Assembly: GCF_004010195.1 (NCBI RefSeq)
Contig: NC_057760.1
Coordinates: forward strand, 50,871-114,870
Length of the DNA stretch: 64,000 nt
Source: Chiloscyllium plagiosum
Taxonomy: Eukaryota
Direction of reading: 5' to 3'
Every line of letters begins with the position of its first letter. Position 1 is the stretch's first letter. Both the position numbers and the translations under genes were made by a program. Under the pieces are notes generated by a model. It made no database searches. It was not told the origin of the DNA and was given only the letters and a program-made list of their open reading frames with translations. Positions 1-64,000 of this stretch are shown here, one piece after another.

Positions 1-680
1 CGGTCTTTGCGGGAGGCGGAGAGGGGTGGGGAGGGAAATATATCCCTGGTGGTGGTGTCTGTTTGGAGGTGGCGGAAATGTCGGCGGATGATTTGGTTTA
101 TGCGAAGGTTGGTAGGGTGGAAGGTGTGCACCAGGGGCGTTCTGTCCTTGTTGCGGTTGGAGGGGTTGGGTCTGAGGGCGGAGGTGCGGGATGTGAACGT
201 GATGCGTTGGAGGGCATCTTTAACCACGTGGGAAGGGAAATTGCGGTCTTTAAAGAAGGAGGCCATCTGGTGTGTTCTATGGTGGAACCGCTCCTCCTGG
301 GAGTTGATACGGCGGAGGCGGAGGAATTGGGGATACGGGATGGCATTTTTGCAAGAGGTAGGGTGGGAAGAGGTGTAATCCAGGTAGCTGTGGGAGTCGG
401 TGGGTTTGTATAAAATGTCAGTGTCAAGTCGGTCGTCACTGATGGAGATGGAGAGGTCCAGGAGGGGGAGGGAGGTGTCAGAGATGGTCCAGTTAAATTT
501 AAGGTCAGGGTGGAATGTGTTGGTGAAGTTGATGAATTGCTCAACCTCCTCGCGGGAGCACGAGGTGGTGCCAATGCAGTCATCAATGTAGCGGAGGAAG
601 AGGTAAGGAGTGGTGCCGGTGTAATTACGGAAGATCAACTGTTCTACGTAGCCAACAAAGAGACAGGCATAGCTGGGGCA
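1..680 (-). mobile_element. Penelope-like retroelement (PLE) reverse transcriptase fragment
   Basis: The minus strand reads PSYACLFVGYVEQLIF..LFLRYIDDCIG..FHPDLKFNW..YKPTDSHSYLDYTSSHP, the PLE RT YIDD core plus thumb; it appears frameshifted downstream. Confidence 0.85.
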
Positions 681-794
681 AGCAGGAGGGATTTAGTTTA
701 ACTTGGTGTCACGTTCGGCACAACATTGCGGGCGGTTCTATGTTGCGTGATACAAATGGGCACGTAGGTCTGAACACAGATAGATTAGACCTTA

Positions 795-1110
795 TAAAAA
801 CCGAAAGAACTGCAGATGTTGCAAATCAGAAACTAAAAACCGAGGTTGTTGGAAAAGTTGGCAGTATCTGTGGAGAGCAATCAGAGTTAACATTTCGGGT
901 CCTGTGACCTTTCTCCGAGTCAACATTTCAGGTGCAGTGACTATGAAAGATAGAAGGTGACAGTTCTGGAAGGGAGGAGTGAACGAGCGAAGAAATCTGA
1001 TTGCTTAAAGGAAGGCAGATGAAAAGGGTCACCGGACCCAGAACGTTAACGTTGATTTCTCTTCACAGGTGCTGACAGACCTGCTGAGCTTTTCCAGCAA
1101 CTTCTGTTAC
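795..1110. mobile_element. Inverted pair of PLE-derived terminal (pLTR-like) segments
   Basis: ~840-915 is an inverted copy of ~1020-1108; related to the segments at 9112-9225 and 17025-17120. Confidence 0.55.
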
Positions 1111-2254
1111 AGAGTAGACCTTAGATAATCTAACTATCACGGTCTATGTATAAGTAATATGTAAAGCAGTATTTACGCTAGTGTTACTTTGATGTCCAAA
1201 CCTGAATATCGTTCTTGACTTTATTATCTTCTCTCCGTTTATAAAGAACCAAGACTCCTGTTTTAGCATAAGAAGGGAGACCAGAATAATCTGCCAACAA
1301 TATAAGGCAGCCTGTGAATAACTCCAATTGGGGTTTCGGGAGAAACGTCTGGAGAATGTCAGACTTGCTCCCACAGGGAATGGTCAAAATGAATCGGAGT
1401 GATGCATTGAAGGGGGATGTTGGATAAAGACAGAGAGAGGGGAACATGGGGATGGAGAAAGTCATCATTTGCTCGTGGACCCTTGCAGACAAGGCTGACT
1501 CTCTTCCACTCTCTGGGCGAGTCCGTTTCGGGATAGCCCAAAGCGGCTTCCGCAGGTTCGGTTACACTTGGGGGCGGAAGGCGATCGTGGGTAAGGGATG
1601 GGTGAGTGGTGGAAAGTCTCATGCGACACGAGGGTGGTTTCTCGGCTGTCAACACTCCAGGCTGTTCGCTCGAGTTGTTTTTTGAGGTTAGAGAGCCGAC
1701 CCAATCAGCAGGGTGTTCCTTCACACGTTACCCAATTGCCCTTCCTCCAAGACTTCGCCTCAGCACGATGTTTGCACAATGTACAATGATTACTCGCCTT
1801 CGAGCCTGGTCTGATCCCAGGGGCGGACCCCTGCCTTGGAGGTGAACTGAGCTTGTTGGAATCTGACCAGAGCACACCCATATTCAGGCTTACCTGACTG
1901 AAAGGAATGTAAACGTGTTGAACCTTGTCAAACCAGATGCTCATCAGATTACAGAACATATTTATGATGTGATCACCTCTGGTTTGGCTTCGCCTGGTTG
2001 GGTGCGTTTCTCTGCCTTCCATTTTGTTTTTTCAGAACATTTGCCCCAAAATGTATATGTCTAAAGCACCATAGCCTTTAAGAGTCATGCACCATTGAAG
2101 AGGTTATGACATTGACGGATGTTTTGCCGAGCACTGAAGGTGTAAACAACATTTTCATTTTTTTAAACAATTGCAAATTGAGATTTGCAATGTAAAGCGT
2201 CACTTCCCCAACGTGCAGATAAAAAGAGGACAAAAAAGAAACTGTATTTTTTGT

Positions 2255-2472
2255 CATCGAGTCCTGAGAAGATTTGTAGCTCAGGTTGAGGTTCCAGATG
2301 TCGGCTTGCTCGCTGAGCTGGAAGGTTCGTTTTCAGACGTTTCGTCACCAGACTAGGTAACATCTTCAGTGGGCCTCCAGATGAAGCCCAGAGGGTCACT
2401 GAAGATGTTAACCTAGTATGGTGATGAAACGTCTGGAAATGAACCTTTCAGCTCAGCGAGCAAACCTACATC
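2255..2472. mobile_element. Fold-back PLE-like mini-element with a hammerhead-like core on each arm
   Basis: Arms at ~2297-2371 and ~2398-2472 are inverted repeats; each contains CTGAAGA-T-stem-GAAAC-GTC. Confidence 0.65.
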
Positions 2473-2546
2473 AATTTTTATTTGTAATGTCAGGATGGCC
2501 CCAGAGTGGTTTACGATCAATAAAATGATTCTCTCGTCGTTGTGGT

Positions 2547-3050
2547 AATCATCCCATCATTGGCAGATGAGGATGACTCTCAGGATGAGACCGTAGGTGA
2601 TTGTACAGACCGATGCAGCGACTGCAGGCTCTGTTATACTTGGGACAGAAGGTGGTCATGGGAAGGGGTCGGTGGGGGCGTTGGTGTGACAGCACCCTCC
2701 TTCCGCCTAGCTTTGACTTCTCTCCTGACAGCCAGTCTCAAGTGCTCGACTCCTTCCCAGATGCTGCTCCTCCACTTCAGATGGTCTTGGGGCCATCTGT
2801 GGGGATGACACACTTTGCCAGTGAGGCCTTGAGGTGTATCCCTGAAGTGCTTCCTCTGACCACCTGGGGCTTGCCTGCCGTTTCAGATCTGTGAGTAGCG
2901 CATCAGCTCGGGCAGTCTTGCGTCAGTCACGGGGACAATGTGCCCAGCCCATCGCAGGTGATCGGCAGGGGGGGTGTCAGTGCCTCTGCTGGGGACGTTG
3001 GCCTGGTCAAGGGCGCTAGTGTTGGTGCATGTGACTTCCCATCGGATTGT
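2547..3050 (-). mobile_element. RTE-clade LINE 3' end fragment
   Basis: The minus strand gives a degenerate LRWAGHI..GGQRKHFRDT..KASLAKC..WRSSIWEGVEHLE followed by Cys/His-finger-like residues. Confidence 0.65.
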
Positions 3051-4144
3051 TATAACATGGGAATTGTGACCAGCAATTTTCAGACAGCAAGAAGAATCAG
3101 AATTAGGTGTTGATTCCCTTGGCTCAGGAGCAAATGTTGATCAAGACAAGGAAGAAACCACTGGTCCCAGCTCCCAACCAACCGTCCCCTACTATTGTTC
3201 TTTGAGGATCGAGGGGGACCAATGGGACCTTGCTGTAATGTCATACCTGATTATGGCACCATCCGTCAATACAGCGTTCCCTCCAGCACCAGGATCGTGG
3301 CCTTGACTTTGAGCTCAGGCCGTCGGACTGCGACTTGAACACATCCCCATCTCAATCGGAGGTGACCTAGCCAAGGTTGAGATCAAGACGGGGAATATGC
3401 AGCAAAAGGAACAACTCTGCTCCTTAAACAGGAAGTCACGAAGGAGGTAATTTTACATTGGGGGAAGGTGGGCAGATGCACAAACACAGTACAACGAATG
3501 ATGAGGGTTGCACATCAACCCCCTCATTTTCTTGGCTTCTAATGGCCAGGTTAGCGCATGACAGGTCACCCCCGTGAATAAACTCTCCGCAAATTAAAGT
3601 GGGTAGGAGAGAAGGGTCTGTGAAAGAGACAGTGAGCTCCTTTCGCTTTGTAAATTTGCAGCACCTCAAAACTGGTTGGGTTTACTTGTTGGTAAAAGGT
3701 TGTGCTTTGTGAATTAACATGTGATCTCCTCCAGTTTTCAAACATCAAAAGCAGCACCCTATTGTTGGAAGGATGTGAAGGAACCCTGTTTATTGTCTTC
3801 AGTTCTCCAGTTGAGAAGTGATTCTATTTTAAGGCCCCAGGGCGTGTTCCTTTTAATCCAAATAAAACCTTCCTATTTAACCTCTGCAGCGTTTTGCTCC
3901 TGTACCTTCCTACCTGCTCCCAGATCCTCTAAAACACTGGGGTTTCGCTTCACTATTAAACAATCCTCGTCCTTCCTCTTCCCATTCTCAACATTGGTTT
4001 GTGGAATGCTGAACACCCTCCCCATGGCAGATGGTGGAAATTAAATTCAATAAAGAATCTGGAATTAAAAGTCTAATGACAACTGTGAATCCATTGTCAA
4101 TTGTCGGAAAAAACTTATGCGGTTCGCTGATGTCCTTTAGGGAA

Positions 4145-4875
4145 GGAAACTGCCGTCCTTACCTATAAGAAATAGGAGTGGAAGTTAGGCCGTTCGGCCC
4201 ATCGGGTCCACTCTGCCATTCAGTCATGGCTGATGGGCATTTCAAATCCACTTACCCGCACTCTCCCCGTAGCCCTTAATTCCCTCCGAGATCAAGAATT
4301 TGTCAATCTCTGCCTGGAAGACATTTAACGTCCTGGCCTCCACTGCGCTCCATGGCAATGTATTCCACACGCCCACCACTCTCCGGCTGAAGAAACTTAA
4401 CACAGAACAAAGAGCAAAGAAAATTTACAGCCCAGGAACAGGCCCTTCGGCCCTCCAAGCCACAGCTGATCCATATATACTGTCTAAACCTGTCGCCCAA
4501 TTCCTAAGCATCTGTATCCCTCTGCTCCCCACCTATTCATGTACCTGTCCAAATGAATCTACCGAGCCTGCCTCTACTATCTTTGCTGGCAATGCGTTCC
4601 AGGCACCTACCACCCTCTGTGTAACTTCTCCTCATTTCTGTTCTAAATTGACCCTCTAATTCTCAGGCTGTGCCCACGGGTCCGAGTCACCCCGCCTAAT
4701 GGAAACAACTTCCCAGCGTCCTATTTTCTATTAGATCTCCCCTCAACCTTCTAAACTCTAATGAGTACAATCACAGGATCCTCAGCCGTTCATCGTATGT
4801 TAGGCCGACCATTCCAGGGATCATCCATGTGAGTGTCCGTGGACACGCTCCAATGCCAGTGTGTCCTTCCTGAGT
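4145..4875 (-). mobile_element. Nested CR1-clade LINE 3' fragments
   Basis: Reverse-complement CR1 3'-end sequence at 4145-4395 and 4620-4875, interrupted by a second 3' end at ~4400-4625. Confidence 0.6.
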
Positions 4876-5349
4876 CTAGCTTCCCCGTGACTCCAGAATC
4901 TTAACTGCCCTTTGGGTAATTAGGGATAGCCAACAAAAGCTGGCCTTACCATGAATTTAAGAAAAACCTCCCATCAGCTCACTTTGGTTCCATAACCCAA
5001 CAAAAAAAATCTATCAATCTCTGCTCTTAATCGGACCCATTTCATTCCAGCTTTTTGGAGTCAAAACAGGCAGGGCTGGAGAAATTCTGCAAGTCAGGTA
5101 GCATCGGTGGAGAGAGAAACAAAGTTGACACTTTTGAGTCCAATAGGACTCCTCTTCTAAACCTTTTGCATTATGGAAGGGGACTTTCCCGATTTCCACC
5201 CCCCCCCCCATTGTGTGGGGAAATGTTTCCTGATATCACCCCTGAACACTGCTCCCCTCTCCCCACACTGCTCAAAGGTTTTATGTTAACCTGTCCCCTA
5301 CACTAGAGGAAGTTGTTTCTTACTACTCAGTGAGCACCTTATGACTGAT

Positions 5350-5805
5350 GCCAGAGAGAGACGGAGAGGGGGAGAGACGGAGAGAGGGAGGGAGAGGGAA
5401 AGGGAGAGTGAGACGGAGACGGAGAAAGGGAGAGACTGAGAGGGAGAGAGAGACTGAGTTGGGGGAGAGACTGNNNNNNNNNNNNNNNNNNNNNNNNNNN
5501 NNNNNNNNNNNNNNNNNNNNNNNNNNNNNNNNNNNNNNNNNNNNNNNNNNNNNNNNNNNNNNNNNNNNNNNNNNNNNNNNNNNNNNNNNNNNNNNNNNNN
5601 NNNNNNNNNNNNNNNNNNNNNNNNNNNNNNNNNNNNNNNNNNNNNNNNNNNNNNNNNNNNNNNNNNNNNNNNNNNNNNNNNNNNNNNNNNNNNNNNNNNN
5701 NNNNNNNNNNNNNNNNNNNNNNNNAGGGAGAGAGAGAGAGAGAGAGGGGGAGGGAGGGAGGGAGAGAGAGAGAGAGAGGGGGAGGGAGGGAGGGAGAGAG
5801 AGAGA
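5350..5805. repeat. GA/GGA-rich simple repeat spanning an assembly gap (N at 5474-5724)
   Basis: Directly visible. Confidence 0.95.
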
Positions 5806-6355
5806 TGGGCAGCACGGTGAAAAAGTAGTTAGCACTGCTGCCTCACAGCGCCAGGGACCCAGGTTCAGTTCTAGCCTTGGTTGACTGTCTGTGTGGAGTT
5901 TGCACATTCTCCCCGTGTCTGCGTGGATTTCCTCTGGGTGCTCAGATTTCCTCCCACAGTCCAAAGATAGACAATAGACAATAGGTGCAGGAGTAGGTCA
6001 TTCAGCCCTTCGAGCCTGCACCGCCATTCAATATAATCATGGCTGATCATTCCTAATCAGTATCCTGTTCCTGCCTTATCTCCATAAGCCTTGAATCCAC
6101 TATCTTTGAGAGCTCTATCCAACTCCTTCTTAAATGAATCCAGAGAGTGGGCCTCCACTGCCCTCTGGGGCAGAGCATTCCACACAGCCACCACTCTCTG
6201 GATGTGCAGGTTAGGGTGGATTGGCCATGCTAAATTGCCCATAGTGTTAGGTGCACTAGTCATAGGGTCTGGGTCGGTGACTCTTTGGAGGGTCAGTGTG
6301 GACTTGTTGGGCCAAAGGGCCTATTTCCATACTGTAGGGGAATCTAATCCAAATC
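5806..6355 (+). mobile_element. HE1/V-SINE-type tRNA-derived SINE interrupted by a minus-strand CR1 3' fragment (~5970-6198)
   Basis: tRNA-like head, core GTGTGGAGTTTGCACATTCTCCCCGTGTCTGCGTGG and a TCTAATC tail. Confidence 0.8.
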
Positions 6356-7629
6356 TAAAATTTGCAGTATCGAGCCTTCTAATTTGTAGTCAGTAGCAGA
6401 TAAAGCTGAATTGTGTGTCGGGTTGCCTGGGGAACTGGACTGCTAGGTGTGGCTGTTCAGTACATGCCCAGGTCCCCAGGTGAGCTGCAGTGATGTAAAC
6501 AGCCTACAGTCTGTTCTGTAGCATAACGCGAGGCTGCCTTTTCTGTTCGAGAGGAGCAAGTTGGGACGCCTGGACGGTTTTGTCCTCTGTTGGGTCAGAC
6601 AATAACTTAATTCCCAAGCTTGGTAAGCGCTGCTTGAAAACTACACCTGGTGGAGCGACTGAGTGCACGGTAACTTTACTCATAGGTTTTTGATGGACCA
6701 GTTTTAATTGTGAGGCATTGTATTGAAGGCATCAGGTTACTTGGTGGGTTTTTTTTAAATATAAAGGAACATATTGTAAATTTTAAATAGTGCTGCATTT
6801 ATTAGTCCAGTTTGTTAGTTCCTGTCTAGTGTTCTACAGAGTCAAACAGAGGAGAGAGAGAGAGACCCTTCAGCCCATCCAGTCAAAAAAAGACTCTTAA
6901 GTCTACCCTTGTCCCACTTTCCAGCGCTTGATCTATAGCCCTGAATGTTTTGAAATTTCAGGCACTTTTCAAAAGGTTTAAACTACCGTCCCTGACCCCC
7001 TTCCTCTTCAAGTACCATTCTTGCTTTTCAAATACTTTCCTCCTTCTCTCTCTCTCTTAATCCCAACATTACTGAAAACATCAATCAGGCAAGCGTCTTT
7101 CTTCACAGGCATTCCTGAGTCACCACCACAGGAATGTATGGATAGCTAGTAACGAGCAAAAACACGTTCTGTCGAGGACATGAAACCTCATGCCCTTCAG
7201 CAGAGAATCCTATCTAAGGGGAAACGGCACAAAGACTAACTCGGTCTGAGCTTCCCCCTACTTCTCCCCGGCCTTGCCCCGCCCTTCAGCTCGCTACAGT
7301 GTGGGAAATTTGTTTCTCGTTGTTTGACTTTCTGTCTCTCAGCTGTGCCTCGGTAAATGGCAGTGATGTCACTCTGGGGTTCAAGGGTCCGCTCTGTAGA
7401 ACCAAGCCCACCACCCCACTCCACCACCATCACCTCCCAACTCCCCATCCATGCCAGCGTACCCAGTGTTAACACCAGAGGGAGTGCCACATTGTTGCAG
7501 GTGCGTTTTTGTTTTGACTGCGCTGTTAAACCAAGGCCCTCACCCCACCACTCTCTCAGGTGGGTGTCAGAGATCCCATGACAGTTGTAGAGAGGAGCAG
7601 CTGACTTCTCCCCGGTGCAGTGGGGCCAA

Positions 7630-7757
7630 TTCCTGAAGCAGGGCTCTTGCCCGAAACGTCGATTCTCCTCATCGGATGCTGTCCCTGACCCGCTGTACAT
7701 TTCCAGCACCACACTCTCCACTCTGATCTCCAGTATCTGCAGTCCTCACTTTCTCCT
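7630..7757 (+). mobile_element. PLE-derived mini-element (family A)
   Basis: CTGAAGCAGGGCTCTTGCCCGAAACGTCGATTCTCC..ATCTGCAGTCCTCACTTTCTCC. Confidence 0.75.
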
Positions 7758-8145
7758 GATATTTGTCTGTCGAGCAATGCATTTAAAAAAGGTGATCTGG
7801 GTGACTATGCATGACTGTGGGATCTTTCTGTGCCTGCCTGGTTTCCTACACTGTACTTTCAAAACACCTTATTGTGTTTTCGGACATACTGGGGATCAAG
7901 AAAGGTGCTATTTAAGCATTCAATCTTTGCTGCTCACCAGGAGACCAGGACAGTCCTAAACCAGGTACTTTAGATAAACTGTGTTTTATCCAACTTTAAA
8001 TTTGCAGTGCTGCTGCTGGTCTTTCAATACAGATATTGCAGGACCATTGAGATGTGGAAGGGTGGCAGATCTCAAGTGCAAACTGCCATCGAAATAAGGG
8101 AAATTGATATTTTATATTAATTTAAATAGCATGTCACGCCAGTTG

Positions 8146-8440
8146 GTGTTTGCACATTCTCCCTGTATCTGCGTGGGTTTCCTCCAGATGCTCTGATTTC
8201 CTCTCTCAGTCCAAAGATGTGCAGGTCAGGGTGGATTGGCCATGGTAAATTGTCCCATAGTGCCCAGGGATGTGCAGGTTAGGGTGGATTGGCCATGCTA
8301 AATTGCCCACAGTTCCATGGATATGCAGGCTAGGTGGATTAGCCGTGGGGAATGCAGGTTTGCAGGGCTATGGGTCTTCAGAGGGTGGGAGTAGACCCGA
8401 TGGGCTGAATGGCCTGCTTCCACATTATAGGGATTCTATG
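8146..8440 (+). mobile_element. 5'-truncated HE1/V-SINE
   Basis: SINE core plus repeated GATGTGCAGGTTAGGGTGGATTGGCCATG units. Confidence 0.75.
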
Positions 8441-9327
8441 AAATGTGGCGTTGATTGACTGATTTGTCAACTTCCATTAAAGCCAATGTTCTCTTTATAT
8501 CCACAACTTGGAGATGATGAAGTTTCGTTCTCAGATTTGTGCAGCAGAAAAAATAAATCGAGGAAATGTCGATGTCAGTATACCCTAAAGAGATATGCTC
8601 CTGATATCATCGCATCATAGCACGGGATCCATTATGTAAAACTCCCTGACTCCATCATGTCTCCATTCACTTGAAGCATGGCACTCTATTTGAAACCTGC
8701 TCCTCTGCTAACCTTGGAACTTAATATTAACCCAGGCACACATGCTTGAGGAACATGACATTTGTACATTATGGTAAATTGCTGAACAAAGAGACCATGG
8801 TTCATAGTTCCTTGAAAGTGGAGTTGCAGGTAGACAGGGTAGTGAAGAAGGTGTTTGGTACGCTTGCTTTCATTGGTCAATGCCCCTCGATCCTGCTCGA
8901 CCATTTGATGTGAGTGTGCCCAATCTCATCTCGGCTTCAACTCTACTTTCCTGCCTGCTCCTGTAACCCTTCAACTCATTATTTATTGCAAATCTGTCTC
9001 ATTCCTTTTTAAATTTATTCACCGTCCCAGCATCCACCATGCCTCTGGGGGAGTGAATTTCTCAGATTCATGACCCTTTGACAGCAATAATTTCTCTTCA
9101 TCACGCTCAGTTCTGAGGAAGGGTCACTCAACCCGAAATGTTAACTCTGCTTTCTCTCCACAGATGCTGCCAGACCTGCTGAGCTTCTCCAGCAAGTTTG
9201 TTTTAGTTTCTGATTTACAGAATCTTTCAGTTTTTACTTAACATCATTTCTACGTCTACTTTGCATCTTCTTGACTTTAGCATCTTATATGCAGGTTAGG
9301 GTGGATATAGTAAACGACTGAACTGTG

Positions 9328-9547
9328 TTCAGTACAATTCCGAGGAGAAAGTGAGGTCTGCAGATGCTGGAGATCAAAGTTGAAACTTTATTGCTGGAAC
9401 AGCACAGCAGGTCAGGCAGCATCCAGGGAACAGGAGAACATTCCTGAAGAAGGGCCTGTGCCCGAAACGTCGAATCTCCTGTTCCCTGGATGCTGCCTGA
9501 CCTGCTGTGCTGTTCCAGCAATAAAGTTTCAACTTCAGTACAATTCC
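9328..9547. mobile_element. Fold-back PLE-derived mini-element (family A) with a 14-bp TSD
   Basis: TTCAGTACAATTCC at 9328-9341 and 9534-9547; inverted arms; hammerhead-like core at 9444-9471. Confidence 0.85.
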
Positions 9548-9669
9548 CTCAAGTAATGGGATCAAAAATGTAAGCAGTACTCCAGGTGTGATTTCATTAA
9601 TGTCTTGCACAGTTGCAGCAACATCTCTACTCTTTATGCTCTATTTCTTGAGCAATAAGCAGTTGACGT

Positions 9670-10810
9670 GACTCTATGGACTTCAGTAAGGCGTTTGACA
9701 AGGTTCCCCATGGGAGACTGGTTAGCAAGGTTAGATCTCATGGAACACAGGGAGAACTAGCCATTTGGATACAGAACTAACTCAAAGGTAGAAGACAGAG
9801 GGTGGTGGTGGAGGGTTGATTTTCAGACTGGAGGTGTGTGACCAGTGGAGTGCCACTAGGATTGGTGCTGGGTCATCTACTTTTCATCATTCATATAAAT
9901 GATTTGGATGTGAGCATAAGAAGTATAGTTAGTAAGTTTGTAGATAACACCAAAATTGGAGGTGTAGTGGACAGTGAAGAAGGTTACTTCAGATTACAAT
10001 GGAATCTTGATCAGATGGGCCAATGGGCTGTGATGGAGTTTAATTTAGATAAATGCGAGGTGCTGCATTTTAGGAAAGCAAACCTTAGCAGGACTTACAC
10101 ACTTAATGGTAAGGTCCTAGGGAGAGTTGCTGAACAAAGAGATGTTGGAGTGCAGGTTCATAGCTCCTTGAAAGTGGAATCGCAGGTAGATAGGATAGTG
10201 AAGAGGGTGTTTGGTATGCTTTCTTTTATTGGTCAGAGTACAGGAGTTGGGAGGTCATGTTGCAGCTGAACAGGACATTGGTTAGGCCACTGTTGGAATA
10301 TTGCATACAATTCTGGACTCCTTCCTACCGGAGAGATGTTGTGAAACATGAAATGGTTCAGAAAAGATTTACAAGGATGGAGGATTTGAGCTATAGGGAG
10401 AGGTTGAATAGGCTGGGGCTGTTTTCCCTGGAGTGTCAGAGACTGGTGGTGACCTTATAGAGGTTTATAAAATTATGAGGGGCATGGATAGGATAAATAG
10501 ACAAGTCATTTCCCTGGGGCGGGGGAGTCCAGAACTAGAGGGTTTAGGGTGAGAGGGGCAAGATATAAAAGAGATCTAAGGGGCAACTTTGGGTGGTGCA
10601 TGTGTGGAATGGGCTGCCAGAGGAAGTGGTGGAGGCTGGTACAATTACAGCATTTAAAAGACATTTGGATGGGTATATAAATAGGAAGGGTTTAGAGGGA
10701 TATGGGCTGGGTGCTGCAGGTGGGACTAGATTGGGTTGGGATATCTGGTCGGCATGGATAGGTTGGACCGAAGGGTCTGTTTCCGTGCTGTACATATCTC
10801 TATGACTCTA
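9670..10810 (+). mobile_element. 5'-truncated CR1-clade LINE (RT plus 3' UTR)
   Basis: [41 protein letters not shown]; degenerate. Confidence 0.9.
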
Positions 10811-11134
10811 ATTGCTAAGATTCCATTTGCCTTTGTTACTTACTGTTCTAGTTCTCTTGTGATTTATGCTTGCACAAATGTTTTCTGTGATTCAACGAAC
10901 AGAAAAACCATTTATTGCTACTCCCTGTTTTCTGTTAGCTGGCCAATATTCTATATTGCCAATTTGCTACCCCTTATATTACAGGCTTTTATTTTCCCTG
11001 ATACCTTACTAAATGCCTTCTTGAAATCGAAGTACAGTATGTCGACCAGTTTCTCTTTATCCACAGCACTTTACCACCTCAACGAACTCCAATAACTTGG
11101 TCAAACATGGTTTATCTTTCATGAAACTGTATTG

Positions 11135-12910
11135 AAGGATGTTGTGAAACTTTAAAGGGTTCACAAAATATTTACAAGGATATTGCCAGGGTTGGAGGGG
11201 TTGAACTATTTGGAGAAGCTGAATAGGCTGTGGCTGTTTTCCCTGGAGCGTCGGAGGCTGAGGGAGTGACCTTATAGAGGTTTATAAAATCAGGAGGGGC
11301 ACGGATAGAGTGAACAGATGAGGACTTTTCCTCAAGGCAACATAGTCCAAAACTAGAGGGCATAGGTTTAGGGTGAGAGGGGGAAGATTTGAAAGAGACC
11401 AAAGGGGCAAACTTTTCACGCAGAGGGCGGTGCATGTGTGGAATGAGCTGTTAGAGGATGTGGTGGAGGCTGGTACAACTGCAACATTCGAAAGGCATCG
11501 AGATGGGTATATGAATACATAAGTCCGGCCCTTTGAGCCTGCTCTGCCATTCAATAAGATCAAGGCTGATCTTTTCGTGGACTCAGTCTCACTTACCTGC
11601 GCTCTTACTGTAGGAAAGGTTTAGACGGATATGGCCCAAATGGTAGCAAATGGGACTAGATTAATTTAGGATATCTGGTCGGCATGGACAAGTTGGTCTG
11701 TGACTGTGCTGCACAACTCTGACTCTGTCTGATGCCCTTGAACTTATCCTCTACTCTACCTTCATTTTTAAAAATAGCCTTCAGATGACCTGAACACCAT
11801 ACTGAGTGAGCACCATCAGACATAGAGTCATAGAGGTGTACAGCATGGAAACAGACCCTTCGGTGCAAACCGTCCATGCCGACCAGATATCCCAACCCAA
11901 TCTCGCCCCACTTGCCAGAACTTGGCCCATATCCCTCCAAACCGTTCCTATTCATATACCCATCCAGATGCCTCTTAAATGTTGCAATTGTACCAGCCTC
12001 CACCACTTCCTCTGGCAGGTCATTCCATACACGTACCACCCTCTGTGTGAAAAAGTTGCCCCTGAGGTCTCTTTTATATCTTTCCTCTCTCACCCTAAAC
12101 CTATGCCCCTCTAGTTCTGGACTCCCCCACCCCAGGGAAGAGACTTGTCTATTTATCCTATCCATGCCCCACACGATTTTGTAATCCTCAATAAGGTCAC
12201 CCCTCAGCCTCTGGTGTTCCAGGGAAAACAGCCCCAGTCTGTTCAGCCCTCTAGCTCAAACCCTCCAACCCTGGCAACATCCTTGAAAATCTTTTCTTAA
12301 CCCTTTCAAGTTTCACAACATCTTTCCAATAGGAAGGAGACCAGAATTGCACACAATATTCCAACAGCGGCCTAACCAATGTCCTGTACAACCGCAACAT
12401 GCTCCCTCATTATGGGCATTTATGCGGGCATTGCATAGGCATATGGAGGTTAGTGGGCTAGTGTAGGTTAGGTGGGCTTGGATCGGCGCAACATCGAGGG
12501 TCAAAGGGCCTGTATTGTGCTGTATTTTTCTATGTTCTATGTTCTATGTTCTAGAACATTACAGCGCAGTACAGGCCCTTTGGCCCTTGATGTTGCGCCG
12601 ATCCAAGCCCACCTACCTACACTAGCCCACTATCCTCCATATGCCTATCCAATGCCCGTTTAAATGCCCATAAAGAGGGAGAGTCCACCACTGCTACTGG
12701 CAGGGCATTCCATGAACTCACGACTCGCTGAGTAAAGAATCTACCCCTAACATCTGTCCTATACCTACCACCCCTGAATTTAAAGCTATGCCCCCTTGTA
12801 ATAGCTGACTCCATACGTGGAATACATCTGCAAACTTACTAACTATATCTCTCATGCTCACATCCAAACCATTTATATAAGTGACGAAAAGTAGAGGATC
12901 CAGCACCAAG
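11135..12910. mobile_element. Cluster of CR1-clade LINE 3' fragments in both orientations
   Basis: 11135-11730 (+), 11822-12400 (-), 12410-12552 (+, TTCTATG tail), 12552-12910 (-). Confidence 0.85.
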
Positions 12911-13189
12911 AGGAGCGGAACTCTGGCGGTGGGGGGAGTCATCATCAATAGAAGACCTTCACATGTAAATGCAATCGGAAATTCAGGAGAAACGTTTTCA
13001 CTCACAGAATGGGGAGAATGTGGAAGGAACCCAACCATTTTAAACCCCCGATTTACAAGGAGGGTCTGAATCCCGTCTTTTTAAAAAGTTTGTTCAGGGG
13101 ATGTGGACATTGCCCCTTGAGAAGGGGGTGCCTTGGTGTGTGGTTCAGGTACCATCCACAGTACTACTGGGGAGACAGTACCACAGTTT

Positions 13190-13505
13190 GGGGTGGCACG
13201 GTGGCTCAGTGGTTAGCGCTGCTGCTTCACCATACCAGGGACCCAGGTTCGACTCCAGATTGTGTGGCAACAGTCTGTGTGGAGTTTGCACATTCTCCCC
13301 GTGTCTGTGTGGGTTTCCTCCGGGTGCTCCGGTTTCCTCCCACAGTCACAAAGATGTGCAGGTCAGGGTGAATTGGTCATGCTAAATTGCCAGGGGTAAA
13401 TATAGGGTAGGGGAATGGGTTTGGGTGAGCTACGCTTTGGAGGGTTGGTATGGACTTTTGGCCCAAAGGGCCTGTTTCCATACTGTAGGGAAGCTAATCT
13501 AATCA
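13190..13505 (+). mobile_element. HE1/V-SINE
   Basis: GGTGGCACGGTGGCTCAGTGG A-box head, GGTTCGACTCC B-box, core and CTAAT tail. Confidence 0.85.
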
Positions 13506-14019
13506 ATATTGACCCAGGGGTACCAAAGAAGCAGCCCATTTAATTCCAAGTCAGAATGACACATGTCTTGGAGGAGAATTTGCATGTGGTGATGTTCCCA
13601 TGTATTTGCTGCCCTTGTCCTTCCAAATGGTAGAAGTTTTATGTTTAAAAATCTATTTCTCTTCAAAGGTAGACGGATTGAGTGTGGCAGGCACAACGAC
13701 GACCACAATGACTGGTTTTTAATTTTCTCAAATTAATACAGAAGACTTTAAAACCCAGCTCAATCCTAAGCTCCAGTACTCACTGTTTCTGGAAACTCCC
13801 TGCCTTATTGCACATGCTAAATAATTGAAATACTCCATCAATGTTGAGGCAGTTAACTGGAAAATCTCTTTCTCTCTCGCTCACAGCTCGCTTTCAGTTT
13901 AATTGTTGCACATTGTAAATAAGCTTGGGCCTGTGTGTTTGTTTAAGAGCGCATGATAATTTTTTTAAACTAGCCAGCATTTACTAAGAAAACAAATGCT
14001 CTCCACACAAAGACAAACA

Positions 14020-14057
14020 TACACACACACACACTCTCTCTCTCTCTCTCTCTCACA

Positions 14058-14093
<36 letters not shown>

Positions 14094-14183
14094 CTCACAC
14101 ACACACACTCTCATTCTCTCTCTGTCTCTCTCTCACACACACACACTCTCATTCTCTCTCTGTCTCTCTCACATACACACACA
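14020..14183. repeat. (CA)n/(CT)n compound microsatellite
   Basis: Directly visible. Confidence 0.95.
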
Positions 14184-14589
14184 GGTGTGGCTGTGTTGTC
14201 GGGAATCTCTTGTCTATTGGTGCTTATGCTATATAGAAGAAATGTATGGGATTATGTCAAACTGGTAGGTCATTCAGCTCCACGTTAATGTTTACTATAC
14301 CTCGTCATCCTATCCCTCTATTCGTTTTTTCCCTCCTGTTTATCCAGCTTCTCATTCAATGCAGTTCTGGTGTTTGCCTCAACCACTCCCTGTTGGAGCA
14401 GATTCGGCATAATTGTCCTCTGGGTGAGGACGATTCTACTGAATTCCTGATTGGATTTATTCATGATGGTCTTAAATTGATGGCCACATAGTTCGACGGG
14501 CCCTTACTCTCCCTCCTTTTAATTAAAAAAAAGTGGAAACATCTCTAGGTCGATTGAGACCTTGCAGAATTTTAATGACCTTGGTCAGA

Positions 14590-15020
14590 AAGATGTTGTG
14601 AAACTTGAAAGGGTTCAGAAAAGATTACAAGGACGTTGCCCAGGTTGGAGGATTTAAGCTACAGGGAGAGGATGGAGCGTCAGAGGCTGAGGGGTGACCT
14701 TATAGAGGTTTATAAGATCCTGAGGGGCATGGATATGGTAAATAGACAAGGTCTTTTCCCTGGGGTGGAGAAGTCCAGAACTAGAGGGGCATAGGTTTAG
14801 GGTGAGAGGGGAAAGATATAAAAGGCACCTAAGGGGCAACATTTTCACGCAGAGGGTGGTGCGTGTATGGAACGAGATGCCAGAGGAAGTGGTAGAGGCT
14901 GGTACAATTACAGCATTTAAAAGGCATCTGGATGGGGACATGAATAGGAAGGGTTTGGGAGAGTGGCAAATGGGTTGAATAGGAAGGGTTTGGGAGAGTG
15001 GCAAATGGGTCTAGATTGAA
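14590..15020 (+). mobile_element. CR1-clade LINE 3' fragment
   Basis: Same sequence family as 10330-10810. Confidence 0.85.
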
Positions 15021-15419
15021 TGCCTCCCACTCCCTCAGTTTTTTTTCCTTCCTGCTGACAGTGCAGTGCTGACCTTCGGTCACTGTGGTGTTCCACCAGT
15101 ATTGTGCCTGGAGCATTAGCCTTGAATTTCTGCTCCAGTCTCCAGTGTGGGGTGTCGAACCCACACCACCTGACTTGGGGGCAGTGAAGCCTTTAGGAGC
15201 TCACAGAAGGTCAGCACCTCTTCCTTGACAATGCCGTTGGTAATGGGAGACACTGACACACCACTTCCCAAACCTTTCTCCTTTCCTTACCTTGTCCCCG
15301 TTTTCAAGGTGTGATCATTGTTGCAGCCTTTCTGTGAGATCTGGGTCTGTGGGGTCAATGAGGAGAGATCGGTAAAAGGCTGAAGGTGTGGGAGGAGGTG
15401 CAGAGCTGTTAGATGTGAG

Positions 15420-15727
15420 AATTAGAATCCCTACAGTGTGGAAATAGGCCCTTCAGCCCAACAAGTCCACACCAACCCTCTCAAAAGTATCCCACCCAAA
15501 CCCATATTTATCCCTGACTAATGTACCTAATCTACACATCCCTGAACACTGTGGGCAATTTAGTGTGGCCAATTTCACCTAACCTGCAGGTCTTTGGATT
15601 GTGGGAGGAAACCCATGCAGACACAGGGGGAGAATGTGCAAACTCCACACAGACTGTTGCCCGAGGCTGGAATTGAACCCAGGTCCCTGGTGCTGTGAGG
15701 CAGCAGTGCTAACCACTGAGCCACCTC
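15420..15727 (-). mobile_element. HE1/V-SINE
   Basis: Reverse complement of the SINE head, core and tail. Confidence 0.85.
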
Positions 15728-16122
15728 CATGTGGGTTGGAGATTTAAAAGGGATGGCAATGTGGCTGTTCTAACTCAGTCTGAAACCTGATGCCCTCTGA
15801 CCACCACACACCACGAGCACATGGACACATTCTGACCCTTCCAGGGTCGTACAGCACGGAAACAAACCCTTCGGTCCAACCAGTCCATGCCGTATGTAAT
15901 CCCAAACTAAAGTGGTCCCACCTGCCTGTGATTGACTCAAATCCTTCCAAATATGTTTTATTCATGTACTTATCCAAATGTTTTTTTAATTATTGTCAGC
16001 GTACCCACACCAACCACTCCCTCAGGAAGTTCATTCCACGCGAACCACCTTCTGTTTTCAAAGAGGTTGCCCGCCCGCTATGTCTTTTTTGGAAATCGTT
16101 CTCTTCTTCCCACTCTGGACAC

Positions 16123-16440
16123 TGGGTGGCACGGTGGCTCAGTGGTTAGCATAGCTGCCTCACAGCAGCAGGGTTCCAGGTTTGATTCCAGCCTCGGGCG
16201 ACTGTCTGTGTGGAGTTTGCATGTTCTCCCTGTGTCTGCGTGGGTTTCCTCGGGGTGCTCTGGTTTCCTCCCACAGTCCGAAGATGTGCAGGTCAGATGA
16301 ATTGGCTGTGGTAAATTGTCCATAGTGTTAGGTGCATTAGTCAGAGGGAAACGAGTCTGGGTGGGTTAATCTTCAGAGGGTCGGTGTGGACTTGGTGGGC
16401 CAAAGGGCCTGTTTCCACACTGTAGGGAATCTAATCTAAT
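16123..16440 (+). mobile_element. HE1/V-SINE inserted into a minus-strand CR1 3' fragment (~15845-16550)
   Basis: Full SINE head, core and (TCTAA)n tail, flanked by CR1 sequence. Confidence 0.85.
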
Positions 16441-16626
16441 CTCCCCTTAAAAATATGCCCTGTGGTATTGAAATCCCCCACTCTAGGGAAAAGACACCTG
16501 CCATTCACCTAATCTATACCCCTCACGATTTTATAAACTCCCCTCGCCTGCCAGAGTTTGCAAAGTCTTGATCTCTATCCCAATAGTTGGCAGACCCAGG
16601 GCTCATGACCATCTTTACTGTTTCAG

Positions 16627-16722
16627 CGTACCAAAGGAACATTTGGAGAATCCAAGCTCTCCAGGCGTTAGGATCGAGGATATGGAACTCCGGGAAGAGT
16701 GGCAGGATGAGGAATTTCCAAA
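16627..16722 (+). CDS. BNIPL: BNIPL coding exon (96 nt): [31 protein letters not shown]
   Basis: Acceptor tttcAG at 16625-16626 and donor AA|GTAAGA. Conserved [12 protein letters not shown] motif; in-frame ATG at 16682. Confidence 0.9.
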
Positions 16723-19700
16723 GTAAGAGCATGTCTTCTGTATGTTTCTACAATGATTGGGGTGGGGGGGTGGGCATGCAGTTTCTTCTCAAAGGGAATG
16801 ACTCGTTTCTCTGCATTTAGTTTTAACTTGTTGCGGATCCCTTTAATACGATCAAAATAAAAACCAAGAGAGCTGTGGATACTGTAAATCAGGAACAAAA
16901 TTAGAGATTGCTAGAAAAGCTCAGCATCCAGTTTTTAGTTTGGGAATATGGTCGGCATGGATTGGTTGGACCGAAGGGTCTGTTTCCGTGCTCTGCGACT
17001 CTATAAAGTCGGCGTGTGTCTGCAGTTCTGAGGAAAGGTCACTCGATCCAAAACATTAACTCTGCTTTTCTGTCCACAGATGCTACCAGACCTGCTGAGC
17101 TTTTCCAGCAATTTTGATTATTGTTTTTAATGCAGTCGTTCCATAGAATCCCTATAGTGTGGAAACAGGTTCACAGCGACCCTCCGAAGAGTAACCCCAC
17201 CGAGACCCATTCCCCTACCCTATTATCCTATATTTACCCCTGACTAATGCACCTAACCCGCACATCCCAACTCTACGGGACAATTTAGCATGGCCAATCC
17301 ACCCTAGCCTGCATATCCCTGGACACTATGGGATAATTTAGCACGGCCAATCCACCCTAACCTGCACATCCCTGGGCACTATGGGACAATTTAGCATGGC
17401 CAATCCACCCTAACCTGCACATCCCTGGGCACAATAGGATAATTTAGCAAGGCCAATCCACCCTAACCTGCACATCCCTGGGCACTATGAGACAATTTAG
17501 CATGGCCAATCCACCCTAACCTGCACATCCCTGGGCACAATGGGATAATTTAGCATGGCTAATCCACCCTAACCTGCACATCCCTGGGCACTATGGGACA
17601 ATTTCCCATGGCCAATCCACCCTAACCTGCACATCCCTGGGCACTATGGGACAATTTAGCATGGCCAATCCATCCTAACCTGCACATCCCTGGGCACTAT
17701 GAGATGAATTTAGCATGGCCAATCCACCCTTACCTGGGTATTTTTGGACTGTGGGAGGAAACGGGAGCACCCGGAGGAAACCCACACAGACATGGGGGGA
17801 GAATGTGCAAACTCCACTCAGACAGTCCCCTGAAGGGGGGGAATCAAACCCGGATCCCTGGCACTGTGAGGTAGCAGTGCTAACCACTGAGCCACCGTTC
17901 CACCCCCTTCACTTTGTTCACCTTCTTCCTAAGTAGAGATGAAACTGGAGAATGAGAGTAGCAGATTCCTGATTTTAAGCAGCAATTATAAAATTGCTCT
18001 CTTCCTTTCTTGGTTTTAAATAGTCACCCTCCAAACTGATAAAGCCATGCTGCCCAGTGAACTATATTCATGTAACAAGATATCCTCTTGCACGGTCAAA
18101 TGCCAAGATAGTGAGTTTCAATGATCTGGGTCAAAGGGCAAGCGAAGAAGCAGATGCCTGGTATTTTGTCCATTCCATGCAGTCAGAGATTGCATTTATA
18201 CAGTGCCTTTTTTGGTAAGGTCCAGAATTCCGGTCTCCTTCCTATCGGAAAGATGTTGTGGAACTTGAAAAGGTTCAGAAAAGATTTACAAGGATGTTGC
18301 CGGGGTTGGAGGATTTGAGCTACACGGAGAGGCTGAACAGGCTGGGGCTGTTTTCCCTGGAGCGTCGGAGGCTGAGGGGTCTTCCTGAAGAAGGGCTCAT
18401 GCCCGAAACGTCGATTCTCCTGCTCCTTGGATGCTGCCTGACCTGCTGCGCTTTTCCAGCAACACATTTTCAGCTCTGATCTCCAGCATCTGCAGTCCTC
18501 ACTTTCTCCTGAGGGGTGACCTTACAGAGGTTTACAAAAGCATGAGGGGCATGGATAGGATAAATAGGCAAAGTCTTTTTCCTGGAGTGTGGGAGTCCAG
18601 AACTAGAGGGCATAGGTTTAGGGTGAGAGGAGAAAGGTATAAAAGAGACCTAAGGGGCAACCTTTTCACACAGAGGGTGATACGTGTATGGAATGAGCTG
18701 CCAGAGGAAGTGGTGGAGGCTGGTACAATTGCAACATTTAAAAGGCATTTGGATGGGTATATGAATAGGAAGGGTTTGGAGGGATATGGGCCGGGTGCTG
18801 GCAGGTGGGACGAGATTGGCTTGGGATATCTGGTTGGTATGGATGGATTGAACCGAAGGGTCTGTTTCCATGCTGTACAGCTCTGTGACTCTAATGTACA
18901 GCCAGAGATTGTGGTGGAGGCAGGTTCAATTGAGCTTTCCAAGAGAGAATTAGACTGTTATCCGAGAAGCTGCATTGACAGGAGACGCAATCAATAGTTG
19001 GGGTACTACAGTCTGAGGACAAAGAGGCAAGAGTTAAACTTGATGAATGTGGTACCAGTAACTGTGCCTGGCATGCCCAAACAACTAATCAAACTTTTAA
19101 CTATTATCAACGTTAAACTTTAAACTGGTTGTAAAATACATAGCAAGAATTATGATCAGTCTTGTGATCAGACTATGATCAGTCAAATTACAAATCGACA
19201 CTTCCAGTAAAATTCTGGGTTGCTGTGCAGTTAGTGTGAAGTCAAATAGACTTCTTTCCATTGAAACATGCACTGTCCTGCTACAAACTTTTGTGCACTG
19301 ATTGTAATTGTTGCTGTGTTCCCCTGGGTTAAATATTTAATGTAATGCTGGCAGGATGTCACAGGTATGAATATAGCTTCATAGATAGATCATAGCATTG
19401 GGAATAGACTGTCTGAATTTATAAGGAATGAATGTGCAGGGTTACTGGGTTAACGTGGGAAAACAGCACCGAGTGAAATGCTGAGTCAAAGAACTGGCGC
19501 AAACACAATGGGCCAAATGGACTCCTTCCATGCACCGTAACCACCGTGCATATTCTTTTTTCCAACCTACAGACCTCTTCCAGAAGACAATGAGGCTGTG
19601 ACAGAGGATGAGCTGAATGCCAATACAGATGGCAACAGACCGGGTAATGATACAGGGTGTATATGGAAAAGTGTGAATATCAGTATAAGTGTCTGTCTGT

Positions 19701-22700
19701 GTCTATCTCTGTATATGCGTGTGTGTACGTGCATGCGTGTCTCTGTCCCTGTCTGTGTGTGTGTGTGGAGAGAGAGAGAGAGAGAGAGAGAGCGCCTTAT
19801 TATTCAGCAAGGATCTACCACTGATGGTTAGCTCCTCCTGCTTCTTCAATGACCATTGCTACCAGACTAATTTCCTCCCTTCACACCCACCTAAAGAAAC
19901 TGTTCTTTCATTCGTTTATGGGATGTGATTGTCACGATCTAGGAAGGCATTTACTGTCCATCCCTCATTGGGCACAGAGCAGTTGAGACTCAACTGCACC
20001 TTGTGAGAAGGTAAAATAGGTTCAGGACATAGGCCAGACCATGTAAAGATGGCAGATTCCCTCATTTTAAAGAACATTAGTGAACCATTTTTACAATAAT
20101 TGATCAGCTTTTTTTAAAAATTCCATATTTGTACTGAATTCAAATTTTACCACCTGCCATGGCAGGATTCTAACCCATTTACCCAGATCATCAACTTGGG
20201 ATTCTCTATTGGGCAGCACAGTGGTAAGCACTACTGTCTCGCAGCAACAAAGTGACCTGAGTTCGATTCCAGCCGTGGGCGACTGTCTGTGTGGAGTTTG
20301 CACGTTATCCCCCTTTGTCTGTGTGGGTTTTCTCTGGATGCTTTGTTTTCCTCCCACAGCCAGAAGATGTGCAGATTAGGGTGGGTTGGCCATGCTAAAT
20401 TGCCCATCGTGTCCAATGATGTGCAGGTGAGGGAGGGTTAGCAATGGAAAATGCAGGATACAGGGACAGGATGGGGTGGGTGGTGGGATCGTGGTGGAAT
20501 GCTCTTCAGAGGGTCTTGTAGACTCGATGGACCGAATGGCCTGTCGGAATGTTATATTACTAGTCCAGTGACATGACCACTGTACCACTGGGTTTCTGTC
20601 GTTCCTTTGTAAGGCCTAGAAACTCGAATGAGATGCAGCTGTAATACAAGCAAGGAATGCGCTGAGGAATGATGGAGAAGCCCAGTAATGTTCATCCTTT
20701 CGAAGTAACAGTGTGCCTCTGTGCACTTCCCTTTTCAGCTGCTCAGAGTCTGACCGAAATTACAGCTAAGTACTGTGATTTGAAAACAGAGTATTTAGCA
20801 AAATGTCACGAGGTGAGGACAGAAACAGAACGTGAGATCAATCAGCAGTGCGATCTCCAGGCATGGATAAATGAAGGCTCATGGCTTTACGCTACACAGC
20901 CCGTTCAGTCTAACTAACTCCTGCTGATGTTCCAGGAAAACACCTGAATACCTTGAAATTCTGAGCTCCTTTTTCACTCTTGACTGGCCTCCTGTAGTCT
21001 GCATCAAGCTTTCCCTCCGAAGCGAAGAATTCTTGACATTTTTAAACCCACTCAAAAATGTCCCACTTCCCAGTGCAGACACAGGCAGAATCGTACAACA
21101 TAGGAGGCTATTCAGCTATGTAGTTGATACTTTTAGAAGAGTAAGTTGAACATAATAAACAGGAGCAGGAATATGCCATTGGTCTGTCATGTCTGCTTCA
21201 CCATTCAATAAAACTATGGCTGATCGTTTTGTGGACTCAGCTCCACATACACCATAACCCCAAAAATCCATCTATCGATGCCTTAAAAATATTCAATGAG
21301 GTAGCCTCAACTGCCTCACTGGGCAGGGAATCCCACAGATTCCCAACCCTCTGGGTGAAGAAGCTCAGCTAATCTGTTCCCTCCTTATTTTGAGGCCAAG
21401 TCCCCTCATTCTAGTTTCACCCCCCAGTGGGAAACAGCCTCCCTGTTTAGATCTTATCTATTCCCTTCATTGTTGTATAGACTTCTAAAGGATTTTTTTC
21501 ACATTTTTCTAAATTCCAATGAATATACTCCCAATCTATTCAACTTCTCCTCCATAAGCCAACCCTCGACTCCAGAATCGACCTAGTGAACCTCCTCTAC
21601 ACCCCCTGCAGTGCCAGAACATCCTTTCTCAAGTAAGGAGACGGAAACTGTGCAGCATTTCAGACAGTCCCGTTACACCCTTCTGTCCCCTACAGCATTG
21701 CATTATTCTAACCCCCTCTTTCAAGTACTTATCGAATTTGCTTTTAAGAGGTGACCATTGAAGCTCTGTGCACCTCTGCATCAGGCAGTACCTTTCCAAA
21801 CCATATCCTTTACTACCCATTGTAGTTTGCAGGAATGAGAGGTGGCGTTAGTGAAACATTCTAAGGTCCCGAGAAGTCTTGACGAGGAGACGTTGTGGGA
21901 CAGTCTCGAAACAGATGTCACAGGAAGGGATTGACCATTTAAGATAAGGATTAGATAATGCATCTCTGATCTTTCAACCCCTGAATTTTCAGTTTGCCAT
22001 GCTTCTTGGACCCGCAGTGTGGGAAGCTCAGATCTAAAAGTTTCAGAATAAGCTAAGAACCAGGTGAGAATTAGTTTTTCTCTCTGAGTTTTTGGAACTC
22101 TTCCTGAAGAGGGAGCACAATGTTTTTGAAGGCAGAAGTGGATAAGTGGTTGATAAGCAAGGGGATGAAATGCTATCAGGAATGGTGGGAACCTGGAGTA
22201 ATCAGATCAGCCACGATCTTAGTGATTGGTGGAACAGGCTTGAGGATCCAAGTGATCTACTCCTGTTTCCTAATTCCTGCTTTTAAGGTGAGCGGGAGAG
22301 GTTCTCTCTCTGCGGAATTCTCTTACCTAGAGAGCAGTGAAGGCTCTGTCATTGAATATATTCAAGGTTGAGATATTCTTGATTCAAACATCAGCCAGGA
22401 AGTTATGGGACAGGGACAGAGAGGAAAGTGGAGATGAAACCACAACCAGATTTTATTGAATGGCAGACAGGATTGCTCTGTTTAATCTCTTCAGCCTAAG
22501 TTCTATGTTCCCATAATAACTGCTTCTAGAGTCAACGAGTCATCAAGCACGGAACAGACCCTTCGGTCCAACCAGTCCACATAGGGCAGCACAGTGGCTC
22601 AGTGGTTAGCACTGCTGCCTCACAGCACCAGGGTCCCAGGTTCAATTCCCACCCTGGGTGACTGTGTGGAGTTTGCACATTCTCCCCGTGTCTGTGTGGA

Positions 22701-25700
22701 TTTCCTCCGGGTGCTCTGGTTTCCTCCCCTGTCCAAAGATGTGCAGGTCAGGTGAATTAGCCATGCTAAATTGCCTGTAGTGTTAGGTGCATTAGTCAGA
22801 GGGGGAATGAGTCTGGGTGAGTTACTCTTCAGAGGGTCGGTGTGGATTGGTTCCACACTCCAATCTAATCAAACGTAATCCCAAATGAAATTAGTCCCAC
22901 CTGCCTGCTCCTCGCCCATATCCCTCCAAATACTGTCTTATTCATTGCTTATCAAAATGTCTCCTTATAACTCAAAATGTCTTTTAAACATTGTAACTAT
23001 AACCACATTCACCACTTCCTCAGTTCATTCCAAGGCGAACTGCTCTGTGTTTAAAAAAAAATTCCCCTCCTGTCTTTGTAAACTCTCTTCTTAAAAATAT
23101 GTCCCCTAATCTTGAAATCTTCCACTCGAGAGAAAAGACACCTACCGTTTATCTTATCTAACCTTCTGATGATTTTTAAAACCTCTACAGGATCACCCCT
23201 CTGCGCTCCAGTGAAAAAGGTCCCAACCTAACCACCTTCTCCTTATAACTCAAACACTCCATATGTGGCAACATCCTGGTAAATCTCTTCTGAACGCTCT
23301 CCAGCTTAATAGTATCCTGCCTATTTACAGGGAGACCAGAACTGGACACAGTACTCCAGAAGAGGCCTCACTAATGCCCTGTACAACCTCAACATAATGT
23401 CCCAGCTCTTATACTCAAAGGTCTGATCAATGAAGGCAAGTGTGCTAAATGCCTTCTTAACCACCCCACCTATATGTGATGCAAACTTGAAACAATTATG
23501 TACCTTGAATCCCCAGGTCTCTTGAGTTTCCTCCTGGAAAATGGGATGAGATTAATTTAGGATATCTGGTCAGCGTGGACGAGTTGAACCGAAGGGCCTG
23601 TCTCTGTGCTGGACAACTCTATGACACTATAATTATCTATTCCTGCTCCTAGTTCTTGAGTTCTTATGTTATTGAAGAGTAGAAGGAAGAATCAGAAGAG
23701 GAAGAACAGCAGAGTTCTGATCTTGCAACCCCCGAATTTTCAGTTTGCCATGCTTCTTGGACCCGCAGTGTGGGAAGCCCAGATCTAAAAGTGTCATAAT
23801 TTTTTAAAGTCCTCAGTCACATCTCCCCTTGGGTGTGTCTGCTCCCAGTGAAAACAAGCCTGGCCTGACTGGAGATCATCTTTCCTCTCAACTTAGCAGA
23901 CAATAATTTTTACTAAAAAAAAACTATTGAAGGATTTGAGCTACAGGGAGAGGTTGAATAGGCTGGGGCTGCTTTCCCTGGAGTGTCGGAGGCTGAGGGG
24001 TGACCTTTTCAAGGTTTATAAAATCATGAGGGTCATGGATAAGATGAATAGACAAATCATCCAGTACTAGAGGGCATAGGTTTGAGTGAGAGGGGAAAAG
24101 ATATAAAAGGGACCTAAGAGGCAACCTTTTCACGTAGAGGGTGGTGCATATATGGAATGAGCTGCCAGAGGAAGTAGTGGAGGCTGATACAATGACAACA
24201 TTTAAAAGGCATCTGGATGGTAACGTGAATAGGAAGGGTTGAGAGGGATATTGGCCAAGTGCCTGCAAATGGGACTAGATTAGGTTGGGATATCTGGTCA
24301 GCATGGACGAGTTGGACCGAAGGGTCTGTTTCCATGCTGTACATCTCTATGATTCTGAGTTATTTCTCTTTCTTTCTCCTTCAGTGCCGCCCAACACTTT
24401 ACAACTGTGTGGGAACAAGCATAAAAAGCGACTCCTTGCGCCAGCAATCAGTTTGACCCTGGAAGGCGATGGGGAGACCACACGCTCCGAGGAAAGGACT
24501 CCAGATGAACCAGAAGGGGATTCCTCTGATCTAAATTTAGATGAATTAGATACTCCTTCAGATAGTGAATCATTTGAGTTGCCGGAGAATGGTAATGAAT
24601 TTGAGTGGGAAGGTAAACAAACCAATCAACTTCTAATCAATACTCTTAATCATCTCCTCTGAACAACTGTCTCCGTTCATTTCCTGTCTCTTTCTCCATT
24701 GAGTTAGCTCCATGTTAGCTTGATAGTGACTCTGGTAGCTGCGGCAGCCCCATTTCTCTCATGGTCGAAGGTTGGTTTTCCCCTCCACTCTCAGCAATGC
24801 CCCTCTTTCCTGCGCATAGGCTGCCAGAGGGGAGCACAGCATTGCTCCTCGGAGTGTTCACCTCTCCCCTACTTCCTCTGGCGCACATTGGCGGCACGGT
24901 GGCTTAGTGGTTAGCGCTGCTGCCTCATGGCGCCAGGGACCTGGGTTCGGGCGACTGTCTGTGTGGAGTTTGCACATTCTCCCTGTGTCTGTGTGGGTTT
25001 CCTCCCACAATCCAAAGATGTGCAGGTCAGGTGAATTAGTCATGCTAAGGTGTCCATAGTGTTAGGTGCATTAGATTCGATTCCCTACAGTGTGAAAACA
25101 GGCCATTTGGCTCAGCAAGTCCACACTGACCCTCTGAAGAGTAACCCACCCAGACCTGTTTCCATACGGTAGGGAATCAAATCTAATGTCGTTCACCCAT
25201 TATTGAATTAGGTTGGTGGTGGACGTAGGTTAATCTACTCTACTTCCTGCACTGGCCTTTAGCACTAGAGGATTTGAGTACTGGTGTAAAGAAATTTTAC
25301 TGCCATCAGATAGAGCTTCAGTGCGATCACACATATACAGGTTTTGTCTCTTTACCAAAGGAAGGATATGCCTCCCATAGAGCAAGTGCACTGAAGGTTT
25401 ACCAGACTGATACCAGTGATGGCGGTATTGTCTTATGAGCAAAGATAAAAGTGACTGGACCCGTATCCTTTCGGGCTGTTTACTCTCTCGTTCCCACCCT
25501 CCTTACAGTATGTGGCCATTTCCATATGGCCATATCTGTGAAACCTCATGTCTATCTCCTTTCCTGTGTGCATTATGGTATTCCATCGTATTAGTTGTAG
25601 GTCAGCAAGCAGTGCTCTGTCACCTCAGAGTCAAAAAGGTTCCAGTCTAACTGAAGAAACTGAGGCCCATAAGCCAATATTCCCCTCACAGCATTATCTG

Positions 25701-28700
25701 ATGATGCCATCTTTTAGAATGAGAATCTAAGGCTTGGTTTTGCCCCTTTTGGGCAGATTTAAAACATCCCACAACTGCTACTCGAAGATCATCAGATGCG
25801 GGAGGTGGAGGTTCTCCCTGTTTGGTCAATATTTATCTTCAACAACACCAAATCACAGATGATCTGGGCCATTGCCGCCTTGCTGTTTATGAGAACTTGC
25901 TGTGCACAAATTGGCTGCTGCATTTCCCACACTACGACAGCTCCTGCTCTTTAGAACATACAATATTACAGCGCAGTACAGGCCCTTTGGCCCTTGATGT
26001 TGCCCTTACGTGTGAAACCAATCTGAAGCCCATCTAATCTATACTATTTCACTCTCATCCATATGCCTATCCAATCACCATTTAAATGCCCTTAAAGTTG
26101 GCAAGTCTACTACTGTTGCTGGCAGGGTGTTCCATGCCCCTACAACTCTCTGTGTAAAGAAATTATCTCTGACATCTGTCCTATATCTATCACCCCTCAA
26201 CTTAAAGCTATGTCCCCTTGTGCTAGCCATCGCCATCCAAGGAAAAAGGCTCTCACTGTCCAACCTATATAGCCCTCTGATTATCTTATATGTCTCAATT
26301 AAGTCATCTCTCAACCTTCTCTCTGAAAACAGCCTCAGTTCCCTCAGCCTTCCCATGAAAGACCTTCCCTCCATACCAGGCAATATCCTGGTAAATCTCC
26401 TCTGAACCCTTTCCAAAGCTTCCACGTCCTTCCCATAATGCAGTGACCAGAACTGTACGCAATACGCCAAGTGCGGCCACACCAGAGTTTTGTACAGCTG
26501 CAGCATGACCTCATAGCCTTCCCATGAAAGACCTTCCCTCCATACCAGGCAATATCCTGGTAAATCTCCTCTGAACCCTTTCCAAAGCTTCCACGTTCTT
26601 CCCATAATGCAGTGACCAGAACAGTACGCAATACATCAAGTGCGGCCACACCAGAGTTTTGTACAGCTGCAGCATGACCTCATGGTTCCAAAACTCAATC
26701 CCTCTACTAATAAAAGCTAACACACCGTATGCCTTCTTAACAACTTTATCAACCTGGGTGGCAACTCTCAAGGATCCATGTACATGGACACCGAGAGCTC
26801 TCTGCTCATCTACACTACCAAGAATTTTACCATAAGCCCAGTACTCTGCATTCCTTTCAAAGTGAATCATCTCACACTTTTCCGCATTAAACTCCATTTG
26901 CCACCTCTCAGCCAAGCTCTGCAGCTTATCTATGTCCCTCTATAACCTACAACATCCTTCATCCCCATCCACTACTTTACCGATCATAGTGTCATCTGCA
27001 AATTTACTAACCCATCCTTCTATGCCTTCATCCAGGTCATTTATAAAAATGACAATCAGCAGTGGACACAAAACAGATCCTTGCGGTACACCACTAGTAA
27101 CTGAACTCCAAGATATTTCCCATCAATGTCAGCCTGTCTTCTTTCAGCAAGCCAATTTATGATCCAAACTGTTAAATCACCCTCAATCCCATGCCTCCGT
27201 ACTTTATGCAATAGCCTACCCGTGGGGAACCTTATTAAATGCCTTACTGAAAAACATACACACCAAATCAACCGCTTTACCCTTATCGACCTGTTTGGTC
27301 ACCTTCTTAAAGAGCTCAATGAGGTTTGTGAGGCATGGGCAAAAGTGAGGACTGCAGATGCTATTCCTGATGAAGGGCTTTTGCCCGAAACGTCGATTCT
27401 CCTGCTCCTCCGATGCTGCCTGACCTGCTGTGCTTTTCCAGCACCACTCTGATCTAAACCCTTTGTGAGCCATGATCTACCCTTCACAAAACCAGGTTGA
27501 CTATCCCTTATCAGCTTATTCCTCTCTAGATGATTATAAATCCTATCTCTTATAACCCTTTCCAACACTTTACCCTTAACCGAAATAAGGCTCACTGGTC
27601 TATAATTCCCAGTGTTGTCTCTACTCCCCTTCTTGAACAAGGAAACAACATTTGCTATCCTTCAGTCTTCTGGCACTATTCCTGTAGACAATGACGACAA
27701 AAAGACCAAAGCTAAAGGCTCGCCAATCTCCTCCCTGGCATCCCAGAGAATCCTTGAATAAATCCCATTCTGCCCAGGGGTCTTATCTATTTTTACACTT
27801 TCCAGAATTGCTAACACCTCCTCATGAACCTCAATCCCACCTAGTCTAGCAGCCTATATCTCAGTATTCTCCTAGACATTATTGTCTTTTTCTAGTGTGA
27901 ATACTGACAAAGAGTATTCATTTAGTGCTTTCCCTATCTCCTCTGACTCCACACATAAATCCCACTACTATCCTTGATTGGCCCTAATCTTACTCTAGGC
28001 ATTCTTTTATTCCTGATATACCTATAGAAGGCTTTAGGGTTTTCCTTGATCCTATCTGCCAACGACTTCTCATGTCCCCTCCTGGCTCTTCTGAGCTCTC
28101 TCTTTAGGTCTTTCCTGGCTAACTTGTAACTCTTAAGCACCCTAACTGAGCCATCACATCTCATCCTAACATAAGCCACCTTCTTCCTCTTGACAAGAGT
28201 TTCAACTTCCTTAGTAAACCACGGCCCCCGCGCTCAACTTCCTCCCTGCCTGACCGGTACATACTTATCAAGGATCCGCAGTGGCTGTTCTTTGAATAAG
28301 CTCCACATTTCAATTGTGCCCATCCCCTGTAGTTTCCTTTCCCATCCTTTGCATTCTAAATCTTGTCAAATGGCATCATAATTGCCTTTCCCCACAGCTA
28401 TAACTCTTGTCCTGCAGTAAATACCTGTCCTTTTCCATCGTTAAAGTAAACATAACCAAATTGTGGACACTTTCACCAAAGTGCTCACCTACCTCCAAAT
28501 CCAACACGTGGCCAGGTTCATTACCCAGTAACAAATCTAATGTGGCCTTGCCCCTTGTTGGCCTGTCTACGTACTGTTTCAGGAAACCCTCCTGCACACA
28601 CTGGATAAAAACTGACCCATCTAAAGTACTTGAACTACAGTATTCCCTGTCAATATTTGGAAAGTTAAAGACCCCTATAACAATTACATGGTTACTCTCG

Positions 28701-31700
28701 CTCCTACTCAGAATTATCTTTGCTATCCTATCCTCTACATCTCTGGAACTATTCAGAGGCTTATAGAAAACTCCCTACAGGGTGACCTCTCCTTTTTGGT
28801 TTCTAATCTCAGCCCAGACTACCTCAGTAGATGAGTCCTCAAATGTACTTTCTGCAACCGTAATACTGTCCTTGACTGAGTGTACCCCCCCCCCCCCCTT
28901 ACAATTTTCTCTATTCTTACTGAATCATCTAAATCCCAGAACCTGCAATAACCATTCCTGTCCCTGCTCTATCCATGTCTCCGTAATGGCCACATCATTG
29001 AAATCCCAGTTACCAACCCATGCTGCAAGATCACCTACCTTATTCCAGATGCTCCTGGCATTGAATTAGACACACTTCAAACCAACTTCTGGCTTGCCAG
29101 TGCCTTCTTGTGACCTTGAAACCTTAGTTCTGACCTCACTACTCTCAACCTCCTGTACACTCTCCAACTACAGTTTAGGTTCCCATCCCCCTGCTGTATT
29201 AGTTTAAACCCACCCGAAGAGCAGTAGCAAATTTCCACTCCAGGATATTGGAACCTCTCTGGTTCAGGTGAAGACCGTCCTGTTTGTAGAGATCCCACCT
29301 AACCCAGAAAGAGCCCCAATTATCCAGGAATCCAAAACCCTCCCTTCTGCACCATCCCTGCAACCACGTGTTCAACTCCTCTCTCTCCCTATTCCTCGCT
29401 TCGCTTGCACGTGGCACGGGCAACAAACCAGAGATTACAACTCTGTTTTTTCTAGCTCTAAGCTTCCACCCTTGCTCCCTGACTTTCTGCCTTAAATCCC
29501 CATCTCTCTTCCTACCTATGTCGTTGTGGAGCACGACCTGGGGCTGCTTCCCCTCTCCCTAAAGGATCCCGAAAACACATACTGAGACATCGCAAACCCT
29601 GGCCCTGGGAGGCGTCACACTAACTGTGAGTCTCTTTTGTTCCCACAGAACCTCCTATCTGTCCCTCTAACAATGAAGCCCCAATGACTCTGCTCCTCTT
29701 TCCCCTTCCCTTCTGAGCAACAGGGACTGACTCTGTGCCAGAGACCTGGGCCCATTTGCTTTCTCCTGGTAAGTCATTTCCCTCCCCCAGTAGTATCCAA
29801 AACTGTATACTTGTTATTGAGGGGAACGGCCACAGGGGTTCCCTGCACTGCTTGCTGGTTCCCTTTCCATCCCCTGATGGTAACCTTCTTTTACCTGAGG
29901 TGTGACTACCTCCCTGTAACTCCTCTCAGTAAACTCCTCCGCCTCCCGAATGATCCGAAGTTCATCCAGCTCCAGCTCCAGTTCTCTAACGCGGTTTTTG
30001 AGGAGCTGGAGTTGGGTGCACTTCCCACAGATGCAGTCAGCAGGGACACTACTGGTGACCCTTACCTCCCACATTCTGCAGGAGGAACATTCAACTGCCC
30101 TAACGTCCATCCCATTATTCTAAATTCCCAACGAGACTACTGAAAAACTAACAAAAAATAAAGGAACTAGTCACCTTACCAATCCAGTGCACATAACCTT
30201 TTTATTTGATTAGAGAAGGACAGGTGGGAGACACTACCCGAGTAGCGTTTTGGATAAAGCAACCTCCCAAATATCAAGCCTCACTTACCCAGCAGTCCCA
30301 TGTCCGCTCCTGCTCAGTGTGTGCTCTACCTGTACATGAGGTGAGCTTTTATCTATTTCAAAAAAACTTTAGCTGCAAAACATGTGACTTACTAACGCAG
30401 CTAAATAAGAGGAGAGTGGAGACTGGTAACTGCAAGTTCCCCTCCGAGACACTAACCATCCTGTCTTGGAACTATATTGGTCATTCCTTCACTGTCACTG
30501 GGTCAAAATCCTCAGACCTCCTCCCTCCCTTCCTAATGGAACTTGGAGAGTCTCTATACCATTTAGGCTGCAAGAATTCAAGAAAGCAGCCTCACAACCT
30601 TCCCAAAGGGCAGCTGATGCTGTTTTAGCCAGTGAAGCCCACATCCCGTAAACCGAGAAAAATGATTCCAAATTCTGTTCTTCTGAGTCAACCCAACAAT
30701 TGGTAGTATCCAAACAATGTCCATCGTTCTAACTGGAGTCTAAGCAAAATTGATCCCTTCCATCCATTATCAGTAAAATTGATGAGTTGCCTTGTGGGAG
30801 TTTGCTGTGCAAAGATCAATTGCTATGTTTCCTTTATTACGATATGTGGATCTCCAAACTGGAGCACTCCATTGGCTATAAAGTGCTCTGGTATCTGCAG
30901 CTCCCTCTCACAGCCACCCCTAGTCTTGAAGAAGGGTGACACTCGAAACGTTGACTTCTCCACCTCCTGATGCGGCCTGCTTGGATCCCAGCATCTGCAG
31001 TTTTTTATTCTCTAACTAAGTTTGTACCACTGTGAAGTCTCTTTAAAGGATGCCTCCTTTGAAGACGTTCTTTGCCTCCCTCAGATGTGCACTCAGTGAG
31101 TCCTTTCTCACTGCCACAGTGCCTTGACCTCTTTAGCCCTCCAGTTCTTTGGCCACATAGTGAAACAAACTCAACCTGTCTTCACTTAACCCCATCTCAC
31201 CATCATGAACCCCCCACCCCCTTTATCTGCAGCTCCCTTTACACCTATGCCCAGTCCTAAAGAAGGGTTACAGCCGAAATGCTGACTTCTCCACTATCTG
31301 ATGCTGCCTAGTTTGCTGTATAATTCCAACCTCCTGCTTGGATTCCAGCATCTGCAGTTTTTTTGTCTCCACCTGAGATGTGCTGAGGGCATGTAGGGCT
31401 GTGTTTCAAATTCCAATCCATATTAAACTGGTAAATAGAGAGCATGTGCAGAAATTTGGTTTCATTGCTGACCTTTTAGCAGCATTGAAGCTCGACTCTT
31501 TTTTTAAAAAATGCCCGTGAGTGTTGGACACAAAGCAGAGATGGTGCGGGAAGGGATGACGTTTGAGTGGGGAAACAGATTTGGTGAGATGGATGCATGA
31601 TCATTCGCGCACACCAGAGTGAGTGAGTGTTCTGGGGCCACACCATTTTATGAGCCACGGGTAAGCCTCTGACTGCGTATCCTTCATGCAGATTTGTTGA

Positions 31701-34700
31701 TTGTGACTTGATTTGCGTTGTCAATTTCCGTTGTGCCTGCTGTGATTCCCTGCATGCACAGCCAATCATGAACATATTTTGGTGTTCTATATGCCGCACA
31801 AACCAATCAAAAGCATTCTTGCACCCATTACTAAGAAGCAACATCTAACCCCCTGATGATTTCCTATTCCATCTTAACTGAAATTTGTCACACTTGGAAA
31901 TTAGCTTTGATTCTCTCCATTTTGAGATTTAATTGACCAGTTTGTGATTTTTAAAAACGATTCTGTATTCGTCTAGGGGATAAAACAATTCATTCCAAAC
32001 TCCGGTTTGCTAACTCCTCACTTCCACTCCTCCACTAACATTAATTATAAAGAAAATGCCCTTTAGCTTATTCATCTGGGATTTGTGGGGTGGGGTTTGT
32101 TTTTTAGCTTTTGGAGAGCAGCAAACCGAGAGAAGATTAGATATTGACTACAAACTTAGATTAGGAGCTCGAACTTGAAGAACCAGTTCCAGTTCCACCC
32201 AGTGAGACAGAGGCAGAATTTCCTGGCCACACCAACATTTTTTAAAATGGTCCTAGTTAATGGAGGAGTTGCATGAAAAGTGGGGAGGGGGGGGGGGGGG
32301 GGGGAGTAAATGATTTTTCTTGTCAGTTGTCAAAAATATATTTGGAATGGTTCAAGCCAAGAAAAGCCCAAATAGCTCATTCATACCATTTTCAGAACGG
32401 AGTTGACAACCACTCCAGTTCTGTTATGCTCTCCGCCTAAATGCTACTTTCTCTCCACCCTTCCGCAACCTGGCCAGATGATCTGCCCCGGGTGTATCGC
32501 TCGTTGTCAGACACTGAGAGTTTCCAGGGACACGTGACGGACGAGGAGACGGAAGACGGAAAGCTATGGCGGGTCTTCCACATCGGAGAGCAGGAATATC
32601 GGGTGGACATGGCTGTTGTAGATCCGTACAAGGCAGTCATTTCTCACGGAGGTGAGGCTCCTGGTTTGAGTGTGGGTTAGTTTATTTTCTTGACCGGTCT
32701 AAACCGATGTGTCGATGTGTTGGCTGACTGTTAATTTGGTAATGTTCCCAAGACACGAGTTCAGCTCCTACCACCGCGGCTGCATGATTGAGGAGAAGTG
32801 GTGACATAGTGATAATTTCAGTAGATTAGTAGAACATAGAACAATAAAACGCAGAACAGGCCCTTCGGCCCTCAATGTTGCACTGACCTGTGAACTATTC
32901 TCAGCTCATCCCCCTACACTATCCCAAAATCATCCATGTGCTTATCTAAGGATTGTTTAAATCTCCCTAATGTGGCTAAGTTGACTACATTGGCAGTTAG
33001 GGCATTCCACGCCCTCACCATTCTCTGAGTAAAGAAACTGCCTCCGACATCTGTCTTAAATCTATCACCCCTCAATTTGTAGTTATGCTCCCTTGTACAA
33101 GCTGACGTCATCATCCTAGGAAAAAGACTTTCACTGTCTATCCTATCTAATCCTCTGATCATCTTGTACGTCTCTACCAAATCCCCCCTTAGCCACCTTC
33201 TTGCCAATGAGAACAGACCCAAGTTCTCAGCCTTTCCTCGTAAGACCTTCCCTCCAGACCAGGCAACATCCTGGTAAATCTCCTCTGCACCTTTTCCAAT
33301 GCTTCCACATCCTTCCCGAAATATGTTGTGGCCATTTCGGAGACATGGATAGAGCAGGATGAGGAATGGAGTCATAGAGATGTACAGCATGAAAACAGAT
33401 CCTTCGGTCCAACCCGTCCAGGCCGACCAGATATCCCAACCCAATCTAGACCCACCTGAGAGCACCCAGCCCATATCCCTCCAAACCCTTTCTATTCATA
33501 TACCCATCCAAATGCCTCTTAAATATTGCAATTGTACCAAATCAGTATTTGCTGTGGAAAAGAATATGGAAGATGTAGACTGTAGGGAAATAGATGATGA
33601 CATCTTGCAAAATGTCCAGATTACAGAGGAGGAAGTGCTGGATGTCTTGAAACGGGTAAAGGTGGATAAATCCCCAGGACCTGATCAGGTGTACCCTAGA
33701 ACTCTATGGGAAGCAATAGAAATGATTGCTGGGCCTCTTGCTAAGATATTTGTATCATCGATAGTCACAGGTGAGGTGCCGGAAGACTGGAGGTTGGCTA
33801 ACTGTTTAAGAAGGGTGGTAAGGACAAGCCAGGGAAGTACGGACGAGTGAGCCTGACGTCGAAGGTGGGGAGGTTGTTGGAGGGAATCCTGAGGGACAGG
33901 ATGTACATGTATTTGGAAAGGCAAGGACTGATTAGGGATAGTCAACATGGCTTTGTGCGTGGGAAATCATGTCTCACAAACTTGATTGAGGTTTTTGAGG
34001 AAGTAACAAAGAGGATTGATGAGGCCATAGCGGTAGATGTGATCTATATGGACTTCAGTAAGGCGTTCGACAAGGTTCCCCTTGGAGACTGATTAGCAAG
34101 GTTAGATCTCACAGAATACAGGGAGATCTAGACATTTGGATACAAAACTGGCTCAAAGGTAGAAGACAGAGGGTGGTGGTGGAGAGTTGTTTTTCAGATT
34201 GGAGGCCTGTGACCAGTATAATTGTGAAGTCTAGACTAATGGAGTGAGGACAAGAGTTCAAATCCCACCATGGAAACCGGTGGAATTTAAAGTGTTAATA
34301 AATCTTGGATGTGAAGCAAGTTTCAGTGAAGATAACCATGAATCTATCATTGCTGTGAAAAAAAAAGAAACCCATCTGATTCATTAACGACCTTTGAAAA
34401 TCATCCATCTTGAACTGATCTGGACAGGAATGGGACTGCAGATTCTCAGAGAGGTTAATTCTTAACTGCCCTTTGAAATGGAGAAAGTGAGGACGGCAGA
34501 CGCTGGAGATCAGAGCTGAAAATGTGTTGCTGGAAAAGCGCAGCAGGTCAGGCAGCATCCAAGGAACAGGAGAATCGACGTTTCGGGCATAAGCCCTTCT
34601 TCCTGAAGAAGGGCTTATGCCCGAAACGTCGATTCTCCTGTTCCTTGGATGCTGCCTGACCTGCTGCGCTTTTCCAGCAACACATTTTCTGCCCTTTGAA

Positions 34701-37700
34701 ATGGGCCTAGGAAGCCCTTCAGTTGTCAAGGTCAATCCAGGATGTGTAGCAATGTTTGCCTGCATGGCAATGGCATGTTTTATTTTTAAAAGCCTCTAAC
34801 TTGAAGTCTTATAGGATGAAGTGCAGGAGAGACAATAGGTAATAAAGTGAACGGGTCCTAGTCTCCTTCTAGTGAAAACATCTTCTCCACGTCTACTCTA
34901 TACAGGCCACTTAGTGTTCTGTAACATTCAATCAGAATGCACCCCACTGCTTCTAAACTCCTATCAAGTGCAGACCCAGAATCCCTAACTGCTCCTCATG
35001 TAACAAGCCCTTCATCCCCGGGATGATTCTTGTAAATCTTCCCTGGTATCCAGAGCAACCTTCAATTCAACCAACCTGGTAATTTATAAAGATCTCTCAG
35101 ATGTGGAGAGGTGGGAAAGATGAAAACTCTGACCTGATCAATAATGCTTGCTCTCTTTCTACCAGGTTGCTTTGGGGAGAGTTTAACTGCAATCATTGTG
35201 TTTTCCTCATGCTATTTGCCGGAAAGCAGTCTACCTGATTATGAAAGCGTGATGGAAAATCTCTTTAGGTAATGAACTACTTTGTATATCCTGATCTTTA
35301 AAAGCCTTCTATTTCGTGCCTTTGATGTGATGTTTGGCTAACTGCACTATTTTGGGAAATTGAGGAACATTATTCCTTGGGAGAAAGATTTTAGATTCCA
35401 AGTTGTGCTGGTCAGACTTTCATGGCTGCCACTTGATTGCCATCTGTTATGAAGCAATTTATTCAACCACAGATTTTTACAAAGGACGTTTCAGGACGTC
35501 CCAAAACGTTTCACAGCTGTTGAAGCATTTGTTTTTGGAAAGCTCTCACTACTGTAGTGTATTATAGAATCATAGAATCCCTACAGTGTGGAAACAGGAC
35601 CTTTGGCCCAGTTAGTTCACACCGACCCCTCCAAAGAGTATCCCACCCAAACACATTTCCCTACCCTATTACTCTACATTTACTCCTGACTAATGTACCC
35701 AACCTACACATCCCTGAACACAATGGGCAATTTAGCATGGCCAATTTACCTAAACTGCACATCATTGGATAGTGGGAGGAAACCAGAGCACCTGGAGGAA
35801 ACCCACGCAGAACAGGGGAGACTGTGCAAACTCCACATGGACAGTCACCCGAGGCTGGAATCAAACTGGGGTCCCTGGCGCTGTGAGGCAGCGATGCTAA
35901 CCACTGAACCCATGCCGCCCCGACAACTGAGCCACCGTGCTGCCATGTAGGGAACATGGCAATCAATTTGCACATGGAAAGTTCCCAGACAGCAACCGTA
36001 TCTCCTTTTGTATTCACGTGTGATGTCAATTTGAGAATAAACATTAGCCAGGACGCCAGGATCCTTTGTTTAACACCACTGAGAGACAGCACCTCAGACG
36101 TGCAGCACTCCTTTAGTTCCACACTAGGAGCGCTGGCCTAGAGTTTAGACTCCAATCCCTAAAGACTAGAACCCACTCTACTTCCTCAGGAGGCTAAGGA
36201 AATTTGGCACGTCCGTAAAGACACTTACCAATTTTTCTGGATGCACCATAGAAAGCATTGTATCAGGATGGATCACGGCTTGGTATGCAATTGCTCTGCC
36301 CAGGACTGTAAGAAACTACAGAGAGTTGTGAACATAGCCCATTCCATCACGCAGTCCAACCTTCCATCCATTGAATCTATCTATATTTCTCACTGCCTCA
36401 GGAAGGCAGCCAACATCATCAAAGACCCATCCCATCCTGGCTATAATCTCTTCCAGCCTCTTCTGTCGGGCTGTAGATACAAAGGCTTAAACACACGTAC
36501 CAACAGGTTCAAGAACAGCTTCTTTGTCACTGTTATCAGACTTCTGAATAGACCCCTCACATTTCAAATTTAATGTTGACCTTGCTTTTTACAGCTTCTC
36601 TCCAGCTTTAACATTGTATTCCTCGCCCTGTTCTATTACCCTTATGCACTTTGTATGTTATGATCCGCTGTACTGCATGTAAAACAAAACTTTGCACTGT
36701 ACCTAGATACATATGACAATAATAAATCAAATCAAAAATTGCTGAATAATGTTTATGCCCACATCTTGGAGTTTAGCCTCAAGACAGACTGGTTGAGGAG
36801 AAGGCAACATTAACAACTGTCTTCAAATTTGGGCTTCTTTATAAATACTTTATTATATATTAAGACTAAATAATACAATACATGGCATTCATAGATATAC
36901 CAGGCTTTAATTTTTCTATGGTATTGTGGAAAGATTATTCTACAAGTTTTACCACCTAATGCTGGACAATTTACTCCACATGCTTCACTGCATATGTCTT
37001 TTTGTTATTCCCTAATGGGACATGGTGTTGCTAGCTGACCAGCATTTATTGCCCTTGCGAAGATGGTTGTCAGCTGGTTTTTTGATTGACTGTAGTCTAT
37101 GGTGCCACTAGGAAGGGAATTCTAGCAATGTCAATGGGGAGGTGATTCTAGCAATTTTGACCCAGCAACAGTGAAGGAGCGGTGATGTATTTTCAAATCA
37201 GTACAGTGAGTGGCACACATATCTGCTACCTTGGCCCTTCTAGATGGAAGTGGTTGTGAGTTTGCAAGACCTTCTGATGTGATGCTACCCACTGAGGCAT
37301 AACTGGCACCCGATGTAAGAAATATTCTTCAAGCTCGAACATGTGCTCGCTTAAAATCCCGTGTCCCACTATGATAGTTGAGCCAGCATTTATTGCTCAT
37401 ACCTAACTGCCCCTGAGAAGGTGGTGGTGACCTGCCTTCACCTGATGTAAGGACATCTGCAGAGCTTATAGGAATATAGTTCCAGGATGTTGACCCAGTG
37501 ACTGTGAAGGAACAGCTAAATAGTTTTGAGTCAAAATCGACTCAGTTTTTTCCCTCGCATCGCACTTGCTTCATTGGCAAAATATCTGCACCCTTTCATT
37601 CTTGATCCTTTTACAGGCGGCATCAGTTTCTGTCATTGATTTAAAACTGTTAACCTGGTGTAGTGACTTTTAAGTAAGTGACTTAAAAGCTGAGTGCCAA

Positions 37701-40700
37701 AAAATGAATCGACCCCATTTCACAGAAATGTGACTGTCGTGTTCTGTCCCCACAGGTATGTTATTGGAACTCTGGAATTGCTGGTGGCTGAAAACTATGT
37801 TATTGTGTATTTAAACGGTGCCACAACTCGCAATAGAGTGCCATCAATCAGCTGGTTGAAACAGTGTTATCAGACCATTGACCGGAGGTAAGATGCTGCT
37901 GCTGTCTGTTGTTAGAACGAATTAACGATTGAAAGTCAACATTAAGTTTATTTTTAAATTGCTAGGAAAGGGAAATTCATGGTAAGGAAGGTTGACTGCC
38001 TGAATCATTGCTATGCTGGAAGGTATGGATTTGGGCCATGTAGTCATGGAATCATACAGCATGTAAACACTCTTCAGTCCAACTTGTCCACGCCAACCAG
38101 GTATCCTAAACTGAACTAGTCCCATTTAAGGACATAAGAAATAAGAGCAGGAATAACTGGCCCCTCAAGCCTGCTCCACCATTCCGTGGATCGGAGCGGC
38201 ACGGTGGCTCAGTGGTTAGCACCGCTGCCTCACAGTGCCAGGGACCTGGGTTCGATCCCCCCCCCGCCCCCCTTGGGCGACTGTCTGTGTGGAATTTGCA
38301 CATTCTCCCCCGTGACTGTGTGGATTTCCATCGGGTGCTCCGGTTTCCTCCCACAGTCCAAAGATGTGCAAGTTAGGGTGGATTGGCCATGCTAAATTTA
38401 CCATACTGTTCAGAGATGTGTAGGTTAGGTGAAATTTCTCATTGGAAATGCAGGGTTACAAGGAATGCTGCTCAGACGGTCAGTGTGGACTTGTTGGACC
38501 AAATGGCCTGTTTCCACATTGCAGGGATTCTAAATGAAAAAAACACAGGGAGCAAGCGTTATTTCTCAACATAAACACTTGTCGAGTTCAGTGTTCTGAT
38601 TACTATTTTGTTTTGTTGCTACAGGTTACGGAAAAACTTGAAATCTCTGATTGTCGTGCATCCATCGTGGTTCATTAAAGTGATATTAGCTATTACCCGG
38701 CCTTTTATAAGGTACAACCTTCCTTTTACCCCACCCATCTTTTCTTGCTCATCTCCTAATTATTCCACAGAAACACGGGGGAGGTTTAATGAGCTTCTCG
38801 AGCCTGTCTGTCATTTGATAGAAGTGTGGCTAATCTGTAACTTAATTCTACATTTGCCACCTGTCCCTTTAATATCTTTGGTGAACCTGCCAACTAGAGA
38901 TTGATAACTGCTTGTAATTTGAGGAACACATTCCAAAATCTCAGTCAATGATCCCAAAAGGAATGCTGCATTGCTGGAAGCACCATCTTTTGAGTGAGAT
39001 GATGGGACAAATTCCCACAGTCTCTAACCCTTTGCTGTTCCAGGGAGTTTGATGGGAGTATACACTGTTGGCTGCTGTCCCATATTTTACGACAGTGACT
39101 CTATTGGTGATGAAACACAATCTCCTGAGATTGTGAACGGTGCTATAAAAATTCAAATTGTTTCATTTCTCTTTTATCTTCCTCCCTCTATCTTTTTTCA
39201 GTACTTTTTCTTTCCAGTTTCCTCCCCTCTCCACCTTTCTCTCCATTCCTCCCCGTCTCCTCTTCCCCCTTCTCTTTCACATTCCCTCCATCTTCCCTTT
39301 CTGTTTTCTATTTGTTGGGAATTGATTTCCAGACTAATATTTTAAACTGAGGGACCACAATTATGCCAGTTCCATACTTTAGTTCTTGAACTGACTGATG
39401 CTGGTGCTAATGCAATGCTCTTTTTCTCTTCTGCAGTTCAAAATTCAGTAGGAAAGTTCGGTTTGTAAATAGTCTTCAGGAGCTCTCACAGTTAATTCCC
39501 ATGCAACATGTACATATTCCAGAATGCATTAAAACGTAAGTACTGTATAGCTGAAATTGCATTCCATTTATTTACAATTATGTTCCTTATGCATTTTAAT
39601 ATTTACACTGAAAGCATTGTTGCTTTGATCATGTTGGTTTATCTCTGACTGCACAGGACAAAACCAAAACATTTCAATTGGTGAATGTGTTGTTTCAACA
39701 TTAGTTTGTCAGAAGAAAGTTTGTAATGCGTGATTTGTACAAGTTCACAAACACAAATCTCAAAGGCCCATCGTTTTCAATTTTTAAACATTTTTGTAAT
39801 CACCCGAATCATGTGTGTATATATTAGTGAAGTTTAACAGGCATTTAGACAGACACATAAACAGGCAGGGAGTAGTAGGACTTGGACCATGTGAGGCAGA
39901 TTGGATTAGTTTAGAATGGCATGGACATAGGGTCTGAAGGGCCTGTCCTTGTGCTGTACTGTTCTATGTACCTACATTTTTAACAGTAGCTTTGTACAGA
40001 ATATCTTAGGATTCAGGCAGAGACATCCTCCAGGAGGTTCTGGTTGTACTCATCGTGCAGACTGTGGGGGGTCCCAGGTATGATCCCCATCCATGCTGAA
40101 AAACTTAGCTAATCCAGGCATTTTGCCTTGATACTAGTTCTCTGGAAGAAAGTCTAGACTGCAGATGCTGGAGACCAGAGTTGAAAAGTGTGGCGCTGGA
40201 AAAGCGCAGCAGGTCAGGCATCCGAGGAGCAGGAGACTCAATGTTTTGAGCATCAGCCCTTCATCAGGAATGTGGGGAATGGGGAAACAGGGCTGAGAGA
40301 TAGGTAGGGGGATGGGGGATGGTAGCTGGGAAGGTGATAGGTAGATGCAAGTGGGGGGTAATGGTGATAGGTTGGGGGGGAGGGGGAGCAGATAGGTGGG
40401 AAGGAAGATGGACAGGTAGGACAGTTCAAGAGGATGGTGCCAAGTTGAAGTGTTCGATCTGGGATGAGATGGGGGGAGAGGAGACAAGGAAAATGGGAAG
40501 TCAACGTTGATGCTGTGTAGTTGAAGGGTCCCAACGCAGAAGATGAGGCGTTCTTCCTCCAGTCATCGGGTTGCTTGGATTTAGCCAGTTTTCTGCACGT
40601 TTAACATCCCTCAGGGATTGCAATAAGTGTGACTTTCCGCTAATCCTTGCACACAGACTCAATTAGCCTCCATTCCCAAAGGTGGAACAGCCTGGCATCC

Positions 40701-43335
40701 ACTTGACTCTCCTCACACCTCCTCAGTGGGTGAACCACTGGATTGTGACTGGCAGAACTCGACTTTGCAAGAGCTTTTGTATTTGTTCTTGATATGTGTG
40801 AATGACTGGGAGAGGACCCAGCTCTCCCAGTGCAATGAAAGTGTACAATGTGGAACTGCAGTCACACATCAGTCATGCAGCGTTAGGGGTGTGAGGGACC
40901 CTGAGGGTTTTCTATCAATTTTGCTAGGCTTTCTGGTGCTAGTGTAGATTTTTTTTTACAGTTCAGTTGCACAATGTGTCATGGCAGGATTTGTGTTCAT
41001 GACCTCTAGGTTGCCAGTCTAATTCCATATTCACCAGACTTCCATACTAGCATCTTATGGCAAGGGAAGAGAACTGGGTTGGCACCCCTATGCTGAGGCA
41101 GTGAGAAGGTTGAAGGTACAATCATGGCCCTCCTGGTCAAAGCAGCGATACAGCCCATACGTTTGTCTTCTGTGTAAATGGGTTACTGAGGAGAAGAGTT
41201 TCCTCTTCCCAACTACTGCATCTATGCTTACAAGGTGTGAAGATAGCATGTAGCATAGCTGTGAGGCACACCACAGCCAAATGGCCTGACATTGCTTGCT
41301 GTTACGGTTCAACAGGTGACTCCAGCAGCAGGCCAGAGAGCAAACAGGGTCTGGCACGACCTTGCAGGCCTTCGGAGAGGACAGGCAGCAAACTGGACAC
41401 CAGCATTGATTTGGAGCACAAAGATAGGACAGGCCAAAGTGAGAATCTGTCAAAGAAAATGATCACCAGTGGAGGAAAATCTGCCTTCCATACAAAATGC
41501 AAATATAGCTTCCACTAAAGAAAATAAATAAGTTATATGTTCTTCACAGGATAGACTCATGAGCACAATATTGTGTACAGTTCCAGTTACCACACTTTTG
41601 CCAAGCATGAGATATCAGTAGAAAAGGTGGAGATTTATAAGGGGTTGAGATCTATAAGGATTACTGAATTTTGGTGATGAGGAAGGATTGGATAGGCTGG
41701 AGTCCCTTCCTTCGGAACTGAGGAGAGATTTAAATAATGGAAATAAACCTCTATGGTTCCTTTAAAGTGGATAGAAAAGGTCAAAACTAGAAAGAGGCAC
41801 AGACTTCAGGTAACTAATGGAAGTATTCAGTGAGTTGAGAATTTTTCTTACCCAATGGTGGGGAGGTGAGGTTGAAACTTGTTCCCTGAAGAGATGGTTG
41901 AATCAGAGCCCCTCTTCAAACTTAAAACATGCTGTACTCAGAATTGCGTTTGCAGTGACGTAACCTTTTTTTGCATTTATTCAATGGATGTGGGCGTCAC
42001 TGGCTGGACAAATGTTTATTGCCCAATTGCAATTAAGAGTCAACCACATTGCTGTGGGTCTGGAGTCGCATGTAGGCCAGACCAGGTAAGGATGGCAGAT
42101 TTCATTCCCTGAAGGATATTAGTGAACCAGATGGATTTTTCCTGATTATTGTTTCATGGTCAGCATTTGACTCTTATTTCCAGATTATTATTGAATTCAA
42201 ATTCCACCATCTGCCATGATGGGATTCAAACCCAAGTCCCCAGAACATTACCTGGATCTCTGAATTAATAGTCCAGCGGTAATACCAATAGGCCATCACC
42301 CACCCAGACTACAGGGTGACAGACCAAAGGTGGGATTAAGCTGATAGCTCTTTCTTGGGCAGCACAGCATGGACCAAATGGCGTACTTCTGCATAATAAT
42401 TTTCTATGACTGTCAGTACACTAGAGAGGGTGAAGGTTGAAGTGATGAGACCAATCCCAAGTATAAAGGGCAATGACTAAATATAACAGCTAATTGACTT
42501 CTACAATCTACAGGGAGAAAGGAAGTATAAATAAAGTATTATCAGAATAATAAATGCATGAAGATAATGTGATACAACAGCTCTTCATCTATGCCTTTCT
42601 TACCTTGGGACTTGACTCTTTCAAAGCTCCTTTGGCCAGTCTCCAATTTTCACTCCTATAAAAATTCAAGCTCACCTAAAATTTCACACTAAGTCCCAAT
42701 TATCATGGTCTCATGTCCTTGTTGCTTGAAATGGACCCTGACCCCAGCAAGGATTCAATTTCTTAAATTCATATCTTTGTTTTCAAATTCCTCCTCATCC
42801 TCTCTCCCTGTCTCTACTCTCCTCCGGGTCCTATGACACTCCTTATCTCTGTAACCTCTTTCAGTCCCCTCCTAATCTCAACCTCCAGTCCCTACACCTC
42901 TCCCCTATCTGTGTAATTTCCCGTAGCTCTTTGAACCGTCAGAGACACCACCCTTACTCCTCCCCACGACAACTGCCTGGAACCCTCAGCTCAGGGTTTC
43001 TCTCTCCCCTGCTTTAAGACGCTCCTTAAAAATCGACCTCATTGACTGAGCTTTTGTCATCTGTCCCTAATATTTACTTATGTATACTTGGAGACAGATG
43101 TCAATTAGATATTGACTTTTCAAATTCTATCCAACAGGTGGCAAGTATTCTAAATAATCTTTAGTCAAAAGCAATGAATATTCTGCTGAGTGAATTGAGG
43201 AATGTTATAAGTGATTTAAGGAGTTCTGTAATCAGGGAAACAAGTTACAATGGCCTTGAATTTTCTTACAACCATTTTCCTTTCTCCCAAAACAGGCTGG
43301 ATGCAGAGTTAAATGGAAATTCAGAAAGCTCCTAG
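16627..43335 (+). CDS. BNIPL: BNIP2-like BCH (CRAL-TRIO-like) domain protein; 9 coding exons: 16627-16722, 19573-19643, 24385-24612, 32478-32651, 35166-35268, 37756-37887, 38625-38711, 39437-39535, 43296-43335 (first exon not located)
   Basis: The spliced translation is continuous with matching phases: ..[207 protein letters not shown]. Family assignment is secure. BNIPL over BNIP2/ATCAY/PRUNE2 is inferred from the TL.LCG and SSDL..DEL.TPSDSE motifs and the downstream MENT-like neighbour. Confidence 0.88.
17143..17900 (-). mobile_element. HE1/V-SINE with an internal 53-bp tandem array (~9 copies)
   Basis: Unit GGGCACTATGGGACAATTTAGCATGGCCAATCCACCCTAACCTGCACATCCCT repeated over ~17250-17735. 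Confidence 0.9.
18220..18890 (+). mobile_element. CR1 3' fragment carrying a family-A PLE mini-element (18381-18508) with a 9-bp TSD
   Basis: CTGAGGGGT is duplicated at 18372-18380 and 18509-18517, and the CR1 sequence resumes exactly. Confidence 0.9.
19573..19643 (+). CDS. BNIPL: BNIPL coding exon (71 nt): [23 protein letters not shown]
   Basis: Polypyrimidine tract with ctacAG acceptor and G|GTAATG donor. PLPED continues the family motif; phase 2 in, phase 1 out. Confidence 0.85.
20210..20545 (+). mobile_element. HE1/V-SINE (diverged)
   Basis: SINE head and core. Confidence 0.75.
22583..22870 (+). mobile_element. HE1/V-SINE nested in a minus-strand CR1 3' fragment (~22530-23520)
   Basis: SINE head, core and tail; the flanks are reverse-complement CR1 3' sequence. 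Confidence 0.8.
23927..24355 (+). mobile_element. CR1 3' fragment ending just upstream of a BNIPL exon acceptor
   Basis: CR1 3' sequence ending ..CTGTACATCTCTATGATTCT. Confidence 0.85.
24385..24612 (+). CDS. BNIPL: BNIPL coding exon (228 nt), acidic region ending in the EFEWE motif
   Basis: ctccttcAG acceptor and G|GTAAAC donor; encodes [13 protein letters not shown] and LDTPS..EFEWE. Confidence 0.93.
24890..25185 (+). mobile_element. HE1/V-SINE with an inverted 3' segment
   Basis: SINE head and core at 24890-25075, then a reverse-oriented tail segment. Confidence 0.7.
25953..30200 (-). mobile_element. Near full-length, degenerate CR1-clade LINE (ORF1 zinc finger/coiled coil plus SGNH esterase; ORF2 APE endonuclease plus RT)
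   Basis: ORF1 pieces: [37 protein letters not shown] and [32 protein letters not shown]2 pieces: [41 protein letters not shown]. Multiple stops and frameshifts. Confidence 0.92.
27325..27474. mobile_element. Family-A PLE mini-element inserted in the CR1 RT region, ~13-bp TSD
   Basis: TTTGTGAG(G/C)CATG at 27325-27337 and 27462-27474; core CTGATGAAGGGCTTTTGCCCGAAACGTC. Confidence 0.8.
32478..32651 (+). CDS. BNIPL: BNIPL coding exon (174 nt), start of the BCH domain
   Basis: ccAG acceptor and G|GTGAGG donor; [36 protein letters not shown]. Confidence 0.93.
32830..34220. mobile_element. CR1-clade LINE fragments including an inverted junction at ~33540
   Basis: 32830-33325 (-), 33370-33540 (-, 3' end), 33541-34220 (+, [33 protein letters not shown]). 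Confidence 0.85.
34466..34704. mobile_element. Near-perfect fold-back family-A PLE mini-element with a 16-bp TSD
   Basis: CTGCCCTTTGAAATGG at 34466-34481 and 34689-34704; centre TTTCGGGCATAAGCCCTTCTTC-CTGAAGAAGGGCTTATGCCCGAAA. Confidence 0.9.
35166..35268 (+). CDS. BNIPL: BNIPL coding exon (103 nt), BCH domain
   Basis: ctaccAG acceptor and AG|GTAATG donor; [34 protein letters not shown]. Confidence 0.92.
35565..35945 (-). mobile_element. HE1/V-SINE
   Basis: Reverse-complement SINE with a partly duplicated head. Confidence 0.8.
36178..36735 (+). mobile_element. Rex1/Babar-type LINE 3' end
   Basis: [42 protein letters not shown], ending in an AATAAATCAAATCAAA tail. Confidence 0.75.
37756..37887 (+). 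CDS. BNIPL: BNIPL coding exon (132 nt), BCH domain
   Basis: cccacAG acceptor and AG|GTAAGA donor; [43 protein letters not shown]. Confidence 0.95.
38195..38535 (+). mobile_element. HE1/V-SINE
   Basis: SINE head and core. Confidence 0.85.
38625..38711 (+). CDS. BNIPL: BNIPL coding exon (87 nt), BCH domain
   Basis: ctacAG acceptor and AG|GTACAA donor; [28 protein letters not shown]. Confidence 0.95.
39437..39535 (+). CDS. BNIPL: BNIPL coding exon (99 nt), end of the BCH domain
   Basis: tctgcAG acceptor and AC|GTAAGT donor; [32 protein letters not shown]. Confidence 0.93.
40140..40580 (-). mobile_element. Penelope-like element 3' end (GIY-YIG C-terminal remnant plus pLTR containing family-A sequence)
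   Basis: The minus strand encodes [22 protein letters not shown], then a C/T-rich tract and CTGATGAAGGGCTGATGCTCAAAAC..CTGACCTGCTGCGCTTTTCCAGC..GCATCTGCAGTC. Confidence 0.8.
43296..43335 (+). CDS. BNIPL: BNIPL terminal coding exon: [12 protein letters not shown]
   Basis: Long pyrimidine tract with aacAG acceptor and correct phase. LDAELNG resembles the family C-terminus (VDQELNG/LDRDLHG); TAG at 43333-43335. Confidence 0.8.
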
Positions 43336-46300
43336 AAATCTTCTTATTTTTGTGAGCGTGGGGAATTCTGCTGGATTGCTTTCTATCTAATGTGGAAGAG
43401 ACATTCTTTGAGTGGCCAACGCAAGTTGACCATGGTGCACAAAATATAAGAACAGCAGAGAGATGTTCAAGACCAGTGTTGCAGACGACATTCAACTTTG
43501 AAGTAAATTTCCCTCCGTCACATTCATAACGGCGGACCTTTAAAAGAAAAATTTCTGAATGGACACATGAACTTTAATGACTCAACCATACAGGACTGGG
43601 GGGTGATGGGTTCAATTCCCAGCAGGTGCTGAGTTTGTTTGATCCATTGGGTTTTGGGGGACAGGAAAGGGGGGTTTAGGAGAATGAAAAACTGGCCTAG
43701 GTTTCTGTTTGCAATCACCAGCTCGAGATTCCAGCTAAGAGCTCGTTTGCAGAAGGTGGATGAGGAGGGAATTAAAACTCCTGCAGTGGTACTCATGCTG
43801 CAAATCTGTGCAAAGTGGGTCACCAGGGATGGTTGGAGGAAGATGTTGGCAGCGACAATTAGAATGTGTAGAGCAGGGAGTTAGGGTCCAGGAGAGAGAG
43901 TTTTATCAGCAACCTTTGGTGTCCCCTCTCTGCCGTTTCCCAATTGTTGACTGACCAGCAATGGCAATAGGTGGTGTCAACCAGCCTTGATGTTGCCAGG
44001 GAGTGTTATCAAGGGTCCATTTACAAGTGATGTTAGGATCAATGTCTGGGATCTGCTTTGGGGATGATGGGGTCAGAGTATGATAGAGTGAGTGTGGAGG
44101 GCTTTTTATTTTTGCTGTACTACCTTGTGAAGGGTGAATGCCCTTCCTCTGTGTTTGTCTCACGGTCTTTCAAGTGGTTTTGAGGAGTGCTGGGCCAAGG
44201 GAAAACAATCTAATTTGAACTAAAACCAGATGGTTGCGAGTTCAAGATTTGTTAACTCTATTAATGTTTCGCTGAATTGGAAACTTGTATGTTGGAGGCG
44301 GGAGAGGGTTTACATTAAGTCTGTTCCCGAGTCAAGAGACTAGTTGCGATATGGGTTTTTCTTTCTATTAAAAAAGTTAAATTAATATCCAAAATAATAT
44401 GTTTTATATTTTGTTGTGAGAATTTATATTTCCCTTTCTTTTGGGGTTGAACCACTAATCATTCCAATTTTAATGAGACTCAATCACCTAATGCTTAACA
44501 CAGCACTATTACCCGGTCAACCTGGGCCAGGCGTCTGAGTGCAAGCTACCTATCATATAGCACAGGGTGCATCAGGCCAGTAGAAGGGAGTGTTTTCTTA
44601 ATATCAAGCAAAGTGCTGCGGATGCTGGTGATATGAAATGAAAAGGAAGCGCTAGAGAAATGCAACAGTGATGGCCTCAGTGGAGAAAGAAACAGAGTTA
44701 ATGTTTCAAGTGTTTGGAGAAGGGGCTGGGAAATGATGGTACTTATGCTACTTACAAAGGATGATAAGCAATTAGAACAGATGACGGGGGTGTGCAGAGG
44801 AAAAGGCAAAGGGACTGCTCACGATGGTAGAGAAGTGATATAGATGCAGAATAGGTGTTAATAGCAGAGAATGGGTCAGCTCTGCCTAGAACAAACTCAT
44901 CCAAACAAGACACTTGGGATGGGTGGAGAATAAAATCAAAATGGAGAACCGTCTTCAAGTTCTGAAGTTGTGACCTTGAGGTAATGATTTAACATAATAA
45001 ATAGCTGATTAGCCTAAAAGCCATCACTTTCCAGCACCTTCAGCTCTGACAAAGAGACCTATTGGACGCAAAATGTTAACTCTGTTTTTCTCTCTCTCAG
45101 CTGCTGCCAAATCTTCAGTTAGTCTTTATTTAGGAAATATTCTGTCCCTGGGTAGAAGCAGGGAGAGAAGACGTGGTGTTGTTAGCTCATCCCAGAGGGC
45201 TCCATCACCATTTGCTAATTATGGCAGTAGCATTAACAGAATCTGCAGAGAGTCTGAGCCCTGTCTTGGCCCCACCCCCAAATCTTTATTAAAAGAGCTT
45301 ATGACAAGATGATAGGCTTGGGGGGAGGAAAAAAGCCATTAATATTTTATATGTAAAAATAATATATACTTTTAGAAAATCTGGAGAATGTTTTATGTTG
45401 AGTAACCCCCCCACTGTCATTTTTATTTTACTACTTGTTTATCTTGTTGATTTTGAAAATGGCACCTGAGTCTCTTAAAGAAAAATGAAAATGAGAGACC
45501 TCCTGATCCAATTAGCCTGTTCCACATAAATTCTGAGTTCTTAGACATCCACTTCCTCATCCTGAGTCTCATACCCTTGAGGAGGCAAGGGGTACTGCAG
45601 ATGGGGCGACCTGGAAGATACCTTTTTGACCGGTTTAGATGGAGAAATTTATTTTCAGGAGACCATTCCAGTGCCTCGTAGCCTCCTAGGCCAACCTGAT
45701 GATCGCTGTTACCACTGGCTCCATTCAAGTCCAGTGTCTCAAGCTGCCAAAGACCCAGGAAAAGCCAATAGATGGACCTGAAAACCAAGTCTCTTCTTTT
45801 AAACAAGCAGCGGGAGATTATTTTGAGTGAGAAATTCTCTCTCAGCTTTTAGTACTCAATTTGTGAGTTACATGTATGTATTTCCTGGGTGTAGTTCTTC
45901 CTTCATTACCAGCAAGTATATTTAAGAACATTAAAGTATGTTGTGCTTTTCTTTACATAAACATTATTTTGTTATTGAGAGTATTTCTCACATTTTAAGA
46001 ATGCACTGGATCAGAAAGAGCTGCATGTCAATATTATATTGCTCTAAAACTGTCTTAGTGATTTAGAAATTCTCTGTCAACAGAATTAAAGATTTGCGAT
46101 ATACTTGGAGTAATAAACATCACAATTATTAATCTTTCATCGAGAGTGTTGTCACATAGATATTCAGACAATATCCTATGATATTGGCAAGATGTCTTCC
46201 CTACCTGTATGTGACTATTCACCCTATCCATTCTAAATTCAGCAAAATGGTCCGACCAGGTATTGCAAATGGGATCCCTGGTTGCAACTTACATTTGGAA

Positions 46301-46429
46301 TGGGAGAATCTCGTAAATCTGGGCTTTTACAGTTCAAGGTGGGCACACTTAGAAGTCCAAAGGTTCAGTGCTTTAACTTTCACTCAAGCATTGTACAGTC
46401 AAAGTGCATGCTCCGCAAACAGCCAAGTC

Positions 46430-47000
46430 TAGGTTAATAGTTCTTTGAAAGTGAAGACCCAGGTGGACAGGGCAGTAAAGAAGGCGTTTGGTATGCTTGC
46501 TTTTACTGGTCAGTGCACTTTTGACATACTGAGTGCAATTCTGGTCTCCCTGCCATAAGAAGGATGTTGTGAAACTTGAAATGATTCAGAAAAGATTTAC
46601 AAGGATATTGCCAGGGTTGGAGGGTTTGAGCTATAGGGAGAAGCTGAACAGGCTGGGGCTATTTTCCCTGGAGCATCAGAGGCTGAGAGGTGACCTTATA
46701 GAGGTTTATAAAACCATGAGGGGCATGGTTAGGGTAAATAGTCAAGGTCTTTTCCTTGGGGCGGGGGAGTACAAAACTAGTGGCTATATGTTTAAAGTGA
46801 GACGGGAAAACTTTAAAAGGGACTTAGGACACAGGTGCGTGTATGGAAGCATTTAAATCACACCTGGATGGGTATGTGAATCAGAAGGATTTAGAGGGAT
46901 CTGGGCCAAATGCTGGCAAATGGGACTAGACTATTTTAGGATATCTGGTTAGCATGGATGAATTGGACGGAAGGGCCTGTTTCCAAGCTCTATGACTCTT
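46430..47000 (+). mobile_element. CR1 3' fragment
   Basis: QFWSPCHKKDVVKLE..RLRGDLIEVYK. Confidence 0.85.
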
Positions 47001-48859
47001 AAGTGCATGCAAGCTGGTACACAAATGTTTCCAGCAATGACTATTTTTTTTTCATTGTTCTGACAACATTGAAGATGGCCACAATGTTTGAAGAAGTATT
47101 GTCAATACTCTGGTTACATGACCTGATTCGAGGCTAGGAATTTTGCAGTGAGTAATCACCTCCTGACTCCCCACGTTTGTCTGTCAGTTATCATGCACAA
47201 GTCAGGAGTGAAACGGAATACTCTGCACTTGATTACAAGGCTATAGCTCAGGAATCCCTTGAGAAGCTGAACACCATCGAGACAAGGCATCCTGCTTCAT
47301 TGTTACCCCTGTCCACCCCCCATACACAATGCTTACATTGTGCAGTGGCATCTTGTAGATGACGGTGCACATAGTGGCTCACCAAGCCTCCTCCAACAGC
47401 ACATTCCAAATTATCTTGACTTCTGCCACCTAGAAGGTCAACAGCAGCAGACGCATTGAAAAATCTAGTTCCTCACAAGGCCACACATCATCCTAACTTG
47501 CTATTTCTTTCACTATCACTGGTGAAGATGCTAGAACTCCGTCCCTGCTGGTACTGTGGGTATCCCTACACCACAGAGACTTCCATAGTTCAAGAAGGTA
47601 GTTCATCACCACCTGATCAAGCATTTAGGGATGGGTAATGAATGTTGGCACATTCAATATTTCCCATATCCCAGGAATACATTTTAAAAACGGCAGGTTT
47701 AGTCTATTATATGATTTGGGGCTGGCTTAACTGTGTCTTGTACCTCTGAGCATTTGTTTGTAAAGAGTTCTGTTACAGCTGTATTGAAGTCAAAAGGATT
47801 GCTGTGAGGGAATACATTACTTAAAATCAGTACCACTCCAACCACATCAGCCTAGTGTAAAGCTAAAGCAGCACAAAATGGGATCTCTGGACGCAACATA
47901 CATTTGGAATGGGAGAATCTCATACATCTGAGTTTTTACAGTTCAAGGTGGGCACACTTAGATTTCTAACAGTTCAGTGCTATAACTTTGCAGGCACTCT
48001 TGAGCCCGTAATCCAGGCTGACATGCCCAGTGCCACAGCAGCATGAGACATTAAATTGCAGCTGTGTCTGCCCATTTAGTGGATGCCAAAGATCCTGTTC
48101 CGAAGAACAGTAGGAAATTTCTTTTCAGGGGTCCAATATTTATCTGTCAGCCAACTTTTAAAAACGAAAATCAGCTGGTTCTGATGCAATGGCCGTTTGT
48201 GGGAACTTGTTGCTTTCCCTACACGGCTCTGGTTTGCAAGTAACTCAGGAAGTTGCAAAGTGTTTCGCAGTTGGTGGAGTTGTGAAATGCAGTGCGTAAA
48301 TAGATGTCCTTATTTTTGTCAAGTTGCCATCAAGTAACTGCTTTAATTAGCAGAGACGTTGAGATGCTGAAGGATGGCAATGCCCTGGTGTATTTTTGGA
48401 AGAATGCTCCTCCTTGTGTACTGTTATGTCCATTACGTGCACTATTTACTCAATCAAGACCCTTCTTGACTTCTCCATTGAATTCCCATCAACCTTTTTA
48501 CTGCTCTCAGGATCATTCTGCTTTTGTTTTGCCTGCAATGATGGCATCGATTGGAAAGAGATGGGCTCATTTCTGCAGTGATCCAATATCCATTTTTTAA
48601 TCAAAAGCTTAAACAAAAACGAGCAAAAAACTGTCATCCATGTGATAATGAACATTCAAACATGAATCTTTTTACCTTGGTCACCCGGCGCCATATTTGT
48701 TATTCACCTGGTGCCCTTTGGTGAGTGGAAACATCTGCGAGTCATTATGTTGCATACAAGGAGGATTTTTTTTTGCATTTAAAATGCTTCACTTGGTCGC
48801 CAGTCCTTTGTTGCTGGATTTATTAAGGATAACTCGGTCATAAATCACAAATTTAACAC

Positions 48860-49500
48860 GAAGAACCACGGTAAGTACCACAAATCGGCGAAGGAGGTGA
48901 TCGGGTGGGCAAGTGGAAACGAAAACCTCCACTTTCACCAGCCCCATCCACGCGTATGCCCCGTTTGCGATCTGAAATCGCTCGAAGGCGCTAAAGCCTT
49001 TGGATTTAATCTGAAGTCGACGCTTTGATAAAGTTTAAAATTGTTCACATCCCCCCTCCCGGATGAAAATGGAACGAGCCACGCCGAGGGCCGGCTGCCG
49101 CCCCCAGCCACGCGTCAAGTTCCACCCACCCGCGTTTTGGCGGGACGGCTTGTGATTGGTCAAACGTCTCCCGTCTAACGTCATAATAGTGCCGTCGCCA
49201 TGGAGATGCGCATGTGCTCGCTCCCGGGCATTTTGAATGCCACCTTCCTCGCGTGCTCTTTAACGGATTCTACCGCGCCACCATCTAATGGCGGCCATGA
49301 TGGTTGCTGGAAGTCAAGAGTCCTCCTGGATCTCACTTTCCAGGGAGCACAGCGGTGGCCATGGACTTTGTTGCGCTCACCTTCCTACTTGCCCACTTGG
49401 CCGCACCGGGGAAGGCACCGGCTGTCGCCGGAGGTGTTATTTTGATAGTAGTGCCCAGTGAGGGGAGTGCCCTCAACCGCCTCGCCTTGCCATCCACCCA
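48860..49500 (+). promoter_or_regulatory. CpG-island-like promoter of the MENT-like gene
   Basis: CpG density rises sharply against a CpG-depleted background. Inverted CCAAT (ATTGG 49155-49159), NRF1-like TGCGCATGTGC (49207-49217) and YY1-like CGCCAT/ATGGCGG motifs (49196-49203, 49288-49296). Confidence 0.7.
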
Positions 49501-51772
49501 GATTGTAAACGCCCAGATTGACAACCGGCCCAGCAAGCAGCCTACCACCCACTCTGGTACCAGGTCTATTGTTCTAGCGGCCACTCAGCCTGGCACCCAA
49601 CCTGCCACCCAGCACGCCACCCAGTCTGGAACCCAACCTGCCACCCGGCACGCCACCCAGTCTGGAACCCAACCTGCCGCCCAGCACGCCACCCAGTCTG
49701 GAAACGCCACCCAGTCTGGAACCCAACCTGCCGCCCAGCACGCCACCCAGTCTGGAACCCAACCTGCCACCCAGCACGTCACCCAGTCTGGAACCCAACC
49801 TGCCACCCAGCACGCCACCCAGTCTGGAACCCAACCTGCCGCCCAGCACGTCACCCAGTCTGGAACCCAACCTGCCGTTCAGCACTCCGCCCAATCTGGA
49901 ACCCAACCTGCCGCTCAGCACGTCACCGAGTCTGGAACCCAACCTGCCACTCAGCGTGCCATCCAGTCTGGAACCCAACCTGCCGCCCAGCACACCACCC
50001 TGTCTGGAACCCAACCTGCCACCCAGCATGCCACCCCGTCTGGAACCCAACCTGCCGCCCAGCCCGCCACCCGGTCTGGAACCCAACCTGCCACCCAGCA
50101 TGCCACCCAGTCTGGAACCCAATCTGCCGCCCAGCGCGCCACCCCCTCTGGAACCCAACCTGCCACCCAGCACGCCACTCAGTCTGGCCGCCGGCACGCC
50201 ACCCAGTCTGGAACCCAACATGCAACCCAACCTACTGCCCAGCCCATCACCACGTCTGGCATTCAAGCTACTACACAGCATGCCACTCAATCTGGCACTC
50301 GGCATGCTGCCCAGTCTGGAACCCAACCTGCTGCCCAGCATGCCACCCAACCTACTGCCCAGCACGCCACCTTGTCTGGCACCCAGTCTGTTGCCCAGCA
50401 TGCCTCCAGGTCTGGCACCCAGCCTGCAACCCAGCACGCCACCAAGGCAGGCACCCGGTCCAGAGCCCACCATAGCAACCAATCTGGTACCCAGCCTGCT
50501 GCCCAGCACATCACCCAGTCTGGTACCCAGCCAGCTGCCCAGCATGCCACCCAGCATACAACCAAAGCTGGTACCCAGTATGGCACACAGTCTGCAGCCC
50601 AGTACATTGCCAAGTCTGCTAACAAAGCCCAAACTGCCGTCCCATCTGCTGCCCCATCTGACAGCCATTCCAGCCTCCGGCCCTTCACTGGCCCCAGCTC
50701 ATCCCCATCTGCCAGCAGGACCCAGGCAAAACAGGCGCACACCTCCACCTCCTCCTCCCCCATCATCCTGATGGGCTCCTCGCAGATCTCCATCAGTGAT
50801 TCCAGCCACTCTGGGCAGACCACAGCCGCCCCGGTCACCATCGGCAAGGGGGCAGAGATCATTGTTGCCAACTCAGACAGCACAGCAAAAGAGAGCGCTG
50901 TTCCCATCATCTTGGTAGCTGGGGATGAGATCATAGTCACTAGTTTGGACAGCACTGGGAACAACAGTAGCTCTCCTACAGACAGCAGCAGCCAGACGGA
51001 AATCATCATCTCTGATGCTGAGGGTTCAGAAAATGCAACGTCTGCTTCCATTGTCCTCAGCAGTGGGGACGAGATCGTGGTCGCCAGTGCTAACGGTGCT
51101 TGGACTGAAACTGCTACTTCAATTTTACTCGGCAACAAAACCAAAATCAAAATTGCCAGCATAAAAGACAGCAAACCCCCGATTGTTTTAGACAATGGTT
51201 TAGAAATAATAACCAAACATTATTCAGAAATGGAAAAGACTGAGCCCAAGCAGGTACGCATGTCTGTCATTCCGGAGACTTCAGTTCCCATTATTCTTAC
51301 CAGAAGCAAAGCCATCATGAAGGTCCCAGGCAAAAGTCCTACAGTGCAAGAGACCACAACTACGCCTCACATGGACATGCCTGTTGTCATCTCGCTAGAC
51401 ACCTCTTCTTATACATGGGCCCAGTGGAGTGACTGGTACTGCAACTGCCTTAATAGTAGCATGTCGCGAATCCGGGGCATTATGGACAAGGAGACGGGTG
51501 CCATCCTCCATACCAAGAACTACCAGCCTAGCTATTTCCAAAGAGAACCTTGTGACTATAAGGTCTGCCAGTGCAGCCAGGAGGACAGACAGTGTGCTTC
51601 CACCAATGTCACCTGCTTAGAGTCCAACCTGTACGACTGCGTGCTTGATGACATCGCCTATCAGAGCGTTTTGAACTCCAAGCATTACTGGAGTAAGTTG
51701 CAGAAGGGAGTCCAGGCCCTTTATCAGAAAATTAAAATGTTCTTGAGGAAAAACGCAAAGGAGAAGACATAG
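49361..51772 (+). CDS. C1orf56: Predicted secreted mucin-like protein (803 aa) with a C-terminal TSP1-like Trp/Cys domain; probable MENT/C1orf56 orthologue
   Basis: Uninterrupted 2.4-kb ORF with a strong Kozak context (GCCATGG) at 49361 and a hydrophobic N-terminus (MDFVALTFLLAHLAAPG). The C-terminus WAQWSDWYCNC..SMSRIR..EPCDYKVCQC..C..C..YWSKLQKGVQALY parallels recalled mammalian MENT (WGPWHCHC..TMSRSR..KPCTYQQCPC..FWKRVRIGLEDIW). It lies directly downstream of BNIPL on the same strand, as in human 1q21. Confidence 0.8.
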   Translation: MDFVALTFLLAHLAAPGKAPAVAGGVILIVVPSEGSALNRLALPSTQIVNAQIDNRPSKQPTTHSGTRSIVLAATQPGTQPATQHATQSGTQPATRHATQSGTQPAAQHATQSGNATQSGTQPAAQHATQSGTQPATQHVTQSGTQPATQHATQSGTQPAAQHVTQSGTQPAVQHSAQSGTQPAAQHVTESGTQPATQRAIQSGTQPAAQHTTLSGTQPATQHATPSGTQPAAQPATRSGTQPATQHATQSGTQSAAQRATPSGTQPATQHATQSGRRHATQSGTQHATQPTAQPITTSGIQATTQHATQSGTRHAAQSGTQPAAQHATQPTAQHATLSGTQSVAQHASRSGTQPATQHATKAGTRSRAHHSNQSGTQPAAQHITQSGTQPAAQHATQHTTKAGTQYGTQSAAQYIAKSANKAQTAVPSAAPSDSHSSLRPFTGPSSSPSASRTQAKQAHTSTSSSPIILMGSSQISISDSSHSGQTTAAPVTIGKGAEIIVANSDSTAKESAVPIILVAGDEIIVTSLDSTGNNSSSPTDSSSQTEIIISDAEGSENATSASIVLSSGDEIVVASANGAWTETATSILLGNKTKIKIASIKDSKPPIVLDNGLEIITKHYSEMEKTEPKQVRMSVIPETSVPIILTRSKAIMKVPGKSPTVQETTTTPHMDMPVVISLDTSSYTWAQWSDWYCNCLNSSMSRIRGIMDKETGAILHTKNYQPSYFQREPCDYKVCQCSQEDRQCASTNVTCLESNLYDCVLDDIAYQSVLNSKHYWSKLQKGVQALYQKIKMFLRKNAKEKT
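49582..50600 (+). repeat. Coding minisatellite, 36-nt unit (CAGTCTGGAACCCAACCTGCCACCCAGCACGCCACC) encoding QSGTQPATQHAT
   Basis: About 16 well-conserved units followed by about 10 degenerate or partial units; all length changes keep the frame. Confidence 0.95.
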
Positions 51773-52274
51773 TCAACAAGGTAAGAAACTTGCCAGGTTC
51801 CCATTGGAAGGAGGCAGGCCATTGAAGCCAGCACATCCTGCTTTGAGGTGGAGTTCAGTTTTATACAAGAGTCAGTTTGATCTCACACTTTAGCAGATTG
51901 TCGCCCTTGGTCATTGGCATTTGGTTTTTAATTCATTCACAGGGATGTGGGCTTTGCTGTTAACTCAATAGCCCCTTCTCTACCCTCTCCACCCTGACAT
52001 TTGCCCCTTGAGAAGTTGGCATTGAGCCACTTTCTTGAAACCAAGTAGTTTGTCCAGCCATTTTTTCTCGAGTCAACAAATGGTTATAGCACAGCCTGTT
52101 TGGGCTGGAATGTTTATGCCAGCTTTCTCTCTGGTAAAGCAACAACTCAGTCCCACTCTCTTGTCTTTTTGAAAATTTTTCTTTTCACATAATGCTCCAA
52201 TTCATTTTTTGAAAGCTGTGATTGCCTCTGCCTCCACTATACTTGTACATAGTGAATTCCAGATCTTCAGCATG

Positions 52275-52545
52275 CGTTGCCTGAAAATATTCTCCCACAA
52301 TGCTGCAGCTTCTTAACCACTGGCTGCCTGAGAATATTTTCCCACAATGCTACAGCTTAACCACTGGCTGCCTGAAAATATTTTCCCACAACGCTGCAAC
52401 TTCTTAACCAATTGCTGCCTGAAAGTATTTTCCGACAATGCTGTTGCTTTTTTAACCACTGGCTGCCTGAAAATATTTTGCACAATGCTGCTGCTTCTTA
52501 ACCACTGACTGCCTGAAAATATTTTCTCACAATGCTGCTTCTTTG
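52275..52545. repeat. ~47-bp minisatellite, ~6 copies
   Basis: Unit TGCCTGAAAATATTTTCCCACAATGCTGCAGCTTCTTAACCACTGGC. Confidence 0.9.
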
Positions 52546-53014
52546 TTCATCACCTTAAACTTATATCCCTCTGGTTTTCAAGCCTTCCAACAATGGAAAC
52601 AGTTTCTCCCTCTCTGTCTAGATCACTCATGATTTTGAACCTCCTCTCCGCTTTCTCTTCTTGAAGTAGAAATGCAGCTTTTCTGATCTGTCTTCATCAC
52701 TGGAGTCCATTTTCCCAGGAACCATTCTTTTAAATCTCTTCTGCACCTTATTTCGAGCCTTCACATCCTACCTAAAGAGCAGTGCCAGACCTAATACTGC
52801 AGTGGAAGTTGAACCAGTGCTTTATACAGCGTTTATTACTTATTGCTTTTGTACTCTATTCCCCTATTGCTAAAACTTGTGTGCTTTTATTGACTGCATC
52901 TTTCATCTGTCCTGCCATTTTTAATGATTTCTACACAATACCCTGGGTTCTTCAGCTCCTACAGCCCTCTAAGAATAGTATCCTTTACCTTATATTGCCT
53001 CTGCTTGCTCTTGG

Positions 53015-56000
53015 AATCATAGAGATGTACAGCACGGAAACAGACCCTTCGGTCCAACTTGTCCATGCCGACCAGATATCCCAATCCAATCTAGCCACCT
53101 GGCCCATATCCCTCCAAACCCTTTCTATTCATATACCCAACCAGATGTCTTTTAAATTTTGCAATTGTACTAGCCTCCACCACTTCCTCTGGCAGCCCAT
53201 TCCACACACTGACTATCTTCTGTATGAAAAAATTGCCCCTTAGGTCTCTTTTATATCTTTCCCCTCTCACCCTAAACCTATGCCCTCTAGTTCTGGACTC
53301 CCCCTCCCCAGGGAAAAGACATTGTCTATTTACCCTATCCATGCCTCTCATGATTTTATAAACTTCTATAAGGTCATCCCTCAACCTCTGAAGATCCAGC
53401 CTATTCAACCTCTCCCTATAGCTCAAATCCACCAACCCTGGCAACATTCTTGTAAATCTTTCCTGAACCCTTTCAAGTTTCACAACATCCTTCAGATAGG
53501 AAGGAGACCAGAATTGCACGCAATATTCCAAAAGTGTCCTAACCAATGTCCTGTACAGCCGCAACATGACCTCCCAACTCCTGCACTCAATACTCTGACC
53601 AAATAAGGAAATGCATTCTTCATTGTCCTATCTACCTGCGACTCTACTTTCAAGGAACTATGCACCTGTACTCCAAGGTCTCTTTGTTCAGCAACACTCC
53701 GTAGGGCCTTACCATTAAGTATATAAGTCCTACTAAGATTTGCTTTCCCAAAATGGAGCACCTCGCATTTATCTAAATTAAACTCCATTTCCCTCAGCCC
53801 ATTGGATCATCTGATCAAGATCCCTTTGTAATCCAAGGTAACCTTCTTCACTGTGCACTACACCTCCAATTTTGGCATTATCTGCAAACTTACTAACTAT
53901 ACCTCTTAAGCTCCCATTCAAATCATTAATGTAAATGACGAAAAGTAGTGGACTCAGCACCGATCCTTGTGGCACTCCACTGGTCACAGGTGTCGTGGTT
54001 GAAAAACAACTTTCCACCAGTACCCTCTGTCTTCTACCTTTGAGCAAGTTCTGTATCCAAATGGCTAGTTCTCCCTGTAGATCTAACCTTCCTAACCAGT
54101 CTCCCAATGGGGAACTTTATCGAACACCTTACTGAAGTCCATATAGATCATGTCTACTGCTCTACCCTCATCAGTCCTCTTTGTTACTTCTTCAAAAAAC
54201 TCAATCAAGTTTGAGAGACATGATTTCCCACACACTAAGCCATGTTGACTATCCTGAATCAGTCCTTGCCTTTCCAAATACATGTACCTCCTGTCCCTCA
54301 GGATTCCCTCCAACAACTTGCCCACACCGATGTCAGGCTCACTGGTGTATAGTTCCCTGGCTTGTCCTTACCACCTTTCTTAAATAGTGGCACCACGTTA
54401 ACCAACCTCCAGTCTTCTGGCACCTCACCTGTGACTATCGATGTTACAAATATCTCAGCAAGAGGCCCAGCAATCACTTCCCTAGCATCCTACAGAGTTC
54501 TGATCAGGTACTGGGGATTTATTCACCTTTATGCTTTTCAAGACAAACGGCACTTCAGCACTTCCTCCTCTGTAATATGGACATTTTTCAAGATGTCTCC
54601 ATCTATTTCCTTACATTCTATATCTTCCATGTCCTTTTCCACAGTAAACATTGATGCAAAATACTCATTTAGTATCTCCCTTATATTCTTCGGCTGCCTT
54701 GCTGATCTTTGAGGGGGCCTATTCTCTCCCTAGTTACCCTTCTGTTCTTAATCTCTTTGGATTCTCCTTAACTGTATTTGCCAAAGCTATCTCAAGTCCC
54801 CTTTTTGCCCTCCTGATTTCCCTCTTAAGTATACTCTTACTGCCTTTATACACTTCTAAGGATTCACTTGATCTATCCTGACTGTACCTGACATATGCTT
54901 CCTTCTTTTTCTTAACCAAACCCTCAATTTCTTTAGTCATCCAGCTTTCTCTATACCTACCAGCCTTTCCTTTTACCCTAATAGGAATATACTTTCTCTG
55001 GATTCTCATTATCTCATTTCTGAAGGCTTCCAATTTCCAGCCGTCCCTTTACCTGTGAACATCTGCCCCCAATCAGCTTTTGAAAGTTCTTGCCTAATAC
55101 CGTCCAAATTGGCCTTTCTCCAATTTAGAAAGTCAACTTTTAGATCTGGTCTATCTTTTTCCATCACTATTTTAAAACTAATAGAATTATGGCCGCTGGC
55201 CCCTCAGTGCTCCCCCACTGATACCTGAGTCACATGCCCTGCTTTATTTCCCAAGAGTAGGTCAAGTTTTACACCATGTCTAGGAGGTACATCTACACAC
55301 TGAATCAGAAAATTTTCTTGTACATGTTTAACAAATTCCTCACCACCTTAACACTATGGCAGTTCTAGTCTTTGTTTGGAAAGTTAAAGTCCCCTACCAT
55401 AACCACCCTATTATTCTTACAGATAGCTGAGATTGCCTTACAAAATTGTTTCTCAATATCCCTCTGACTATTAGGGGATTTACAATACAATCCCAATAAG
55501 GTGATCATCCATTTCTTATTTCTCAGTTCCCTGGATGTATTTCCAGGAATATCCTCCCTCAGCACAGCTGTAATGATATCCCTCAACAAACGCCACTCCC
55601 CCTCCTCTCTCGCCTCCCTTTTTATCCTTCCTGTAGCATTTGTATCCTGGAACATTAAGCTGGCAGTCCTGCCCATCCCTGAGCCATATTTCTGTAATTG
55701 CTATGATACCCAGTCCCATGTTCCTAACCACGCTCTGAGTTCATCTGCCTTCCTTGTTAAACTCCTTGCATTGAAATAAATGCAGTTTAATTTATCAGTC
55801 CTACCTTGTTCTCTGCTTTGTCCCTGCCTGCACTGTTTGGCTTGTTTCTTTTTCTCGGCTTACCAGTCTCAGATTAATCTCTTTCCTCACTGTCTCCTCC
55901 TCCCCCCCACCTTACTAGCTTAAATCCTCCCGAGCAGCTCTAGCAAATCTCCCTACCAGTATATTAGTCCCCTTTCAATTTAGATGCAATCTGTCCTTCT

Positions 56001-57600
56001 GGTACAGGTCACTTTTACCCCAGAAGAGATTCCAATGATCCAAAAATGTGAATCCTTCTCCCATATACCAGCTCCTCAGTCATGCATTCATCTGATCTGT
56101 CCTCCTATTCCTACCCTCACTAGCTCATAGCACCGGGAGTAATCCAGATATTACTACTTTCGAGGACCTCCTCTTTAAATTCCTGCCTCTCTGTATTCTC
56201 TCTTCAGAATCTCAACCTTTTCCCTTCCCAAGTCGTTGGTTCCAATGTATAGTGACCTCCTGCTGGGCCCTCTCCCTCTTGAGAACATTCTGCACCCTTG
56301 CTGAGACATCCATGATCCTGGCACCAGGGAAGCAACACATCATTCTGATTTTTCACTGCTGGCCACAGTCTGTCTGTGCCTTGGACTGAAGAGTCCCCGA
56401 ACACAATCGATCTCTTGGAATCCGACGTACCCCTGATCCAAAAATGTGAATCCTTCTCCCATATACCAGCTCCTCAGTCATGCATTCATCTGATCTGTCC
56501 TCCTATTCCTACCCTCACTAGCTCATAGCACCGGGAGTAATCCAGATATTACTACTTTCGAGGACCTCCTCTTTAAATTCCTGCCTCTCTGTATTCTCTC
56601 TTCAGAATCTCAACCTTTTCCCTTCCTATGTCGTTGGTTCCAATGTATAGTGACCTCCTGCTGGGCCCTCTCCCTCTTGAGAACATTCTGCACCCTTGCT
56701 GAGACATCCACGATCCTGGCACCAGGGAAGCAACACATCATTCTGATTTTTCACTGCTGGCCACAGTCTGTCTGTGCCTTGTTCTGAAGAGTCCCCGAAC
56801 ACAATCGATCTCTTGGAACCCGACGTACCCCTCGTTGCATTAGAGCCAGTCTCAATACCAGAAACATGGCAGTTTGTGCTACATTCCTCTGAGAATCCAT
56901 CACCCCCTACATTTTCCAAAACAGCACACTTGTTTGAAATGGGGATAGCCACAGAAGAGACCTCCACTACCTGCCTACCTCTCTTAACTTTCCTAAAGTT
57001 AACTCATCTTTGTGACTGTATCTGCAACTTTTCTCCCTTCCTATAACTGCTATCCATCACACCCCCTTGCTCTTGTAAATTCCTCATTGCCTCTGTCACT
57101 CCAACCATTCCATTCTATTCACAACTAACGGCATTTATTGCAGATATAATCCTCAGTAACTTGTAAACTGTCCCTAAACTCCCACATCCGACAAGAAGAG
57201 CAAATCACCCTACTGAGGGCCATTTTTGCTTCTTCTAATCTGCATACCCAGAAAATAGCCCCGTCTTATTCCTCTACAAAATACTGCTCCACGCTAACTT
57301 AATTCTTATGGCTAATATTTTAAAGATCAATCAAGAGACATATCTCAATAAAACATATAATCAAGAAAGAACCCACTCTCTTCACTACTGCAGACTCCAC
57401 TTAAATCTATTCATTTATCTGTCTCTGCTGTGACCTCTGTCAGTTGTGAGTTTCACTGTTTGTTACTTTTCCCAGATGCATTTCGATGTCCAGCAATACA
57501 TAAGTTCAAACAAAGGCAGTAACCGTGCAGGTTTACTCCTGTCTCAGTTAGCAGTGTGGGTTTCTTTCTCTCTCTCTCTCCTGCACTGACCTCACCATGT
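53015..57600 (-). mobile_element. Near full-length, degenerate CR1-clade LINE with a 398-bp internal tandem duplication
   Basis: ORF1 start at 57223 ([15 protein letters not shown]); IIAITEIWL and MVGDFNFP (APE); [17 protein letters not shown] (RT); CR1 3' end at ~53015. Confidence 0.92.
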
Positions 57601-58139
57601 TAGCAGAATGAATTCTCTCTCACTTCTCTGTATTAGATTCCATCTGCCACCTGTGCATCCCGCCCACTAGCTTGTCTCTATCTTTTTGTGTAGTATTTGA
57701 ATTCATATCTCTGGAATCTCCTTGTACTGTTAGTAATCATAACCACTGTGTGACCATCATAAAATGAAATGGTTTTCGATATTCTTGGCCTTTTCTTCAG
57801 TGGCTTGCCCTGTAGCAAATCATTTGTGCATGAAAACAAATTACCTGGCAGTTACAGCACAGATGTGGAGGCTCTGGGATAGGCTTGTTTTAAACGCACT
57901 CCATTGGCATTGAAGTTGTCTTCTTCAGTTGAAATTATTTTCTTTGAAACATTGCTGGAAGAAACCCCTTGTTTCGTTGGAGAGGGCAAGATGGTGAATT
58001 TCTGCCTTTCAGAGAAATTTTGGGGGCGATTCCACTGGTTTGCCTCCTGTCATTTATCTTTTGAAAGTACTGTCTGCCAGTTATTTCTCCAGCATGCCAC
58101 ATACAACCATCACATTCTACAAATCAACTCATAATTTCA

Positions 58140-58950
58140 GGCAGTTTAAATGTCGTGATGTTGTAGATGATACAAATATTTCTACCAAGGCGGCCCGCGC
58201 TTTCCTCTCTAACTTCCCACAAAGTCCTGGGATAGACTAGATCAAGTCCAGGAGATTTAGCCACCTTTATGTTTTCTAACACCTCTAGCACTTCCTTTAC
58301 TGTAATATGAACTATTTTCAAAACTTCAGTATTTATTTCTCTGAGTTCTCTAGCCTTCCTTTCTTTCTCCACAGTAAAAGCTGATGAAAAATATTCATTT
58401 AATTAGGTCAATGGGCTGAGGAGTGGCAGATGTAGTTTAATTTGGGTAAATGCAAGGGGGGGGTGGTATAAGGGTTTGGAGGGTTGGTGTGGACTTGATG
58501 GGCCAAGGTATTGCATTTTGGTAAAACAAACAAGGGCAGAACGTTTTTGATTAAAAGTGGGTAGTGTTGTAGAACAGAGAGACCTAAGGGTTCAGGTACG
58601 TGTTTTTGGAAGTTTCCATCACATATAGACAGGGTGGCTAAGAAGGCGTTTAGCACGCTTGTCATCATTGCTCAGACCTTTAAGAGTTGGAATGTGATGT
58701 TGAGGTTGTACAGGATGTTGGTGAGGCCACTTCTAGAGTACTGTGTGGGTTCTGGTCGCCTGAACTAGGGAGGATATTATTAAGCTGGAGAGAGTTCGGA
58801 AGAGATTTACCAGGATGTTGCTATGAATGGAGCATTTGAGTTATGTAGAAGTATGGCTGGATAGGTTGGGACTTTTTTCCCTGGAGTGTAGGCGGTTGAG
58901 GGGAGAATGGAATGGACTGGTTGGGTCGAAGGATCTGTTTCCATGCTGTA
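58140..58950. mobile_element. CR1 fragment with a 5' inversion (junction ~58402)
   Basis: 58140-58400 (-, [15 protein letters not shown]) joined to 58405-58950 (+, 3' RT/UTR). Confidence 0.75.
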
Positions 58951-61900
58951 TAAATCTGGCTGGATGGCTTCCTGCTGCATCATAATCTTCCTGTGAATTA
59001 AAGACTCTTCTTTTCAGTCCAGCCTGTACAATAAACTGGAAAAGCGTATAAGGCATTTTGCAGAAACGGGGGCAGCTGAATAGCAGGTCATCTTGCTCAA
59101 GGGTTTAAGAAATGCCATTTCCTTGATTTTAGTTAGCCCCACAGAAGTCTGAATTAGAAATTAAAATTGAAATTTATCTAGAGAGAACGAGAGAGAGAGC
59201 AAGACAGAAGATACTGATTTGCCTCAGAATTGAAGATGGAAAACTGTTGAGCCAGGGACAGTACAACAGTGACCTCTGTGACTGCTAGGAGAGCAGGAAC
59301 AATTCAATAGCAAAATTCTTGAAGGTGTAAAGGCAATATTTGGGCAATAATGAACCAAACAAACAAATATAGGATGGCTGCAGGGACAGTTAGGTTACAG
59401 CAGAATCTTGGGGGGGGGGGGGGGGGGGGGGAAGGCTGGTATAAGGGTTTGGAGGGTTGGTGTTGACTTGATGGGCCAAATGGCCTGCTTCTATTCTGTA
59501 GGGATTCTATGACCCGTGGTTTTGGTGCAATTCTCTTCAATGATGTCTGAAAGAGAGAGGTACCTGTAAGTATTCCCCACTCACAATGCAGTCTACTGTA
59601 ATCTGGACAAATCCAATGCAGAATGGCTTTATACATGTTCCAGTCAGAAACTGTTCATATTGTTTTCCTGACAAGTAGATCATTGCACAGTAAATCAGGA
59701 ACAGGAAGAACTTGTTGAATCACTGAAGCCAACCCACTGATCATGGTCAAGGTCACCAAAACCAGGGATCAAATGAAATCATCACAATAAGCGGGATGGT
59801 CACAGGAAGGACTTCTGGCAGATCTTCTCGCCAATGACTTATTCAAGTAACCACTTGGTGATATGGTTTACCTGATTTCCCTCCTTGTTGCTAATTTCAG
59901 CATTTTAAATTTATTTCCCGGTCTGTACTTTTAACTACAATGACTCAGTAACTGAATCAACTTCTGTAATAACTTAAAATTTCTGTTGGATGATCTTCAA
60001 GTCTGCTGCTTTCTCAAAGAATAAGCTGCAGAATTGTTTATGGAATTTTTAAAAAAAAATTTGCTCTGTATTGTACTACACAGATCTCTAGCTATGCTGT
60101 GGGATCAGTTCCCAACCCAGACCTTTAGGTTATATTTAAGACTCACTTCCCAGTGCTAGTACAGAGGGATACTGCATTGTTGGATATGCCATTTTTCAGA
60201 TAAATCAAATACCATCTGCTCTCTCAGGTGGATGTAAAAGATCCCACGTATGACCAGGAAGACTGACATACTCAGTCGTGACCTGGAGCTAATATTTTTC
60301 CCTCAAACCACCATAGATTATCATGTAATTTATTACAGCTTGCAGGTACTTGCTGTGAGAAAATTGGCTGTTTCCTACATTCAACATTTCAAAAGTACTT
60401 CGTTAACTGTCAAATGCTTTGGGACAAGCCTGTCATTCTTTCCTTGTGTAATTCTCATGAAGCTTTATTAGATATCTGTCTGCAAGGGCAGTATGGGACA
60501 GGAATGGAAAATTAGAGGAAGCAGCTCATTAAAAGCTTTGACACCAGCACAGGCAGATAGGGCTGAATGGCCGTTTTTTTTGTGCTGTATATTTTTAACA
60601 TACTTTATAATAAGTCACTTTTGCAACAGACGTCAAGACGATTCCCAATTCCCTGATCCTGGTAACATTTTTATAAAGTTCTTTAATGCAGAGTGTAGGT
60701 TTAAGTCATTGCAGGGACTTCATTGTTACAGTTACTTGGTTACCAAGGGGCTAATGAGCTATGACTTTGCACAAAGTGGAAGATTTTTAAAATACATGCA
60801 AATTAGGACAATTTCTTGTGACAAACAACTTACTGGGGAGAAATGCACCAGAGGAAAATAGTGAGGCTGACCAGACAAGGTGTACAGACAAGGAAGAAGG
60901 TGTACAGTAAATCAAACAGTAATCCCTTTATTTCCCCCAATGGTACAAAGTGAGTCACAAATTCTAATGCAGGAGAGTATTCTCAAGACACGTAAGAATC
61001 ATGCACTCTTGTTCAAATGGTTCTGGTTTATGTGATGCTGTGCAAACTGTGCGTCTGTTCTCTCTGACTGGAACACTAAATGATTCACTGCTTGATTTTC
61101 CTTTATCTCAATTTTCCCAACAGGATCAGTAGGCCACTAACCTCAGCATCATCAACTGGAGAATTTGTTGGGCTACCACAATTATCCTGCAGACTTTTAA
61201 CTCCTGTGTATCACAGAGAGATTCTCTGCACTGTACTGTATGAATTAAATAGAATATCAATTAACTTTCATTTTGTGACCTTCATTTCTTTTTGTCAACA
61301 TTTTGCAAGTCAAAACATGTAGGAAATGGAAGTGGTGCTTTACTTCTAAGACTTGTAGTGGTTTAAGAAGACAGCTCACTACCACCTTCTCAAGGGCAAC
61401 TAAGGATGAGCAATAAATGCTGGCCAGGCATCAGTGCTAAGGATGTGAGTCCTATGAGTGAATATTAAAAAAATCTGTTTTTTAAAAGACTAATCACTGG
61501 ACATAATCAAGAACAGGAACAACTTGTTCAATCACCGAAGCCAACCTACTGATTATGGTTGAGATCACCAAAACAGGAATCAAATGAAATCATCGCTATG
61601 ACTGAGAACCATACTTTAGTTTACCAAAAAATATGAATATTTCCCAATATGCTTGCAAGGTACTTTGAAAATTCATTTGATGCAAATTATTTGAAACCAG
61701 GACACTGTTCACTCTGGTGCTATACTGGAAATTATCCTGGAGCAGGGGAGATGGGGAAAAGAGAAAGGAGGCACTTCTATGTGTGGTGATTCCTCACAAA
61801 TTGAATTCTTACTGTTAGTCATGTCATTAGGAATGTGGCAATTCATTAAAGGAAGAAACCACATTAAAACATGTTATAATACTTGCATTTCACCAGTCCC

Positions 61901-62077
61901 TTACCACATATACACATCAACAAACTACTTTCAACTACATTTATCATGTACACAAATGTGGTAGATATTTTGCACTTTGCAAAGATCCCATGACTAAATA
62001 AACATTCTTCATCTCCACTACAGCAGGGTGGAACGTAGGCCCAGAACTACCTACTTTCCCTCAAAACAGTGTGATCT

Positions 62078-62395
62078 GGGCAGCATAATGGTTCAGTGGT
62101 TAGCACTGTTGTCTCACAGTGCCAGGGACCTGGGTTTGATTCCACCCCAGGTGACAGTGTGGAGTGTGCACGTTCTCTCCATGTCTGTGTGGGTTTCCTC
62201 TGGGTGCTCCAGTTTCCTCCCACAGTCCAAGTATGTGCAAGTTAGGACGGCTATGCTAAATTGCCCACGGTGTCCAGGGCTGTGCAGATTAGGTGGTTAG
62301 GTCATGGAAAATGCAGTTACAGGGATGGAGTGGGTTGCTCCTCAGAGGGTTGGTGTGTACTCGATGGCCTGCTTCCACAATGTGGAGATTTTATG
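62078..62395 (+). mobile_element. HE1/V-SINE (diverged)
   Basis: SINE head and core. Confidence 0.75.
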
Positions 62396-64000
62396 ACATC
62401 TTTCAGAGAGAAATTTCCGTAAAACCCCAAATAGTTCACCCATGCCCTTTAGGGAGGGAAATCTGCCATGATTATCCAGTCTAATCTACAAGTTACTTAA
62501 TTACCCATTGCCCTAACAATGAAGGCATTTAAGGACAGGCAACAAATGCAGCCTGTTTTAATGTCCACATCCCACTAAAGAATAAAGATGTAATTCTGAA
62601 GCACATGGTCAGAGTAGGAGCTAATGTTGGAAAATCCTGCTATATAATAACTCGCTGGTCTGTACTCAGACAGCTGACCTCCATAGTGAGGCAGCAAGGA
62701 CACGAGAACGGGATTCAGAAGTCTTCCAAGCTAGTAGGAGGACTCAAAATAAAATGAATCAGCCATTCTTGACCACCATCTCTTTACCAAGTTATTCAAA
62801 CAATGTGTCTTAACTTCAGAGGAAAGCAAGGTTCAGCTGAGCCCACATTTTCCTCCCGCTGCTGTCAAATTGGGTGGATGGCATGAATCTACATACTTAA
62901 CATTCAGGGCAATACAGCTGTAATATCTTAAAATTACCCCACATCTCATTGAGTAGATCATCAAGAACTAGTGTTTGCCAATAATGTAGAGTGCACCAAG
63001 ACTTAAGTTTGTGCCGGTGGAATAAAAGAGACACATGCTCAGGAAAGTAGATCCATCAAAAAGCTCATTCATTACAACAGACAAAGAGAACATAAGGCTT
63101 AAACAGAAAAAAAAATGATACTGCAAACAGGTCACTTACAGCTTCTAGCAAATGTCAATCAACTTGCTCTTAAAGTGTCCAAACACGTGCTTTAAAAAGT
63201 TTCCTATATGCTCAAGTCCAAGATCAGCCTAATCAATCTGTTGCATCATGAATCATTAACCAACATGCTTTCCAAAGCATAATATCAACACAATTCTTAA
63301 AAGGCAGCAGACAAAATTTGATTAAAACACTCTGTATGTCCTAAGCAATAACATACAAAGTTCTTCCCCTTTGCCAGTTCAGCCTAAAAACCATAAGAAA
63401 CCTTTGAAATCAACCCGAACATTACCAAACGAATATATATATATCTCTTTAAAAAGGTTATCACTTAGGATGATTTGGCCAGGGAATGCAAATACTACAC
63501 AGTTACAGGAATAGCCCAGCTATCCGTCAGTGGACATTCTGCAAAGAAAAAGGAATTGTTGCGTTTTGCTGTGTAAAACAGTCCAGCTGTCATCAGTATG
63601 CACGCATTCAAATAATTGCTCTTGTTGGTCAAGTGCTGAAGTTAGAAGTGCCTCCAATGTGACACCCCTTCCCATCATTTGGATACAGCGCAGTCAGACC
63701 GTTTAGTGGCTGTAACTTTCACCCTTTGTGTCCCACTGCTTGATGACAAGGAGGCTCTCACTGGTGACCGCTGTGGCATCCCTGCACTCGTAATTAATCT
63801 GCAAGTCTCCAGTTTGCCCCAAAGAAGCCACTCCTGTCCTCGATGTGACTGGTGAGGGAATATGTAATTGAAACCACGTGGTCCCAATGATCCAGTGACC
63901 GCCGCAAGTTCACATTCTACCCGAGGACAGCTGAGCATAAGATCACATTGATCTCTTGGTCAAATGCAAGGTGCACACAGGAAAGGTATCCACTTCAGTT

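Follow-up and report, generated by a model that had tools for sequence, protein, structure and literature searches.

A shark orthologue of MENT/C1orf56 with a repeat-expanded linker and an elasmobranch hairpin module

MENT, a poorly understood mammalian sperm protein, is extended here to sharks and rays. The stretch of shark DNA that was analyzed (64,000 nt, hereafter the window) carries an 803-aa MENT/C1orf56 orthologue, and it is close to certain that the protein belongs to this family and has the architecture described below, with a core that is conserved and a linker that varies. The presence of MENT in sharks and rays places the origin of the protein at or before the ancestor of jawed vertebrates. 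The family itself is known; what is new is its assignment to sharks and rays, the definition of a 150-aa elasmobranch module that had no name, and the recurrence of linker expansion. The corresponding features are listed in Table 1.

Table 1. Positions of the MENT/C1orf56 orthologue, its parts and its surroundings in the window
Feature	Position	Strand	Details
Upstream BNIP2-family (BCH) gene, probably BNIPL	24385..39535	+	exons 24385-24612, 35166-35268, 38625-38711, 39437-39535
CpG island over presumed promoter and start	48501..49500	no strand	CpG o/e 0.87-0.90
MENT/C1orf56 orthologue, coding sequence	49361..51772	+	single open frame, 803 aa plus stop
Likely signal peptide, aa 1-23	49361..49429	+	cleavage site inferred from hydropathy and conservation
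Thr/Gln/Ala/His tandem repeat of 12 aa, aa 78-415 (338 aa)	49592..50605	+	29 units; predicted disordered, O-glycosylated stalk
One repeat unit lost in frame	50498..50533	+	missing from X2 contig (depth 5.4, 791-aa product); present in X17 contig
Elasmobranch-only hairpin module, aa 468-620	50762..51220	+	six hydrophobic hairpin-like 12-aa units; invariant sequon at N558
MENT core, TSR-like Trp/Arg/Cys domain, aa 675-761	51383..51643	+	8 Cys; sequons N698 and N749 in 6/6 elasmobranchs
Amphipathic basic helix core, aa 776-795	51686..51745	+	hydrophobic stripe conserved across the family
Strong splice donor	51778..51786	+	donor at 51781, 9 nt 3' of the stop; likely 3' UTR intron

Orthology, gene neighborhood and transcript structure

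The orthology to MENT/C1orf56 proposed in the first-pass annotation was borne out by profile searches and by the upstream neighbor. A profile of 15 named tetrapod MENT proteins matched the window product with 110.6 bits over aa 676-792 (model positions 2-118 of 120), whereas the best of 200 shuffles reached 9.1 bits against the same profile. The only Pfam family matching the core was PF15322 (PMSI1), with 21.8 bits and an E value of 1.3e-4, which is below the gathering threshold of 29.6; for comparison, the Heterodontus homologue just passes this threshold (29.7) and a Paroedura entry named "protein MENT" stays below it (28.9). A search of 1.84 billion representatives with the core returned 28 proteins at E values up to 0.001, comprising 4 elasmobranch proteins, 4 composition matches and 20 others with the core motif. 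Of these 20 non-elasmobranch matches, 18 were looked up, and many are named "protein MENT" (in a caecilian, lizards, turtles, an alligator and marsupials), with E values down to 1e-21. The candidates P0014, P0024, P0026 and P0030 were rejected as homologues, as they are composition matches that are missing from the top rows of the MENT profile search. In a tree of 26 rows, the six elasmobranch sequences are recovered as one clade (100/100). The amphibian, squamate and marsupial sequences are found in separate parts of this tree, for which a long-branch warning applies.

The gene order PRUNE1-BNIPL-C1orf56-CDC42SE1, which had been expected, was recovered in part. A BNIP2-family gene is located upstream on the same strand; its first exon matches Pfam BNIP2 (E 8e-14) and its third CRAL_TRIO_2 (E 3e-4), and the other two gave no match. 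This gene is presumably BNIPL rather than a paralogue. On the other side, neither CDC42SE1 nor a CRIB-type motif was found in the window, in which only 12 kb follow the frame. The order CDC42SE1-C1orf56-BNIPL-PRUNE is given for the pig in PMC4201535. It is very unlikely that the frame encodes a MENT paralogue, for example a THSD8-like protein. Such an origin would agree with the THSD8 cluster that the Atlas places among the look-alikes (0.83, a lead only) and with the long branch leading to the elasmobranch clade, but not with a match that extends over the whole MENT profile, the BNIP2-family neighbor and the single copy per named species among the matches.

As an orthologue, the shark protein shares with MENT/C1orf56/PMIS1 (Gm128; PF15322; UniProt Q9BUN1) a signal-like N-terminus, a low-complexity linker, a Trp/Arg/Cys core and a terminal amphipathic helix, as well as the placement of its gene after a BNIP2-family gene and a probable two-exon structure. 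It differs in length (803 aa versus 350 aa in the mouse; PMC3395656) and in its additional 12-aa Thr/Gln repeat and hairpin module. PMC2592717 was not used as a source on C1orf56, which is confused with MLLT11 in that paper.

The start codon at 49361 has the strong Kozak context that had been noted (G at positions -3 and +4), and the CpG o/e ratio in the five 500-nt bins upstream of the island covering it is as low as 0.14-0.39. The first-pass annotation had also described a single-exon frame. The coding sequence is indeed unbroken, but the gene probably has two exons, with the coding part in one of them, since a strong donor follows the stop codon and AATAAA is absent before 55775 downstream of the frame. 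Two exons are also reported for mouse Pmis1 (PMC3395656 supplement). Contigs of DNA run X2 cover most of the locus (48500-49624, 50007-50108, 50149-50497 and 50534-53039) and provide support from outside the assembly, with the proviso that X2 may be related to the source of the window. Of 12.96 million records from RNA run X21, for which no tissue is given (roughly 2% of the run), none fell on 48500-52921, although the reads of a poly(A) single-cell library would probably come from a 3' exon beyond that interval. Reads of run X17 were not counted as transcription, as the RNA nature of this run is only guessed and the flanks are covered as thinly as the frame. A LINE is present at about 52.9-54.5 kb, 3' of the frame.

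Protein architecture and the conserved core

The order along the 803 aa is a hydrophobic N-terminus, the Thr/Gln repeat, a Ser/Pro linker, the hairpin module, a spacer, the Trp/Arg/Cys core and the terminal helix. Hydropathy and conservation among elasmobranchs agree with the signal-peptide-like start that had been proposed: the N-terminus can be aligned among the four full-length elasmobranch homologues, with 15 of 19 residues identical to Heterodontus, and the three most hydrophobic 19-mers of the protein (best 1.79) all lie within the first 40 aa. The earlier remark that no transmembrane anchor can be seen is in line with this confinement, and none is evident past the N-terminus as judged from hydropathy. 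Eight N-glycosylation sequons were identified, among which all five types previously named are present (NAT, NQS, NSS, NKT and NVT), and three are conserved in all six elasmobranchs, one in the hairpin module and two in the core. A Pfam scan of the full-length protein gave no match, which includes the vWD and cystine-knot polymerization domains of gel-forming mucins. The linker that includes the Thr/Gln repeat measures 446 aa and contains 29% Ser+Thr. Glycosaminoglycan attachment at the 26 Ser-Gly sites was judged unlikely, the linker having only 4 acidic residues.

Both the W-W-W/CxC/RxR/Cys domain and the C-terminal amphipathic helix of the first-pass annotation are present. A confident core model from 36 sequences (pLDDT 86.8) predicts short strands followed by a single long helix, which spans aa 757-802. 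In an alignment of 36 rows that contains the window product, 14 columns are invariant, among them two Trp, CxC, M-x-R-x-R, a later Cys and a Trp in the helix. The hydrophobic stripe of the helix comprises seven positions that are hydrophobic in at least 94% of the rows and one in 89%, and in elasmobranchs the terminal helix is basic, with a net charge of +4 to +7 over 18 residues. The core is 67-80% identical to those of the other elasmobranchs and only 21-35% identical to the tetrapod rows.

The designation of this core as TSR-like is consistent with the comparisons but unproven. The core resembles a TSR (TSP1) domain in its W-x-x-W-x-x-W motif, followed by R-x-R and a Cys pattern, and TSR proteins top several weak lists. 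It differs in having CxC in place of the longer TSR Cys spacing and in its additional Cys subdomain and long helix. In a Foldseek search, TSR-bearing proteins, whose domain has a three-stranded fold of stacked Trp and Arg, made up nine of the ten top rows, but at E values of 0.29 or weaker; in the VIA structural comparison they accounted for 9 of 14 rows at Z scores of 2.0-2.6, which are not significant. For some entries in these lists, TSR content is assumed. A wide fold search gave long-helix matches only (Z 3.4 and lower), and in the Atlas the features of the core indicate TSP1 with values of at most 0.87, which is a lead only. The comparison with TSP1 profiles that had been suggested for the C-terminus was negative in Pfam, where no TSP family matched the window core at E values up to 1; one lizard member of the MENT family matches TSP1_spondin at E 0.013. 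A likeness to TSR has already been remarked for human C1orf56 (PMC8329450).

The hairpin module and the recurrent expansion of the linker

Five elasmobranch gene models are related to the window product: XP_067878519.1 (Heterodontus, 407 aa), XP_051901764.1 (Pristis, 470 aa), LOC129694529 (Leucoraja, 498 aa), a Pristiophorus model (458 aa) and scyTo_0019392 (Scyliorhinus, 323 aa), which starts inside the hairpin module. They are uncharacterized, and none is called MENT in its source. All five share with the window the hairpin module, the core and the same sequons. The module corresponds to the second hydrophobic repeat that had been noticed in the first pass and is 40-62% identical to those of the other shark and ray homologues, whereas the linkers flanking it are 8-29% identical. 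A unit profile found it in 6/6 elasmobranchs and in 0/44 other family members, the scores of the six positives being circular, as these sequences built the profile. The module had no match in Pfam or in the Atlas, and the best E value in a sequence search of the PDB was 0.18; an AlphaFold model of module and core from six sequences reached a pLDDT of 33. Short beta-rich stretches of turtle and lizard MENT were considered as remnants of the module and found unsupported, the lowest E value being 0.46 among 20 and the lowest p value 0.063 among 44.

The Thr/Gln repeat agrees with the tract of about 340 Thr/Gln/Ala/Ser-rich residues that had been described. Full 12-mers make up 21 of its 29 units, Tandem Repeats Finder assigns it a period of 36 nt with a score of 690, and its composition is Q21/T20/A18/S9/G9/P8/H8%. 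None of the four full-length homologues from sharks and rays contains it, and their linkers span 52-118 aa as compared with 446 aa here; the Scyliorhinus model, given its start, was left out of this comparison. Judged by these alignments, the Thr/Gln repeat is lineage-restricted. Contigs of run X17, which carries a second organism label (B), bear it at 98-99% identity, so that it is common to close kin. The 36-bp unit missing from the one X2 contig is a probable length allele. The earlier claim that two repeat modules were gained is thus retained for the Thr/Gln repeat but not for the hairpin module, which is old, being common to all six elasmobranch proteins; for the latter, gain in sharks would be indistinguishable from loss in bony vertebrates without an outgroup.

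Tandem growth of the linker is a recurrent property of the family. Of the 44 non-elasmobranch members, 6 have linkers too short to test; of the 38 tested for periodicity, 12 scored above all 50 shuffles, 8 of them clearly. These eight expansions come from six taxa, namely, Notamacropus (735 aa), Rhinatrema (637 aa), Vombatus (596 aa), Microcaecilia (537 aa), Anolis (343 aa) and Alligator (277 and 323 aa). As in the shark, it is the same linker that has grown in tandem, with a period of 12 in Microcaecilia and Notamacropus, but the units are unrelated (Pro/Ser, Gln/Glu or Ala/Val rich) and the hairpin module is lacking. The possibility that repeats are already general among vertebrate orthologues, raised in the first-pass annotation as counting against a lineage-specific protein, therefore holds in part: linker repeats are clear in 8/38, up to the 735 aa of the wallaby, yet they are unrelated to those of the shark. 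With 803 aa, the shark protein is the longest MENT seen here, but its length is not out of kind, given that linker expansion recurs across the family, and is unsurprising, as marsupials and caecilians did likewise.

Two other readings of the Thr/Gln repeat were considered. According to the first, which is improbable, the repeat is not just a tolerated spacer but has been selected for a structural part in sperm bundles or a seminal matrix, through cross-linking of its Gln residues or metal binding by its His residues. Its Gln (21%) and His (8%, nearly one per unit) contents fit this reading and resemble semenogelin chemistry, and the wallaby protein has independently acquired a Gln-rich repeat of period 12. 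The pN/pS ratio against the unit consensus is 0.52 in the coding frame and 0.58-1.44 in the other five, but this signal is weak, given that the units depend on one another and that an antisense frame reaches 0.58. Furthermore, four other elasmobranchs, likewise internal fertilizers, do without the repeat, which has almost no Lys acceptors and from which one unit can apparently be lost. The long alternative frames over the repeat, one rich in Cys/His/Trp and one in Pro/Ser/Leu, were dismissed as by-products (pN/pS 1.11 and 0.93).

According to the second reading, which is less probable still, splicing inside the frame or proteolysis removes the repeat from the main product, leaving a working protein like the 400-500-aa elasmobranch forms. 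A precedent may be the putative internally spliced 190-aa form of mouse Pmis1, which fits a 0.98-kb mRNA and a 24-kDa spot (PMC3395656). Against it, the strongest donor upstream of the repeat is rated 6 on a crude scale that gives the BNIP-family donors 6-8, and is without the usual intronic purines; the acceptors after the repeat are middling; and the frame is open through all 29 units, with third codon positions varying most (35, versus 26 and 21 for the others). The repeat is best seen as a recent slippage expansion of a fast-evolving linker. The resulting tail would be disordered and O-glycosylated; it would contribute to the sperm coat, with little depending on its exact length.

A proposed role on the sperm surface

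By analogy with mammals, shark MENT is proposed to be a secreted glycoprotein of the sperm surface that aids binding to glycoprotein coats, a proposal to which somewhat better than even chances are given. Its N-terminus would direct it into the ER, where it would be N-glycosylated and disulfide bonded; without a transmembrane segment, the C-terminal amphipathic helix may hold it on the membrane or pair with a partner helix. The TSR-like core would bind glycans or matrix proteins, in the way suggested for the binding of human C1orf56 to the zona pellucida, and the hairpin module would be an old elasmobranch accessory domain. Telling the conserved core, with its TSR-like domain and amphipathic helix, apart from the freely expanding linker indicates which part is to be tested for zona or glycan binding.

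Human MENT is recorded as a secreted protein in PMC10229884. According to PMC8329450, human C1orf56 is found on the sperm head and binds sialyl-Lewis(x) and the zona, and an antibody reduces binding; purification was partial. PMC3395656 describes mouse Pmis1/Gm128 as testis-specific by Northern blot, as present in the detergent-phase sperm fraction and as lost from Clgn-null sperm. In the same study, the knockout is fertile in natural mating, the gene being dispensable for litter size, and only after superovulation was its rate lower (61.7% versus 89.8%). In the PMC12070448 supplement, MENT occurs in six of nine sperm proteomes, from six mammals including the koala, and is absent from the other three, which include the crocodile, the sole nonmammal. 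A review names MENT as a candidate zona receptor (PMC13319360). Human MENT has also been measured in plasma, where it tracks APOE genotype, so that the protein is not sperm-only (PMC13127520), and the UniProt annotation mentions proliferation and DNMT3B. All functional evidence is mammalian, and it is to tetrapod rows that the shark core shows the low identity of 21-35%.

The role in mucus, matrix or secretions suggested in the first-pass annotation was not supported; experimental work on the family points to sperm. Co-option of the orthologue for a general mucin-like function in skin mucus, in matrix or in glands would accord with the Ser+Thr content of the linker, the eight sequons, the CpG-island promoter and the plasma form of human MENT (PMC13127520). 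It is nevertheless unlikely in view of the sperm evidence in six mammals, the equally long stalks of marsupial MENT together with its occurrence on koala sperm (PMC12070448) and the lack of a polymerizing mucin domain in the Pfam scan of the full protein.

A literature search found no work on C1orf56 in sharks or, among the matches listed, in fish, with most subscription journals outside its coverage; another, on chondrichthyan fertilization, IZUMO1 and sperm, found nothing relevant. A more far-reaching idea, to be taken as speculative and rather unlikely, is that MENT was already a sperm protein in the ancestor of jawed vertebrates and has been retained only under internal fertilization, with the linker as a sexually selected expansion hot spot and the hairpin module as a new extracellular adhesion fold. 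If retention does track internal fertilization, MENT would serve as a marker of reproductive-mode history in vertebrates. No ray-finned fish or frog other than the tailed frog is named among the MENT matches, a weak observation, as placental mammals and birds were likewise missing from these searches and several matches are unnamed. The gene certainly exists in placental mammals. Every named MENT holder found here belongs, as far as is known, to an internally fertilizing group, and this includes all four named amphibians, which are two caecilians, the axolotl and the tailed frog Ascaphus.

Linker repeats and misleading names of MENT orthologues

The period-12 repeats of Notamacropus MENT (P0028) and those at residues 78-415 of the window protein are independent of each other, and the repeat units of both are Gln-rich and contain Pro and His. 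The linker repeat of Microcaecilia MENT is also of period 12. This orthologue (P0007) carries the misleading automatic name methyl-CpG-binding protein 6, and those of Vombatus (P0025) and Rhinatrema (P0008) are likewise misnamed by automatic annotation as SPT20 homologue and proline-rich protein 36-like, respectively; the repeats of these three proteins are probably the cause.

Amphipathic helix and distribution of MENT

The amphipathic helix encoded at window 51686-51745 is family-wide in MENT. Human plasma MENT was found to follow APOE genotype together with PLA2G7, as stated in PMC13127520. We infer that lipoprotein binding by the helix, if real, could be the reason for this link.

All named MENT holders (proteins P0002-P0054), among them Ascaphus, caecilians and axolotl, are internal fertilisers, and these homologue searches named neither teleosts nor frogs other than Ascaphus. 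The same searches did not return any placental mammal or bird either, so this pattern may reflect search sensitivity.

Features surrounding the window MENT gene

The 300 nt before the MENT start contain nine out-of-frame upstream ATGs. The arrays of periods 53, 169 and 398 nt are inside or adjoin retroelement remains.

Features of the window outside the MENT reading frame
Feature	Window position	Remark
Tandem array, period 53 nt	17252-17736	9.2 copies
Further candidate exon, BNIP2-family gene	19573-19643	
BNIP2-family gene exons	24385-39535	Last exon not located
Tandem array, period 169 nt	26346-26683	
Putative promoter-like motifs	48550-49215	YY1-, NRF1-, CCAAT-, CRE- and GC-box-like; in CpG island
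47-bp tandem repeat	52278-52538	5.6 copies; just inside presumed 3' UTR intron of MENT gene
Tandem array, period 398 nt	56036-56832
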